From a virus: a stretch of 64,000 nucleotides of DNA. The number at the start of each line of letters is the position of its first letter. The first letter of the stretch is position 1. Of this stretch, positions 1-64,000 are shown piece by piece. The translations under genes and the position numbers were made by a program. The stretch spans positions 1-64,000 of the IMG/VR virus record IMGVR_UViG_3300021139_000005, one strand, 5' to 3'. The notes below the pieces were generated by a model, which was given only the letters and a program-made list of their open reading frames with translations, was not told the origin of the DNA and did not search any database.

Positions 1-14
1 TTCATTTGGTTGGG

Positions 15-218
15 TTAAGGGTTAATAATTGGTTCTACTCTATTCCATTCTGATTCCATGATGATATACCCGCAGTTTACACAGGTATGAACGTATGAGA
101 CAAAGGGCCACATATACTCTACTTTGGCCGTATTAATGCAGTCGCATTTAGGGCAGATAATTTGCTCCGTGTGAAAAGGTATATCAACGTAATCCCATAT
201 TGGTTTAGTCTGCTTCAT
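15..218 (-). CDS. Small Zn-ribbon protein
   Basis: CPKC...CVNCG pairs, 67 aa. Confidence 0.55.
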   Translation of the reverse strand: MKQTKPIWDYVDIPFHTEQIICPKCDCINTAKVEYMWPFVSYVHTCVNCGYIIMESEWNRVEPIINP

Positions 219-220
219 GA

Positions 221-385
221 CTATAAGATTGAGTTGTCTTTAATAATTTGTAAGGTCCAAAATAGCCAACCGATTTCAAGTTGAAAATATCCCTTGCACC
301 AAAACACATTGATTGACGGAATGATATAAATCCCTTTAGTGTCTTTAATAAGGGAAATGTGAAATACTACTTCTACATTTTTCAT
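221..385 (-). CDS. Small hypothetical protein (54 aa, not in ORF track)
   Basis: ATG 385 overlaps the stop of the upstream ORF; MKNVEVVFHISL...KDNSIL; TAG 221-223. Confidence 0.5.
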   Translation of the reverse strand: MKNVEVVFHISLIKDTKGIYIIPSINVFWCKGYFQLEIGWLFWTLQIIKDNSIL

Positions 386-816
386 ACAATTTTCTTTAGG
401 TTAATAAAGGGTGTTACTCCATTCAATTTGAAATGCTGCGCCACCAGCGATGGTATAAGGACCTGCACCAGTACAGGTGTTACTCCATTCAATTTGAAAT
501 GCTGCGCCACCATACACTTGGTAAACGATTGAATATCATAGTAATTCATACCGAATTTAGATTCAAAAACAGACCAAAATCGTGTGTATGAACACCAAAA
601 AATGCCAGTTTTTTCATCGTGCTTAAACATAAATTGGCTTTGATTATTAAGCCAAATTAGCGAGTTTGAGTATTTAGTTCTGTCTTCCTTCCGCTCCAAA
701 TCTTTTACCAGTTCGGCAAAAACTGATTCCTTCGTTTCTATGGCCTCCGTTTGCAATACATAAACTTTACCGTCTATGGTAAATGTGCCGTCTTCATTTT
801 GAATTATAGATTTCAT
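382..816 (-). CDS. Hypothetical protein whose C-terminus is encoded by a 36-bp repeat pair
   Basis: VAQHFKLNGVTP occurs twice with a 22-aa period. Confidence 0.7.
   Translation of the reverse strand: MKSIIQNEDGTFTIDGKVYVLQTEAIETKESVFAELVKDLERKEDRTKYSNSLIWLNNQSQFMFKHDEKTGIFWCSYTRFWSVFESKFGMNYYDIQSFTKCMVAQHFKLNGVTPVLVQVLIPSLVAQHFKLNGVTPFINLKKIV
410..511. repeat. Two identical 36-bp repeats separated by a 30-bp unique spacer (possible type VI-B-like mini-array)
   Basis: GGTGTTACTCCATTCAATTTGAAATGCTGCGCCACC at 410-445 and 476-511; GGTG/CACC terminal stem and inner CATTC/GAAATG stem. Confidence 0.9.
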
Positions 817-854
817 ATACTGTTTTATTTTAGTGATTAATTTTCGGGTGTGGG

Positions 855-2147
855 TTAGAATGGATCATCATCGTTTCCGTAACTTCCTGTCTTAACATAT
901 TCCTTCGGTTCGTTCAGCTTTTTAATTTCTGGATTACCCTCCTCCTTGTCAATGAAAAAATACTGCAACGAATAGCTTTCAAAATCATATCTCCTGGTAT
1001 CACGAACATATTTGAACTCTATTGAGCCACGGTACCCGACAATCTTCTGCCGGCGTATCTTCTTCGTGTGAAGTTCACAGGTGTAATCTTTACTATCATT
1101 CGCATTCGGCCTGTGAAATACCAGTATGTTATCGGCTTTGTTATTCCACATTGCGCCCCCGGCCAGGTCAAATACATCTGGGCAATCAAACCCCTTTTTA
1201 TCATTCTTCTTCAACATTTTCGGATGCGCCACAATTATGAAGTAGATGTTGCTGCCTATTGCAAATCGGGTAAAGTCGGACAAAACCGTAGCCAAATACT
1301 TATCATCCCGTCCACCAGATGCCTGATAATCATTCTCCATTTGGTTGAACGGATCAATAACACAACCATCTATCTTCTCTTTCAGAACTAACTGCAGGAA
1401 CCGGCTTTTGATGTAATCCGGGGTAGGGCTAAGATCTTTTGGGTAAACGTAAAAGAAATGCTCCTGAATCCATTTGTACGCCTGGGCATACTTTATTTTG
1501 TCGGGCCTGAACAGGTTGGTTGGTGTGCAGTCGGCACCCACCAGTATCTCTACAAGGTCATGATAGAACTCATGTGAAGGAAAGTCCTCCGGGCCAAATA
1601 TTGCCCACTTAGTACCTTCTTTCACCGACTTGTTGACCATCATAAACTTTAAAAATGCCGTTTTACCCATGTTTCCTATCCCGGTAAGAACTGTTAACTC
1701 TCCCCTTTTGAACTTGAAAATCTTGTCTACCTCCGGAACTCCACTCTCTGAAACCGAAACATATCCATGATCGTAAATCTTCTCAGCATCCGCGTAAACG
1801 TCCTGGCCGTAAATAACATCTGCTACCTTTCCATTATCCAGTTCAATCTCTACCGGCTTTCCTGTGGCCTTATCAACCAGATTCTTTGACTTAAACTCTG
1901 CAGTTCCAAAAACCTTGTTGTCATAAACTCTGTCGGCCATGGCCATTACCTCGTCTACAAAAAATTCGCTGTCCTTGCTCAAATACCGGCTTTTAACTTC
2001 TGTCCGGGTAGTATCCTTGTCAACTCCCAACCTGCAAGCTCCTTCGATGATATGGTGAATGAAAATCCTCCGGTCACCGCTAGAAAATATCTCCTTCTGG
2101 TGCTCAACCCACTCTTCTATCAACTTAAATGTCATTTCACTTCTCAT
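855..2147 (-). CDS. SF4 (DnaB/T7 gp4/Twinkle-like) replicative helicase
   Basis: Walker A GIGNMGKT, Walker B CVIDP, IVAHP, DLAGGAMWNNKADN. Confidence 0.9.
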   Translation of the reverse strand: MRSEMTFKLIEEWVEHQKEIFSSGDRRIFIHHIIEGACRLGVDKDTTRTEVKSRYLSKDSEFFVDEVMAMADRVYDNKVFGTAEFKSKNLVDKATGKPVEIELDNGKVADVIYGQDVYADAEKIYDHGYVSVSESGVPEVDKIFKFKRGELTVLTGIGNMGKTAFLKFMMVNKSVKEGTKWAIFGPEDFPSHEFYHDLVEILVGADCTPTNLFRPDKIKYAQAYKWIQEHFFYVYPKDLSPTPDYIKSRFLQLVLKEKIDGCVIDPFNQMENDYQASGGRDDKYLATVLSDFTRFAIGSNIYFIIVAHPKMLKKNDKKGFDCPDVFDLAGGAMWNNKADNILVFHRPNANDSKDYTCELHTKKIRRQKIVGYRGSIEFKYVRDTRRYDFESYSLQYFFIDKEEGNPEIKKLNEPKEYVKTGSYGNDDDPF

Positions 2148-2500
2148 ATATCCGACTTTAAATAGTTGATATCACGTTGTAATTCTTTTCCGGTGGAGGT
2201 GGCCGGACCCATTTTAAACACACAAAAATCATTCAGGTGGTTAGCATCTAGTTCTGTGACTACCTTTTGATACAGTTCAGCCAGGTAGTCCAAAGTTTCA
2301 AACCCTATCCAAAGTTCTTCGGTTTCCTTATCGATGATAAATTGGCTTGCATTCTCATTGGCAGCGTATTTATTGAGAGATTCTTGCTTTTTAGATAGCA
2401 TTGCCTCAAAAGCAGTGTACCTGTCCCCAAAGTCAGCTAATAGCGTCACAGACACCGGCAGGGGATAATTGTGCTTTTTGTAAAGTGATATGAGGCTCAT
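2144..2500 (-). CDS. Hypothetical protein in replication operon
   Basis: Overlaps both neighbours by 4 bp. Confidence 0.65.
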   Translation of the reverse strand: MSLISLYKKHNYPLPVSVTLLADFGDRYTAFEAMLSKKQESLNKYAANENASQFIIDKETEELWIGFETLDYLAELYQKVVTELDANHLNDFCVFKMGPATSTGKELQRDINYLKSDI

Positions 2501-3399
2501 GATAATTGGCTTTTAGGGCGAACATCTGGCTTGAATCGATCATAATGGGCCTGTTCCTGTTCAGTAATTGGTACACCAACTTCAATTTTGTGCCGGATAT
2601 ACTCGAAATCGTTGTTGAAGTTCTGCTTGGGCTGTAGTTCTGGTTTTGGTTTTAATGATAATTGTAATTCAGGTAAAGAAACTTGACAAAACTTATCCAA
2701 CTTATCCGATCTTGTAAAGAACTCAGGAGTAAGGTACTTGAATCCATTTTCGATATGGTAAGATTCCTTGGAGGCGTTATTAACTGCAGATAATATTTCT
2801 TGCAAAGTACGCCCTTCTTTAATCCTGGCAATGAATCCTGTTTTGTCTTTTGTTGATCCTTTATACTTTTTACCCAAAAGAGAATTTATTCCCTCAATAT
2901 ACTGTTCGTAAGATTTCAAATAGGATTCAGATATCTCTTCTTTTCTTTCCTTCTTTTCTTTATTATCCTTCTTGTATGTGTCGAGTTGTTGTTGGTTCGT
3001 TGTTGGTTTGTTGGTTGTTTGTTGGTTGTTTGTTGGTTGTAGTCCTTGGTAACTATCGTATTTACAGATAGTTATCTTGGTGTATTTTGTAGTACTCTCT
3101 TGGCTAATCATTGCATCCTTTTTTAGCATGTCGAGGAAAGACCGCACTGCGCCTCGGTTCCAGCCCCACTCCATAGAGAGTTTTTCCTGAGAAGTTAATA
3201 GCTGCCCTCTTTCTAATTCTATAAGATCATAACCAACAGAACGCTTTTCAGGACTCCACTGAGCTTCCAGAAGAAGGTATATCCAGGCTTCAAGTTTGGA
3301 CTTCACCCGGCTTTCATTCCAAATCCAGTGTCCTTTAATGGACCTGAATACTTTAATGTAGCCGGCTTGATAATTTTCAGCAGGGTCTTCAAACAGCAT
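2497..3399 (-). CDS. Phage replication initiator (lambda O/DnaD-like)
   Basis: GYIKVFRSI..HWIW, LERGQLLTS..LS..WGW, ITICKYDSYQ, Q/T/N-rich linker, C-terminal YLTPEFFTRSDKLDKF; likely start ATG 3399. Confidence 0.85.
   Translation of the reverse strand: MLFEDPAENYQAGYIKVFRSIKGHWIWNESRVKSKLEAWIYLLLEAQWSPEKRSVGYDLIELERGQLLTSQEKLSMEWGWNRGAVRSFLDMLKKDAMISQESTTKYTKITICKYDSYQGLQPTNNQQTTNKPTTNQQQLDTYKKDNKEKKERKEEISESYLKSYEQYIEGINSLLGKKYKGSTKDKTGFIARIKEGRTLQEILSAVNNASKESYHIENGFKYLTPEFFTRSDKLDKFCQVSLPELQLSLKPKPELQPKQNFNNDFEYIRHKIEVGVPITEQEQAHYDRFKPDVRPKSQLS
2985..3040. repeat. Iteron-like repeats (putative replication origin inside initiator gene)
   Basis: TGTTGGTT at 2990, 3001, 3009, 3020, 3031 beside a pyrimidine/AT-rich tract. 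Confidence 0.65.
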
Positions 3400-3411
3400 A
3401 ACAAAAAATGG

Positions 3412-3539
3412 GCGCAATCAAAGGGGTGCCGAACCAATAACCCGAAGGCAAGAAGTTTTCCCCTTTGACGCGCTTATCTTAAATATGAGTTCTGAAATGT
3501 CTTTTTCATAGAGTTATTGTGTTCGGCAGTGCAAATATA
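3412..3539 (-). promoter_or_regulatory. Bacteroidota -7 promoter plus structured 5' leader of the replication operon
   Basis: TATATTTG at 3539-3532; pairings 3513-3528/3427-3441 and 3460-3473/3412-3426. Confidence 0.65.
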
Positions 3540-3631
3540 AACGAACAGTTTTCATACCACCAAATTTATTTTCACTTTATTTTTATCTTCACTCTTAAAA
3601 CTAACTGTTGTAAAAAATATTTTACAAATTA

Positions 3632-3664
3632 TTTGTAAATCCAACTAAGAGTTGTTTATCTTTG
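3632..3664 (+). promoter_or_regulatory. Bacteroidota sigma70-type promoter (-33/-7)
   Basis: TTTG 3632-3635, 21-nt spacer, TATCTTTG 3657-3664. Confidence 0.7.
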
Positions 3665-3681
3665 CTGAAAATACACACACC

Positions 3682-4455
3682 ATGGCAGAAGAAAAACAAG
3701 AATTATCAGTGCTACTTGACAACGAAGTAAGCCTGGTAGTCAACCAAAAAAACATCGAAGGATTCCAGATGGCTATCTCGGTAGCAAGGGGAATGGCAAG
3801 GCTTAACAGCATGATCACGGATGATTATATGAAGGAGATCATGCCCCTTCAGAACACATCGTTAGGTTTTAAGACGGACAAGCCGGAAGGATATCCACTA
3901 GCGGTAGCGAAGAAGTGCTTGATGGAGGCGGTACTTTGGGGCGTTCAACCTTGGGGTAACCAGTTCAATATTATCGCATCGAACATGTACATCACTGGAG
4001 AGGGATTTACCTACCTGCTGAAGAAGGTATCTGGCCTGTGGTATGAGATAATTGCCGGCATCCCGAAGATAGGGGACAAGAGCGCGGAGGTAGAAATGAC
4101 GATCAACTGGTCATTGAACGGTGGTACGAAGGAACAGCGTAAGCTAACCTTTGTTGTAAAGGTCAACTCATACATGGGTGCGGATGCGGTAATAGGCAAG
4201 GCAAAGAGAAAATCAAAGTGCTGGCTATTTAACACGCTTAATGATGTTGAGATAGTAGACGCTGATGCTGATGAACTTAAACAGGAGGTTATTCAGATTC
4301 AGGAAGAGAAGTACGATTGGGCCGACCTGGAATTATTGTATGACCTGAAAAAAGAAAAGCTGACTGAAAAGCAGAGAGCAAGTTCAGAACGGATCATAAA
4401 GGCACAGGAAAAAACTGGTTATAAGAAGCTGCAGGAGTTTTTAGCCGGTATATAA
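3682..4455 (+). CDS. Putative single-strand annealing protein (RecT/Red-beta-like)
   Basis: Lies upstream of a YqaJ exonuclease; GFKTDK..GNQFNIIASNMYIT..GF..AVIGKAKRK; start probably ATG 3682. Confidence 0.55.
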   Translation: MAEEKQELSVLLDNEVSLVVNQKNIEGFQMAISVARGMARLNSMITDDYMKEIMPLQNTSLGFKTDKPEGYPLAVAKKCLMEAVLWGVQPWGNQFNIIASNMYITGEGFTYLLKKVSGLWYEIIAGIPKIGDKSAEVEMTINWSLNGGTKEQRKLTFVVKVNSYMGADAVIGKAKRKSKCWLFNTLNDVEIVDADADELKQEVIQIQEEKYDWADLELLYDLKKEKLTEKQRASSERIIKAQEKTGYKKLQEFLAGI

Positions 4456-4586
4456 AGAATAGTGCAGTTCGATTCTGCTCGTTGGCCGAGGATTGGTATT
4501 TGCTGTGTATTAAGGTTCGATTCCTTAAGTCCAAAACGACAAGGTTAAGACAGCGGCTATATTTTTTAATTATACAATCAAACAAA

Positions 4587-5345
4587 GTGAGTTCAACCAT
4601 AAATCAATCAGAAATCAGATGCGGAAATTTCACATCAAGTGAGATACACCGATTAATGAGTAACGGTAAAAAGGCAGGAGAACCCGGTAAACCGTTCTTT
4701 ACATACGTAGAAGAGAAACAGATGGAGCGCAGGCTTGGACGTTCCATATCGGAAGATGTGACAGCGAGGTCGTTATCATGGGGACTGTTGCTTGAAAAGA
4801 GAGTTTTTAACCTGTTAGGCATTGACTACAAAGAGAGCAGTCAGGAAACGATAGTTCACCCGAGATATAACTTTTGGGTAGGTAGCCCGGACGGTCAGGA
4901 GTTCGACGAAGCAGGGGATAAGCTGGCCGAAATTAAGTGCCCACTAACATTAAAATCGTTCTGCCAACTGGTAGACTGTATCAAAGAAGGACTTAGTGGT
5001 TTGGAAATCATGAACTTGATTCGTGAAAACCATACGGACGGGGATAAGTTCTACTGGCAGTGTGTTAGTAATGCGATACTTACCGGTTCAAAGTATGCTG
5101 AACTGATAGTTTATATGCCATATCAGAGTGAATTGGCGGCAATCAGGTTCCTTGCAACGAATTACGATGGCTTTGACCAGTGGAAATTTAAGTGGATAGA
5201 CCAGGCAACGGATGAAGAATTGCCGTTCCTTGTTGAAGGAAACTACTACAAGAACCTGAATAAAATCATGTTCGAGGTTCCGCAGGAAGACAAAGATTTA
5301 CTCACTGAGCGCGTGTTGATGGCTCATAAATTGATAACTGGCTAG
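4587..5345 (+). CDS. YqaJ/lambda-exonuclease family recombination nuclease
   Basis: FTSSEI, WG..LE, GSPDG, EIKCP, YWQ; probable GTG start 4587. Confidence 0.85.
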   Translation: MSSTINQSEIRCGNFTSSEIHRLMSNGKKAGEPGKPFFTYVEEKQMERRLGRSISEDVTARSLSWGLLLEKRVFNLLGIDYKESSQETIVHPRYNFWVGSPDGQEFDEAGDKLAEIKCPLTLKSFCQLVDCIKEGLSGLEIMNLIRENHTDGDKFYWQCVSNAILTGSKYAELIVYMPYQSELAAIRFLATNYDGFDQWKFKWIDQATDEELPFLVEGNYYKNLNKIMFEVPQEDKDLLTERVLMAHKLITG

Positions 5346-5421
5346 TGCCAATCGTAGAAAGGGGAAACCGGGGATAGCAATGTCGCTGTCCCCGGAATAA
5401 GGAAAGTAACCAAAGAGTACC

Positions 5422-5805
5422 ATGAATAGGCAGATGTCCAACCAAGAAATCGAGCGCATCCTGCTTAAAATTAAGTTAGGGTCGCTCGTTTCTAAGACAC
5501 CTGAATTCATCGCCCAGGTAATCATAAAGCGGTTCAATCAGGAAGGGGTTAAGATGTATGTGGAGGAGGACAAGAAGACGGTAAAGGTGGACGCAGTTAC
5601 CCGGTGGACAAATGATATTGTAAAGAGGAATACTGGCTTTGTTTACGAGGAGTTCAATGGGTTCGAGGGGGAGTTACTAAGTGAAAGAGAGGCAAATGGT
5701 TCTATATTGTGCAGGGTGAGGATAGGGAAGGTAGGTGGTAGAAAGTTTGTAACTGAGATTTTAAAACAGGATTTAATTATAACCAATGGTAAAGAAGAAA
5801 GTTGA
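5422..5805 (+). CDS. Hypothetical protein
   Basis: Open frame within plus-strand operon. Confidence 0.6.
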   Translation: MNRQMSNQEIERILLKIKLGSLVSKTPEFIAQVIIKRFNQEGVKMYVEEDKKTVKVDAVTRWTNDIVKRNTGFVYEEFNGFEGELLSEREANGSILCRVRIGKVGGRKFVTEILKQDLIITNGKEES

Positions 5806-6121
5806 ACTTGAGGAGCCTATAAGGCCAGTGTTCGATCAGAGATTGGAGAAAAGGGACCGGAGAGAGTTCGTCCGTCAGCTATCACAACGTGGGATGAGTA
5901 TTGGTCTTTATGAAGGTTTGTTTGAAGATATCCGAAAGGCTATTGTAAAGGCAAGGACAGATACCTTACCTATGCTATCAAAGAAGCAGCTTGCTGATAA
6001 GGTTGGGATCAGCAGGAGCTCCATAGATTACCTGGAAAAAGGTGAAAGAAGGCCATCCATATTTAACCTGTTTATGATAGCTAATGCAACGGGTAAACGC
6101 TTAACAATCACACTGGAATGA
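5786..6121 (+). CDS. XRE/Cro-type HTH transcriptional regulator
   Basis: LSKKQLADKVGISRSSIDYLEKGERRPS. Confidence 0.85.
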   Translation: MVKKKVELEEPIRPVFDQRLEKRDRREFVRQLSQRGMSIGLYEGLFEDIRKAIVKARTDTLPMLSKKQLADKVGISRSSIDYLEKGERRPSIFNLFMIANATGKRLTITLE

Positions 6122-6534
6122 ACGTATTTGTAGATGCATTATTGGCCTGTTTATTTGTCCTTTTTGTAGGTGTGATACTTTGGTACATGTTCAAGACGTT
6201 GTTCCATAAAAAGCATGGGGAGGCCGCTGAGGAAACGATTGAGCCATCAGATGCAAAGGACATCAAGGAGGAGGAGTTGGCCGATGATACCTGGGTATTT
6301 GTCAAGCACCGTGGGATTGTTCTTCCGATGCGTAAACATGAGAAGATTAACCTTTGGGATTGCTTATCAAGGGAAGGGAGAAATGAACAAGTAGCGGAAA
6401 TGAAATCTGCAATAAAAAAGGGGAAGATACAAGAATATTGGGTAGACAAAGATACATGCCTGTATGTGCCCAAAAAGGCAAATCTTATCAAAATTAGAGA
6501 TCAGTACCTACTATTCAAGCAAGGAAAACTATGA
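6118..6534 (+). CDS. Membrane-anchored hypothetical protein
   Basis: N-terminal hydrophobic helix. Confidence 0.65.
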   Translation: MNVFVDALLACLFVLFVGVILWYMFKTLFHKKHGEAAEETIEPSDAKDIKEEELADDTWVFVKHRGIVLPMRKHEKINLWDCLSREGRNEQVAEMKSAIKKGKIQEYWVDKDTCLYVPKKANLIKIRDQYLLFKQGKL

Positions 6535-6544
6535 TTAAACTTCT

Positions 6545-6668
6545 TATATTTGCATTGCTGTTTAACGAAGTCTATGCAAACCAAACTCATAACGAAAATA
6601 AACCCTGCCGTGATGCAACCTGCCTTCTGGCTTCGTTGAACAGCCATTACGGTGGGGCTAACTTTTTT
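6545..6668 (+). promoter_or_regulatory. -7 promoter plus structured leader of HNH-AP2 gene
   Basis: TATATTTG 6545-6552; 16-bp 6557-6572/6629-6644 and 13-bp 6603-6615/6645-6657 pairings. Confidence 0.65.
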
Positions 6669-7265
6669 ATGAAACTTATACCTCTCAACACTCGAAAAGG
6701 AAATAGGTACCATGGAAAATATTTTGCTCAGGTAGATGATGCAGATTACGATTGGTTGATGCAATGGAAATGGTGTATTTGTAAAACAAAAAAAACTTTG
6801 TACGCGACAAGAACCGATAGAACAACTGGTGACTATAGGAGTGGTGGAAAGCATACTAGGGTAGTAATGCACCGTCAGATAGTGGGTGTTACTGATCCAT
6901 CCAAACTTGTTGACCATATTGACCACAATGGCCTAAATAATCAACGAAACAATTTAAGGGAAGCAACGAAGATGCAGAACTGTAAAAATAGAACCTCTAG
7001 CGATGGTTCATCGTCTAAGTTTTTAGGTGTTTGCTTATTTAGAAGCGGAGGTATTAAAATACCAGAAAGAATTAGGTGGATTGCTGCAATTGCTATTGAT
7101 GGAAAGTCAAAACACTTAGGCATATTTGAAAATGAAGAGGATGCTGCTCGAGCATATGATGATGCTGCAAAAATACATCACGGACAATGGGCAAATTTAA
7201 ACTTTAAAGAGAATGATGAAACCTGGAGAAGCAATGGTGTTCGTAGAGATACCACCGGCAATTGA
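6669..7265 (+). CDS. HNH endonuclease with AP2 domain
   Basis: MHRQI..VDHIDHNGLNNQRNNLR; HLGIFENEEDAARAYD..HGQWANLNF; start ATG 6669. Confidence 0.9.
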   Translation: MKLIPLNTRKGNRYHGKYFAQVDDADYDWLMQWKWCICKTKKTLYATRTDRTTGDYRSGGKHTRVVMHRQIVGVTDPSKLVDHIDHNGLNNQRNNLREATKMQNCKNRTSSDGSSSKFLGVCLFRSGGIKIPERIRWIAAIAIDGKSKHLGIFENEEDAARAYDDAAKIHHGQWANLNFKENDETWRSNGVRRDTTGN

Positions 7266-8232
7266 TTCTATTAATACGGCAGCGGGTAAACTGTACGTAG
7301 ATACTAGCTACAATGTTGGCCAATACGCAAATGTATTCGCCACAGTCCTAGGTGTTCCTGATAAGATAAACTCACGTTCAGCAAGGGCAAACAAGGGCAA
7401 ACAAGGCCATTTCAGTCCTGATGAAGACATGCGATTAAAGGTCGGTGACACTGTTTATTTCAGCTATCTTACAATTACTAATGCTAAGAAGAACTTTGAC
7501 AGGGGGAAGTATTGGGAGGAGGATGGTAAAAGGTTTGCACTGCTTCCATATGCATCTTTATTTTTCGCTGTAAGGAAAAGATGTATATCGGCAATGTCTG
7601 ATTCCCAAATAGAGAGATTAGCTAAAGATGGCTCACTTTTATCAGAATACATCATGCTTAACCAGTGGATTCTAATCGAACCGGTAGGCATAAAACAGCA
7701 CTCAGAAACGTTTGAACGCTATGGTACCGTAATGATTGACGATGAACGTTCTACGGGGAACATTGCTGTAATAACAGACAACCCATTCAAGAGCTCAGAA
7801 GGTATCGTTGCACATTGTCCTGCCGGATTAGGCATACAGCCCGGTGACAACGTAATATTCCAGAAGGAGAGCGACATACCGGTTGAATACGAACTGTGCA
7901 GGACTTTGGACAAGCCATACTGGAGAATGGAGTGGAAAGACATCGTAGCCAAGCGTAATGGCCGTGGTGTTGATTTGGTCGATAATTACTGCCTGGTTAT
8001 ACGCGATGAACCTGATACTAAGACCTCATTCGATATCTTTGCTGAGGAGCAGTTCACAGGAGTTATTGTTCAGGTAGGCCCAAAGGTGGTGGGATTAACT
8101 GTCGGCCATCGGGTATTATTTGTTCACAATGACTATGTAGAGTTCCCTCACAGTGATGGCAGAACAGGTATTTTAGTTCGGGAGGGGGAGATGTTGATGG
8201 ATGCCAAGGAACATAAAATTGTAAGGGTGTGA
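7213..8232 (+). CDS. Multi-domain GroES-like (co-chaperonin fold) protein
   Basis: Three GroES-like segments: LKVGDTVYF, IQPGDNVIF, GVIVQVGPKVVGLTVGHRVLF. Confidence 0.7.
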   Translation: MMKPGEAMVFVEIPPAIDSINTAAGKLYVDTSYNVGQYANVFATVLGVPDKINSRSARANKGKQGHFSPDEDMRLKVGDTVYFSYLTITNAKKNFDRGKYWEEDGKRFALLPYASLFFAVRKRCISAMSDSQIERLAKDGSLLSEYIMLNQWILIEPVGIKQHSETFERYGTVMIDDERSTGNIAVITDNPFKSSEGIVAHCPAGLGIQPGDNVIFQKESDIPVEYELCRTLDKPYWRMEWKDIVAKRNGRGVDLVDNYCLVIRDEPDTKTSFDIFAEEQFTGVIVQVGPKVVGLTVGHRVLFVHNDYVEFPHSDGRTGILVREGEMLMDAKEHKIVRV

Positions 8233-8373
8233 TAGATTACAAGAAACTTCTGATTAAGTATATCGCCCATGTAGAAGACACAGAGGGGATAAACTTTGGC
8301 AACTATATACTTATTCAACCCTAGAGAAAGTCGAGGGCGCTGATTTTAATGAAGCTTTGAAAATATTGTCAAA

Positions 8374-9153
8374 ATGAACCATGCTTCTCTTTTTTCTGGA
8401 ATTGGTGGTTTCGATTTAGCGGCTCAATGGATGGGGTGGGAAAATGTTTTTCACTGCGAATGGAATGAATTTGGACAAAAGATTTTAAAACACTATTGGC
8501 CGAAGGCCGTAAGCTATGGAGATATTACAAAAACAGACTTCACTATTTGGAGAGATAGAATTGACATTCTATCAGGGGGATTCCCATGCCAACCGTATTC
8601 AGTTGCCGGTAAAAGGAAAGGCAAAGAGGACGAACGCCATTTATGGCCCGAAATGCTTAGAGCAATATGCGAGATTCAACCGCGCTACATCGTGGGGGAA
8701 AATGTTGGCGGAATCGTTAGTTGGAACCGAGGAATGGTTTTCGAGGAAGTGCAAACTGACTTGGAGGGTGCGGGGTACGAGGTTTGGCCGTATATTCTTC
8801 CAGCTTGTGGTAAAGACGCACTCCACGAGCGCGAAAGGATTTGGTTTATTGCCCACTCCGGCAAAAACTTTGGGAGATTTTCCGTTCAGTCCGAAAACCC
8901 TGGAACTTCAACAAAACGGGAATGGACTTCGTCCTTCGGGTGCGAAAATTGGGAGCAGTTTGAATTGGCACCCGATAGCGTTACCACACTTACGAGATGG
9001 GCTAATAGACCCGCTACTGTTGAATTTTATGATGGGGTTTCCCCCAGATTGGACATTGAAGCCTTTTTTAGAGGCTCAAACAACGGATACGGAAATGCAA
9101 TAGTGCCACAAGTGGCATTGGGAATTTTTAAAGCAATAGAAAAAACCTTTTAA
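8374..9153 (+). CDS. DNA cytosine-C5 methyltransferase, alpha chain
   Basis: LFSGIGG, GGFPCQPYS, ENV, HERERIW, GNAIVPQVA. Confidence 0.92.
   Translation: MNHASLFSGIGGFDLAAQWMGWENVFHCEWNEFGQKILKHYWPKAVSYGDITKTDFTIWRDRIDILSGGFPCQPYSVAGKRKGKEDERHLWPEMLRAICEIQPRYIVGENVGGIVSWNRGMVFEEVQTDLEGAGYEVWPYILPACGKDALHERERIWFIAHSGKNFGRFSVQSENPGTSTKREWTSSFGCENWEQFELAPDSVTTLTRWANRPATVEFYDGVSPRLDIEAFFRGSNNGYGNAIVPQVALGIFKAIEKTF
8516..9103 (+). CDS. Overlapping alternative-frame beta chain of the C5 methyltransferase (M.EcoHK31I-type)
   Basis: 195-aa frame nested in the MTase; GLLPTP and IDPLLLNFMMGFPPDWT (motif IX-like). Confidence 0.7.
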   Translation: MEILQKQTSLFGEIELTFYQGDSHANRIQLPVKGKAKRTNAIYGPKCLEQYARFNRATSWGKMLAESLVGTEEWFSRKCKLTWRVRGTRFGRIFFQLVVKTHSTSAKGFGLLPTPAKTLGDFPFSPKTLELQQNGNGLRPSGAKIGSSLNWHPIALPHLRDGLIDPLLLNFMMGFPPDWTLKPFLEAQTTDTEMQ

Positions 9154-9289
9154 AAAAATGCAACTAGGGTTGAATAAGTATATAGTTACCAACGAATAAT
9201 TCAGGGTGGTATAGAAGTTGGTAATACGGTTCATGCATCTGATAAAGTAACCATTATAGCAGAGATAGAAGCAGTAAATAGAAAACACG

Positions 9290-9886
9290 ATGAAATCAAG
9301 TGACTTCGAACAAATGAACTGGCGTATTGACCTCATACCTGACCGTATTGTCATTGAGGAGTATGAGGAGATAAACCAACGTTTCCGCAAGTTCGCCCTT
9401 GACTCTGTGAAGATATTCAAGGAAATAACCAACGACCAACTGGTCCGTTTTATCATTTACTCTTACCACAAAAATTCTCCCTTTGTCAGAAAAATCACTG
9501 AACCAAAGCATCGTAAGAATCAAGCCTTATTAGAGGCCGGTGTAGACCTCAAACTCGATGAGGTAAAAGAGATAGTAGCCTGCGAAAACGAAAAGGTTGC
9601 TGAGTTGATATATGCCTTCCTGATTGGCGAAAATAATATCAAGTTCAGCACCCTCATGATGCAGACGGATGCCTACTATAAGATGAACTTCAAACTCGCA
9701 TATGGCGAGACCAACATCACAAAAAGCACTATAGAGTCCATCAAACTTCTTGAACAGAACCTGGAGTCCCTCGCACATGACGTTTTCTTTGGGGAACGGG
9801 AAATGGCTAACTTCGCCATGGGGATAGCGAACCGAGGACTGATCCTGTCTCCCGAAATGAATGCCGCCCAAAACAAAAAAGTTTAG
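9290..9886 (+). CDS. Probable terminase small subunit
   Basis: Directly precedes and overlaps TerL; helical 198 aa. Confidence 0.5.
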   Translation: MKSSDFEQMNWRIDLIPDRIVIEEYEEINQRFRKFALDSVKIFKEITNDQLVRFIIYSYHKNSPFVRKITEPKHRKNQALLEAGVDLKLDEVKEIVACENEKVAELIYAFLIGENNIKFSTLMMQTDAYYKMNFKLAYGETNITKSTIESIKLLEQNLESLAHDVFFGEREMANFAMGIANRGLILSPEMNAAQNKKV

Positions 9887-12101
9887 CTACGAAGAATGGC
9901 AAGCTACAAGGAAGATTAAATCCGGCATCGCGGACCTTGAGCCATATACCATCCAATTTCCAACTCCTCCGGCTCCGGAACTATTTATCAATTATGGACT
10001 CCCTGCAAAAGAACAATTCTTTGTAAGAGAGGAAAAACCTGAGTGGTTAGACCGGCTCAATAGAATGAAGCGAAGTGAGGCCATGTCAGTGGTCAAAGCC
10101 AACCAGTATATGGCCGAGTGGATAGACAGCCAGTGGAGGAAGCGGAATGAGGGGGTATTCATGTATATCAAAGGCATCCCACTGTATATACCCGGTAAGT
10201 ATTGGTTCTACATGAACTATTACTATCAGAACACAGCAAACGGGGTGGCGCTGGCGGACTTCCGGATGCCAGACTTAGAGTGGTTCTGGATATGGTGCCT
10301 GTTCGTATTACCCAACCCAAACATCTACGGAATAATTGAGTGCACCCTTCGTCGGGATGGGAAATCAGCGCGTAGCTTCGGTGAAGACCTTGAGGAGATA
10401 AGCAAGGAGGCCAACGTAAAGGCCGGCGCTCAGAGTAAGACCGACAAGGATGCCAAGGATACTTTTCAGGAGTTTATTGTTGAGCCTTGGCGAAGGCTAC
10501 CCTTCTTCTTCAACCCCATATTCGACAACAAAACATATCCGTCAAAGGAAATAAACTTCAGGTCACCATCGACATCAGGTGAGAGCCTGGATGCATCTAT
10601 ACTCGCGGAAGCGGTAATGGATGAGCTGGGCAGTTCAATTGAGGTAAGGGCCACCGTTGACAATGCATTTGACGGTAGAAAACTTCGTCGGTACACCTTG
10701 GACGAGGCAGGTAAGATTGAAGAAATGGATGTGTATGAGGCATGGCGTATCCACAAACAGTGCCTCAGAGTAGGTCAGAAGATGGTAGGTAAGGCCAAGA
10801 TCACAACTACTGTTGAGGAGATGGTTAAGCTGGGCATGGAGCCATTCTGGAGGATATGGGACGAATCAGACCGCAAGCCGGAGAAGATGACCAAGCTGAA
10901 TCAAACCGTCAGCGGACTTGTACCGATATTCAAGCCAGCGCATGAGGCATACATCTACGATCAATACGGGTTCCCAATAGCTGACGAACCAACACCAGAG
11001 CAGGCAGAGTATAGGAAATCTGTTCTTATTGCCGAGAATCGTTTGGAGGAGGTAAAGCAGGGACAGCACTTCCTCGGAGCCAAGGAGTTATTAAAGATGG
11101 AGGAGGAGTCTCTTTCGGGGAAAGCAAGGCAATCATTCCTCCGAATGTATCCACCATCTATATCAGTGGCCAGGAGGTCAAACAGCACAGAGTGTGCGTT
11201 CCCCGAGCATCAGGAAATAATTGAAAACAGGTTGGATGAACTTCGGTTTGGTCAGGACGATGTGTATGTCGGGAACCTTGAGTGGAAGGATAACATCCAG
11301 GATAGTGAGATAGTGTGGGTACCATGCAATCACAGGGATAGGCAGGGTAAGGTTTATGGGGATGAGTGCCCTCGGTGCCGGTTCAGATTCTTTACAATGG
11401 ATCACCTGAGATATGTCAACAACAACTCCAGGGACTCGATGGGGTATCTGATGCCAGGAAATAAGGGGAAGGGCATGGTATCAGCGGATACGTTCAAGTA
11501 CGCTAACACTTCAGGGAACCGAAAGTCTCAGGCCGCATCTCATGGCTATTGGGAGTTCGATTTAGAGGTTGATCAGGGCAGGGACCACGTTGACCAGGTA
11601 TCCGATGACTTCATCTTTGAATACTTATTCAGGCCCAAAACACCGGCAGACTTCTGTGAGGACATGGTAAAGGTCTGTTTCTGGCTGGGCTGGGAGATGT
11701 TCCCCGAAATAAACCTTGCTACTGTGTGGGACTACTTCCTTGCCCGGGGATATGAAAACTTCCTGAAGTTCAAGAAAATGTTCAAAATCGTTGACGGAAA
11801 GTATAAGATAGAGGAGAGCAAAACACCGGGGATGGTTACGCTCGGGGATCAATCAAAACTTCCGACGTTCGCAGCGGTAGAGACCTACCTGGACAAAAAC
11901 GGATACAAATGCAAGGCTCGTAAATTCCTTCAGGACTGCAAGGACGTAGAGTTCTCAAAACTGACCAAATATGATGCCTTTGTGTCTGGCTCTCAGTGCC
12001 TTTATGCAAGGTCTCCGGTCCAAAGATTTAAGCCAAAAGTGGAGGTAAAGACGCGAACAGGACTCGACGGAGCATTTATGCTCAAGCAGGCAGGTACTTA
12101 A
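9861..12101 (+). CDS. terL: Terminase large subunit (crAss-like)
   Basis: Walker A RRDGKS, Walker B YTLDEAGK, coupling TTT, nuclease SADTF..EYLFRP..YDAFVS. Confidence 0.92.
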   Translation: MPPKTKKFSYEEWQATRKIKSGIADLEPYTIQFPTPPAPELFINYGLPAKEQFFVREEKPEWLDRLNRMKRSEAMSVVKANQYMAEWIDSQWRKRNEGVFMYIKGIPLYIPGKYWFYMNYYYQNTANGVALADFRMPDLEWFWIWCLFVLPNPNIYGIIECTLRRDGKSARSFGEDLEEISKEANVKAGAQSKTDKDAKDTFQEFIVEPWRRLPFFFNPIFDNKTYPSKEINFRSPSTSGESLDASILAEAVMDELGSSIEVRATVDNAFDGRKLRRYTLDEAGKIEEMDVYEAWRIHKQCLRVGQKMVGKAKITTTVEEMVKLGMEPFWRIWDESDRKPEKMTKLNQTVSGLVPIFKPAHEAYIYDQYGFPIADEPTPEQAEYRKSVLIAENRLEEVKQGQHFLGAKELLKMEEESLSGKARQSFLRMYPPSISVARRSNSTECAFPEHQEIIENRLDELRFGQDDVYVGNLEWKDNIQDSEIVWVPCNHRDRQGKVYGDECPRCRFRFFTMDHLRYVNNNSRDSMGYLMPGNKGKGMVSADTFKYANTSGNRKSQAASHGYWEFDLEVDQGRDHVDQVSDDFIFEYLFRPKTPADFCEDMVKVCFWLGWEMFPEINLATVWDYFLARGYENFLKFKKMFKIVDGKYKIEESKTPGMVTLGDQSKLPTFAAVETYLDKNGYKCKARKFLQDCKDVEFSKLTKYDAFVSGSQCLYARSPVQRFKPKVEVKTRTGLDGAFMLKQAGT

Positions 12102-12131
12102 TTTTCGATACTTTTGTCGTAAACAAGCAGC

Positions 12132-14489
12132 ATGCAGTTCACTCCTGAAACCCTACCAGATTGCCCACCAGAATTTGACGGATCATTTCCATCGCATTTG
12201 GTGGACCCGGGTAGAAAAGACAAGGCATGGCACCTGGCATATGTCCGTGGGATGTATTATCAGTGCAAGAATAACCTCGGATATTTCAGCAATGATCGAA
12301 AGTATGATTGGGTGGATGCAAGACTATATGCTGATGGTAATCAACCAGTTGAGAAGTATCACAAGTGGTCATCAAGGCTAACAGATGGAGCCGGAAATGT
12401 GGTAAGTTACATGGACTTAAACTGGAAGATTGTATCCCCTCTTCCAAAGTTCTGCGCGGTATTAAAGGGTTACTTCTCGAAGCTCCAATACAAGATTCAG
12501 GCAACCTCGATCAACCCGGAGGCATCAGATGACAAAAACAAAATCAAGGAAAGCATATGGGCCAGCAAAACCCTTAAACCATTCTTCGCTGAACTTGAAC
12601 AGATTGCTCAACAGAGCTTTGGGGAAAATCCCATCCTTCCATTTGTACCGGACACCAAAGAAGAGCTTGAAATGTTCTTCAAAATGAGTTACCGTGACCA
12701 GGCTGAGATGGCTATGGAAATGGGACTTCGTCAGGTATTTTACGAGAACGATTGGGATACCATGTCGGATGAGCTGTGGGATGACGTTATCCGTTTGGGA
12801 GCGCTGGGCACATGCACGTATGTTGACCGCATCAGCAAGAAGATAAAGATGCGCTACTGTGATCCGGTAAACATGATATTGGATACGTTCAGGGGTCATG
12901 ATGGTGAGTCTATGGAGAGAATCGGTGAGTTCAGATTGATGACCATACAGCAATTGAAGCTGGCTGCGGGGGATCAGTTTACTGAGGCTGAATATTACGA
13001 CATGGCCTATCGCCATCGCGGACAGTATGGAAACCAGAACAACCTGGTGCCCTATGCTGACTATGTGAACACGGACTCGCTGTATACTTACAACCAGTGG
13101 GATAATTACCAGATACTTGTGCTTGAATTCTACACCGATAGCTGTGATAGAATAATGCGCGAAAGGAAGCCGGTAAAGGGGGTAAACTACTACTTCAAAA
13201 AACCTTTTGACACTCCTCTTGGAAAGAAGCAGGTGACCGACGAGTCCGGCAAGATGTTGTATGAGAAAGAGGTTTTCGCTACCGATACCAAGACCGTCTA
13301 CGGAGGTGTTTGGATTGTGGGGACCGACTATATCTACGATTGGGGAAAGACCACCGATATATCCAGGCCAAAGGATAACAGGAAGGAAGTAATGAAGCCA
13401 ATGCGCTTCTACCGCTGTGAGAACCAATCAAGGATAGAACTTGCTATCCCTTTCGCGGACTCATACATGCTGTCATGGCTCAAGATTCAGAACCTGAAGG
13501 CTCGGGCAATTCCAAAGGGAATCATGATCGAGATTGGGGCATTCGAAAACGTTGCTCTGGATGGTAAGATTCAAAGCGCCAGGGAGTTGCTGGAGCTGGC
13601 CATTCAATCAGGTATAATTGTCTACCGGAAGAATTCAACAATCGATGATGAAAACTACGACACTTCGCATCCAATAACGGAGACCAAGGGTGGTATGGGA
13701 GCCGAGTTCAAGGAGCTTATCGAGTCCATGGCAAATGACCTTATGAGCATTCGTGAGGTAATGGGGATATCTCAGATGTTTGATGCATCACAGCAGAATC
13801 CAAAACAACTTGTCGGTACCGCAGAGATGGCATACGAGGGAACAGAAAATGCCTTGGCACCATTAGTCAAGGGCTATCAGTGGATGCACAAAAAATGTGC
13901 TCTCGATGTGTGTTTGAAGTTCCAAATATTGGCCAGGTATATGGACCTAGAAGTGTATGAGCCAAGCATCGGAAGGGGACCGGTTCAGCGTTTGAAGATG
14001 GGCAAGGATATATCCTCTGTTACATACGGAATCGAACTTGAGGCACTGCCTACACAGGAGCAGAAACAGCGGATACTTGAGGCTGCAAAAGGAGCGCTTC
14101 AAAGCACGAACGATCCTACTAAGGGAGGTATTGATTGGTCCGACTATCTCAAGATTGAGAAGTGGGTCATCAATGGGGATTGGAAGCTGGCCGATGCTTA
14201 CTTCGTTTACCGGGTTAAACAGTCCAAACAGGAACTCGCTAAACAGGCTCAGGATAACATCAAGGCCCAGGGAGAGCAGAACCAGAAACTGCAACAGGAA
14301 AAACTGCAGGCAGATGCTCAAAATATGCAGATGGAAATCAAGGGCAAAAAGGAGCTCAGCGACAACCAGGCACAGAACGATATGAAGGTCATTGGGTTCG
14401 AATATGACAAGAAGAAAGAGCTTCTTGGAATGGACCATGGGCATGACCTGGCGGTTGCCAGAGGGGAACGCGCAAATGCCAAAAAATAA
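12132..14489 (+). CDS. Portal protein (crAss-like)
   Basis: Follows TerL; SYMDLNWKIVSPLPKF, PDTKEELEM, C-terminal Q/K coiled coil. Confidence 0.88.
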   Translation: MQFTPETLPDCPPEFDGSFPSHLVDPGRKDKAWHLAYVRGMYYQCKNNLGYFSNDRKYDWVDARLYADGNQPVEKYHKWSSRLTDGAGNVVSYMDLNWKIVSPLPKFCAVLKGYFSKLQYKIQATSINPEASDDKNKIKESIWASKTLKPFFAELEQIAQQSFGENPILPFVPDTKEELEMFFKMSYRDQAEMAMEMGLRQVFYENDWDTMSDELWDDVIRLGALGTCTYVDRISKKIKMRYCDPVNMILDTFRGHDGESMERIGEFRLMTIQQLKLAAGDQFTEAEYYDMAYRHRGQYGNQNNLVPYADYVNTDSLYTYNQWDNYQILVLEFYTDSCDRIMRERKPVKGVNYYFKKPFDTPLGKKQVTDESGKMLYEKEVFATDTKTVYGGVWIVGTDYIYDWGKTTDISRPKDNRKEVMKPMRFYRCENQSRIELAIPFADSYMLSWLKIQNLKARAIPKGIMIEIGAFENVALDGKIQSARELLELAIQSGIIVYRKNSTIDDENYDTSHPITETKGGMGAEFKELIESMANDLMSIREVMGISQMFDASQQNPKQLVGTAEMAYEGTENALAPLVKGYQWMHKKCALDVCLKFQILARYMDLEVYEPSIGRGPVQRLKMGKDISSVTYGIELEALPTQEQKQRILEAAKGALQSTNDPTKGGIDWSDYLKIEKWVINGDWKLADAYFVYRVKQSKQELAKQAQDNIKAQGEQNQKLQQEKLQADAQNMQMEIKGKKELSDNQAQNDMKVIGFEYDKKKELLGMDHGHDLAVARGERANAKK

Positions 14490-14523
14490 AAATCTTAGTT
14501 TTGTAACCAATTAAACCAAGTAT

Positions 14524-15741
14524 ATGACACCAACAGTAGGGTCAAAAGGAAAAGAAGCGGGTATTGTCGCTGCAGAAATGGGCATTGTCGTAAAATCGGG
14601 ACCCGAAATGGGAACTGGCGGCAATGGTCAGAATCAGGACAATAACTCAACAGCCAACGAAAAACCTGCCGGCAACGGACAAGGATCAACGGAGCAGAAG
14701 ACGGTCGTTCAGCCCAAAGTGATAAACATTGGGAAGAAACCGGTGGAAACGCCGGCAAAAACAGTAGTTCCCGAGAAAGGAACCGAAACAGCACCCGCAG
14801 TAGTTGCGGACGATTTTGATACCAGATTTGAGTCTCGTTTGAGCGAAATGTTCGGGCATGATTCGAAGAAGTTATCAGAAGTGTTGGGCCGGGTACCAGT
14901 TCTTGAAGAACAACTAAACGCAGACCCTTACAAAAATCCTTTTACTAAACAGTTGGATGACTTGCTTGGAAAGGGAATACCGGTAGAAACAGCGGTTAAG
15001 TATTTGACCACTGACTCAACCAAACTGTCGCACAAGGAGCTTATGGCTTTCAAAATGCAACAGGAATATCCGGAAATGGCAATCGAGAAGATCGTTCGCC
15101 AGATAGACCGGAAGTATAAATTGGGTGACTTCGCGCCCACCAAGAAAGTTGATGGCGAAGACGTACCTGACGAATCAGATGGACTTGAACAATTGGAATT
15201 CGATGCCCAGCCTATCAAAAAAGAGTTCGACGCTCTGAAGGGCCAGATGTTGGAGACCGGTAAATCAAGGGCAGATGTAGTAAATCAGCAACGAGAAGTA
15301 GAAAGAGTAAAGTCATGGGCACCGGTAGCTCAGAAGGTCGTAAATGATTTCGATGCAATCGAAGCAACAATGCCTAATGGCAACGTTCTGAAGTTCGCGG
15401 TTGAAATGACCCCTGAAGAAAAAACGGCCTATGAGGGACAGATTGCTCAGTTAATCAAGAGCACTCCTGGCCTGGGAACAGATGAGGCTGGCATTAAAAC
15501 CGCAAGAGCCGTAGTTGAAACTCTTTACGTAGCAAAGAACTGGCAAAAGATGGCAATCGCATTTGCTGAACAAGGTCGGACGATGTCTGACGAGGAGTGG
15601 ATTGCCGAAATACATAACCCTAGCCTTGGGAATACGGCTGCTAAACCTTATACCGGTACCAAGCCAAAAGCTGACCGGGATGACCAGATAGTAGGCCATA
15701 TCGAAAAAGTAGAAGGCAGGGCAAGAACGAGAACCAAGTAA
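14524..15741 (+). CDS. Probable scaffolding protein
   Basis: Between portal and MCP; low-complexity N-terminus, helical core. Confidence 0.6.
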   Translation: MTPTVGSKGKEAGIVAAEMGIVVKSGPEMGTGGNGQNQDNNSTANEKPAGNGQGSTEQKTVVQPKVINIGKKPVETPAKTVVPEKGTETAPAVVADDFDTRFESRLSEMFGHDSKKLSEVLGRVPVLEEQLNADPYKNPFTKQLDDLLGKGIPVETAVKYLTTDSTKLSHKELMAFKMQQEYPEMAIEKIVRQIDRKYKLGDFAPTKKVDGEDVPDESDGLEQLEFDAQPIKKEFDALKGQMLETGKSRADVVNQQREVERVKSWAPVAQKVVNDFDAIEATMPNGNVLKFAVEMTPEEKTAYEGQIAQLIKSTPGLGTDEAGIKTARAVVETLYVAKNWQKMAIAFAEQGRTMSDEEWIAEIHNPSLGNTAAKPYTGTKPKADRDDQIVGHIEKVEGRARTRTK

Positions 15742-15763
15742 ACCTCTTTATTTCTAACCGAAA

Positions 15764-17125
15764 ATGATACCACAAACCAATGTGCCGTCCGCAGTTGTCG
15801 CGAATGCAACGGACGCGTATATCTCCACATTCGACATACACATGCCGAGCAAGCGTAACAAACTGTTCAAACGCTTCGGTAAGCAGGGTGTAGGCTTCTT
15901 CAATACTCTCGAAACCCTGGGATTTGTTGATGCCGTTAACCAAACCAACTGGAGCCATTATGAAGAAGACTACTGGCATGAAACATTTACCGTTCAGACA
16001 TCAGTTGCCGATCCCGGTGCTGGTAACCCGGTAAATATTCGTCTTGCCGCTTCGAACGTAAACAGCTCTGGCTATTTCTACGTAAGACTTTATGATGACG
16101 TTTTATTCCCTAACCAGGTAACCGGTAAGGTAGTTGCAATCGATACCACATCGTTCGCTACTCCACAGATAACTGTTCAACCTCACGTTGCAGCTTCTGA
16201 TATTGGTGCGCTTGCTGCCGGTCAGGAACTTTCTATTTACTCTAACGGCTTCCAGGAAGATACTGATCAACCTGATGGACGTATCGCTGGGGTATCTGAG
16301 TTCTCTTTCGGTGCTAAGATCATCAAGGAAACCTTTACTGTATCAGGAACGGAAATGACGAACAAGGCATGGTTTGATACCGATAGCGATGGAAACTACA
16401 TCGGCGCTTACTACCTTGACGGACAGCTTCAGGCCGATTACCGTATTGCCCTTCAAATTGATGGTGCCTCTCTTTGGGACTCTCCTATCACTAATACTGT
16501 GTTGTCGAATGCCGGCCACAGGAACATGACAGGTCTGATTCCATGGATGACTACCAATAGCCCTACAGCAGTTTATACTGGCGGTCTGTTCTCAATGTCT
16601 AACGTTGATTACATGATCAAGAGATTCACCAAGCTGTTCGCTACTGACACCTATATGTGGATGAACGGTATTGACCTGAGCATCGAAGTAGAAAACGTAT
16701 TGACTGACTTCTTCGATCCGAACCCTAAGATTTTCGCGGGTTCTGTTGAGGGAAGTACTTCTCAGGAACTGAACATCGGTTTCTCGGGTATTAAAAAGTC
16801 TGACTTTACCTTCTACCTGAAGAACATGGGTGTGTTCTCTAACCCTAAGACCTATAACATCGCTGGCTATAACGTAACCGGCCTGGGCTTAGTAACTCCG
16901 CTTGGTACCGCAAAAGACCCTAAAAAGGCTGTGAATATTCCTTTCATGGGAATGCGTTACAAAGAAATGGATGGATACTCTCGTAAGATGGAGGTTTGGC
17001 CTTTATCCGGTGCCGGTAACGGGCCGAAGAATATCAGCCGTGACCGTCACACCATCAACATGCGTTGTGAAATGGGAACAGAGTTCTTTGGATCAAACAA
17101 CTTCTTCCTCTGGCAGAAGGCGTAA
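15764..17125 (+). CDS. Major capsid protein (crAss-like HK97 fold)
   Basis: Position; IIKETFTVSGT, TGLIPW, LNIGFSG, strongly biased codon use, downstream terminator. Confidence 0.88.
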   Translation: MIPQTNVPSAVVANATDAYISTFDIHMPSKRNKLFKRFGKQGVGFFNTLETLGFVDAVNQTNWSHYEEDYWHETFTVQTSVADPGAGNPVNIRLAASNVNSSGYFYVRLYDDVLFPNQVTGKVVAIDTTSFATPQITVQPHVAASDIGALAAGQELSIYSNGFQEDTDQPDGRIAGVSEFSFGAKIIKETFTVSGTEMTNKAWFDTDSDGNYIGAYYLDGQLQADYRIALQIDGASLWDSPITNTVLSNAGHRNMTGLIPWMTTNSPTAVYTGGLFSMSNVDYMIKRFTKLFATDTYMWMNGIDLSIEVENVLTDFFDPNPKIFAGSVEGSTSQELNIGFSGIKKSDFTFYLKNMGVFSNPKTYNIAGYNVTGLGLVTPLGTAKDPKKAVNIPFMGMRYKEMDGYSRKMEVWPLSGAGNGPKNISRDRHTINMRCEMGTEFFGSNNFFLWQKA

Positions 17126-17140
17126 TTGCAAACAAATAAA

Positions 17141-17173
17141 AGGTAGGCCGGCTTGTCCGGCCACCTTCTTTTT
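17141..17173 (+). terminator. Intrinsic terminator after MCP
   Basis: AGGTAGGCCGG-CTTGT-CCGGCCACCT then TCTTTTT. Confidence 0.75.
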
Positions 17174-17197
17174 CAAGAATAACTAAATTTAAAAACT

Positions 17198-18148
17198 ATG
17201 TTGTACCTCAACGAAAAACAGTGGGACAAAAAGGAATGGATGGTCGAACTATCGAAACACTTCGATGTTAAGGCCAACAAGAAGAAAGAATTTGCTTTTC
17301 ATTTAACCGATCACTACCGGGGAGTAAAGTATGTAGATAACAAGGCTGTTCCTACGTATCCCGAATCGCTCAATTACCCAATGCGTTATGCAATGAGGAT
17401 GAATGGCGAAGATGTGCAGTTGAGATATGCGGTTAACCCGAGCCTGGTAAAGCCGGCAAAGGGGGGTGGAACGACCACCGTTGATGATGCAGACCGTATC
17501 ATCTTCAACAACGGAGTATTTAGAGTAAAGGCTGACCAACTGGATTTGTATCTGTTCATGCTGTTAGCACCGAACAATTACACCAACCCTTATTACTTCA
17601 ATTACGAGAAGAGAAAGGGACAGCCTGATTTGATGGTAAGGAACGATGAGGCGGTGCCTACAGGCGTTCAGATGATGTTCAAAGAGAAAAATGCAGAACT
17701 GGAACAGGCCGATGCCTTTGATCAGGCGAGAGCGAAATATACTGCGGAGAATCACATCTTCTCAGTGTTGACCGAGGGCGAGTGCAGGGAACTTTATAAA
17801 AACTACGGGGAGCATGACTACGCTGAGTCAACCCTGAAGAGGATCAAAAACTTCCTGTTAGGGAAGGCTTCTGAGAATCCAACGTTGTTCATGGAGAACG
17901 TTAACAGCGATGTGAGGACCATCAAGACCAAGGTGGTAGAGGCCATCAATGCAGAATTGATAGTCTTTGATTCGAAGTCAAGCTGGTGGAAGTGGACAGG
18001 TCCGAAGGGTGAGAGGATCATCCAGGTGGCAAGAGGCCAGGATAATATCTTAGCTTTGGTTCGCTATATCAACGAAAAAGATGACGGTTCTTTACTGGCC
18101 GCATTGGAGGAAAAGGTAATAGCTGCTGAAAAAGAAATGGCAGAGTAA
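17198..18148 (+). CDS. Conserved post-capsid virion/assembly protein
   Basis: Position after MCP as in crAss-like modules. Confidence 0.6.
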   Translation: MLYLNEKQWDKKEWMVELSKHFDVKANKKKEFAFHLTDHYRGVKYVDNKAVPTYPESLNYPMRYAMRMNGEDVQLRYAVNPSLVKPAKGGGTTTVDDADRIIFNNGVFRVKADQLDLYLFMLLAPNNYTNPYYFNYEKRKGQPDLMVRNDEAVPTGVQMMFKEKNAELEQADAFDQARAKYTAENHIFSVLTEGECRELYKNYGEHDYAESTLKRIKNFLLGKASENPTLFMENVNSDVRTIKTKVVEAINAELIVFDSKSSWWKWTGPKGERIIQVARGQDNILALVRYINEKDDGSLLAALEEKVIAAEKEMAE

Positions 18149-18153
18149 CAATT

Positions 18154-18169
18154 GGGCTTCGGCCCTTTT
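18154..18169 (+). terminator. Short UUCG hairpin terminator
   Basis: GGGC-TTCG-GCCC-TTTT. Confidence 0.55.
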
Positions 18170-18181
18170 AAAATTTATATC

Positions 18182-19936
18182 ATGTTGGTACCGTCGCAAA
18201 TATTAGCTGCCCTTAAACTAAGCAGCGCTGTTGTTTTAAACAATGCAACGGCTCCGTTCAACACGATTCAGACCAGCGATATTACAAACTGGTCTGGTGC
18301 TTTGGGTTTAAATCCTGCAACGGATTCCGCGAAGCTCATATTCAACATAATTAATCCGCTGGGTATTCCGGTCTACACAAACGTAGGCTGGAATACTTCC
18401 AGTTTTGCTGCTCCGGATACAGTGTTCAGCAATACACCTAACCTTACTGGTCCATTGGAGACATTGCCGGTATTGACAGGGAGTCCAACAAATGAGGTTC
18501 TTTCAGGAGCCTATAGCGTGTATGTAATGTTCTCAGTAGTTCAGGGAGGCAATCCTGCGGTTACCGGGGAGGGGGTGTTCACTACAACCATTAACGCTGA
18601 CCTGCTGCTGCCTAATCCTACGATTACTGGCACCTATGCATGCAACACATCTCCTACAACGTTTACCGCTACAGATACCACGGTTCTTGCAACCACTCTT
18701 TATTTATTCTCTTCAGCGGTTCAGAGCATCACAGTAACTCCACCGGTAGTATCGGGTCAAACTCCTACAACTGCGTCAGGAAACACTGTTACAATCAATA
18801 ATTTGTGGGCACCGGCTCCTTATCAGTATAACTCATCAGGAACGATAAACTATACCTTGGGGCTTGATACCTTCGCTGTAAACTATACTCAAAGTGGATA
18901 TACTGATGTTATATGCAACACTGTCCTCTGCGCGATGTACTGCTGGCTTACGCAGATATCTAAGGATTTTGCATGCGAACGTAACGCAACTACTAAGGCG
19001 CTTTTAGAGCAGAGATTGATATTGGGGGATGTATACTATGCTCAGGCACTAAGGGCGCAGGTTTGCGGTGATTCTGGCGGTTTCCAGAGCGCTATTGCAA
19101 TGTTCAACAAGGTTACCTGGTTTGATGGTAACTGCACTTGCTGTGATAACCTCCCTCCAATGCCGGTTATACCTTCAGGTCAGGTTGGTCCAGCGGGTCA
19201 GAATGGTTTGACTCCTATCTTCCAGTTCGCTGGCGGGTGGTTACAATACAAGTATACTACGGGAACACAGCCATGGACGAATCTTTATCAGCCACCGGCA
19301 GGTGTTCCGGGGCCAGCGGGAGCGAACGGATCGAATGGCGCTGCTATTCTTTGGAATGACTTCACTAATTCGGTTAATACCTTAACCACTCCACAACCTG
19401 TTAAAACATATCAGCTTGCCGGGAATACTGTAGTAGGGATTGGGTCGCAGATTCTCATTTTTACGAGAGCAGAGATTATTCAGGCAAACATAATGACCGC
19501 GACAGTAACTTTTGGCGGTTTAACGCTGGCCACAGCTACATTGAATTTGAATACTGGCCAAAATCCTGAAGTATATTTTGAAATTTCTGTTGCAAATACG
19601 GGAGTAGGATTGGGAGAGGTGGTGTTCAAGATTTATACGCTCGATGCGGGAGGAGGAGTGATGCATCAGGTAATATCAGAACCTACCGGAATTGCACCTG
19701 ATTGGACGGTAAACAACAATATACAATTGGTAATTACTGCCGATTCTACAACAGCACCAGGCGGGGCAGTATGCAAGCAATTAACCGTTAAGTTGGAGCA
19801 GATAGGTGTTCCGGGAGCAGGCTTGGCGCCAGCGGGGATATATGCAAACGATGCTGACGCTGCGGCAAATGGTGTTCCTTTAAACGGATGGTATACAACA
19901 GCAGGTAACGGATATTTAACTCAAAGACTCACCTAA
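18182..19936 (+). CDS. Virion structural protein (T/N-rich beta domains, Cys cluster, short collagen motifs)
   Basis: CTCCD, GPAGQNG; likely start ATG 18182. Confidence 0.65.
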
Positions 19937-21462
19937 TGAAAAAGCTAATTTTCATCTCTTTACTCTTGATGGTAAGAGTATTTGTCAGTGCTCAATATCC
20001 TAATGCAATACCTGGGAAGGGAATCATTGTAAGCCGGTATGATACTTTAAGACAGTCAACTATTGCAGATAGCTTTCATACGGTTGGGCAGGTAATGACC
20101 TGTATCGATAAGTATGGAGACTTGGTGCTTAAACCGGCTAGTGGTGGTGGCGTAACTGGTCCAACAGGAGCAACAGGAACAGGAGCAACAGGTCCAACAG
20201 GACCAGCAGGAGGGCCAACGGGACCAAGTGGTGGAACCGGAGCAACGGGTCCAAGTGGCGGTCCGGTAGGGCCAACAGGATTAGCAGGCCCAACAGGCGC
20301 GGTAGGTGCAACGGGCATTGCGGGTGCAACCGGTCCAACAGGAAGTATATCAGGAGCATGGTCATTAACAGGAAACGCAGGCACAACACCGGGAACAAAC
20401 TTTATTGGAACGACCGATGGACAAGATTTAGAATTTAAGGTTCATAGTAACTTTGCGGGAATCATAGACCAAGCGAGTTCTAATACATCTATCGGGTATT
20501 CATCTAATAGCAACAACGGGTCAACTTCTACTGCCATTGGGTATGCCGCTATGCTATATCAAAACTTAACGGCATCAAATAATGTGGGCATTGGTAATCT
20601 TGCGCTAGAATCGGCAGCGGGTTCATCATATAATGTGGCTATTGGTTCTAGGGCAATGGTAAATACTAGCAACGGACAAAGAAACGTTGCAATAGGGTAT
20701 CAAGCAGGACAGCAAATATCCACCGGGCAAAGCAACGTAGCGATTGGGTATGGGGTAATGCAACAGTCATTTGCGGGTTCTTATAACGTGGCGATAGGTG
20801 CAAACAACCTACCGTATTGCAATGGATGTAATCAGAATACATCATTAGGTCTAGGCGCATTAAATAGTGTTGCAAATGGCACTCTTAATACCGGTGTAGG
20901 ATATGGTGCAGATATTGTAGGTAATGGGCAAACAGAATCTACTGCGATAGGAGCAGAGGCTGTTGTTGGTGAAAGTTACGCAATCTCATTAGGCGATACA
21001 ACAAACTCTTTGCAGGTAGGTATAGGAACAGCTTATCCACAAGCGTTACTTGACCTGGAAGTTGGTTCGGCTCAATCAGGAGAGGTAGGGTTTAGGTTAC
21101 ACGATGGGACACAGGGAACGGGCAAGGTGCTCACTTCAGATGCAAATGGTAATGCCTCATGGGTATCATCCCCATCCTTAAATGCCCAAATCGATACCGT
21201 CACTAATCTTACCGGCTCAACTCTAACCCTAACCAAAAACGTATTCAATATCGTTACGAGCGCATCACAGATTTTATCTATAACGCTTGCTTTGCCGGCA
21301 GGAGTAACGGGGGATGCTATAGGTGTTCAGCTTATTTACGCGACAGCTAACCTGATAGCAATAAGTGGCGCAAATACGGGAACGATTTCAACGATACAGC
21401 ACACAAACGTAAAAAACGGGTATCAAATTATTTTACATAACATCAACGGAAACTGGTATTGA
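19936..21462 (+). CDS. Collagen-like / beta-helix fibre protein with N-terminal signal peptide
   Basis: GPT/GAT triplets, [14 protein letters not shown] repeats, [14 protein letters not shown]; [19 protein letters not shown]|Q. Confidence 0.75.
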
Positions 21463-21463
21463 C

Positions 21464-22918
21464 ATGCGAACACTAACTTTTATCATCGCCCTTCTATTTG
21501 ACCTTGCCGTTTACGCGCAGGGCACTGTTTTTATGGTACCTGCCATACCGAGTGGAGGTCAGGTGTATCCAATGGATAGCACAGCGTCTCCATCAGCGGT
21601 ATACGTTGGAACCGGTAATGCAGCGGTGAACCTGGGAAGCAACAGTTATTCGTTGCAGTTCAATGGAACACCACCGTCAGGGACACAGTTTATTTGCCGT
21701 TTCGATGCGACACAGTTAACGGCGGTGGCAGCGAATGTTTCGATATTCGGTTTAACTCCATTGGTAGACTATCCTAATCAGGGTGTTTACTACATCAGAT
21801 ATTTGGTATCAGGAACAAGACCCAACAATAAGACGGTGTATGTAAGTTATACAAGCAGCATGGTACAGTTGCAGAATGTCAATGGAACGGTAACTTTTAA
21901 TGGTGGCGTTTATAGCAACGATAGCCTTGTGGCAAAACGGTTCAGGTTGAGTCCACAGACATCATTAACACCTGGCAATGCAATAATCAACGGAGATAGT
22001 TCAGGAAATACAAAGTGGGGGTGTCCGGCATGCTCATGGGGCGTTCTTGGAAACACAGGGTTAAATGGCTCAATTAATTTTTGGGGAACCACAGATACGT
22101 CCAGCTTGAGTATCAGACTGAATAATCTACCGGCAGGAATTCTCAGCTACAATAACCTTAATAGTGCTATTGGGATAGCTTCTCTTTATCAAAATACATC
22201 TGGTACTAACAATACGGCATTTGGTGCAGACGCGCTAAAGTCTGTGACATCTGGATCGAATAACACTGGATTAGGTTATAATACCTTGGCACTTACATCA
22301 ACTGGTGGGAATAATACTGGAGTAGGAGCGACATCTTTAAGTGGGCTAACTACAGGCAGTTACAATATTGGAATTGGAGCAACATCAACACAGGCCAGCA
22401 ATACGCAATATAGTGTTGCAATTGGTCAGGGAACAACTGCAGCAAGCTATAGCATGGCTTTAGGTCCAAATGCGATTGCACAGAGTCAGAATCAGCTTGC
22501 TTTAAGCCCGAACTATCAGAATATATTATGGCAAGGCCACCCATCGGCAATAAACTATTTCCTTGGTGATTCAACAGGAAGTGGTAACCTTGTTCTAATG
22601 GCATTACCAGGTAGTGGGGAAACATACTTTACCCCCGTTACCGGCGATAGCATTCTACCTCTGACTCAGGATATCGGAGTTAATCCCGCTGGAACATTGG
22701 CCAATCTTACCATCATTATGCCGGCGCTGTCATCTGGTATTACCAAGATTGCAATCAGCACCAGCCAGGTAATTACGAGCCTTCACTACAGCGTAATACT
22801 TGAGGCGGGAAGCACAGTAAGTCCTAACGCTCCTGCATCTATTTTAACTGTTACCGGAGGTCAGGGTGTAGTGCATCTAAAGTATCAGCCGAACACCTCA
22901 AGCTGGCAACCGTATTAA
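21464..22918 (+). CDS. Fibre-like protein with NTxxG repeats and signal peptide
   Basis: NNTAFG/NNTGLG repeats; MRTLTFIIALLFDLAVYA|Q. Confidence 0.7.
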   Translation: MRTLTFIIALLFDLAVYAQGTVFMVPAIPSGGQVYPMDSTASPSAVYVGTGNAAVNLGSNSYSLQFNGTPPSGTQFICRFDATQLTAVAANVSIFGLTPLVDYPNQGVYYIRYLVSGTRPNNKTVYVSYTSSMVQLQNVNGTVTFNGGVYSNDSLVAKRFRLSPQTSLTPGNAIINGDSSGNTKWGCPACSWGVLGNTGLNGSINFWGTTDTSSLSIRLNNLPAGILSYNNLNSAIGIASLYQNTSGTNNTAFGADALKSVTSGSNNTGLGYNTLALTSTGGNNTGVGATSLSGLTTGSYNIGIGATSTQASNTQYSVAIGQGTTAASYSMALGPNAIAQSQNQLALSPNYQNILWQGHPSAINYFLGDSTGSGNLVLMALPGSGETYFTPVTGDSILPLTQDIGVNPAGTLANLTIIMPALSSGITKIAISTSQVITSLHYSVILEAGSTVSPNAPASILTVTGGQGVVHLKYQPNTSSWQPY

Positions 22919-22936
22919 TTTTGATACCTTTGAACC

Positions 22937-23650
22937 ATGGACGTAAATCAGCTTTGGTTATGGATGCAATTTTTAACCAAAAAATTACTTTCTGGTGAGA
23001 TTCAGCCTGATGCATTCAATCTCGCGCTGAATGCGGTTAACATCGACTTCTTCAATTTAAAGTGTGGTCTTCCACAGGAGTATCAGCCTAATCATCCAAT
23101 GCCAAGGCAAGCGTATGAGGTTAGCACCAGGATAACTGATGATATTCAGCACCTTCGTAAGAGAGCAACCATTGCAAATAATGGGTTCAACATTTATACC
23201 ATCCCAACAGATTACGGAGCCTTTTCTTCTATGAGATACCCAAGGTATATTCAGAAGAGAGGTGTACAGAGCATTGATTGGAGAACGATTGATATCCTGA
23301 CCGATGAGGATTACAACGAACGGTTGGAGTCAAATTTATTGCCTATTACCGCAAAGAGTCCTTTTGGATGCTACGTTCAGACGGTTAGTGGAACTGGTTG
23401 GGAGGTTCCGTTGTCAGACATTACCACTATTCAATTAACCTATCTGAGATTACCGAATACACCGGTATTTGGGTATAACATGGTTAACGATGAGCCGGTT
23501 TATGTTCCTGCAGCGTCAACACAACTTGATTGGCCGGTAACCTGTCATCAGGACTTCGTGATTGCACTGTGCAGGTATGTCGGTATCTACCTCAATGCTC
23601 CTGAGATATTGCAGATGCTTGGAGCCAGGGCACAGTCAGGACAGGCCTAA
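22937..23650 (+). CDS. Tail ring/tubular protein (crAss-like)
   Basis: PDAFNLALN, LTYLRLPNTPVFGY, STQLDWP. Confidence 0.65.
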   Translation: MDVNQLWLWMQFLTKKLLSGEIQPDAFNLALNAVNIDFFNLKCGLPQEYQPNHPMPRQAYEVSTRITDDIQHLRKRATIANNGFNIYTIPTDYGAFSSMRYPRYIQKRGVQSIDWRTIDILTDEDYNERLESNLLPITAKSPFGCYVQTVSGTGWEVPLSDITTIQLTYLRLPNTPVFGYNMVNDEPVYVPAASTQLDWPVTCHQDFVIALCRYVGIYLNAPEILQMLGARAQSGQA

Positions 23651-23674
23651 TAAACTTAGCCTTATATTTGAGCC

Positions 23675-24280
23675 ATGGAAATAGAGAAATACGCAGAACT
23701 CGCTACCAGGGCACTCGGTTTCAACAATAATGAGCGTATTGAGGAGAGGGATGTGCTGGGTATCGCGGAGGTGGTTCTCGGAGAACTGATCAAGGAGATG
23801 CTGAGCAATGGAGGCGGTTTGACTGCTGAGTATTACCACCGGTTCACATCAACATTGGAGTTCGATACTCAAATGAAGCTCCCTTTCATCTACAAGCCAT
23901 GCGACATTTTAAACCTTCCAAAGCATCAGTCTTATCGTTACGTTGGTACAGGTGATATTGAGAACTCGTTCATCCCGATGACATGGGGTGAGATAGCAAC
24001 CTACAGCCGGTTAGAGGCTGGTCAGGCAGGCGGCAGAACAGTATTTGCTCCGCTGGGTGACAAGATTTACTTCCGCTACATGCAGGAGCCAAAGCCTTGT
24101 GAGATTGTTACTATGATAGTTCCTTCATTGCTGTGGCTGTATGATAACCGCGATAACGTAAACTTCGTTGGAACCACTGATGTGGAGGGTGTTCTGTTTG
24201 ACCAGGTGTTGCAGAAGCTGCAGTTACGCAAACAGATGCCGGTAGACAATTACAATAACAATAGCCCCGATAACAAATGA
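23675..24280 (+). CDS. Tail ring-like structural protein
   Basis: Position in tail cluster; C-terminal MPVDNYNN. Confidence 0.55.
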   Translation: MEIEKYAELATRALGFNNNERIEERDVLGIAEVVLGELIKEMLSNGGGLTAEYYHRFTSTLEFDTQMKLPFIYKPCDILNLPKHQSYRYVGTGDIENSFIPMTWGEIATYSRLEAGQAGGRTVFAPLGDKIYFRYMQEPKPCEIVTMIVPSLLWLYDNRDNVNFVGTTDVEGVLFDQVLQKLQLRKQMPVDNYNNNSPDNK

Positions 24281-25224
24281 GACACGAAGAAGAAAAAGCC
24301 GGTGTTTGGTTAAAGGACCTGTGGTATGTTGTAGAGTCTGTAAAGGCGAACTTCGGCATAGACTCAACCTCTTTTGACATCAAGTTCTTCAAGTGGGCCA
24401 TGGATGTTTACCGGGATATGAGTCTTGCTAACGTGATGAAGTCTGCATCCAGGACGATCCACATCCCTATTCCAAAGTACTATTTCGAAGATGAGAATCA
24501 GCAGGAGCCGGCAGTTTGGCCGCCAGTAGGGCCACCACAGGGTTACCATGTAAAGAGGCAGCATAAAAAGATCAGGATTCAATTACCGGTAGACTTTATC
24601 GATTACCAGCAGGTTGGTATCGATTGCCATGGCTATATCCAGCCCTTAGATTACAATGAAAGGATAATAACCACAGAGATGCCCGTAAGCAACTGCTGTG
24701 GGGACGAACTGGAGCAACAACTGGAAAGAGACCGGCTGTGCAACTGCGGGGGAGAAAGTCCTCACGGTGGTTTCATAGGTGACGGATATTACGATTGGGG
24801 TTTCAGTCCTTTCTGGAAGAACGGTCAATTTGTTGGAGGGGCCTATGGCCGGTCAGCGTATCGTTACAAGGGAGCCTTCACAATCGATTGGGATACCAGG
24901 GAGATTGTTCTGGATAGGTGCACACATCCTCGCCACGGCATCGTCCTGACGTATTTAAGCAACGGAATAGGCGAAGGCAATGTCAACATACAGAACGGAA
25001 CAGAAGATGCGCTAATTGCAGGCGTAGAGGCTAAGAAGGCATATTACGAGTTCCAGGCAAAGCCTGCAAGGGAGCAGGGAAAGGTAGGGATGGCTTTTGT
25101 TTCCTTGGCTGATAAGAAATATCACAAACACGTTAAGAGGGTAAATGCCAGAAAAATGGCCATGACCACGGATGAAATCCGAAATGCATGGAATCGTTCC
25201 ATCAAGCAGTCTCCTAAACGATAG
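24277..25224 (+). CDS. Tail ring-like structural protein
   Basis: LPVDFIDYQQVG, IVLTYLSNG. Confidence 0.6.
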   Translation: MRHEEEKAGVWLKDLWYVVESVKANFGIDSTSFDIKFFKWAMDVYRDMSLANVMKSASRTIHIPIPKYYFEDENQQEPAVWPPVGPPQGYHVKRQHKKIRIQLPVDFIDYQQVGIDCHGYIQPLDYNERIITTEMPVSNCCGDELEQQLERDRLCNCGGESPHGGFIGDGYYDWGFSPFWKNGQFVGGAYGRSAYRYKGAFTIDWDTREIVLDRCTHPRHGIVLTYLSNGIGEGNVNIQNGTEDALIAGVEAKKAYYEFQAKPAREQGKVGMAFVSLADKKYHKHVKRVNARKMAMTTDEIRNAWNRSIKQSPKR

Positions 25225-25252
25225 TAGTATATTTGGGGCATAAAATCCCAAT

Positions 25253-28200
25253 ATGGCTGACAATCCTTCGATTAAGTTAATCTCCATAGGAGGCTTGGAC
25301 CTAGATTCTGATCCATCTAAAATAGCCAACACCGACTACCTCATCGCGTATAACATGCGTAACAGCATCAGTTATGGCAATCAACAGGAGGTTCCGTGTA
25401 ACATGAACGGGAACGAACTGGTCGCTTATACACTTGGGAACGCCACCTATCAGTGCCTTGGTAGCCTGGAGGACAAACAGAACAGCATCTTTTACTTCGT
25501 ATGGGCATCTGACGGTAAGCACAGGGTCCTCAGATATTACCCTGGTAATGTGAGTGTGAACCCGCTGGGTGAGATACAACTGGTCTATGAATACAACTTT
25601 GGATGGTCTCAATATGAGAGAATCACCGGCATTGATTTTGTAAACGAGCAGTTGCTGTATTGGGTGGATAGCGTAAAGCCTCGCAAAATAGATGTGGTTA
25701 AGGGTAATACCACTAACAAATTCAAGACATGGGACATCACCATGCCGGTTAACGCATCAGGAGCCTATGGGTTCGTTATAGATGCGGTAAACCTCAACAC
25801 CGGAGCGATTACATCTCAGATAGTAAATATCAGCGGAACCAACAGGGAGGCGATACTTCAGGCGCTGGCCACGGCCATCAATACCCAGGGACTTCAGAAT
25901 ATATTCAACGCTGAGGCCTGCAGTTGCAGTGTAACCCTTACGGAGAAGGTGGCAAATACCTACAACGTTATCTTCTCGCTGCCTGATTTTAAGGTAGTAC
26001 CACTGAATTGGTATGGGGTAAACCTGATTGACCGGTTCAGCGATGCATGCAAGTATCCCAACCAATATCCACCGCTGGTAACATACATACAGGATGCAAC
26101 GAAAAACTTCAACTTCGTAAAGGGGCACGTATTTCAATTCAGGACTGAGTATATCTTCGACAACTACGAGCAGAGCGTTCTGAGCCCTATTTCGAATATC
26201 GCGGTGAATAATCTGAACTGCGATGGAACAAACAATATCCTGTACAATGCCATCGAGGTAAACTTCAACGATTCGCTTCTTCTTGATCCAAACACATGGG
26301 TATTGGTAAAGAAGGTCAATGTGATGGTCCGGGAATTAAACACCGGTAATTGGCTCCAAATTAACCAACTTGACTACTGTGACTTCATCTACCAGGTAGG
26401 CCTGAATACAGTTTGTAAGTGCGACTTCTACAACAATGAGCTGCCGCTATCTGTACCACAGGTGCTGGCTGGTCAAAATTTCGATAACCTTCCAATAAAG
26501 GCAAATGCTCAGAAGTTTGCCAGTAACCAGCTTGCTTATGGTGGGATTACGGAGAACTATACAGGACCGGACTGCGTGGAGGCTGACTATCGCATCACAA
26601 TAGGGCCAACTCCAGACAAAAAACTGTATAAAGTTACTTTCAAAATACGGGTATTATCAATTCCACTATTTCCCGGCCCAACAGGAAACACAGAAAACCT
26701 ACCTAGTCTTTATCCATTTTTCAACACATCTCCATTTTGGAACCCATCTGACAATAACCTAAATTATACTATCCAAAGGGGGATTATAGGGCATGACACC
26801 AGTAGAAATACACCATTTCAACAGTTTTATGGTGGGGGTGGGTTTAGTGGTAATAATGCGAACGATTTTGGGATAAGATCCGGAATGGAAACAACATGGG
26901 ATCAGAGAATACCAATGGGAGGGTGGCCAATCTACCTAGCAGGAACTCCTTTTTACGGAATATCTAGGCAAGTGAATATAAATCTTCCAATTGATGGCAC
27001 CGGGGCATTAGACACCTCTACGGCAGCTTTTCGGCAGGCAATAGGCGCATATCTATTGTCTGGTGGTGATGTGTTCAGTGAGGTGACCATGCTTGTTCCC
27101 GAGGGGGAATACATAGCAAGAGCAGCAAGCCACTGGTGTGGGATAAATGACCCATTAGGTAAGGGGTTTCTTTATGATTTGAATGGTACAGCATGGCAGA
27201 AGACTTCGGCAAACGTATGGGGGGTATATGCCCCTGGGAGTGGAACTCAGCCAATGTTTACACCCAATTCTTGGCAGTTTACCAAAGAAATAAAAATTGT
27301 AGTTACTGGGGATATGCCAGATGCGGGAACATTCTTAATAGCGGACCTTGCGCCACCATTTTTTGTAGACCCCACACCGGGAACAGGTACAACTACTTGG
27401 ATGCCAATCAACGCATATCTGTATGATTCTAATAATAATGGTGCAGTTGATACCGATGTAAATGATATTCAGTTTAATGGAATTCCGGTAGAGAAGACCA
27501 TCATTGAGTATGTTGGAACCAATGCACCTGACGGAACATTTGATCCAGCAGACGCAATATTTAATTCATGCACTACTGACGCTAATGGCTACTGGTTCGG
27601 GATAAGTCCTAAGCAACCAATCAATAATGCGGTACCGCCATTTGACAGCCATAATGCTGTTGGATTAGCAGGTCAGTTTTCTTTCAGGGCCCTGCAGATA
27701 AACAGCAATATTATATCCAATACAACTTTATTTTGGAATGGTTCTTTGTCGGCCATGATTACCAAAACTATGTCTCCGATAGACTTTAACTTGGCGGTAT
27801 CAAACTCATTGGTTTTTGGGGTTCTAACTACAACAAACGGAACAGGAAGAACATCCTGCGCTGCAACTATAAAGGGCAGTGTATTTAATTTGCTAAACCA
27901 ACCTCTTCCTGGGATTGCAGTTATTTACCAAAACGGGGCCACAGGATATACCAACACAAACGGGGCATTTGAACTATTATCCTGGGGAGATCAGGTAACT
28001 CCAAACATAAATATATTCAAGTTCCTAAATCGTGCCTTTGCAAGCGGCACAGGAAGGACCGTTGATGTACTTCTATATCAGGCAAACCCTCTTTGTATAA
28101 CGGCCTATCCGAACGGCCATGAGTCTGTTGCCCTGAATGTTAATCCCATTAATACGAACCCATCATTACTTCAGGGACCTCCTTACTCAGAGACAGCGTT

Positions 28201-30454
28201 TTTCCTTGCGCTTGACTTTACAATTGATGAGTCTGCGCTTGGGACAATAATTGCCCGGAAAAGAGGTGGGAAGTATATCGACGGAGTTGCCTACTATGAC
28301 GCTGCAGGTAGAGAGACTGCTGTTAGTAAAATGTACGAAATATACATTCCGTTCGAAACAGAAGACCTGAGCTTATTTCCTAAAGTAGTTCAGGGAAATG
28401 GGTTACCCTACCCACCGGGAAGTTATGTGGGCGGTATCCCAACTATCGAATGGTTTATCACATCAGCACCACCAGAATTTGCTGTAACATACCAAATATT
28501 AAGAACACTTAACAGTGCACAAGGGAGATACCTTCAATGGGCAGTGAACTCTGTTCAATATTTAAGCAAGACCTCTTACATATCCGGATCCATTAATGAG
28601 CCTCAGATTAATACATCATATGGAAATGATGATGCTGTGGCCATTGATTTGAGCCTTGAAAATATCTCTGAGTATAATAGAGTCTATCCTCAAAGCGATA
28701 TAGCATATTCACCAATGAAGGGAGATCGGCTGAGGTTGATATACGACAGTAATGTAAAACTTATTGATGGGCTGTATGACTTTGAGGTGTTGGGAGCAAA
28801 TCAAGCGGGAACAGGGATAATCATTGCATCGCAACTAATCCCATTTGAAATAAAGCCTGGTTTTTTGGTAGAGATTTATAATGCAAAAAGTCTACTAACG
28901 ACAACTCAGCAAATATTTTATGAAACAGGAAATGTGTTCCCATGTACAAACCCAGGACAACCAAATAATCAGCATAGTCAAACGAGTGGATTTTTTGCTG
29001 ACGGAGATACATACTGGAGGGGTAGACTGATTGTGGTGGACGATCCAATTTCTGGATTCGCTGCGGCACTACCATTGGTTGTAGAAGATGCCAGCGTAAG
29101 TGATTTTTACTTATCGTTAGCCGAGGACATAGGTAGATTAAACAAAATAGACCCCTTCCTCATTCAGATATACAAATACACGGCCATCAGGGTGTCGAAC
29201 AGCTTTGTTCCTGATAGCCAGATCAACGGGCTCAGTGCCTTTCAGAACGTTGACGATATTCAGCTTGACATGGCGTTTGGGCCTATCATGAGACTGATAG
29301 CAACAGGATTTGTGCTTGGTGCCGTATGCCAGAATAAGTTCGTATCAAATTACCTGGGGGCAACACAGGGTGCCAAGCCTGACGGAACCCTGCAAATAGC
29401 ATCACAACAAGGTTTTGTAGGAGACTCAAGGCCACTGTTGGGGGACTATGGCACTCAGCATCCGGCCACAATAATTGAGAAGGATGGCCACGGATGGGGA
29501 GCAGACTTTCAGAGGGGTATTGTGTGGGAATACTCAGACAATGGGTTAGAGGAACTGCAGAAATTGAAGGTTCGTAACTTCTTCCGTCAGTTCATGATAT
29601 CGGGGGTATGGGATGCTCATGCCGGGTATGATGCATTCTACGGCGAGTATATCCTGACTGCATGGGTAAACGACAATGACTCAGCAACTTTCTTTTCAAA
29701 GAATGCAAGCATTTATGGTTTCCACGTTACAGACCCTGCGGGATATAGTGTGGGAGAATTGGTTCAAATAACTTTTGTCAATCAGGCTACGCAACAGACC
29801 GTAACTCTGAGCCTACCAATACTGATCCTCAGCCAATCTGATATCTACTTCAACTTTGGCACAGATAATTACACCTTTAGCGCAGGAGAAGCGGTATCGT
29901 TTGTATCAAAGGGACAAGGGTATACTATCGCATTCCAAAAGGACAAGCGCCGGTGGACAACGTTCTACAACTTCTGGCAGGACTCGATGTGTGGTGTAGG
30001 TATGAACTTCGTTACATGGAAATCGGGTCAGTTGTACCTGCATGACAGGGGACCGATAAACACATTCAACGGGGTATACTATCCTTGGTTACTAAATGTT
30101 GTAGCAACCCAATTCCAACTTCAGAGCCAGCCAATTAAGGTTTGGACCGCTATGTATATCCAGCAGCTTGAGGGAGCAACAGACACGTTGTTTAACTGGT
30201 CTATACCGGTAATAACAAACGAGAAGGGGCAGCTATCCAGGTTGATTAAAACCTTGTTCCAAAGGCTTGAGCAGTGGTGGCATACCGCGATGAAGAAGGA
30301 CCTGAATACTACCTCGGTTACCAATCCTATCGTCAATGGCCGGGAAATGCGTTCACAGACACTTACACTCAACATGATCAACGACTCAACCAACCGCGTA
30401 GAACTGCGGGAAGTGAACGTTGTATACCAAGACTCAGTGGGAAATACGAAATAG
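25253..30454 (+). CDS. Tail stabilisation / muzzle protein with large central insertion
   Basis: GGLDLDSDP..YLIAYNMR, LLYWVD..PRKID, FQFRTEYIFDNYEQSVLSP, RWTTFYNF, NGREMRS. Confidence 0.75.
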   Translation: MADNPSIKLISIGGLDLDSDPSKIANTDYLIAYNMRNSISYGNQQEVPCNMNGNELVAYTLGNATYQCLGSLEDKQNSIFYFVWASDGKHRVLRYYPGNVSVNPLGEIQLVYEYNFGWSQYERITGIDFVNEQLLYWVDSVKPRKIDVVKGNTTNKFKTWDITMPVNASGAYGFVIDAVNLNTGAITSQIVNISGTNREAILQALATAINTQGLQNIFNAEACSCSVTLTEKVANTYNVIFSLPDFKVVPLNWYGVNLIDRFSDACKYPNQYPPLVTYIQDATKNFNFVKGHVFQFRTEYIFDNYEQSVLSPISNIAVNNLNCDGTNNILYNAIEVNFNDSLLLDPNTWVLVKKVNVMVRELNTGNWLQINQLDYCDFIYQVGLNTVCKCDFYNNELPLSVPQVLAGQNFDNLPIKANAQKFASNQLAYGGITENYTGPDCVEADYRITIGPTPDKKLYKVTFKIRVLSIPLFPGPTGNTENLPSLYPFFNTSPFWNPSDNNLNYTIQRGIIGHDTSRNTPFQQFYGGGGFSGNNANDFGIRSGMETTWDQRIPMGGWPIYLAGTPFYGISRQVNINLPIDGTGALDTSTAAFRQAIGAYLLSGGDVFSEVTMLVPEGEYIARAASHWCGINDPLGKGFLYDLNGTAWQKTSANVWGVYAPGSGTQPMFTPNSWQFTKEIKIVVTGDMPDAGTFLIADLAPPFFVDPTPGTGTTTWMPINAYLYDSNNNGAVDTDVNDIQFNGIPVEKTIIEYVGTNAPDGTFDPADAIFNSCTTDANGYWFGISPKQPINNAVPPFDSHNAVGLAGQFSFRALQINSNIISNTTLFWNGSLSAMITKTMSPIDFNLAVSNSLVFGVLTTTNGTGRTSCAATIKGSVFNLLNQPLPGIAVIYQNGATGYTNTNGAFELLSWGDQVTPNINIFKFLNRAFASGTGRTVDVLLYQANPLCITAYPNGHESVALNVNPINTNPSLLQGPPYSETAFFLALDFTIDESALGTIIARKRGGKYIDGVAYYDAAGRETAVSKMYEIYIPFETEDLSLFPKVVQGNGLPYPPGSYVGGIPTIEWFITSAPPEFAVTYQILRTLNSAQGRYLQWAVNSVQYLSKTSYISGSINEPQINTSYGNDDAVAIDLSLENISEYNRVYPQSDIAYSPMKGDRLRLIYDSNVKLIDGLYDFEVLGANQAGTGIIIASQLIPFEIKPGFLVEIYNAKSLLTTTQQIFYETGNVFPCTNPGQPNNQHSQTSGFFADGDTYWRGRLIVVDDPISGFAAALPLVVEDASVSDFYLSLAEDIGRLNKIDPFLIQIYKYTAIRVSNSFVPDSQINGLSAFQNVDDIQLDMAFGPIMRLIATGFVLGAVCQNKFVSNYLGATQGAKPDGTLQIASQQGFVGDSRPLLGDYGTQHPATIIEKDGHGWGADFQRGIVWEYSDNGLEELQKLKVRNFFRQFMISGVWDAHAGYDAFYGEYILTAWVNDNDSATFFSKNASIYGFHVTDPAGYSVGELVQITFVNQATQQTVTLSLPILILSQSDIYFNFGTDNYTFSAGEAVSFVSKGQGYTIAFQKDKRRWTTFYNFWQDSMCGVGMNFVTWKSGQLYLHDRGPINTFNGVYYPWLLNVVATQFQLQSQPIKVWTAMYIQQLEGATDTLFNWSIPVITNEKGQLSRLIKTLFQRLEQWWHTAMKKDLNTTSVTNPIVNGREMRSQTLTLNMINDSTNRVELREVNVVYQDSVGNTK

Positions 30455-30467
30455 TTAACTTTGGGCC

Positions 30468-30812
30468 ATGTTCGAATGTTCACAGTGCGGCTTATGCTGC
30501 AGAAACACCGGAAAAGTAGTAGCTGACGCAAAGAAGGCACTATCCGAAGGAAGCAAATCAGTTCTAACCAGGATAACATCTGAGTTCCCATTTGGAGCAA
30601 AGGAAAATGGTTCCTGTGAAAAACTTGGAGAAGATGGCCGATGCACTGTTTATGAGAACCGGCCAGACATCTGTAATGTTGAGAAGAGCTTCGAAACTGT
30701 GGGCGCAGGAATGACGAAGGAGCAGTATTACTCATTGCAGGGAACTTGTTGCAATGTGATGATAAAAGAGGCCGGAATGGACGAAAAGTATTTAGTCAAA
30801 CAAAACTACTAA
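30468..30812 (+). CDS. YkgJ-family Cys-cluster (putative Fe-S/Zn) protein
   Basis: FECSQCGLCC...C.....GRCTVYENRPDIC. Confidence 0.85.
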   Translation: MFECSQCGLCCRNTGKVVADAKKALSEGSKSVLTRITSEFPFGAKENGSCEKLGEDGRCTVYENRPDICNVEKSFETVGAGMTKEQYYSLQGTCCNVMIKEAGMDEKYLVKQNY

Positions 30813-30813
30813 C

Positions 30814-31524
30814 ATGGCAGGTATTGGAGCAGGATTAGGGGGATTTGCAAGCCTCATTACTAACCTGATTAGCGCAGGTGAAAAAAACGCTCAAGCCAAG
30901 AAACAACAGGGTAAGGCTGCTGAGCTTGAGGCACAGGCCAATGCTGTAACACCAGAGAACCCCCTCAATGACCCAGCGTATAAGATGAAGGCATTCCTCG
31001 CTGCTGCTGGTCTTCCAGGGTATGAACAATACAAGGAGGGTTACAATCAGGATGAGGCCAATGCTGTCGCGCATGCGGAAAAGGATACTAACAGCAGTGG
31101 TGCTTTACTTAACTTTTTGGCTGCAAGCGAAGGCCAAAAGAACAAAGCTGTTACCAGTTTAAATACTCAAAATGCAGCTTATATTGAAGGTAAAAAGGTA
31201 GCTCTAGCTGATCAGTATGAAACCGAGAAGATGAACTTTGACCAAATAGCAAGGGAGCCGAAGGCGAAGCTGAACTATGCGGCCACATCATACGAGAATG
31301 CTGCTCTTCAGGAAAAACAAGATGGTCAAGACCAAACTTTAGGAGCCATCGGTAAGGCCGGTTCGGATATCGGTTCATTACTTGGAACAATAAAGAAGCC
31401 GGTTCCTTCGCCAACATTCGATGCGACAAGCCAAACAGGAGGAGTGAGTAATGCGGTAATTCAACAGGTAATAAATGCGATTCTGAAAAAGGGCAATGAT
31501 GCCGCTGTTCCGTCAGACTTTTAA
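30814..31524 (+). CDS. Probable ejection/internal virion protein
   Basis: G/A-rich N-terminus, A/Q helical body. Confidence 0.55.
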   Translation: MAGIGAGLGGFASLITNLISAGEKNAQAKKQQGKAAELEAQANAVTPENPLNDPAYKMKAFLAAAGLPGYEQYKEGYNQDEANAVAHAEKDTNSSGALLNFLAASEGQKNKAVTSLNTQNAAYIEGKKVALADQYETEKMNFDQIAREPKAKLNYAATSYENAALQEKQDGQDQTLGAIGKAGSDIGSLLGTIKKPVPSPTFDATSQTGGVSNAVIQQVINAILKKGNDAAVPSDF

Positions 31525-31533
31525 TTTCAAACT

Positions 31534-33648
31534 ATGCCAGATCCAGGTTTAACATACGTCAGCGGTAATTACACAGCAGGGCCAGGTATCAGCGCTCCAT
31601 CTAAAGTATTTGGACCTGAGCAGGTAGCGGAGTTAACCAACAACCGGCTAGACCAGTATGTGCAGGACAAAAAGCAGGAACAGGCCAAGAACCAGGCCAA
31701 GCTCGGGAAGATGCTTTCTGACCTCGATGTAAAACCAACGGGCATGTTCGAAAAGGATTTGCCCGAGTTTGTTAAGGCCAAGCAAGCACTGGAAGACTTC
31801 TATACTCAAGCCCAGGTAGCCGGTGTTGATCCTAATAACCCAAGATTTTTGGAGCAGTATACCAAGGCTAAGAAGTATAAAGATGGTCTTCAGGCTATGG
31901 TACAGCAGAGCGTTAATAACAACAAGGAGTTTATAGAGGCAGTAAAAAAGCTGGATAGCAATAAGAATGATCAATTTGATTTTGACAGTAGCCAGAAGAA
32001 TCTGGAAGCCTTTAAAAATGGAACGTTTGAGGAAAGGAATAAGTTAATAGGTAATCTATTAGTCCCAAACAACACAGATTATGAGCATAAATTCATGCTT
32101 GACCTGTATAAGAATGGATTGTTAAAGCCAGACACAACAAAGGTGGCTCTTGATGCAAAGAACCCTGTAAAATATGATAAGGCAAGACTGAAGGAACTAG
32201 AAGCCCTTGACTCATCAGGTAACTTAAAAGGGGATGAGCAGAATGAGTTAAAGGACCTTCGAATCAGCAGAGATGAGAATCAAAAACTTGTCGAAGGATA
32301 TGATGTATCAGAGACGAATGTGAAGTATGGGGACGATATTACCTTTAAAGCCAAAGATGCTAACGGAAACGTAGTTGACCAGATGAAGTTACCCTCTCAA
32401 ACATTGGGGGCGGCAAGAGAAATGATGGCACCCGGAAATAAGGCAGGGGATAAGAGTAGGAGAGAGCTGATAAATTTAAGTAATGGGAAGGATGCCTCTG
32501 GTCAAATACCGCAAGTACAAGACCCAAACTATCCTAATGACCCCACAAAAACAATTGATGACCCCATTGCACAGGAAACCTACCGAAATCTGTATTACAA
32601 CCTGCAAAAGATGGCGGCAGGGTATGGCATGTTTGGTGGACAACCTATAACCGGAGATGAGCTTTACGCGGCTCAAAAGATATCAGCTCACGCTAATGGT
32701 ATCAAGAGGGCGTTTGAGGCAAAAGAAACACCCGCACAGGCAGCCAATGCGAGATACTGGAACTCTGGTGCCGGAAGGAAAGAGAAGGAGCAAACGTCAT
32801 TTGCTGATGACATTGTTAACCAGGCATACTCTTGGCTTACAGGAGATCCTAAGCACGTTCATATGGACTCAGATGGCAGGAATGTAGCCGACCTTGTTGG
32901 CTATAATAGTTACCTTGGGGCAGAGTATAAAAAAGGATTTGGAAACCGAGTTGAAGACGCTCAATTCATTAAAAGACCTGATGGAACAACGGTCCTCCGG
33001 GTGAAATCATCTGCAAGCAAAGCAAAGGCAGCGCAGAATCCTACAATAACGGCACAGTACGAAGCAACAACGGCTCAGGTTGAGGCGATTGAAAACAATC
33101 CGAAGGTTTACGACAAAAATAATCCTATAAATCCGTGGAAAGATATCAGCCAGAAGGCCGATTATGAGAAGTTACAGAACCACCTTACCGAACTAGAAAA
33201 GGCTGGCGGTAGCGGATATACAACTTATACCGTTGATCAACTTGGAACGCTGGCACAGGAACGAGTTATGGGTATCATGCATGGACATGGTGATCTCGCT
33301 ACAGTACTTGGCGAGGTTAAAGATGCGGTGGACAGAAAGCTAAAATCTGTTGCTGGAAAGAACCCCAGTTACGGGGCAATAAAATCATCAGATAAGGCTG
33401 CATTACAGCAGCAACTTGAGGACAACTTGGATAAGATGAATTATATGTCTGAAGGACCAGATAAGGCAGACTTTGTAGCAGAAAATACTCGCCTTCGGGA
33501 AAAAATCAAGGCTATTGAGGATAAAGAGGTCGGCACCAAAACATCAACCAAAAAGACACCTCCTCCAAAGACGGGTGATGTTGTATCCGGACATAAGTTT
33601 AAAGGAGGAGACCCAAACAAACCAGAAAATTGGGAGGTTGTAAAATAA
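31534..33648 (+). CDS. Probable ejection/internal virion protein
   Basis: K/Q-rich; C-terminal GDVVSGHKFKGGDPNKPENW motif. Confidence 0.55.
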   Translation: MPDPGLTYVSGNYTAGPGISAPSKVFGPEQVAELTNNRLDQYVQDKKQEQAKNQAKLGKMLSDLDVKPTGMFEKDLPEFVKAKQALEDFYTQAQVAGVDPNNPRFLEQYTKAKKYKDGLQAMVQQSVNNNKEFIEAVKKLDSNKNDQFDFDSSQKNLEAFKNGTFEERNKLIGNLLVPNNTDYEHKFMLDLYKNGLLKPDTTKVALDAKNPVKYDKARLKELEALDSSGNLKGDEQNELKDLRISRDENQKLVEGYDVSETNVKYGDDITFKAKDANGNVVDQMKLPSQTLGAAREMMAPGNKAGDKSRRELINLSNGKDASGQIPQVQDPNYPNDPTKTIDDPIAQETYRNLYYNLQKMAAGYGMFGGQPITGDELYAAQKISAHANGIKRAFEAKETPAQAANARYWNSGAGRKEKEQTSFADDIVNQAYSWLTGDPKHVHMDSDGRNVADLVGYNSYLGAEYKKGFGNRVEDAQFIKRPDGTTVLRVKSSASKAKAAQNPTITAQYEATTAQVEAIENNPKVYDKNNPINPWKDISQKADYEKLQNHLTELEKAGGSGYTTYTVDQLGTLAQERVMGIMHGHGDLATVLGEVKDAVDRKLKSVAGKNPSYGAIKSSDKAALQQQLEDNLDKMNYMSEGPDKADFVAENTRLREKIKAIEDKEVGTKTSTKKTPPPKTGDVVSGHKFKGGDPNKPENWEVVK

Positions 33649-33671
33649 GTAAAAGTTTATACCTTTGAAGC

Positions 33672-33914
33672 ATGAGAATGCCCAGAAAAGTAAAAAAAAG
33701 ACTACAAAAACGAGTTGCTAATGGGGCTACGTTTGATGAATTTATGTTTGAATTCATGCACAAAAAAAGAAATATTTTGTTTAAGAGGTTTGGTAAACAA
33801 TCACCCATGTCTGCTGGAAAATTTATAGTTGCTAATTATATGTCTCCCGATCTAACTAAAATAGAGGGTAATGCATTTGATGATGTATTATTACCTTTGA
33901 ACAATGGCCGATGA
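33672..33914 (+). CDS. 80-aa protein carrying a copy of the MCP N-terminal motif
   Basis: KRNILFKRFGKQ vs MCP KRNKLFKRFGKQ; own TACCTTTG element 33660-33667. Confidence 0.75.
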   Translation: MRMPRKVKKRLQKRVANGATFDEFMFEFMHKKRNILFKRFGKQSPMSAGKFIVANYMSPDLTKIEGNAFDDVLLPLNNGR

Positions 33915-36585
33915 CAAAAAACCATGGGAAGTAGAGTATGACAAGGGTAGCTCAGATAGCAAACAAGCTACCACAGAGGCAAAGCCTTGGGAAATAGATT
34001 ATGACAAACCGGCTTCCAAGAAAGAAGATGCACCCGTAAACTCTAATGAAGAGGCCCAAAAGAAACTACAAGATGGTGGTAAATTACCTGGACTACAGGA
34101 TAACAAAACACCTGGGAAAGAGTCTAATGAGGCGGTTCCTGTTCACCCACAGAACGAACGCCTTCCTGATCCAATAAAGAAAAAGGTAGGCGATAAAAGC
34201 GTTGAAACCTACGTCGCTGAAAAGAATCATGAGCAGTTCAAGAAGCAGGGAGAGATGTCGGATATTGCCGGCAAGCTGAATCAGTTTCAATATTCTGATA
34301 ACTGGAAACAGTTTTTAGCCCTCAGCGAATCATTCGCAAGCCCCAACTTGAAGAAAGGGACTCCAGAGTACGATGCGGCAGTTAAGAAGCATGATGAACT
34401 TATGGATAAGCCGTTCGACTATAACTCCGTTCAGTATGAGTGGGGGTCTAATCCTACACCGGCATCCACCTCTGAAAAAAACTACGTTAAGCCAGCGACA
34501 GAAACTACCTTCAATAACAAGGTTCCAAAAGAATTTGCCAGTGTAAAAACAGTTGGTGATGCTGTAAAAGTTTGGAATAAACTGAGTGCTGATGGGAAGA
34601 AGCTACAGGAAGAGCATAAGCAGGTAACTGCTGATAAGGATGAAACAGTCAAGGCCGCGAGAGATATTGCCGGCATCAAGATAAACCAAGCCGGAGAGCA
34701 TCAGATAAACCAGTACGAGTCCTTCGTTGATGGGCTTGTTGGTTCGTTCAGTTCAATAAAGAAAACGACTGACCTGCTTACTTCATCTCCAGAGGAACGT
34801 GCACAGATAGGTTTGCAGGGCGAAGGAGAGCAGCTTATTGATCCAAAGGTCCCTACAGGATTTGGGGCAGGAGCTTTTCAGGCGGCAGGTAGCCTTATCC
34901 CGTTGGCCATGCCTGGGATTGGGGCAGAGGCTGCGTTTGGCAAGGGAATGTTAGCTGCCGGTGGTGCAATGTTCGGACAGGGCCTTATCATGCATATGAC
35001 AGGATATGCACCTGCATGGCAGGAGATGTTCAGCAAAACATTTAACGAAACGGGGGATAAGATGTTGGCTGTAGACAAAGCCGACAAGACTGCAGCAGTA
35101 CATGGAACGGTGGACTTCATAGTAGGTGCTGCCATGCTTCCAATAGCTACTAAATTAGGAGGAATAGCAGGCAGGGCTATACTTGGGGAAGAGGCTGCGA
35201 ATTACCTCACCAAAACAGGAGAACTTAACGCAAGCAGGATGCCGTTAGGCCGGTGGGTAGAATACCAGTTGGCTCATCACAGTATTGCATCGAGTCCGTT
35301 TTACGCGGGTAAGGTAGTTACAAATGCCTTTGATATTGCCAGCGGGGAAAAGAAGGGATACCTGGATGGAGCCGCCGATCAATACATGGGTGCTATGTTG
35401 TTGGGGTTCGGAATGGATGGATTCATGTATGGCAAAGGGAAGGTAAGGGATATGTGGGGTAAAACCCTATCAAAATATGCTCCGGATGCTGCTGTTCAGT
35501 TCATCAACAAAATGATTGGCGAAGGCAAGATGGGCCAGAAGGAAGGCACTGACATGGTAGGAACCATAGAAAATCAGGCCCGGGCATACAAGATGATGCC
35601 AGATGGAATTACCATCGACCACGAAGGCGAGATTCTTCCTATCCTGATGGAGAATGATCAGCTAATGCGCCAAAAGAATGAAGGAGACCTTTATCCTGAC
35701 GTTGTTACCATGGATAAAATCCGGAAGAACAACCAGAAGATATTGGAGATTACTCAGTCTCCACTATCGTACGAAGAGTTAAAGGATAGGGCTAAATTGA
35801 AGGAACAGGAGAAGGCAAATGGTGGAAGACTTCCACAGCATGACCGGGATATGTTATCGCACTACGACCGCAGGCTGGATGCTATTGAGGCTACCAAGGC
35901 TGAAATGGCTAACCGGAAACAGAAGGCTATCGATGACATGATTGATAAGCTGTCTACCGGTGATAAGGTAGAGGCTACTCCAGAAGAACAGAAATTCTAT
36001 GAGGAGAATAAAACAGCAATCGATAAAGGTCTGGAAGATAAACAGACCGCTATTGACACGGAGAAAAAGGCATCCATTCAGAACAAGATAAATGCTGGGG
36101 AAGAAATTACCGGCGATGAGCTTGCTGACAAGAAGAAGTTCGAAGAGGAAGGATACGAGTTCAGGCCCAAACCTGCTGCTCCACCGGCACCTGTTCCCGC
36201 ACCTGAAGAGGTTCAACAGCACATAGCCAACAACTATAAAGCTGATTTGAATGCCATCGACGCAAAGATGGAGTCAGGAGAACTTACCCATGAGCAAGGG
36301 GAGGCAGAGATTCAAAAGTTGAAGGATAAGGCAGTAAAAGACCTGGCCGATAAGAAGGCTGCGGAGAATAAAGCTACGCGGGAATCGCTTGAACCAGACA
36401 TGAATGCCTTCAGCGAATACGAAGCACTTCAAAAGAAAAAGGGTATCAAAAAGACCAACGGCATGGCCGACTTCCTTGAAAAGATGGGAAGGAAGGGTGC
36501 AGCTATAAAGGCTATCTCAGACAATTGGAGTGAGCTCAGCAAAGAACTTGAGAAATCAGGCATCTTGGAAGTTGACTGCCCATAG
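33904..36585 (+). CDS. Large internal virion/ejection protein
   Basis: KPWE(V/I)xYD repeat, G/A-rich hydrophobic middle, charged C-terminus ending VDCP. Confidence 0.6.
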   Translation: MADDKKPWEVEYDKGSSDSKQATTEAKPWEIDYDKPASKKEDAPVNSNEEAQKKLQDGGKLPGLQDNKTPGKESNEAVPVHPQNERLPDPIKKKVGDKSVETYVAEKNHEQFKKQGEMSDIAGKLNQFQYSDNWKQFLALSESFASPNLKKGTPEYDAAVKKHDELMDKPFDYNSVQYEWGSNPTPASTSEKNYVKPATETTFNNKVPKEFASVKTVGDAVKVWNKLSADGKKLQEEHKQVTADKDETVKAARDIAGIKINQAGEHQINQYESFVDGLVGSFSSIKKTTDLLTSSPEERAQIGLQGEGEQLIDPKVPTGFGAGAFQAAGSLIPLAMPGIGAEAAFGKGMLAAGGAMFGQGLIMHMTGYAPAWQEMFSKTFNETGDKMLAVDKADKTAAVHGTVDFIVGAAMLPIATKLGGIAGRAILGEEAANYLTKTGELNASRMPLGRWVEYQLAHHSIASSPFYAGKVVTNAFDIASGEKKGYLDGAADQYMGAMLLGFGMDGFMYGKGKVRDMWGKTLSKYAPDAAVQFINKMIGEGKMGQKEGTDMVGTIENQARAYKMMPDGITIDHEGEILPILMENDQLMRQKNEGDLYPDVVTMDKIRKNNQKILEITQSPLSYEELKDRAKLKEQEKANGGRLPQHDRDMLSHYDRRLDAIEATKAEMANRKQKAIDDMIDKLSTGDKVEATPEEQKFYEENKTAIDKGLEDKQTAIDTEKKASIQNKINAGEEITGDELADKKKFEEEGYEFRPKPAAPPAPVPAPEEVQQHIANNYKADLNAIDAKMESGELTHEQGEAEIQKLKDKAVKDLADKKAAENKATRESLEPDMNAFSEYEALQKKKGIKKTNGMADFLEKMGRKGAAIKAISDNWSELSKELEKSGILEVDCP

Positions 36586-36599
36586 TATATATTTGCTAC

Positions 36600-37223
36600 A
36601 TGGTAGCAGTAGAATTCATCATCGACGTAATCCTGGACGCACCATTTGAATCGATATATCCTGAAGAGATGAGAATCCCTTCCGAGATCAAGCATCAGAT
36701 GCTGCATAAGACCCAGGCAACCTTCATCACAATGATCAACAAGGAAACCAGGGAGCCAATTGGCGAGACGTATTACCTCCCGTTGGACTTGCTTGAACAA
36801 CACATGACCGAGTTACAGGCCGGGGCATGGATGGGAAAACAAGCAGCATACATCTACAAGAACACAATTCTTCCTGAATATCAGGGTAAAGGGTATGGAA
36901 AGATGCTCACCGATTTCAGGCTCTCTCATCTCAAAAAACAAGGGTATAAATACTCCATCGGTCACGCGAGACACAACAGGTCAATTAAGCAGGCGCGTAT
37001 GTTCGGAGCCACGGTCATTTCAGAGATTGATAACTGGTCAGGCGGTAGCGAAACGGTATCTCTTTGTGTGCTTGATTTAACCAAGTTCAGTGATCATGAG
37101 ATTGACCGGGCAGCAGTAAAGGCCGGTATCGAATCAGGATACAAATACACAGAAAAGATAGCTTATCAGGACGGTTACCGGGCAGGTATTATCTTTGCTC
37201 AACAAAATGGCTATAACTCCTGA
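36600..37223 (+). CDS. GNAT-family acetyltransferase
   Basis: ILPEYQGKGYGKML acetyl-CoA motif. Confidence 0.85.
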   Translation: MVAVEFIIDVILDAPFESIYPEEMRIPSEIKHQMLHKTQATFITMINKETREPIGETYYLPLDLLEQHMTELQAGAWMGKQAAYIYKNTILPEYQGKGYGKMLTDFRLSHLKKQGYKYSIGHARHNRSIKQARMFGATVISEIDNWSGGSETVSLCVLDLTKFSDHEIDRAAVKAGIESGYKYTEKIAYQDGYRAGIIFAQQNGYNS

Positions 37224-37332
37224 CGATAACATGGATGGCATCGATGAAGATGCAGACTTCGTAGAGACGGAAGAAACAGGCTATGAGGATATCGAAAGTG
37301 ATTCTGAGGACGATTCAAACGAAGATTGGTAA
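37207..37332 (+). CDS. 41-aa highly acidic peptide (not in ORF track)
   Basis: MAITPDDNMDGIDEDADFVETEETGYEDIESDSEDDSNEDW; TAATG overlap with next gene; TATCTTTG just upstream. Confidence 0.7.
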   Translation: MAITPDDNMDGIDEDADFVETEETGYEDIESDSEDDSNEDW

Positions 37333-38612
37333 TGGACAAAGAACTGCTCAAAAAGAACGTCATCATAGTTGACAATGGCTCCCACATCGGATTTGCCCAA
37401 AGACTTTCGCGTGAATTCGGGAAGGTATACTACCACAACCCATCAGGGAAATCATCTTATCCGGCAGAGCATGACGCAGCCGTAGGGGAGGGCATGAAAG
37501 GAATTACAGTAAGCTATGATTTCTACGATGACCTGAAGGATAGCGATGCAGTATTCTTCCTTGACCTGTACCATGATGATTGGCAACAGCACCTTGTGGA
37601 CATCGGATATCCGGTATGGGGCGCAAGGGAGGGCGAGGAGATAGAGACTGAGCGAATAGAAGCAAAGAAACTGATGAAGAGGCTTGGCCTACCGGTAAAC
37701 AAATACGATATCGTTAAGGGACTTGACAACCTCCGCGAGTATTTGAAAAAGAATGATGATGTCTTCGTTAAGGTATCCAGATGGCGGGGTGATGGCGAAA
37801 GTTTTCACTCAGAGAATTACCAGGCTATTGAGAATAAGCTGAACCACATGCAGGTATTTTACGGCGCAATGGCAGACACGAAGGAATTTGTAGTTGAGCA
37901 GCCCATTGAGGCAGTTTGTGAGGTTGGTTTAGACCTTTACTGTATTGATGGTGTTTTTCCAGATATAGTGCCGTTCGGGTTCGAGGCCAAGGACTGCGGA
38001 TATGTATGTACTGTGATGCCATTTAAAGAGATATCCCCATTGCTCACTGACCTTCCAATGAAGATGGCCGATACTCTGAGAGAGTTACAATACCGGTCAG
38101 ACTTCTCCACAGAGCACAGAATAACCAAGAAAAAGGTGTCTTACTGCATAGATATTGTAGCGGGTAGAAAGCCTTCTCCTCCATCAGAACTGTTACAGGA
38201 GCTCATCCTTAATTGGGGGGAGATAATGTTCTACGGAGCCCAAGGAAAGATGATTCAGCCAGAGTATGCAGCAAAATTTGGAGCCGAGATAATCATTCAC
38301 TGTGCCGATGCTGAAAAGGAATGGGTAACAATTCAAATACCAGAAGAGATTCGCCAGTGGGTAAAACTAAAAAACGTGTGTTATTACAACGATGCGTTTC
38401 AGTACATACCACAAGCGTTTGATATGGAAGAAATAGGGGCGGTTGTAGCTATTGGCGATAGTATTGAGGAATGCATTGAGAAGGTAGGGGAATACTGTTC
38501 TATGATTACAGCACATGGCTTAGAGATGAATGTAGAACCCATTATGGCTAAATTACAAAAGGCCATTGCCGATGGGGAGTCCGTGGGTATTAAATTTGGT
38601 CAGGAAATATAG
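37332..38612 (+). CDS. PurD-like ATP-grasp ligase
   Basis: GYPVWGA..EIETERIEAKKLMKRLGLPV, VFVKVS, FVVEQPIEAVCEVG, GFEAKD; start ATG 37332. Confidence 0.8.
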   Translation: MDKELLKKNVIIVDNGSHIGFAQRLSREFGKVYYHNPSGKSSYPAEHDAAVGEGMKGITVSYDFYDDLKDSDAVFFLDLYHDDWQQHLVDIGYPVWGAREGEEIETERIEAKKLMKRLGLPVNKYDIVKGLDNLREYLKKNDDVFVKVSRWRGDGESFHSENYQAIENKLNHMQVFYGAMADTKEFVVEQPIEAVCEVGLDLYCIDGVFPDIVPFGFEAKDCGYVCTVMPFKEISPLLTDLPMKMADTLRELQYRSDFSTEHRITKKKVSYCIDIVAGRKPSPPSELLQELILNWGEIMFYGAQGKMIQPEYAAKFGAEIIIHCADAEKEWVTIQIPEEIRQWVKLKNVCYYNDAFQYIPQAFDMEEIGAVVAIGDSIEECIEKVGEYCSMITAHGLEMNVEPIMAKLQKAIADGESVGIKFGQEI

Positions 38613-38629
38613 CCTAAATTTGCCTTCAT

Positions 38630-41600
38630 ATGGCAAAATCACCTTCACCGTGTATCCACATTGACCTACGTACCGGAAAAGTTTATTCCGAACAGCAGTT
38701 TAAGGCAATGCTGGCAAACGATCTTCCTGAATTACTTGAAAAACTACCAGAGTTTAAGCCGAAGTATGAGGCTGTAGCAGCAAAGGTAGATGAGCTGGGC
38801 GGGACCAGTGTAATCATAGCGCCATTTTACGATAAGCGAGCGGCCACCAGAGAAGAGGCCGATATGCTTAACAACTCCCCTGCGGTTCAGCAGCATCTTC
38901 AGAACATGCGTGACTTGGCGAAGGCCATGGGGATCGGGGTCAAGAGTATTAAATCTAACCTGGGAAAGTTTGTAAACAAGGAGAAAAAAGAGGTTTACGA
39001 ATTAAGCCATACGGTTCAGTTGGATACAAAGGATTTAGACAAGGCAACGACATTTGCTGCACTTATGGGCGTAATGGGGCCAGAGGTTCAGCAGTCTACT
39101 ATTGCGGGAAGGGTGCTTTCAGAAAATGAAATCGGCTCAGACTCCCATACGGCAAATAGATTCGATGTTAACTTTTCTTCTGAAAAAGATTTTGATAGGG
39201 CAGTGGAACTCGCAATTGCTTCAGGATTAGAGTATTCTGCCAATATTGAGAACCGAACGATATCTTTTTTGGATTTTTCTAATGGGAAAGATACCAAATG
39301 GTTGTCAAACTTTAATACCTTTGATTCTCAAATCGTAGACAATGGAATCGACGGAGAATACGCAGTCACCCCAATTGAATCAAGACTCATCGAAGCAACC
39401 CCAAAGCCAATCTATGAAGGAGGCCCGCTCTCGAGTGGAAGAGATGCCATTCTTCAAGAGGGGCAAAGGCAAGTGGAACTTCAAGGGGGCGGGGGATTGC
39501 TTCGTCATGCCTTGGACGAGGCAGTCACAAGAAACAACGACTTCCTCAAACAACAAGAGCTAGAACCGGTCCGCAAGGAATACGCCGATCTACGACAAAA
39601 AGAAATCGATTTAGGGGAGAAGGGAGAGCGCTTAACTGATGAAGAGGTTAAGAAGAAGGATGAGCTGTACAAAAAACTCTTGCCTGAAGTAAAGACCACA
39701 GTAGCCAAGGCCGCAGATGCATACAGTGAGGCTAAGGAGGAGATACAGAGCGTAGGGAAGAAGGTTGTAGGGAAGAAAGGCTTTGTCGTTCCGTTCAACA
39801 TAAAAAGGGCTGAGAGGGCAGCGGTTAAGATACTTCGCTGGTATCAGGGTAAGGCACAGTGGCTCGGGGATGGTGCCAGGACAACAATAGTGGTACACGA
39901 TGCCGCTGACATCCATGATGTTGTTGAAGACCTGAAAAAACAATACGGTGGCGGGATTGAACGCGATGAGACTACCGGTGAAACAGACCTTGGATATCCA
40001 AAACAATTACTTGAGGTAAGGACTAAAAACGGTCGCATAGCTGAGTTCCAGGTAATGACTCCAGAGGGTTACTTAGCTAAAGATGGCATAACCAATTTCC
40101 AACCAGAGAAACAAGGTTACGCTAAACAGGTTCTGAATGCTATTCGTGATCGACTTGGCTTTGATATTCCGGATGGTGCCGGCCATTATTTGTATGAAAT
40201 CAGCAGAGACTTTAACGTTCCAGGTGAACTACGCGAGGAGGCAAACCGGTTAAGCAGGCAGTATTACGATGCCATGACTAACGAGAACAGCACACTCGAT
40301 GGTAAGCAGTTTGAGAAGGACATGAAAGCATTCGTTGATAAGGTTGACGGTGCCGATAAATCTGGATGGGATGAGGGTAATAAGGGAGTTGCTCCTGAGC
40401 CGGTAAGAGAGTTTATCGGTGCAGAGGAAGCGGACAAAAACCTTCCTACATACACAGCAAAAAATGTTGGTTCGATAGATACTAAGGATAGGGAAGGCGC
40501 ACAGAAAAAGGTTCTGGAAGATGCAAAGAGGGTGATTAAGGCGGTCTCTGGCATCGTTAAGAAGGGTACAGGACTTGATCTGAAGGTCGTTGTTCATGAT
40601 GATCCGGAATCGTTCGCTAGGGCAGTAAGGAGAGCAGGGGGAAAGAGTCAGAACGCAGGTGCCCGGGGATTCTATATGGGGCCAGATGGAGCGATACATC
40701 TCAACATGGACAAGGTTACTACCGACACAATGCTCCATGAAGGATTTCACCCTCTCCTTGATTATATAGCAGCACAGAAGCCGGAAGAGCTCGACAATCT
40801 TTATAAGCAACTCAAAAGCGTTCCGGGCGCAGAGGACATTGTGGACCAGGCCGATATAGACTACACCGGAGATGTCACTCGTAAGAAGGAGGCCATCACT
40901 GATTTCATCGCCAAGGTAGCTAACGGAGATATCAAAATCGAGCCAACTACTATCGATAAAATCAAGGACTTCATCAATAAAGCGCTTAACGTTGTAGGCT
41001 TAGGAAAGGCTCCTGTTGACATGGGACTGGACATGAGTAATGCTGAAGACTTGAAGGCATTGGCAAAGGGGATAAGCCAAAGTTTCGCAACCGGAAAGGA
41101 AATAAAGCCATCGGACATAGTTCCAGATTGGTTGCAAGGGAAGGGAACAGAGGGGAACGCTGACCAACCTATACAGCTACAGGCTGACTTCACTCACAAA
41201 GAAAGTGGATTAGAATGGCAGTACTTTAAAAACTCAAATAAGTTCAAAGACTTGGTTGATCGGGGATATGTAACCTTTGATAAAACCATCCACGACTTTA
41301 AAGGGGCGGTAGTATTCCACATGCCCGATGCGGGGTTTTCGGGTAGAATATTAAAGGATGGGGTATTGGTTTCTGAGGGAAAGGGGGGCGTATACTATCC
41401 ATTAGTTTTCCATGACAATGGAGACTTTTGGGCAGCTACATCACGCGGGGCAGCGTCATTGGCAAAGAGGTTAAATCAGGCTAGGGCCGCATCGCCGGAC
41501 GGAAAAATAAGGATGGTATTGGTCTCTTCACCAATAGACAAACTGATGTCTTCCTCGCTAAATGGAATAGGACTTGTAGATATGCTAACATCAAAAGCAT

Positions 41601-44600
41601 TTAGCGATAAGTCTGGGGTTACCCCCACTCAACTAAGGAAAGCAATCATATCCGCTGTTGAGAAGACCGAGGAGTCAAGGAAGCAAAAAAAGGATGGAAT
41701 GAAGCCATCACAAAAGCCATTATTTAAAGTTAAGGCTGGGGATACGATGGCTGATCTACACATTAAATTAAGGGAATACTACCCACCAGAAAACAGCGAT
41801 TTTGCAGTAAGAAAAGCTCTAAATAAGAACATACTTGGAGAGCTTGCGGGTTCTATATCCGGGAAGACAGCAAAGCAACTAAACGACTTCTTAGGTGCCG
41901 GTACATTTAATAGGGCGTTAAAGTCTAAAGGAGAGTCAGTGTCAAAAGCTAGTTTATCGGAAGGGTTTTCTAATATCCTTGCAGAGCCAATGCTTAGGGG
42001 GGAGGAGTCAGGGAAAATGTATGCAGTTATTGAGTTAGGTGCAGATGTAGAGCCAGTAAAAACATCGGACCACGAATCTTATCCTTACACCTTAAGGTCG
42101 ACGGACCCCAACGAAAAGCCAACAGTACATATTTTAAAAGAAAGAGATCACTGGTACAATCACGCAACAGATGAGGGGGGGGATATTATAGGTGATGACA
42201 AAGATAAGCAGGCATCAACGTTGCCGACAAATGCAGGGATATCTAATGTTGTTGATTTGAAGCCACAGGGCGAACCAAAGAAAAGCAAAGAGGCTCCTCA
42301 ATTCCAAAAAGACACATCGAAAGAAGAGGATGAAAAGAATCTCCCATCTCGGGCAGAGATGATCCTTCAGGGCAAAACAAAGGCTGAAATTGATGCTGAG
42401 ATTCAGAGAAGAAAAGACCTCGGATTAACAGCGGCCAGGTTCCCTCAAAGAGTGATAGGAGCAAGGAAAGCGGATATCGAAAAAGACCTTGAGGAATTAG
42501 GACTTTCACCACTTGAAAAAGCCGAGGTGAAGGCCAACCAAATGGTGTGGGACAAGGCAGTAAAAGAGGTGAACAGCGGGAAGGTTCAGCCACTTGATAT
42601 TGCAGACAGGATCAACTCTTCATCAGACGCTACAATCACTACAGAGGAAAAGGCTGCGCTACTATATGAACGAGGGAAACTACTCAATGCCCATGATGAG
42701 GCGGTAAGCAATATGAACAAGGCAATTGACTCTGGAGATGACTCCGGAGTTTTGAGTTCATTGGAGGACATGGCCCGAATCACTGATCAATACAACCAGG
42801 TTGCAACCGCAGCAGTAAAGGGAACGAGCGAAGCAGCCAGGGTGTTGCAGTTGGGTACCAGAGATACTGATGCTAACTATCATCTTTTGGAGGTAAAGCG
42901 CCGGCTGAATGAATTCGTTCCTGCCGATGCAAAGACTCAGAAAAAGGTAGAGGGATTAGTTGCTAAATTGAAAGAGGCAACAGACCGGTTGGAGCACAGC
43001 CGTCAAAAGGAGGCAGACCTTCAACGTGGTCAGGCCATCCAGGATGAGATCAACAAGCAACTCAAAGAACAGGTAAAGCTGGGCGGTGGTAGGCTGCGCG
43101 GGGATGCTCTGATAGCAGATGCCACAGAAGACTTTGCGAAACTGTTTGGCCTGATTGATACCAAGCCACAGTTCCAGAAGGCTGAGGACGAGAAGAACGT
43201 AAGTTTCTCTAACGCGGTAGCTAAATTGGCGAAAGGCTTTGCTGATAAAGGATTCAATGGAGATGCTATTTGGGATAAGGTTAAAGAGCATGTCAAGGAA
43301 AAGACCGGCAGAGACATACCTGAAATATACAAGGACGATGCCCTGGTAGAAGCCAAAGATACCGGTGAGGCAATCAAGGAAAAAGTAGCTGAGAAGGTTC
43401 AATCCGGAGATACAGACCTGAAGGATATGAAGGGAGAACTGAAGAAGCGCCAGCGCGAACTGGTAGCTGATGGCATGAAGAAACATGAGGAGGTGACAGC
43501 GGCCATAACCAAGGAACTGAACGATGCTGCCGGTGAAGACAAGTTCGATGAGCGCGATGTGAGGGATGTATTATCTGGATACGGTGATGTGAAAAAGCCA
43601 TCTGCTGACGAGCTGGATAAAGAAATCCGTGAGCAGAATGTGAAGATGAGACTTGCCTCTTCGAAAGAAGATGTGATCATCGGTAATGCTCCTTTAAAAA
43701 GTGGATTCCAGCGTGATGCACCAACTCAGGAGATCAGGGAGTTACAGCGTGAAGTGCAGAGGATAATGAAGGATAAAGGCATTCAGGATGGCCGTAGTCC
43801 AGAGCAAAGATGGAAGACCTCATTAGAGGCTATAAAAACAGGGCTGAAGCGCCAGATAGAGGATTTGACCAAGCAGTTAAATACAGGGGTAAAAGAAACC
43901 AAGAACAAGGCCAAGACACCTTACGATGATGAAGCGAAGAATTTACTTGCTCTACGCGATCAATTACAATCAGAGGCAGACAGAATCTTTGGTAAAACTG
44001 AGTTGAGTGATGAGCAGAAGGTTAAAATGGCCATGGACTCTGCAGAGAAGAGCTACCGTGAATATCAGCGCCGGCTAAGAGAATCTGACTTTACTCCTCA
44101 GCAGAATAGCACAACACCTGAAACACCTGCCCTGAAGCAATTACGTGATGCCAGGGACAACATGCGTAAGGCATATGAGAAGGCTAAAAAAGCGGCCCAG
44201 GGTAAGGCTCCGAAGTCACCTGAACAGAAGGCGCTTGACCGGGTAGAAAAGGAACTTGATGACCTGATTCAAAAGGTTCAGGATGGGGAAACTGCTGAAC
44301 GATTAAAGAGCACTACTCCGGAAACTCCGGAACTGAAGCAAGCAATAGAACTTCGTGATAAGCTGAAGCAGCATATGGAAAACATGCGTAACGCTGCTGA
44401 TCCATTCAGAGAGGAACGTATGGCTCTGGACACATGGAGGAAGCGCAAACAGGCTGAAATTGAGAAGAAGAAGGAAAGGCTGGACCTGATAAATAAAGGC
44501 ATTGAACCTAATCCTCCTAAACCTAAAATTGAACCAAGGAGCGCTGCGGATATTGCATTACAGGCCGAGGCAGAAAGGCTCAAGATTCAGATAGACCGGG

Positions 44601-46264
44601 CGATTGAGAAACAACGGTTGGAGGCAAGATCGGAGCTAGAGAAAAAACTGGCCATCGCTTTCAGAATAAAAAGGGCAACAATTTTAGCCAGGGCATCAGT
44701 GTTCGTTAAGTTATCGTGCGCTGCAATGTGGCAGGCGGGTATTATTACTCCTACAACTAAAATGGTTCAAACAGGGATTGGAAAGATTCCAGGTCTTAGG
44801 GACGTATCATCTAACTCACCAACGCAGGGAAATTATTCTTTGGATGCTGCCGCTGCAAACTATAAGCAGTTTTGGGGTAAAGAAGTATTAGCTGACATCA
44901 ACAAAACATGGAAGACCGGCATCATGGATATTGATGCTATTGATGGGAAACAGCCTCAGATAGAGGAGCATTGGGAAGACATCATAGGCAACTCTCACGC
45001 AGCAGTCAAGGTAATACCGGCAAGGGCAGAATACTTTTCTTCAGCACAGTCAGTAGCGGAGTGGGCAGTGCGTAACAAACTTCGTTTGGATAGTCCGCAC
45101 ACTCAGGAGATAATCCATGAGCTTTCTTATGATAATGCACAGAGGAATATCTTCAAGAATCCAAACGCGATATCTAAGGCATACAAGGAGTTTATCAACC
45201 AGGTAGCTGATAGAGGTGGTCCGATAGGTAAGATAGCCAAGACCATGCTGTTTGATGAGAATCTGCCGATCATTACCGTACCAACCAACATCGCCATTGA
45301 TGGAGCAACGTATGCCTTCGGTGCTGCCAGGGCCTTGGCTGATGCATATGAGTTAAAGGCGCTGGGCGGTCCGAAAGGAGTAGAGGGCGAGAGCAAGGAG
45401 AATACGATCAAGAGGTTGAAACTGAATGATGATATCATGAGAAGCCTTGGTAAGCAAACTGTTGGTCTCCTTGGTTTGGCTATGGGGTATTCACTTTATC
45501 ACTCTCTTGGCGGGTTATACAACAAGGGGGAAAAGAAGAAGATTGATGACTTAAAGCCAGGTGAAATTCAGGCAGGAAACTGGAAGATATCTCCACTGTT
45601 TACCCACCATCCAGGGTTCTATTCATTACAGATTTCGGCAAACTTCCAGAGACTTTTGGAGGCACATAAAGCAGATAAAACCAAGGCAGGTAAGGAGCCG
45701 TTTAACTGGTCAGATGCTTTGGCAAAATCTGTTCTTGCTACAGCGAAAGAGATTCCTTTTGTAGAATCGATGGATGCTCCGGAGAAGGTTCTTGCCAGTG
45801 GCCAGGGTGTGGTTATGGCGGCAGGACAAACTTACCTTGCAGATAACATACCAGGATTTTTGGAGGAAATCGCAAAGGCTACCGATCCGGAGGCAAACAG
45901 ATACCCTCAAAGCGTATGGCAGGAAATAGAGAAAAAAATACCGGTGTTACGCGAGAATGTACCATCCGAGAAACCTGGCGCACAGAGAGGTGATCCGTTG
46001 AACAAAGCGATCAAACAGGAGAAGGAACTTGTTAAGGATAAGGAAGACAGGGGCAAGGGCACATCCAAGGAAGAAAAGGAACTGCAGGGCTTACAGGGTA
46101 AAAAGGAGAAGCAGGTTCAGGACCAGGCCAAGGAGGTAGCAAAAAGATTCAAAACCATGGAAAAGGGTAAGGCCAAGGCATCACTGAATAAAATGGTGAA
46201 GGACAAAGACATACCCGGTGCCGTTCGTGATGAGGTGTTCAGAGAACTGGAGATTGATAAGTAA
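38630..46264 (+). CDS. 2544-aa polyvalent virion protein: RelA/SpoT-like nucleotidyltransferase, zincin metallopeptidase, coiled coils
   Basis: IKRAERAAVK..LGDGARTT..GYPK..AEFQVMT..GHYLYE; TMLHEGFH. Confidence 0.8.
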   Translation: MAKSPSPCIHIDLRTGKVYSEQQFKAMLANDLPELLEKLPEFKPKYEAVAAKVDELGGTSVIIAPFYDKRAATREEADMLNNSPAVQQHLQNMRDLAKAMGIGVKSIKSNLGKFVNKEKKEVYELSHTVQLDTKDLDKATTFAALMGVMGPEVQQSTIAGRVLSENEIGSDSHTANRFDVNFSSEKDFDRAVELAIASGLEYSANIENRTISFLDFSNGKDTKWLSNFNTFDSQIVDNGIDGEYAVTPIESRLIEATPKPIYEGGPLSSGRDAILQEGQRQVELQGGGGLLRHALDEAVTRNNDFLKQQELEPVRKEYADLRQKEIDLGEKGERLTDEEVKKKDELYKKLLPEVKTTVAKAADAYSEAKEEIQSVGKKVVGKKGFVVPFNIKRAERAAVKILRWYQGKAQWLGDGARTTIVVHDAADIHDVVEDLKKQYGGGIERDETTGETDLGYPKQLLEVRTKNGRIAEFQVMTPEGYLAKDGITNFQPEKQGYAKQVLNAIRDRLGFDIPDGAGHYLYEISRDFNVPGELREEANRLSRQYYDAMTNENSTLDGKQFEKDMKAFVDKVDGADKSGWDEGNKGVAPEPVREFIGAEEADKNLPTYTAKNVGSIDTKDREGAQKKVLEDAKRVIKAVSGIVKKGTGLDLKVVVHDDPESFARAVRRAGGKSQNAGARGFYMGPDGAIHLNMDKVTTDTMLHEGFHPLLDYIAAQKPEELDNLYKQLKSVPGAEDIVDQADIDYTGDVTRKKEAITDFIAKVANGDIKIEPTTIDKIKDFINKALNVVGLGKAPVDMGLDMSNAEDLKALAKGISQSFATGKEIKPSDIVPDWLQGKGTEGNADQPIQLQADFTHKESGLEWQYFKNSNKFKDLVDRGYVTFDKTIHDFKGAVVFHMPDAGFSGRILKDGVLVSEGKGGVYYPLVFHDNGDFWAATSRGAASLAKRLNQARAASPDGKIRMVLVSSPIDKLMSSSLNGIGLVDMLTSKAFSDKSGVTPTQLRKAIISAVEKTEESRKQKKDGMKPSQKPLFKVKAGDTMADLHIKLREYYPPENSDFAVRKALNKNILGELAGSISGKTAKQLNDFLGAGTFNRALKSKGESVSKASLSEGFSNILAEPMLRGEESGKMYAVIELGADVEPVKTSDHESYPYTLRSTDPNEKPTVHILKERDHWYNHATDEGGDIIGDDKDKQASTLPTNAGISNVVDLKPQGEPKKSKEAPQFQKDTSKEEDEKNLPSRAEMILQGKTKAEIDAEIQRRKDLGLTAARFPQRVIGARKADIEKDLEELGLSPLEKAEVKANQMVWDKAVKEVNSGKVQPLDIADRINSSSDATITTEEKAALLYERGKLLNAHDEAVSNMNKAIDSGDDSGVLSSLEDMARITDQYNQVATAAVKGTSEAARVLQLGTRDTDANYHLLEVKRRLNEFVPADAKTQKKVEGLVAKLKEATDRLEHSRQKEADLQRGQAIQDEINKQLKEQVKLGGGRLRGDALIADATEDFAKLFGLIDTKPQFQKAEDEKNVSFSNAVAKLAKGFADKGFNGDAIWDKVKEHVKEKTGRDIPEIYKDDALVEAKDTGEAIKEKVAEKVQSGDTDLKDMKGELKKRQRELVADGMKKHEEVTAAITKELNDAAGEDKFDERDVRDVLSGYGDVKKPSADELDKEIREQNVKMRLASSKEDVIIGNAPLKSGFQRDAPTQEIRELQREVQRIMKDKGIQDGRSPEQRWKTSLEAIKTGLKRQIEDLTKQLNTGVKETKNKAKTPYDDEAKNLLALRDQLQSEADRIFGKTELSDEQKVKMAMDSAEKSYREYQRRLRESDFTPQQNSTTPETPALKQLRDARDNMRKAYEKAKKAAQGKAPKSPEQKALDRVEKELDDLIQKVQDGETAERLKSTTPETPELKQAIELRDKLKQHMENMRNAADPFREERMALDTWRKRKQAEIEKKKERLDLINKGIEPNPPKPKIEPRSAADIALQAEAERLKIQIDRAIEKQRLEARSELEKKLAIAFRIKRATILARASVFVKLSCAAMWQAGIITPTTKMVQTGIGKIPGLRDVSSNSPTQGNYSLDAAAANYKQFWGKEVLADINKTWKTGIMDIDAIDGKQPQIEEHWEDIIGNSHAAVKVIPARAEYFSSAQSVAEWAVRNKLRLDSPHTQEIIHELSYDNAQRNIFKNPNAISKAYKEFINQVADRGGPIGKIAKTMLFDENLPIITVPTNIAIDGATYAFGAARALADAYELKALGGPKGVEGESKENTIKRLKLNDDIMRSLGKQTVGLLGLAMGYSLYHSLGGLYNKGEKKKIDDLKPGEIQAGNWKISPLFTHHPGFYSLQISANFQRLLEAHKADKTKAGKEPFNWSDALAKSVLATAKEIPFVESMDAPEKVLASGQGVVMAAGQTYLADNIPGFLEEIAKATDPEANRYPQSVWQEIEKKIPVLRENVPSEKPGAQRGDPLNKAIKQEKELVKDKEDRGKGTSKEEKELQGLQGKKEKQVQDQAKEVAKRFKTMEKGKAKASLNKMVKDKDIPGAVRDEVFRELEIDK

Positions 46265-46302
46265 GAAGTTTCTATTTTTACACAGTAAATTAAACCAACG
46301 AT

Positions 46303-46848
46303 ATGCAATTCATCAGTCCCAACTCGGTAACGGTAACGAATGGTGTAGGAAGCTACCCTGCAAGTTTTAATTACGTTTGGGGCGATACTACGAGCCCTGC
46401 ATTTACAGTTGACTCTGCGGTTAATACCGTGATTCACGTAACCAACTGGCAGGGAACGGAGCAGCAGTTTGAGTTATTGGTCGGCGGTTATTTCGTTGAC
46501 TACACCAATAAGGCAATTTATCGCATCGTTGCAAACAAATATCATGCTCCTGACGGATCAGGAAAGGCGATAGACCTGTATGTGAACAAGCCAGTGGTTT
46601 TGAGTTCACCAACTACAGTTTTCCAGGTAGTTCCATTTAATTTGGTAGCGGGTATCTTCTCTGTTATGGTTCGCCTTGAATCAGGTGTCGCTACAATCAG
46701 AAATGCGAATGATAACACTACCTCAAGTTTGGCAGCGGTCAATCAGCGTATCACTATTTCTCCGGCCAGCAACATCAGAGGCTATGTGGAAGCGATCCTT
46801 ATCGACACAACCGCAACAGGCGTAGCCGAAGCCAGTAACTCTAAATAA
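46303..46848 (+). CDS. Hypothetical beta-rich (probably virion) protein
   Basis: Open frame, V/T/N-rich. Confidence 0.6.
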   Translation: MQFISPNSVTVTNGVGSYPASFNYVWGDTTSPAFTVDSAVNTVIHVTNWQGTEQQFELLVGGYFVDYTNKAIYRIVANKYHAPDGSGKAIDLYVNKPVVLSSPTTVFQVVPFNLVAGIFSVMVRLESGVATIRNANDNTTSSLAAVNQRITISPASNIRGYVEAILIDTTATGVAEASNSK

Positions 46849-46851
46849 TCA

Positions 46852-47106
46852 ATGATGAACTGGCTGAAAACATTCTTTGAGGAAAATCCGAATTTTGCCA
46901 GCGCAATGCGCCTCATCTACATTTTTGGTAGTGCTTGGCTCATGGCTTTCGTTACGGTATCTGTGTTCACAGGGAAATGCACCTTCGTTGAAGGGTGCCA
47001 GTATTTCGTTATTATTTTCGGCCTTCTACAAGGAGGTAAGACTTTGTCAAAACATCTTGAGAATAATTCGCCACAGGAAGCTCCCCCGGCTCCTAAAACA
47101 GAATAA
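46852..47106 (+). CDS. Holin-like membrane protein
   Basis: Two TM segments, SAMRL motif, next to lysozyme-like gene. Confidence 0.6.
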   Translation: MMNWLKTFFEENPNFASAMRLIYIFGSAWLMAFVTVSVFTGKCTFVEGCQYFVIIFGLLQGGKTLSKHLENNSPQEAPPAPKTE

Positions 47107-47108
47107 AT

Positions 47109-47351
47109 ATGCCTACAACAATGATTGACGCTTTGATCCATTTAGGATTGCCTGGGTGCATGCTTGCTTTCTTTATTTGGTACCTTGTGAAGAAAGATAA
47201 TGACCATGCAGAGGAGAGAAAAGAGCTGAGTGCTCAGAACCAATCAAATACACAGAGGTTCATTGCTGTGGTAGAAAAGAACACAGATGCCCTGATAAAA
47301 ATGGAGGTCCGTGTAGAGAATGCGGAGTGCAAGTTTGGAGCAGGCCGTTAA
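47109..47351 (+). CDS. Holin-like (one TM + coiled coil) protein
   Basis: LGLPGCMLAFFIWYL then charged helix. Confidence 0.55.
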   Translation: MPTTMIDALIHLGLPGCMLAFFIWYLVKKDNDHAEERKELSAQNQSNTQRFIAVVEKNTDALIKMEVRVENAECKFGAGR

Positions 47352-47865
47352 GATCATAACTCATTTCGGGAAAGGCCTACAGCAGACTCCGTCCGGCCAT
47401 TGGGCATATAACGGCCATGTGCTGTATAACTTCATTGCCTTACGTGGAATCAAGGGTCTTGAAATGCGCGGGGAGGCCGAAAGGTTTGCTTCTCAGTATT
47501 CAGAGGAACTCACAAACAAGCTCGTTGACATGGAGACGGCCATCTACAAGAGGGAGGTGGCAGAGTGTATTAAGCCGGGTATCCATCTTGAGCATTACCA
47601 GGTAGCTGCCCTTATCAGCTTTGCCCACAGTATTGGTATCTCAAACTTCGCACATTGTGCTACGGTTAAGTGCATCAACGAGGGTAAATCCTTAGAGGTC
47701 GCAGCGGATTTTATGCTACAGTGGGTGAAGGTCAATACACTCGGATTATCCCATAAAATGCTACTCAACAACAAAGAAACTTTAAAACTATCACCGGAAC
47801 TCATCGGTAGAAGAAAGGCAGAGAAAAACCTGTTTTTGACAGGAATACTATCTTTGCCTTCGTGA
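47320..47865 (+). CDS. GH24 lysozyme-like protein, catalytic region degenerate
   Basis: [35 protein letters not shown]; no E-G catalytic motif. Confidence 0.7.
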
Positions 47866-49754
47866 AGCAGATAACATTCATCCTATTACTTATTACGGCT
47901 GCAATACAGGCGCAAAACATATCTGGAACGGTAACTGTGGTCAACGGTACCGCAACGCAGCAAACAAGCCCCAATCCAAGCCCTCTTTTAATTGTCAGAG
48001 GTACTAACCAGGTTCCACCTCCACAGGGTCAGTTTTCGAACGGTGCATGGTTCTATGATGCTAAGTTGAAATATTGGTATCAATTGTCAGGGGGAACAGG
48101 TGCTACTGGAGCAACAGGGGCAGGTGCCACTGGAGCAACGGGATCAACCGGAGCTACAGGTGTTACGGGTCCAAGTGGTCAGGATGGCGCAACAGGCGCA
48201 ACAGGCGCAGGCGGTGGAACAGGCACATCAGGACCAACTGGTAGTAGTGGACCTACCGGAGCATCAGGCCCGACAGGTAGCAGTGGCGCAACGGGAGCAA
48301 GCGGTAGCGGTGGACCGTCAGGTGCAACGGGTGCAACAGGCCCCACCGGATTACAGGGTATTACCGGACCAACAGGAGTTACCGGCATTACAGGTACCAC
48401 AGGCGCAACCGGCATCACCGGCGCAACCGGATTACAAGGAGTTACGGGTGTTACCGGCCCAACCGGAGCAAATGGCAGCAATGGAACAAATGGGGCGACG
48501 GGCAGCACAGGCGCGACAGGAGCCACAGGAGCCACAGGAAGTAGCGCAAATAACTGGTTGCTTACAGGTAATACAGGCAATGTGTTTGGCACAAATTTTA
48601 TTGGCAATAAAGATTCAATAACCTTTCAAGCCATTGATAGCGGGATACCGGTTATTACCACGCAAGTTACCGGCAACCAATTTATAGGCATCGGCAAAAG
48701 GGCGGGGCAGAACAATACAGGCGCAAATAATTTAGCTATTGGTAATTATGCAATGCGTTATAATCCCGGTGGAACAAACCTGATAGCCATAGGTAACAAT
48801 GCGCTTGCTCAAACAGCGTATAATACTCAAAACAACAACTACGATATTGCTATTGGTAATTACAACATGATTTTGTCGAACAATGAAAATTATGTTGTTA
48901 GTATCGGTTATGGAGCATTTAGCGGAACAAATCAGAATGCAAGTTTCAGCACCATCATAGGTGCGGGTGCTTTTAATGGTAACTTTGGTAATAATAACAA
49001 CACACAAAATTGCGCTATTGGTTATGCAGCTTTACAAAATGGTGGCTATAATAATGTTGCTATTGGTTATTACTCCTTATGGAATGCCAGTGGCACATCT
49101 AGTAATATAGCCATTGGTTCGGGCGCACTTGCGAACTCTGGTGGCTCTAATATCTGTATTGGCAATGCGGCAAACACAAGCACACAATTTCTTAATGGAC
49201 AATATAATGTTATCATAGGCAATTTAAGCAATGTAAGCAATTCATCGGGTAACAACTCTGTATCGGTCGGGTATAACTTATCTGTTCCTCCATCGGCAGT
49301 GGCTTTTGGTATGACAAACGGCTTTAACGGCATGGGTGATACGCTGATATATATTAATACTCCAACGCATACCCTTTTATTCACGGATACGTTTGCTTAC
49401 AAGTTGGCAGAATCAGCAGCAGATACCAATGTTGTAAACTATTTAAATCAAGTAAGGAGAGATGTAGCATTAACTGGGTCATTAGTATTAACAACAGCCT
49501 CTGGTGTAAATACTCTTTCAGTAAACTATTCATATTATGATAGAACTGGAGCATATAAAACAGGAACATTTAAATTAACAAATACATCAGGAATTACAAC
49601 AACAGTAACTTCAGTTGCAGATACATATTCTTTTGGAATAGATGATATAGTTACTAATCCATTACCTATTGTAATAAGAGTATCATCGACAGGCGGCTCA
49701 CCTACATATGATATTTTTGCACGAATCACGAACATTACAACTACCAACAAATAG
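47862..49754 (+). CDS. Collagen-like fibre protein with signal peptide
   Basis: Long GAT/GPT/GIT run, WLLTGNTG, NxAIG repeats; [17 protein letters not shown]|Q. Confidence 0.75.
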
Positions 49755-49756
49755 CC

Positions 49757-50134
49757 ATGAAAAAACTACTTTCAATATTACTGATATTTATAACAGCCAC
49801 TTGTTACTCACAGGGACTAAAGATAACGGGTAAAACATTTACCAATAATAGCGACAGTTTAACCATTACGGCTATTTATGTGTATCCACTGCTTACCAAC
49901 TATAACACATTTGACAGCTCCTTTTCTATCTGTTTCCCTGCATTTTACAGAAGTGCATACGCGGCAAAAAATCAGTTACTGCCAACCGTTTCGTCCTTAG
50001 ACATAAGGGCATGGGGCATTTCAATTAATAATTATCAGGGTAAAAGTTCTATTGGTATTCCAACCCCGGCTTATCTCAATTCAACAGTTACTACTTATTT
50101 GAATAGCTATGGTTTCACGGTAACGACTTTTTAA
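49757..50134 (+). CDS. Small secreted protein
   Basis: MKKLLSILLIFITATCYS|Q. Confidence 0.65.
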   Translation: MKKLLSILLIFITATCYSQGLKITGKTFTNNSDSLTITAIYVYPLLTNYNTFDSSFSICFPAFYRSAYAAKNQLLPTVSSLDIRAWGISINNYQGKSSIGIPTPAYLNSTVTTYLNSYGFTVTTF

Positions 50135-50145
50135 AATTAACGAGC

Positions 50146-50637
50146 ATGGCAACACAGATATCAAAGTATTTCTCGCTGGAAGAATTACTTGCAAGCAATA
50201 CAGCAACTGCAAAAGGCATTACAGCCAATTTTAACCCGCCTGCATCGGTTGTGGCTAACCTTACAGCACTAGCAGTAAACGTCCTTGATGCTGTTCGTGA
50301 ATTGATTGACATGCCACTGATGGATAGCAGTGGTTATCGTTGTCCTGAACTGAATTCTTATGAGGGAGGTATGCCTAATTCACAGCATCTTTTTGGAGAG
50401 GCTGCTGATATTTTCTGTGCGCTTACTCCTGATGAATTGTACGCTAAAATCAAGGCATCGGACATCGTTTTTGATGAACTCATCATTGAGCATGATAAAG
50501 AGGGTCATCGCTGGGTGCATATAAGCTACGATCCTAACAAGGTTTCTCAGCGCGGACTGTGCATGAAAGGTGAGCTACAACCTGGCGGTGGAACTGTTTG
50601 TGTAGCAGATGGCTACGGAGCCTTTAAAAACGCATAA
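50146..50637 (+). CDS. Peptidase M15A endolysin
   Basis: SSGYRCPELN..GG..NSQHLFGEAADI..WVHISY. Confidence 0.9.
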   Translation: MATQISKYFSLEELLASNTATAKGITANFNPPASVVANLTALAVNVLDAVRELIDMPLMDSSGYRCPELNSYEGGMPNSQHLFGEAADIFCALTPDELYAKIKASDIVFDELIIEHDKEGHRWVHISYDPNKVSQRGLCMKGELQPGGGTVCVADGYGAFKNA

Positions 50638-50689
50638 CCATGCCTATAAACACCGATATAGAATTCATTGACTCAGTAAGCTAATAGCT

Positions 50690-51016
50690 ATGGAACTTGC
50701 GCCTTACGATAATGCGATAACAGAACTATTCACCTTCCTTCAGCCACTATCAGCGTCCTTTGTGGCGATGATAACGGATAGGTTGGCGGTTAATAAAGCG
50801 AGAAGAGAGCAACGTGCTCTTGACCGGCGTATTCGTAAGGTTCAGAAACAGGTTAAGTCCGAACTATTGCCGGGGTTGAGTATTGGCGATAATTCTCTGA
50901 TGATTGCCAACAAGGTGAACATCGAGTTTGGCCAGCAGGGAGACACGAAAGAGATGCGCGTTGAAATCACGAACCAGTTCAATTGGGAGTTACTTCACCT
51001 TCCGATACCAGAATAG
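50690..51016 (+). CDS. Hypothetical protein (lysis region)
   Basis: Open frame. Confidence 0.55.
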   Translation: MELAPYDNAITELFTFLQPLSASFVAMITDRLAVNKARREQRALDRRIRKVQKQVKSELLPGLSIGDNSLMIANKVNIEFGQQGDTKEMRVEITNQFNWELLHLPIPE

Positions 51017-51058
51017 TATTACTTTTGGCCATTCTTCAAAAACAAAAAATCATATACC

Positions 51059-51814
51059 ATGAACACAAGTTTGGATATCCAGAAAATTACCGATGCAGGC
51101 ACCAAGATTTCCATCTTCGGAGCACAGAAATTAGCGAAAGCATCTAAACAACCTGACCTGGTTGGAACGTTAACCAAGATAAAGGCGGCCATATCTCAGT
51201 TGAACGGAGAAGGAACCGTAACCAAGGACCAACTGGTTACTGCTATCTTCCAGATACTATCTGCCGGCGCTGATCTGAGCAAGAGTCTTTATGTTCAGGA
51301 CCTTGAGAGTCTGGCAAATCAATTGTATTTGATCGTTACTGGTGGAGGAGGAAACTTCGGCACCGTGTGGGCTGATATTCAGTTGCTGTATAACGGCAAG
51401 CTGAAAGGCCTTCCTTCTGCGGAACCAAACATTGAGGCTGATGCCCAGGCATTGGAAACCGGCTTGATCACTGTTTTGGGATACTTGCTGCAGAACCTGA
51501 AATTATCTGGCGCTGTTGAGGCTGATATTGCTTCTGTTGTTGCAGGCATTACTTCAGGAATAGACGCATTTGATGCTACGGTTGAGATTACTACTGATGT
51601 AGCGGTTGCTGCTCTGTATGAGGTATTAGAAGCTATCGCTGACCTTACCGGTAGCCATACCCCACTGGCAATTGAGCAATTGCTTCAGAAGATATATCAG
51701 ATCATTGAGGGCAACCAGAGCAACTTCGTGAAGTTCTTCCAGAGCATTGGAGTACAGATACAGGCAGCTATACTGGCCAAGAAAGCAGCAAAGGAGGCAA
51801 AGGCTGCACAATAA
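51059..51814 (+). CDS. Amphipathic helical protein with internal duplication
   Basis: Two similar ~120-aa halves; upstream TACTTTTG; followed by terminator. Confidence 0.65.
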   Translation: MNTSLDIQKITDAGTKISIFGAQKLAKASKQPDLVGTLTKIKAAISQLNGEGTVTKDQLVTAIFQILSAGADLSKSLYVQDLESLANQLYLIVTGGGGNFGTVWADIQLLYNGKLKGLPSAEPNIEADAQALETGLITVLGYLLQNLKLSGAVEADIASVVAGITSGIDAFDATVEITTDVAVAALYEVLEAIADLTGSHTPLAIEQLLQKIYQIIEGNQSNFVKFFQSIGVQIQAAILAKKAAKEAKAAQ

Positions 51815-51835
51815 GTTTTTAGTGTGATTTAATGG

Positions 51836-51869
51836 TCCCGCGTAGTTTGGTGTGCTGCGCGGGATTTTT
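51836..51869 (+). terminator. Intrinsic terminator
   Basis: TCCCGCGTAG...CTGCGCGGGA-TTTTT. Confidence 0.75.
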
Positions 51870-51969
51870 ATTTGTAAAAAAGGATTATTTTTGTTCTACA
51901 AGGGGATGAATACTACGGTATATTCCAAGCACTAACGAGAGCCTCGGCCTCAACTAAAACAATAAACAC

Positions 51970-52542
51970 ATGCTACCAGCACAAGCATTTTTCAGCGGCC
52001 TTCAGGCTATAAGCTGTAACTCAGATTTTTATAACACCGCTGCACCTTGCTTGCAGGATTTCAATACCTGGCAGGTAGCGTCTATCGTTGCTGCGTATGG
52101 CAATGATATCAATGGCAACAAGGTAGGGGTGTTCCACTACGTTTACTCAGAACTCAAGAAGAAAGTAAACAGTGTATTGCAATTCCCGCGTCCTGACTTC
52201 AACAGCGATATCACAGTTGCTGCGCTGAAGACATGGTTCGATGCTAACGTTCCAAACAACCAGTTAAGGCTGTATAAGAACCTGATATGCATCGACAAGA
52301 ATCAGGCACAGTTAGCCAACATCAACGGGGCGAACTATTCGGACGTTCTGTTGAATGATCTGAAAGTTATGCGCCGGGAATATGATCCTACATGGGTTCA
52401 GCCAAGCACATCTCCAAATAATCCTACTGTTACACCGGCTACGCACATTTATGTGTATCAGGGTAATGAAACGGATTATAAGATTTTTACTTGCCTTGGC
52501 GACCAAACTTTTGCCGGAAACGGTTACTATGGTAACTATTAA
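51970..52542 (+). CDS. Hypothetical protein
   Basis: Open frame with biased codon use. Confidence 0.65.
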   Translation: MLPAQAFFSGLQAISCNSDFYNTAAPCLQDFNTWQVASIVAAYGNDINGNKVGVFHYVYSELKKKVNSVLQFPRPDFNSDITVAALKTWFDANVPNNQLRLYKNLICIDKNQAQLANINGANYSDVLLNDLKVMRREYDPTWVQPSTSPNNPTVTPATHIYVYQGNETDYKIFTCLGDQTFAGNGYYGNY

Positions 52543-52547
52543 TTGAT

Positions 52548-52652
52548 TATATTTGTCTTATGATGTCCGCTAGCATCAGAAAGATATTTAACTTTTAAAT
52601 TCCCTTATCGAAAGGTGTCTAGCGGCATCCGGAGGTAGGGGAATTTCTTTTT
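52548..52652 (+). promoter_or_regulatory. -7 promoter plus structured leader of second HNH-AP2 gene
   Basis: TATATTTG 52548-52555; pairings 52562-52577/52614-52629 and 52597-52609/52634-52646. Confidence 0.6.
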
Positions 52653-53195
52653 ATGAAAACAATAACAGTTCATAGTAAAACTCATGGCATTTATCAAATT
52701 TTAGTAGACGATGAAGATTATAAAATAGTCTCTAAATACAAATGGTCAGTAATAAAACGAGAGCACACCCTTTATGCATTTACTAGTAAAAACATTGGGA
52801 ACAAGAAAACACTGGGGATTACTATGCACCGTATGCTTATGGGAGATAGCGCAAAAAATATGCAGATAGACCATAAAGATGGAAATGGTCTTAATAATCA
52901 AAGAGGAAATATTAGATTGGCTACAATTAGCCAAAACGCTATGAATCGTAGAAAGCATAGATTAACTTCATCAAAGCACTATGGAGTAAGCAAAAAGACT
53001 CAAATAAAACACTTTAAAAGAGTTGACGGAGGTGTTACTACTGTAAAATATGAATGGTGGAGAGCTTCTATTACGATTGAAGGGAAGGTTGTTTCTAAAA
53101 TGGGATTCAAATCCGAAGAAGATGCTGCTAAATGGAGAGATGAATTAGCAAAAAAGCATCACGGAGAATTTGCTAACTTAAACTTTAAAGATTAG
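52653..53195 (+). CDS. HNH endonuclease with AP2 domain
   Basis: MHRML..IDHKDGNGLNNQRGNIR; FKSEEDAA..HHGEFANLNF. Confidence 0.9.
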   Translation: MKTITVHSKTHGIYQILVDDEDYKIVSKYKWSVIKREHTLYAFTSKNIGNKKTLGITMHRMLMGDSAKNMQIDHKDGNGLNNQRGNIRLATISQNAMNRRKHRLTSSKHYGVSKKTQIKHFKRVDGGVTTVKYEWWRASITIEGKVVSKMGFKSEEDAAKWRDELAKKHHGEFANLNFKD

Positions 53196-53218
53196 AATTT
53201 GGGGAATCTAAATGAAGC

Positions 53219-53250
53219 GGCCGTTCAAATGCGAACGGCCTTTTTTATTT
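53219..53250 (+). terminator. Terminator at the convergence of the two arms
   Basis: GGCCGTTC-AAATGC-GAACGGCC-TTTTTT. Confidence 0.7.
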
Positions 53251-53521
53251 TATCTACCCTGGCAGATAGATTTGTGTCAACGGAGATAGCCTCCTTTATA
53301 ACCTTCCTGTAATAGATGGCCATGTTCTTTCCTTTCCGGTTGAGGCATTCCCTTATTTCATCATTGGTCATGTCGGTAAACTCGCACAGTAATAGGGTCA
53401 GTACCTGTCTGGCCAGCATGAGGTCATCGTTCCTCCTTGGGCTGCGGAGTTCGTGCATGGTCAGGTTGAACTCCTTGCAGGTCTCGGCAACAACTCTTCG
53501 GTATACAGCGGACTCGGTCAT
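53225..53521 (-). CDS. DnaA C-terminal (domain IV)-like HTH protein
   Basis: ELRSPRRNDDLMLARQVLTLLLCEFTDMTNDEIRECLNR. Confidence 0.7.
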   Translation of the reverse strand: MTESAVYRRVVAETCKEFNLTMHELRSPRRNDDLMLARQVLTLLLCEFTDMTNDEIRECLNRKGKNMAIYYRKVIKEAISVDTNLSARVDKIKKAVRI

Positions 53522-55692
53522 CAGTTGTGTATTAACAGGGTGCCGTTAACCTTTACCCATCTGTTCTTGCCGTATTCGTCGATCAGGCTGGAGAAGTACG
53601 TCCAATCGCTGCTGTGGCTCATATCGTGCCATCCTACCTTGCATGCAGCCTCTTTCCTTACCATTACCCCAGCACAGTCAATGTGGCCCAATTCGAGCTT
53701 TGTATCGATTGTTCCGTATGGGTGAACGATGTCGGTGCCATCAGGCTTTACCTGGTGAGTCTTGTAGTGGGTAACGAACTTGTCACAGTATACGGCAATG
53801 GTATCGTCCTTGAATCCGCGTAGCATGGTATCGATGTAGGTAGGGACATGGTAGTTGTCTGCATTTGTAATTACGACGAAGTCAGCCTTAAATGTCCCTT
53901 GGTCGATTGCATCCAATGCCCACCTACGGAGAGGGTGTCCCCATTGCTCCTGCCGTTCATCAGTCTCAATAAACCGTATTCTGGGATCGTTGACGTGTGA
54001 GATAAAAGCAAACAGGTTTGTATCATTTGGCCCATCATGAATCAGCAACAACTGCCAGTTTTTATGAGTCTGGCACAACAGGGAAGAAACTATCTCAGGA
54101 AAGGTATTGTATACCGGGCAAATGAAAGTGACCAGCTTGTCTTCATTGGGTTTGAATACGTCGTAGTGCTCATCGATGCGATGTTTTGTAGCCGGGTAAT
54201 CTATATCGCACAGGTAGGACTCCTGTAGCTTGGATGGAATGATAGCGGTGAGTCCCATGGCCTCTATCTGCTGAAGAAGGTTATTCTTCTCCCCATGTTC
54301 AAATTCATAGCAGTCTTCCTTGGTAACTATTGGCGATGCCGGGAATGTTAGCCTCTTCGCTACGTCCATAGTGATGGCAAATCCTGTGGTACGGATGTGT
54401 GGTCGAACCTCGTTTGAGATATGCATGCATGAGATACCGACACCGGGTTTAAGTAGCTTGGCGCAGTAGTGCTCAACAAAGTCTTTGTGCATGGGCAGGC
54501 AGTCATCAGTACACCACAGAATCATATCAAATCTTTCCGGCGTAATTTTACCATCACATAGGTCTTGGAAGGCCCCTATATCATAGCCTACATTGCCTCT
54601 TGTAACTACTTTCACAGAGGGGTATTCCATGAATGGGAAGGCCTCCTTTATGTGGCTTGCAGAGTTTGAATTTACTAATACCATCAGGGCCGCAGTCAGG
54701 TTGTTGCTCTTGTCCCATGCCTTCAACCATAGCCTAACGTTTTCTACTCTGTCATAGACCATTACCACAACGAGGATTTTCTTCGCGTAAAGGACATCTC
54801 GCTGCGCTTGGGTTACCGGACTCAGGTCATAATACCGGTCAGCCAGCGTAGCTTTCTTGGTAGCATCGAAGTGAAACTTCTGATTAATGCCGTATTGCGC
54901 TCTGTAATAGTCTGAGAGCTTGTTATAGAGCGATACTACCTCTGGAGCATGGTTTATATCTCCGGCCATAGAAAAGCCATTAAAACGATGCTGGATGTAT
55001 GATTCGTCGATGGTCTCTGAAAATACCTGTAGGTAGATGGGGCGGTATGGCACTTTAAGAAGAGGATAGTTGTAATACATTAGAGCAGTATTGAAGCAGA
55101 ACTCCTCGTTTACAAAACCTCTGAACAGGGTAACCATGTCTTTGTGTCCAAAGTATATCATTGCTCTTTGAAATATTCCACAGGCGGTATCGCTTCGTCT
55201 GAAGTATATCCATGAGGCATTGATGGCCGGCATCTTATCTGGTGAGATATTTCCTACAACCTTGGCTACTGCGATAGGATCACACCAGAACTGAACCTTA
55301 TCCCTGTCGGCCTCCCCCTTTTCGTAATCAAAGGCAGCATGATAATAAGCCATAAAATCCTGTTCCTGTTCGAACCACGAGGTAAGGTCTTTTCCGGGTA
55401 GAATCAAGGTATCAGCATCTAGCATGATGCATTCATCGAACACATTCATGGATATGTCATATGCCTGTAGTTTTAGGAGGGATGCAAACTCCATAGGTGC
55501 CATATTACTGGTTACAGATACATGGTAATCGAATATCCGTTCTACCCTGCTTTCTATTCCCTCAATAGCCGAGGGTGTGTGTACGAGCATTACCGGCCAG
55601 TTGCCGTTGCTCTTAATTGATAGGGCGCAGTTCAGCGCCATGTTGCCATAGGTAGGTGTGCCAGTGGCGATGATGATAAATCCTCTTTTCAT
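53521..55692 (-). CDS. Multi-domain GT-A glycosyltransferase fusion
   Basis: GT8-like LDADT/INAS; middle RGNVGYDIG..TDD..HIRTTGF; C-terminal GT2 FICPVYN..IHDG..NADNY. Confidence 0.8.
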   Translation of the reverse strand: MKRGFIIIATGTPTYGNMALNCALSIKSNGNWPVMLVHTPSAIEGIESRVERIFDYHVSVTSNMAPMEFASLLKLQAYDISMNVFDECIMLDADTLILPGKDLTSWFEQEQDFMAYYHAAFDYEKGEADRDKVQFWCDPIAVAKVVGNISPDKMPAINASWIYFRRSDTACGIFQRAMIYFGHKDMVTLFRGFVNEEFCFNTALMYYNYPLLKVPYRPIYLQVFSETIDESYIQHRFNGFSMAGDINHAPEVVSLYNKLSDYYRAQYGINQKFHFDATKKATLADRYYDLSPVTQAQRDVLYAKKILVVVMVYDRVENVRLWLKAWDKSNNLTAALMVLVNSNSASHIKEAFPFMEYPSVKVVTRGNVGYDIGAFQDLCDGKITPERFDMILWCTDDCLPMHKDFVEHYCAKLLKPGVGISCMHISNEVRPHIRTTGFAITMDVAKRLTFPASPIVTKEDCYEFEHGEKNNLLQQIEAMGLTAIIPSKLQESYLCDIDYPATKHRIDEHYDVFKPNEDKLVTFICPVYNTFPEIVSSLLCQTHKNWQLLLIHDGPNDTNLFAFISHVNDPRIRFIETDERQEQWGHPLRRWALDAIDQGTFKADFVVITNADNYHVPTYIDTMLRGFKDDTIAVYCDKFVTHYKTHQVKPDGTDIVHPYGTIDTKLELGHIDCAGVMVRKEAACKVGWHDMSHSSDWTYFSSLIDEYGKNRWVKVNGTLLIHN

Positions 55693-55970
55693 AGTTTAAT
55701 TATTGAGTTGTCGTTAAGGAATCTTTTTACTCCTGCGCCTTCTACAAATGGGATAGCATTGGCCTCTACATGATTTGCTATACCATCAGATAATTCATCT
55801 CTCATAAAATCAGGTGGACGAGTGCCATCTGAGGACATCTCGGCAATATCATCTATCGAAACATGAACAATAGGCCAGTATCTTGGTACTGACCAATACC
55901 GGTATTCTGCGGCACACATCTGGATTTCTGTTTGCCTCCATTTTTCTAAAGTTTCTGATGAAATTCTCAT
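55689..55970 (-). CDS. Small protein resembling a TerL N-terminal segment
   Basis: EIQMCAAEYRYWSVPRYWPIVHV; 4-bp overlaps with neighbours. Confidence 0.55.
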   Translation of the reverse strand: MRISSETLEKWRQTEIQMCAAEYRYWSVPRYWPIVHVSIDDIAEMSSDGTRPPDFMRDELSDGIANHVEANAIPFVEGAGVKRFLNDNSIIKL

Positions 55971-56395
55971 GATATTATTTTTTGAATCAGGTTCTTCTTC
56001 TCAACTCCTTGCCTCTCATACGATGGTACAGGGAAAGGGAATCCGGGTTTATTCCACAGGGTAACGATTTGCGCGTTATCATCCTTGAAACTATCGTTCG
56101 GATACAGGGTGAAGACATTGTCTCCTTCTCCATGCCAGAACATATTTCTTAAGGCCTTGAGCTCATCATGTGTTGGATAACGAGGTGGCCCAGGTCGTTG
56201 AACGGTAACTGCTACCTGTTCAAAGAAGTCATGGTCTGAGACAACACAGATGAACATGACAGGGGATTTTACTGGTTTTTCATCCACATAAAGTATTTCT
56301 TGGCCGGCTATTCCAAAGACTCCGTTGTTGCCAAATGATGCGGTAGTTTTCAGGCCACCTTTTCTGATTCTTCTGTTTTCTGGTACTCTTAACAT
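55967..56395 (-). CDS. Conserved phage hypothetical protein
   Basis: GNNGVF..FEQVAV..RYPTHDELKALRNMFW. Confidence 0.65.
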   Translation of the reverse strand: MLRVPENRRIRKGGLKTTASFGNNGVFGIAGQEILYVDEKPVKSPVMFICVVSDHDFFEQVAVTVQRPGPPRYPTHDELKALRNMFWHGEGDNVFTLYPNDSFKDDNAQIVTLWNKPGFPFPVPSYERQGVEKKNLIQKIIS

Positions 56396-56406
56396 TGTTA
56401 TGGTGT

Positions 56407-57510
56407 TTATTCTGGCTGTAATTGCTTGCCTGAGTTACGAAATTTTGTTCCTATTCCTTCTATCATATTTTGCATAGAGTAAATTGTAATGCTCTTTCTA
56501 TCAGGATCAATTCCGAGAATTGCAAATGCAGTGTTGTTTTCGTCAAATATCACATCACCGTAATGATGGTATTTGTCAATAGGATCATTAAAACTAAGGC
56601 TATAAATTCCTTCTGAGTATGATAATATATCGCATGGCTCAAGTGCTTCTGGTATACTTATACTATCTAAGTTTCGGTCAATTTTCCACCAATCATCTTT
56701 TCCTATGGAGCCATCTGAGTAAAATGGAGTACCCAATTTATTGAACCTTTTAAAAATGTTTTTAACATTATCTGACATCTGTGGGAACTGACCAATTTCA
56801 TCTGCCACCAATTTGTTTTGCTTGCCACCTACGTAGGAGTCTGTAGTAGTCTCAGCAAACAGCAACTTGCTTGATGATTGTATTATCTGCTCCCGTTCTC
56901 TTTCGGAAGCCTCTTTTCTCGCATCAGCAAACATATCCAGTTGCTCCATTTCGATTTCTGGTTTAATGCCTATATCTAAAGGCATGATCCATACACCGGG
57001 TGAGTCTTTGTCTACGCTGTATAAAGGAAGGCCACCTAATATATTTGCCATAACCGGGATAAAAACCACATTGGCAATGTCATCAACATCTATCCATTGT
57101 GTAGCTACCATTGGTATTTTTGGGTGTTTCTTCCAGTAACTACCGGAAATACAATCAGCAATAGCTTCTACAGCATTACCAAAATCGAACATAGCCTTTG
57201 TTTTTCGCACAAAATGTAGCTGAATGATATAAGGCTTCGGCATCCCCTTTACAAGCTCCTTAAACCGCTTCTTATTGTCAATTATCTGCTGAACAATATC
57301 CTTGATGTATTCCTCTGTTTGGTCGGAACTACGTAATGAGGGCGTAATGGCTTTAAATTCTCCATTCTTTTTAAAATACCAAGAACTTTCTTCACCTGAT
57401 TTTTTGTAGTAGAACCCAATCATTTTGGAATTCTTTGCGGAAGGTACGGCACCCGATAGAAATATGGATTTTTCGGGGTTAATGTGGGGAGGCGGTGTTG
57501 GTGTTTTCAT
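56407..57510 (-). CDS. RusA-like Holliday junction resolvase with C-terminal TerL- and MCP-like fragments
   Basis: GAVPSAKNSK, FVRKTKAMFDFGN, WIDVDD, DKDSPGVWI; extension with LVADEIG and IFKRFNK. Confidence 0.7.
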   Translation of the reverse strand: MKTPTPPPHINPEKSIFLSGAVPSAKNSKMIGFYYKKSGEESSWYFKKNGEFKAITPSLRSSDQTEEYIKDIVQQIIDNKKRFKELVKGMPKPYIIQLHFVRKTKAMFDFGNAVEAIADCISGSYWKKHPKIPMVATQWIDVDDIANVVFIPVMANILGGLPLYSVDKDSPGVWIMPLDIGIKPEIEMEQLDMFADARKEASEREREQIIQSSSKLLFAETTTDSYVGGKQNKLVADEIGQFPQMSDNVKNIFKRFNKLGTPFYSDGSIGKDDWWKIDRNLDSISIPEALEPCDILSYSEGIYSLSFNDPIDKYHHYGDVIFDENNTAFAILGIDPDRKSITIYSMQNMIEGIGTKFRNSGKQLQPE

Positions 57511-58190
57511 GTAAATAGTGTTTGTTGAACTGATTTAATATTTGTCCATTGTTCTGCCATTGCTCGTGCTATGCCTGGAAAAGTTTTACTTCTTATTTCG
57601 CCCCTTAATCCGTCTTTCTGTGATGCCTTTGCGTACCACGTTGGTTGACTTTTCTTTTTACCTGTTTTGCTATCAATCCAAAAATATCTTTCTTCGGGTG
57701 TTACCTTAACTTCCCTTGAACTTCTTAGCAGGGGTAGATTCTTTAGCCAAAGGCAGGTAGCTTTATGATATGGGTCACCAAACATATACGGATGAATAAT
57801 TTGGTCTGCTGGCCTCCAAATACTTGACATGCAGCCAACAGGATTTTCAATACATACTTGGTAAATATCACATTTTGCAATCTGCATAAAAAAATCAACC
57901 GCCTCTCTCCTAGCCTCTCTCCTAGCCTTACCAACCAAAGCCCCTGATTTTAATTCAGGCTGGTCTTTCAGCCATTTATTTGCAGTAACAGTAAGGTAAG
58001 TACATGGAGGATGCATAATTCCTAATTGTGGTTTAACCAGCTTTATAGCCTCAAACAAATCCATTTGTAAGTGCCATTCAGGGTGTCCACCACTACAAGG
58101 CTTTAAGTCACACGAATATGCTTCATGCCCTAATTTTCTGAACTCTATGCAAACTGCCTGCGATTCTTCGCAGCCTACCAATACTACCAT
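57507..58190 (-). CDS. Phage C5-cytosine methyltransferase-like protein
   Basis: VLVGCEES, HPPCTYL, IENPVG, KATCLWL, RSKTFPGIARAMAEQW. Confidence 0.75.
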   Translation of the reverse strand: MVVLVGCEESQAVCIEFRKLGHEAYSCDLKPCSGGHPEWHLQMDLFEAIKLVKPQLGIMHPPCTYLTVTANKWLKDQPELKSGALVGKARREARREAVDFFMQIAKCDIYQVCIENPVGCMSSIWRPADQIIHPYMFGDPYHKATCLWLKNLPLLRSSREVKVTPEERYFWIDSKTGKKKSQPTWYAKASQKDGLRGEIRSKTFPGIARAMAEQWTNIKSVQQTLFT

Positions 58191-58199
58191 TTCTTTTGT

Positions 58200-58619
58200 T
58201 TAAGTGTCAATAAAAAGCGCCTTCTTGAGAAGAGTTTGAGTGCTTTGGAGGTAAAAGTAAAGAGCAACTCCCCCTGCCCCCTGAACAGAAGAAGTTGCTA
58301 CTTTACCAAACATTCCGTCGATGAGAATCGGCCCCGTATGGCTGTAAGCGGGAAGAGCGTTGCACAGCCCAGACCTTACATTTAAAAAGAGATAATTTTT
58401 CGTAATTAAAAACGCACCCAATGTTTTCACAATCGGAGTGCCTTGCTTATCGTTTTACCGCAGCGCAAGGATAGGGAGGAAACGCACCGAACAAGTATCA
58501 GGTTTTAATCCAATACAGGGTAAGACACGGCTACGTTTCCAGAAGATTCTTTGTGGTTTGATAGTATATGAGGCCGTGTCTTACTTCGGTTTGTTCACTT
58601 CTATCTTGACACAAATGTA
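58200..58619 (-). ncRNA. Candidate ~410-nt structured RNA / long leader
   Basis: TACATTTG at 58619-58612; multiple inverted repeats; no convincing ORF. Confidence 0.45.
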
Positions 58620-58628
58620 ACCAATATT

Positions 58629-58901
58629 TTAAAGAACGTTTCTCTTAGCTACCAACTCCTTCAACTTGTCATTAAACTGCCTGATACCCGGGCCTTGATG
58701 TGAAATAGTATGGCAATGATGGCAAAGTGCAATAAGGTTACTCCAATGGTCTTGTTCATGTTTTCTCTTGCTTCCAAACTTTGACCTAGGTATTACATGA
58801 TGAATATCAACGGCTACCGCATTACAAACCTCACAGAGAATGACATCTCCCTGCGTATAGTTAAATTTGGTGTAGTAGTTGAATGTGTGGCGCTGCATCA
58901 A
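58629..58901 (-). CDS. Small HNH endonuclease
   Basis: CEVC..DIHHVIPRS..NLIALCHHCH. Confidence 0.85.
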   Translation of the reverse strand: MMQRHTFNYYTKFNYTQGDVILCEVCNAVAVDIHHVIPRSKFGSKRKHEQDHWSNLIALCHHCHTISHQGPGIRQFNDKLKELVAKRNVL

Positions 58902-59128
58902 ACAAGTTTTTTACAGGTTGAATCATTGGTTCTAAGAATGTGACCACACAGGATACATTCCATTTGAGGCATGTCCACACCATTCATTGCTTCTGAGATA
59001 TTACGATGGAATAAGGTGCCTCCACAGACCTCTGTTCCCTTTTGCTGATCAGGTTCCAAATACCCAAGGTCTTGCATCAACTTTGTCATTCCCTTTTGCC
59101 TGCTTCCTAAAACTAATATATTACTCAT
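58898..59128 (-). CDS. Small protein starting with a terminase-like Walker A motif
   Basis: MSNILVLGSRQKGMT; CILCGH tail. Confidence 0.6.
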   Translation of the reverse strand: MSNILVLGSRQKGMTKLMQDLGYLEPDQQKGTEVCGGTLFHRNISEAMNGVDMPQMECILCGHILRTNDSTCKKLV

Positions 59129-59772
59129 AGCAGTATAAATTTTTGTTTGTCAAACTCATCCTTACTCAATATTTCAGCCTTACCTTTAGATGGCTTAAGC
59201 ACAATAGTACCGCTGGTGGGGTATTTCTGCAATACCTGATACCTGGTAACGATGTCTTGAAACTTACCCGGCTTCCATGTGACTACCGTATCATTCAGGT
59301 TCACCTTGATGTAGGACACTACCTGCTGCTCTTTAAACGCATTGGCGGTCTTTCCTGCAATAGCGTCAGCAAACCTGTTCAGTTGATCTGTTGAGTGCCC
59401 CTTTACCCATGTTAACGGCTTCCTGTTGTGCCGGTATAGTTCAAATATTTCCTTCCACAGACCGATGTTTTTGATGTCACCGTTCCATTTCTTTTTTGCC
59501 CAGCTATGCTGCCAGATGTTGCTTCCATCAACGACATACTTTGAGTCACAGAATATCTCTATACCAGTAAGACCTTCCTCCTTTATCCACCTCAATGCCT
59601 CCAGAACACCGTTCAGTTCAGCCTGATTGTTGGTAGCTACGGGGAATCCTCCTGTGAAGAACCTGGTCTTCTCTGTTACGGTTATCTCATCAATGGGGGA
59701 GATAATTACTGCCCATCCAGAAGGTCCCGGGTTAGTGAGAGAACTGCCATCGGTATATATTTTAACGCTCAT
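59125..59772 (-). CDS. rnhA: Ribonuclease HI
   Basis: IYTDGS..NPGPSGW, TNNQAEL, CDSKYV, WVKGHS, NRFAD. Confidence 0.92.
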   Translation of the reverse strand: MSVKIYTDGSSLTNPGPSGWAVIISPIDEITVTEKTRFFTGGFPVATNNQAELNGVLEALRWIKEEGLTGIEIFCDSKYVVDGSNIWQHSWAKKKWNGDIKNIGLWKEIFELYRHNRKPLTWVKGHSTDQLNRFADAIAGKTANAFKEQQVVSYIKVNLNDTVVTWKPGKFQDIVTRYQVLQKYPTSGTIVLKPSKGKAEILSKDEFDKQKFILL

Positions 59773-60362
59773 GACCTGTAGATTCTTTTACTGCGTTCGA
59801 AAACTGCTCTGAACTTATCAGCACCTACCTCAGCGAGAAGTTCGTTAATCAGGATGGTATCCAGTGCTGACTTGTAGAGAACCGATAACTCCTTTTCCTT
59901 TTCATCAAGACCTAACTGCTCAGCCATTAAGTTCTGCATCACAACAATTTTGCTTGCTCTATCAGATGCCTCAACAGACTTTACTATCACCTCCATCCGG
60001 CTAAATACCTTCTGGCATGTGTTAAGGCTCTTTTTAGTAAGACCTTCAACAACCAGTTCTTTAATGAGGTAAAGCGCTTCCTGGATTTTAATCTCGCGCA
60101 TGGGCCGGCTAATCTCAATCTGGATAGACTTTATCCTCGGCGCTAACACAGCTTTACGGGATTTTATCATCACCAGGCTCTTGCTCAGTTCGTCAGATGT
60201 AAAGAACCCTGTTTCAAACGCATAGGCTGGCGATTTGAGGGCACTTGTGTGTATCTCTGATGTCATGGCCTTGGAGGTGCATAGGAAACACTTATCGAGC
60301 TTCTGAATGCTTGGTAGGGTAATACCTCTGATGGAGGCGCATGTGGAACATATTGTGATCAT
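59769..60362 (-). CDS. Hypothetical protein with N-terminal CxxC pairs
   Basis: CSTC..CFLC then helical region. Confidence 0.6.
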   Translation of the reverse strand: MITICSTCASIRGITLPSIQKLDKCFLCTSKAMTSEIHTSALKSPAYAFETGFFTSDELSKSLVMIKSRKAVLAPRIKSIQIEISRPMREIKIQEALYLIKELVVEGLTKKSLNTCQKVFSRMEVIVKSVEASDRASKIVVMQNLMAEQLGLDEKEKELSVLYKSALDTILINELLAEVGADKFRAVFERSKRIYRS

Positions 60363-60538
60363 CCTTTCTTCTTTTTATCCAAAATGATACTGTTGTGCTC
60401 TTTGATATAGTCCTCTAACACTTTCTTAATTGCCGGGTGCTCACATATTTGCCTGATTCTACGGTCATAAGCCTCGTGGTAGTCTTCACTACTCTGTCGC
60501 ACCATTTCCTCAAACTCTTTTTTGGTCATCAAAGCCAT
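60359..60538 (-). CDS. Small protein resembling a portal helix
   Basis: MTKKEFEEMVRQSSEDYHEAYDRRIRQI; likely start ATG 60538. Confidence 0.6.
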   Translation of the reverse strand: MALMTKKEFEEMVRQSSEDYHEAYDRRIRQICEHPAIKKVLEDYIKEHNSIILDKKKKG

Positions 60539-60662
60539 TTTGCTGCGGTTTTTTTGCTCGTTACAAAATACCATCCTTTACGATAAAGCCATGCTACTTC
60601 AAAGCCACGGAGTGACCACTGAGCGTAATACCAATAGAACGTAAGGAGGTTACGGGTTGAAA

Positions 60663-60965
60663 TCATAGTTTTTTTTGACCTAACATTTTAGACATCTGAT
60701 TATAGATATTAGATAGAATTTTTAATTTTTTCTTTTTATCTCCCCTTGATGTTTTTATCAGGTCTTTTAAGATAATCTCCCCTGTTTTAATCATTATCAA
60801 ATCCTCCCGAGTTGCCTTAAACTGCTTAACATATAGCTCTGCTGCTTTGTCATACATATCAGTAATGTGAACCCCACTTTTTCCAGTATCCAATGGAACC
60901 TCATCAAAAGTTTTGTAGTAATATTTCCTAGCTATAATGTTCTTGCAATCATTGTATGTATTCAT
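60663..60965 (-). CDS. Hypothetical protein
   Basis: Open frame, basic C-terminus. Confidence 0.6.
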   Translation of the reverse strand: MNTYNDCKNIIARKYYYKTFDEVPLDTGKSGVHITDMYDKAAELYVKQFKATREDLIMIKTGEIILKDLIKTSRGDKKKKLKILSNIYNQMSKMLGQKKL

Positions 60966-60977
60966 GGTATTTGTGTT

Positions 60978-61184
60978 TTAAAAGTTAACATTACAAGGAG
61001 GCAACGGATTAATCTCTGGTAACGGCCTCATGACCAGTTTATGACCCTTACCTATGCCTACGGTATAGCCAAGCTGTTTTAGCTGTTCCCGTAGCTCCTG
61101 TGCCGGTTTTATGTTACCTGCATGATACGGGATACACTTTGCGTCCATTGCCTTAATCTGTGCGAATATTTCTTCTGCTTTCAT
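60978..61184 (-). CDS. Hypothetical protein
   Basis: Open frame overlapping upstream stop. Confidence 0.55.
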   Translation of the reverse strand: MKAEEIFAQIKAMDAKCIPYHAGNIKPAQELREQLKQLGYTVGIGKGHKLVMRPLPEINPLPPCNVNF

Positions 61185-61348
61185 TTTACCTCCCTGAAAT
61201 ACTCAGGCATTTGTCTGAATGTTTTCTTAATATCTTCAATCAATTCTATACACACATTTGGATGAAGCCACATTAATTCCCATACTTCAGGAAAATTGCA
61301 AGTTTTCATCTCAAATCTGAATCCTCGTTTAAAATCTTGTTCGGTCAT
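61181..61348 (-). CDS. 55-aa protein (not in ORF track) with a TerL-like helix
   Basis: MTEQDFKRG...IELIEDIKKTFRQMPEYFREVK; ATGA overlap with next ORF. Confidence 0.55.
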   Translation of the reverse strand: MTEQDFKRGFRFEMKTCNFPEVWELMWLHPNVCIELIEDIKKTFRQMPEYFREVK

Positions 61349-61361
61349 AACCTAAATTTTG

Positions 61362-61451
61362 TGGAGAGTATTGGGCTCGAACCAACTTCCTTCTTGGTGA
61401 AACAAAGCCATTTGAAAAACCAAGATGCTCTACCTAATGAGCTAACTCCCC
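61362..61451 (-). tRNA. tRNA-like RNA with expanded 24-nt anticodon loop
   Basis: Acceptor GGGGAGT/ACTCTCC, D arm GCTC/GAGC, anticodon stem TCTTG/CAAGA, T arm GTTGG-TTCGAGC-CCAAT. Confidence 0.7.
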
Positions 61452-61514
61452 TGCCATTGCTTACACTATTTAAAAACAGGGGAGTTTCTGCCTCTCCCCC
61501 GAAAGAACGATCTA

Positions 61515-62651
61515 CTACAGTTTCTCAATTTCTGCCTTCCAACTGTCAATCTGCATGTTTAGCATGTTATCTATCGCCTCATGGATACTTTTTGCCTCTG
61601 CTGACTTTAATTGAATTGGAGCATTAACAGGTATTGTTTTCAGATAGGCTAACAGTTTGACCTTATCAGGCTGTCTTGCTGCCTTCTTTGCCGCCTTTTC
61701 TTCCTCTGCGATCCGTTTGGCCTCTTTCTCCTGCGCCTCCCGTTCAATGCGCTGGCGCTCCTGCTCTTTGGCAAGTTCTTTAGCTTGTTCCAGTTCGGCC
61801 TCACGCTTCTTTTCTTCTGCTATTCTCCTTGCCTCTGCTTCCTTTTTGTCCTGCTCGGCTTTGATCGCTGCTTCGAGTTGTTGTTCCTCACGTTTCAGCC
61901 TTTCTTCGCGCTCAGCTATTTCGCGTTTTTTGGCCTCAATTTCTGCCTGACATTTACGCTGCTCTTCTTCCTTCTGCGCTTGCTCCTGGCGTTGTTGCTC
62001 TAACTTCTCAGCCTCTTCACGCTTCCGGTTCTCTTCTGCTAATCTTTCAGCTTCTACCTGTTCAAGTCTGGCCTGTTCCTTATCGTAGGCTGCTTTTACC
62101 TCACCTTCAATAAGTTTGGTCCATCCTTCATCTGTAAGGTTCCTGATTTCCATTATCTGAACATTGCAACCTTGCAGGCTATACCCGGCAGCCGTGAGGA
62201 CAAACCCGAAACTTATCAGCTCCATTAAACGGTCGTTGGCCTTTGCCTCTTCTTCTTCAGCTTTGATTTTAGCTAGCCTGGCCTGTTCTGCCTCCACCTG
62301 GGCCTCGTAACCTAAAAACCTGTCTTCTTCGGGCTGTATTAAGGCCACAATCTCCTTTTCCTTTGAGATAACGTTCTTGGAGAAGGCATTTGCTCCGTCA
62401 CGGACGTTTTTCATGAACTTCTCAATACCTACTCTGGTATTCTTGAACTCAATACGGGCAGCTTTAATCATTTTTAGCTGCTCTTTGTCGTTCAGGTCGG
62501 TTAATACAAGTCCCTCGTGTTTCTTTTTGAGGGCTTCGATTTCTGCAAGGTATTTTGGTACCATTACAGGGAGCTCATTCTTGAACTCTACTACTTCTGT
62601 TGCTGTGCTCATTTTGGTGTGGTTTATGTGATTAAAGTTTACGTCTTTCAA
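61515..62651 (-). CDS. Long coiled-coil phage protein
   Basis: AARIEFKNTRVGIEK..; E/K/A/R-rich; PDKVKL; true start may be MSTATE. Confidence 0.75.
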   Translation of the reverse strand: MKDVNFNHINHTKMSTATEVVEFKNELPVMVPKYLAEIEALKKKHEGLVLTDLNDKEQLKMIKAARIEFKNTRVGIEKFMKNVRDGANAFSKNVISKEKEIVALIQPEEDRFLGYEAQVEAEQARLAKIKAEEEEAKANDRLMELISFGFVLTAAGYSLQGCNVQIMEIRNLTDEGWTKLIEGEVKAAYDKEQARLEQVEAERLAEENRKREEAEKLEQQRQEQAQKEEEQRKCQAEIEAKKREIAEREERLKREEQQLEAAIKAEQDKKEAEARRIAEEKKREAELEQAKELAKEQERQRIEREAQEKEAKRIAEEEKAAKKAARQPDKVKLLAYLKTIPVNAPIQLKSAEAKSIHEAIDNMLNMQIDSWKAEIEKL

Positions 62652-62877
62652 TTACAACTAAAGAATCCGAAGCAGAAATTATCCGGTCCAGTTCATTCTC
62701 CGATTTCTTATAAAGTTCTATGGCCTCCTCATACTGTGCTTTCTGTACCAACAAAGCATCAACATAATCCTGTTGCGCTCTTATCATCTGCTCCTGGGCC
62801 GCGTTCTTTTCACGCAGAAACAGACAATAGCAAAAAGCGACTAAAAAAGCGATAACGAAAATGGTTTCTGCGTTCAT
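62632..62877 (-). CDS. Small membrane-anchored coiled-coil protein
   Basis: N-terminal TM helix. Confidence 0.55.
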   Translation of the reverse strand: MNAETIFVIAFLVAFCYCLFLREKNAAQEQMIRAQQDYVDALLVQKAQYEEAIELYKKSENELDRIISASDSLVVIERRKL

Positions 62878-62923
62878 ATTAATGCAAAGTTGTCAACTAT
62901 ATGTTGCATTTCCAAATGAATGG

Positions 62924-63187
62924 CTATTTTTTTTTTACAACCTCCAGTTTTCTTATTTCGGCTGCAATTCGGTAATACTCATCCATGTTGGCCTGAACTT
63001 TGGCATCGTAGGCTCTTATACAAACTGCTTCTGCCTCTATTTTCTTCCGGTAGGATGTGATGTTTCGAACTGACCTGCCCCGCTGATGGCTGAAGTCCTC
63101 GTTCTCCTTGGTGATGCGATCCAGTTTATCCTTGTAATCCTTCAGCATCTCTTCCCTGAATTTTTCCATGTGTTCCATAGGGTTCAA
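62924..63187 (-). CDS. Small coiled-coil protein
   Basis: Open frame. Confidence 0.55.
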   Translation of the reverse strand: MNPMEHMEKFREEMLKDYKDKLDRITKENEDFSHQRGRSVRNITSYRKKIEAEAVCIRAYDAKVQANMDEYYRIAAEIRKLEVVKKK

Positions 63188-63383
63188 ATTTTAGGTTTTC
63201 GTTGGTTAGCTTCCTGTACCGTTCAAGGTCTTTATCAGTTGGCCTGTTCCACTTTTCAGCATTGGATGGAGAAGCTGTAAAGAGGAGGTCAGGTTTTAGA
63301 TAGACTGGCCGGCAGTAGTCGTGGGTTACAAGTACATAGTGCAATGTTTCAGATTTTGTGGATTAGAAAATGTGCGTTTCCCG

Positions 63384-63872
63384 TTAGGCTACCTGGCGCT
63401 TTATCTCAAAGCTATACTGCTCTGAGAATCCCTGTGTGAGTATCTGCTCCAGCTTCTCAGCCTCGGAAGCGCTCAGAGGTGTTCTCCATCCGAAGGAAAA
63501 CTTATCCGTGTGGCTGTAGTATATCACGTTGTTGAAATCAACATTGTGCTCTATCAGCCATGTGAACGCTGCCTTCTCCTTGATGGCATTCTGGATGTCC
63601 TTATCCAGTTGCTCCAGTTTACGCTTCTGAGACTCTTCCAGCCTCTTTTTACGGGCGATTACCTGCTCGGATCGGTATAGGCCAAGGATGCCCTCCGGAA
63701 CAGCGCCATTGGTCTTGTATTTGCCCAATATCGGCTTCAGTTCAAGCATATACAGCCTGTCCTCGGTCAGGTGCTCACCACCGATGCATTTAATGCAAAA
63801 TGCAGCCGTAGGGTTATGGTATTGAGCGCCACAATACTGGCATGCCCATGTCTCCTTACGGATGGCATTCAT
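63384..63872 (-). CDS. Hypothetical protein with N-terminal Zn finger
   Basis: CQYCG..CIKC; NVIYYSHTDKFSFGWR. Confidence 0.65.
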   Translation of the reverse strand: MNAIRKETWACQYCGAQYHNPTAAFCIKCIGGEHLTEDRLYMLELKPILGKYKTNGAVPEGILGLYRSEQVIARKKRLEESQKRKLEQLDKDIQNAIKEKAAFTWLIEHNVDFNNVIYYSHTDKFSFGWRTPLSASEAEKLEQILTQGFSEQYSFEIKRQVA

Positions 63873-64000
63873 TTCCTCCGTTATCTCTAACCAGTACCCC
63901 CTCTTGATCTTCCGGTTGGGATAGATAGACTCTGCCCATTCATGCAGGCGCAGGCCATCTGTAAAGCCCTTTACGCCAGCAGTGTTCCACTGGTCATCAA

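Follow-up and report, generated by a model that had tools for sequence, protein, structure and literature searches.

Gene content and setting of the locus

The window analysed here, the initial 64 kb of an IMG/VR record of 72,414 bp with direct terminal repeats, carries on its plus strand a virion module in which a small gene, here called mini (33672-33914, +), lies between two large ones. Its upstream neighbour encodes a 704-aa virion-module protein (31534-33648, +), and its downstream neighbour an 893-aa protein (33904-36585, +). The source phage was found in metagenomic runs from freshwater, lake and sediment dated 2012-2020, and it appears to be a freshwater podovirus-like phage with a Flavobacteriia-type host.

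The head genes of the module are those for the large terminase (9861-12101, +), the portal (12132-14489, +), a putative scaffolding protein of 405 aa (14524-15741, +) and the major capsid protein (MCP, 453 aa; 15764-17125, +). The MCP has an HK97 fold and is SU10_MCP-like (phrog_13704, E 2e-24); its AF2 model has a mean pLDDT of 79.3, and the best Foldseek matches of this model are Vibrio phage VP1 (9in6, 8.6e-21) and phicrAss001 (7qof, 3.5e-19). Among cultured phages, relatives of the MCP were limited to 77 records from phages of Flavobacterium, Cellulophaga and Maribacter, the best among the matches listed having ~25% identity.

The 405-aa protein gave weak coiled-coil-type matches only, and no protease domain was found in it; neither was any prohead protease family recognised in the head module. 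Its position between the portal and MCP genes suggests that it is the scaffold, which makes it a candidate partner of the MCP N-arm. A family syntenic with it is encoded upstream of the MCP in 61 loci. Members of this scaffold-like family (alignment A5, ORFs upstream of the MCP) are poorly conserved, with 11-37% identity to the window's protein, but for a common H-N-P-S motif with a near-invariant NP ~40 residues before the C-terminus, after which most members have an acidic tail.

The virion module also encodes, on the plus strand, tail-spike-like proteins and very large proteins of 1733, 704, 893 and 2544 aa. Three tail-spike/fibre-like proteins (19936-21462, 21464-22918 and 47862-49754) are paralogous, with glycine-rich repeats in common (e.g. 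GATGPTG) and scores of up to 155 bits (19936 vs 47862). Further likenesses within the window join the products of 6531-7265 and 52653-53195 (118 bits), and the 378-aa minus-strand protein (61515-62651) and the 2544-aa protein (38630-46264) from residue ~1750 on (39-49 bits).

A small basic protein encoded on an AT-rich insert

The mini ORF starts 24 nt past the upstream stop and shares its last 11 nt with the start of the 893-aa gene. A plus-strand ATG-ORF of at least 78 aa arose in 2 of 5000 mononucleotide shuffles of 33649-33914, and the annotated frame is far ahead of the other two by codon log-odds with the phage codon table. Being open beyond chance, fitting the gap and having a start box, mini looks like a real gene. 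A frameshift fusion of mini to the 893-aa gene (+1 frame) was also considered and was rejected, since a TGA at 33898-33900 in the frame of the 893-aa gene leaves just 11 nt for a shift and there is no slippery sequence in them.

The product of mini has 80 aa, a pI of 10.6 and a net charge of +8 in residues 1-18. Its AF2 single-sequence model (mean pLDDT 57) has helices at residues 5-16 and 21-40 at pLDDT ~70 and a C-terminal half that is predicted to be disordered; in all, it contains three helices of at least 9 residues, one 5-residue helix and a disordered tail, and is not a full HK97 fold. The ESM Atlas model of the same protein has a pLDDT of 0.49, and a search of Pfam and PHROGs with mini returned 0 families.

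The original prediction had described the gene as an AT-rich insert, and both its composition and its absence from the corresponding junction of a relative bear this out. The GC content of mini is 32.5%, as compared to 43.9% and 46.6% in the flanking genes, and GC at its codon positions 1, 2 and 3 is 0.40, 0.33 and 0.25, the last of these as compared to a GC3 of 0.42-0.50 in the flanking genes; mini is the third most AT-rich 240-nt stretch in the window. A 15-nt direct repeat, TACCTTTGAAGCATG and TACCTTTGAACAATG (13/15 identical, 232 nt apart), brackets the insert, and this repeat consists of the start boxes described below. No terminator-like site was found in 33300-34200.

The closest complete relative compared, G001, has an MCP that is 70% identical to that of the window. 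By tblastn, 16 of 25 window proteins were matched in G001, which is syntenic from 9861 to 31534. The 701-aa G001 orthologue of the 704-aa protein is 27% identical to it over the full length, and its stop and the ATG of the large ORF that follows share bases (ATGA), with no small gene between them in this one relative compared. The gene is therefore dispensable for assembly, since the closest relative does without it. From 33672 to 47351, that is, from mini through the 2544-aa protein and including small ORFs, no tblastn match was found in G001, so that the 893-aa gene is likewise without a counterpart there and the insert is placed at the edge of a swapped module. In place of the swapped block, G001 (L082, L085) has an ORF of at least 1096 aa that runs off the contig end and, at the other end, an ORF of 3935 aa; the tested genes either side of the block are conserved in G001, except 47862-49754.

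Start boxes shared with neighbouring structural genes

A start element 4 nt before the ATG had been predicted for mini, and it is found there: TACCTTTG at 33660-33667 (+), a TAnnTTTG box of the Bacteroidota sigma-A -7 type, is followed by AAGC and by the ATG at 33672. A second TACCTTTG box (33892-33899, +) has the same 4-nt spacing to the start codon at 33904, that of the 893-aa gene. The TANNTTTGNNNNATG pattern, a box with N4 and an ATG after it, occurs at 7 sites in the window as compared to 1.0 expected, all of them on the plus strand (22925-22939, 23663-23677, 30456-30470, 33660-33674, 33892-33906, 36588-36602 and 52548-52562), and 0 of 100 shuffles reached this number. Six of the 7 boxes are at starts of virion-module ORFs (22937, 23675, 30468, 33672, 33904 and 36600), so mini has its start box in common with five neighbouring structural genes. 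Only the orthologue of the 30468 gene retains the box in G001.

In Flavobacterium psychrophilum, the sigma-A -7 box TAnnTTTG is described at -12 to -5, and leaderless transcripts are given as 5.5% of mRNAs (PMC9723704). If the boxes of the window are sigma-A promoters with the spacing described in that source, transcription would begin on the A of the ATG, and a set of structural genes would have leaderless transcripts.

The mini gene itself contains another box, TATGTTTG (33743-33758), which is followed, after 5 nt, by the ATG of Met29, three positions before the copied motif; a start at Met29 would give a 52-aa product beginning MHKKRNILFKRFGKQ. The MCP motif likewise has a Met ahead of it (M27), and the tblastn matches of cultured relatives begin at M27.

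Mini carries a copy of the MCP N-arm core

Residues 32-43 of mini (KRNILFKRFGKQ; 33765-33800, +) copy the core of the MCP N-arm (KRNKLFKRFGKQ, MCP residues 30-41; 15851-15886, +). The two are identical at 11/12 residues and 22/36 bases, and their codons differ at 10 of the 11 shared residues, GGT alone being common; the ORF, the position of the motif, the residue count and the codon count were all as the original prediction had them. The BLASTP match of the pair extends to 12/15 residues (MHKKRNILFKRFGKQ vs MPSKRNKLFKRFGKQ; E 2e-5 for this single pair). It is worth mentioning that this is the sole inter-protein 11/12 match among the 59 ORF products of the window (20,139 aa), and that such a match was found in 0 of 300 residue-shuffled proteomes; a test by bit score was weaker, since among 1000 shuffled minis there were 3 that attained 26.9 bits when compared with the other 58 proteins. 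A six-frame scan of the window found the full motif in the MCP and mini only.

Profile comparisons gave a likeness of the same short extent. With hhalign, mini aligned to the 78-sequence MCP profile over 15 columns only (probability 39.9%, E 3e-4), and an N-arm HMM matched mini over 14 positions (33759-33800, E 0.023). By sequence, then, mini is a case of fragment-level homology to the N-arm and not a member of the HK97-fold MCP family (SU10_MCP-like, PF17236 / phrog_13704).

An alignment of 78 MCP homologues has a conserved N-terminal segment, ISTFDIxKPxxxNxLF...GxQG, in which L34 and Q41 are at least 90% conserved. The likeness of mini to the MCP N-terminus was upheld, the motif being the family-conserved core of the N-arm. 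The form KRNxLFKRFGKQ is limited to the closest clade (P0002-P0008, at least 68% identical), and the fourth motif position, which is the sole difference between mini and the MCP, varies within this clade (K, E, Q, T). In the subclade P0012, P0014 and P0016-P0021 (alignment A1; 45-49% identical), a hydrophobic N-terminal extension of 25-40 residues precedes the conserved arm; it resembles a signal peptide, which is unusual for a capsid protein, and may come from start-codon calls or be a real feature.

Mapping on the predicted MCP structure placed the motif mostly in the flexible N-arm (residues 1-38) of the HK97-fold model. The pLDDT of the AF2 model is <50 at residues 1-8, 10-12 and 14-38, so that motif residues 30-38 are in the low-confidence N-arm and residues 39-41 just past the part with pLDDT <50. 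The N-arm of HK97-fold capsids becomes ordered via neighbouring subunits or scaffold. Judged by eye only, this clade stands out from the rest of the family by a more basic scaffold tail and likewise by a more basic arm motif, so that no charge complementarity between the two is obvious. A complex prediction of two MCP copies with mini residues 10-57 scored 0.00 each of the two times, the mark being 0.32; it was run without controls and counts neither for nor against binding.

Echoes of the MCP on either side of the core had also been predicted, and they are present but statistically weak. On the N-terminal side, ATFDEFM (33726-33746, +) resembles STFDIHM at MCP residues 21-27, with 83 of 2000 shuffles scoring as high (p ~0.04), and its TFD is conserved across the MCP family. 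On the C-terminal side, FDDVLLP (33876-33896, +), with the predicted DDVL, resembles YDDVLFP at MCP residues 110-116; 93 of 2000 shuffles scored as high against MCP residues 42-140 (p ~0.05), as compared to 362 of 2000 against MCP residues 42-453 (0.18). This second echo overlaps the start box of the next gene, the LPL codons of the echo doubling as the TACCTTTG sequence there. VAN occurs in both mini and the MCP, as had been said, but is out of register with the best alignment of the N-terminal flank (ATFDEFM/STFDIHM). Each of the two echoes is collinear with the core, and the residues it involves are ones that the MCP family conserves.

Codon pattern, relatives and origin of the core

The original prediction took the codon differences as a sign of selection on the peptide rather than of recent duplication. 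The 12-codon core has 10.5 synonymous differences over 6.5 synonymous sites, which is saturated, and a pN of 0.12; the saturation rules out a recent duplication within the genome, and this half of the claim stands. The MCP core of this phage and its orthologue in G001 differ in the same saturated-synonymous way. The other half does not follow from the codons. Their pattern alone is without proof of selection in the mini lineage, since by the sequence comparison the differences could predate the capture, both copies then being parts of full-length MCP genes in different phages.

What speaks for constraint in the mini lineage is the contrast between the core and its flanks. The core has kept 11/12 residues and the flanks are nearly unrecognisable; if the whole ORF came from the 5' region of an MCP gene, constraint specific to the core is favoured, because neutral decay cannot yield such a contrast and a neutral view then needs a core-only capture. 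The 5' GC3 of MCP genes in the wider family is as low as 0.22 (74 matches), and the sampled AT-rich MCP donors carry the GDQ form of the motif, not GKQ. Our donor search found no relative whose MCP codons are notably closer to the mini core, the best having 25/36 identical bases (G001) as compared to 22/36 in the phage's own MCP.

Searches for mini in other genomes returned little besides itself. A word-indexed search of 5.8 billion clustered proteins found mini only, and phmmer over 1.84 billion representatives found mini and P0080 (E 6.9e-4), a repetitive 784-aa protein matched in four stretches that we judged spurious. No match was found by tblastn against 50,697 phage records, nothing above 0.9 in the ESM Atlas search, and no short protein among those searched for resemblance to MCP residues 1-120. 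The protein cluster of mini consists of two start variants of one sequence only. With the N-arm HMM, the MCP was found in 34 of 35 whole records of the MCP family, and a second copy in this phage only (0 of 34 other records); of the records at least 90% complete, 15/16 were matched, each with a single MCP match.

The 15-sequence MCP alignment as query led to 79 loci, and a two-sequence alignment of the 704-aa protein recovered G001 alone. The closest MCPs, P0003-P0009, are 60-78% identical, and the longest contigs encoding them measure 24-76 kb. Scans of viral contigs with the 704-aa protein or the MCP alone found no relatives, and a metagenome scan with the 893-aa protein gave no match.

A possible role in head assembly and its alternatives

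From the identity of the motif and its position in the N-arm, we suggest, with some hesitation, that mini is an accessory mimic of the N-arm that binds the arm's assembly partner. Mini belongs to the late virion module, where it follows the genes for the terminase, portal, scaffold-like protein, MCP and tail spikes and stands among those for very large proteins, and this was counted in favour of this reading; what we say of the expression, binding, capsid incorporation and assembly effect of mini is what we infer. Counted against it were the failure of all searches to find a homologue, the single N-arm copy in the other records of the MCP family, the absence of the gene from G001, the missing charge complementarity between scaffold tail and arm motif, the poor models of mini, and the point that capture from an MCP gene already diverged and AT-rich would give the codon pattern too. 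Mini would be a genuine accessory gene, specific to its lineage, that sits on an AT-rich cassette of 232 bp inserted between two large genes of the virion module; it would probably derive from the 5' portion of an MCP gene within its own clade, with only the arm core still under constraint. In the second predicted helix, its small, very basic product would retain what is conserved in the N-arm core, namely N, LF, G and Q, together with the K/R residues specific to the clade. Through this motif, mini may occupy the binding site of the N-arm in head assembly, which could be the scaffold's C-terminal region or an adjacent MCP subunit at the inner face of the shell. Such binding would bring a basic protein into the procapsid, where it would be an internal component or line the capsid, and where its N-terminal +8 segment could contact DNA; as an alternative outcome, the binding might tune assembly by competition. 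A bolder form of the proposal, in which the MCP N-arm is a portable docking tag, so that a basic protein with the arm core only would be recruited to the scaffold or the inner shell face and built into the head, is conceivable but doubtful.

We consider it rather unlikely that mini is a functionless relic or an accidental young ORF. On this account, part of an AT-rich MCP gene that had already diverged ended up in an intergenic cassette, and recombination between the repeated TACCTTTGAA start boxes may have brought it there; the synonymous differences would be older than the capture, and the peptide would be unselected. Much of the context agrees with it: mini is a singleton with no homologue found, it is absent in G001, a 15-nt direct repeat surrounds the insert, MCP 5' regions with a GC3 of 0.22-0.26 exist in the wider family, the divergence of the core equals that between orthologous MCPs, and no confident structure was predicted for mini. 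It has difficulty, however, with a core at 11/12 amid decayed flanks, for which, if the whole ORF comes from an MCP 5' region and ~20% of residues are retained, we estimate a neutral chance of ~2e-7, so that a core-only capture would be needed. An 80-codon ORF in DNA of 32% GC stayed open in just 2/5000 shuffles, mini fills the space between its neighbours exactly and is preceded by a bona fide start box, and the AT-rich donors sampled have GDQ where mini has GKQ. A likeness that arose by chance in a lysine/arginine-rich stretch is hardly credible. The BLASTP score is modest (26.9-28.1 bits) and is reached by 3/1000 shuffles, and the hhalign probability is just 39.9%, but an 11/12 match occurred in 0/300 shuffled proteomes, the matching residues are those that the MCP family conserves, and the flank echoes are collinear with the core.

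The motif may also have a target outside the phage head, which we regard as unlikely. Some defence systems are triggered by capsid proteins, and mini might titrate or antagonise a host factor that recognises the N-arm of the unassembled MCP, such as an immune sensor, a protease or a chaperone. A small, accessory and compositionally foreign ORFan is typical of counter-defence genes, mini is found in one lineage only, the N-arm is disordered and hence accessible in the monomer model, and a box of the host sigma-A type could permit expression apart from the late programme. A sensor that is activated by its trigger would, however, be switched on by a mimic and not blocked, the Pfam and PHROGs searches returned no defence or anti-defence domain (0 families), and mini is positioned within the virion module. 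Very unlikely, in our judgement, is a competitive or dominant-negative assembly factor that stays out of virions and either hinders the heads of co-infecting relatives with the clade motif or throttles the timing of the phage's own. The motif does fit the whole close clade and not the cognate MCP alone, and CpmB is a documented case of a competitor that acts by a shared motif where capsid and scaffold meet (PMC5644958). An identity of 11/12 to its own MCP means, however, that this would be hit equally, and the strongly basic N-terminus would be left without a role.

Comparison with known systems

The accessory-mimic reading places mini among short motifs shared at head-assembly interfaces, a known theme of which it is best filed as a variation. 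Small, compositionally distinct genes with their own promoter-like element, standing between conserved phage genes and absent from relatives, are known as morons or mobile regulatory cassettes. Mini is similar to a moron in its distinct composition and its absence at the G001 junction, and a promoter-like box precedes it; no terminator-like site was found in 33300-34200, and, as a difference, its flanking repeat is the start box itself. As to derivatives of capsid genes, T4 gp24 is a full-length MCP paralogue active in head assembly. SaPIbov5 Ccm, as the source consulted presents it, is a second capsid-gene derivative in head assembly. Both are complete HK97-fold proteins, whereas mini has 80 residues, of which ~15 align to the MCP profile.

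In phage 80alpha, the C-terminal helix-and-hook of the scaffold is described as binding the N-arm helix of the capsid protein, and CpmB of SaPI1 as competing via the same interactions (PMC5644958). Like CpmB and the 80alpha scaffold in that description, mini is a small protein with a short motif of a head-assembly protein that may serve for the same site. Unlike them, mini copies the MCP N-arm, which is the other side of the interface, and not the scaffold; in addition, the mini gene is in the phage itself and not, as that of CpmB, in a satellite. There is no sequence relationship between them, and the likeness is one of shared-motif logic alone.

The internal proteins of T4 are reported to be diverse save for a short conserved capsid targeting sequence (PMC3012670). 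As in that report, mini is a small accessory protein with a short peptide as a possible head-directing signal. The T4 signal is N-terminal, common to several internal proteins and cut off by the prohead protease, whereas the motif of mini is at residues 32-43 and, by the six-frame scan, is shared with the MCP only. DarA and Hdf of P1 are described as lining the inner capsid surface and touching DNA (PMC12810830), and gp36 and gp57 of phicrAss001 as capsid-lining accessory proteins, gp57 substituting at the portal vertex (PMC10172136). In these descriptions, non-MCP proteins take defined sites in the shell, as we propose for mini, whose incorporation is hypothetical. Mini has no sequence or fold similarity to DarA-Hdf or gp36/gp57, and neither group is MCP-derived. 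None of the precedents, CpmB and the T4 proteins included, is related to mini or has a copy of the MCP arm.

In the portions of the literature searched, we found no arm-only mini-paralogue of an MCP and no MCP-derived capsid-targeting signal. Because mini is a single gene in one uncultured phage lineage, its reach is limited and its interest moderate. If mini binds at the N-arm site, it would mark the functional core of the arm in a large, uncharacterised capsid family of Bacteroidota-type phages; it would then be a natural case in which part of a capsid protein serves again as a signal for assembly or targeting, and would supply a short peptide with which cargo might be loaded into such capsids. 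If mini is a relic only, it records the entry of small cassettes into a structural operon via start-box repeats.

Persistence of the locus in metagenomic runs

Contigs of four DNA runs (X3, X4, X8 and X11) were compared with 31500-36600; one piece excepted, they agreed with it at 99% or more, with patchy cover in X8 and X11. The same four runs contained no change inside the mini gene and no insert-less form, and one X3 contig of 1867 nt spans mini (32669-34535) without difference. In freshwater runs of 2012, 2016 and 2020, the region 31500-36600 had 4 single-base differences in 5.1 kb where it was covered, and the phage population looks very stable over the runs.
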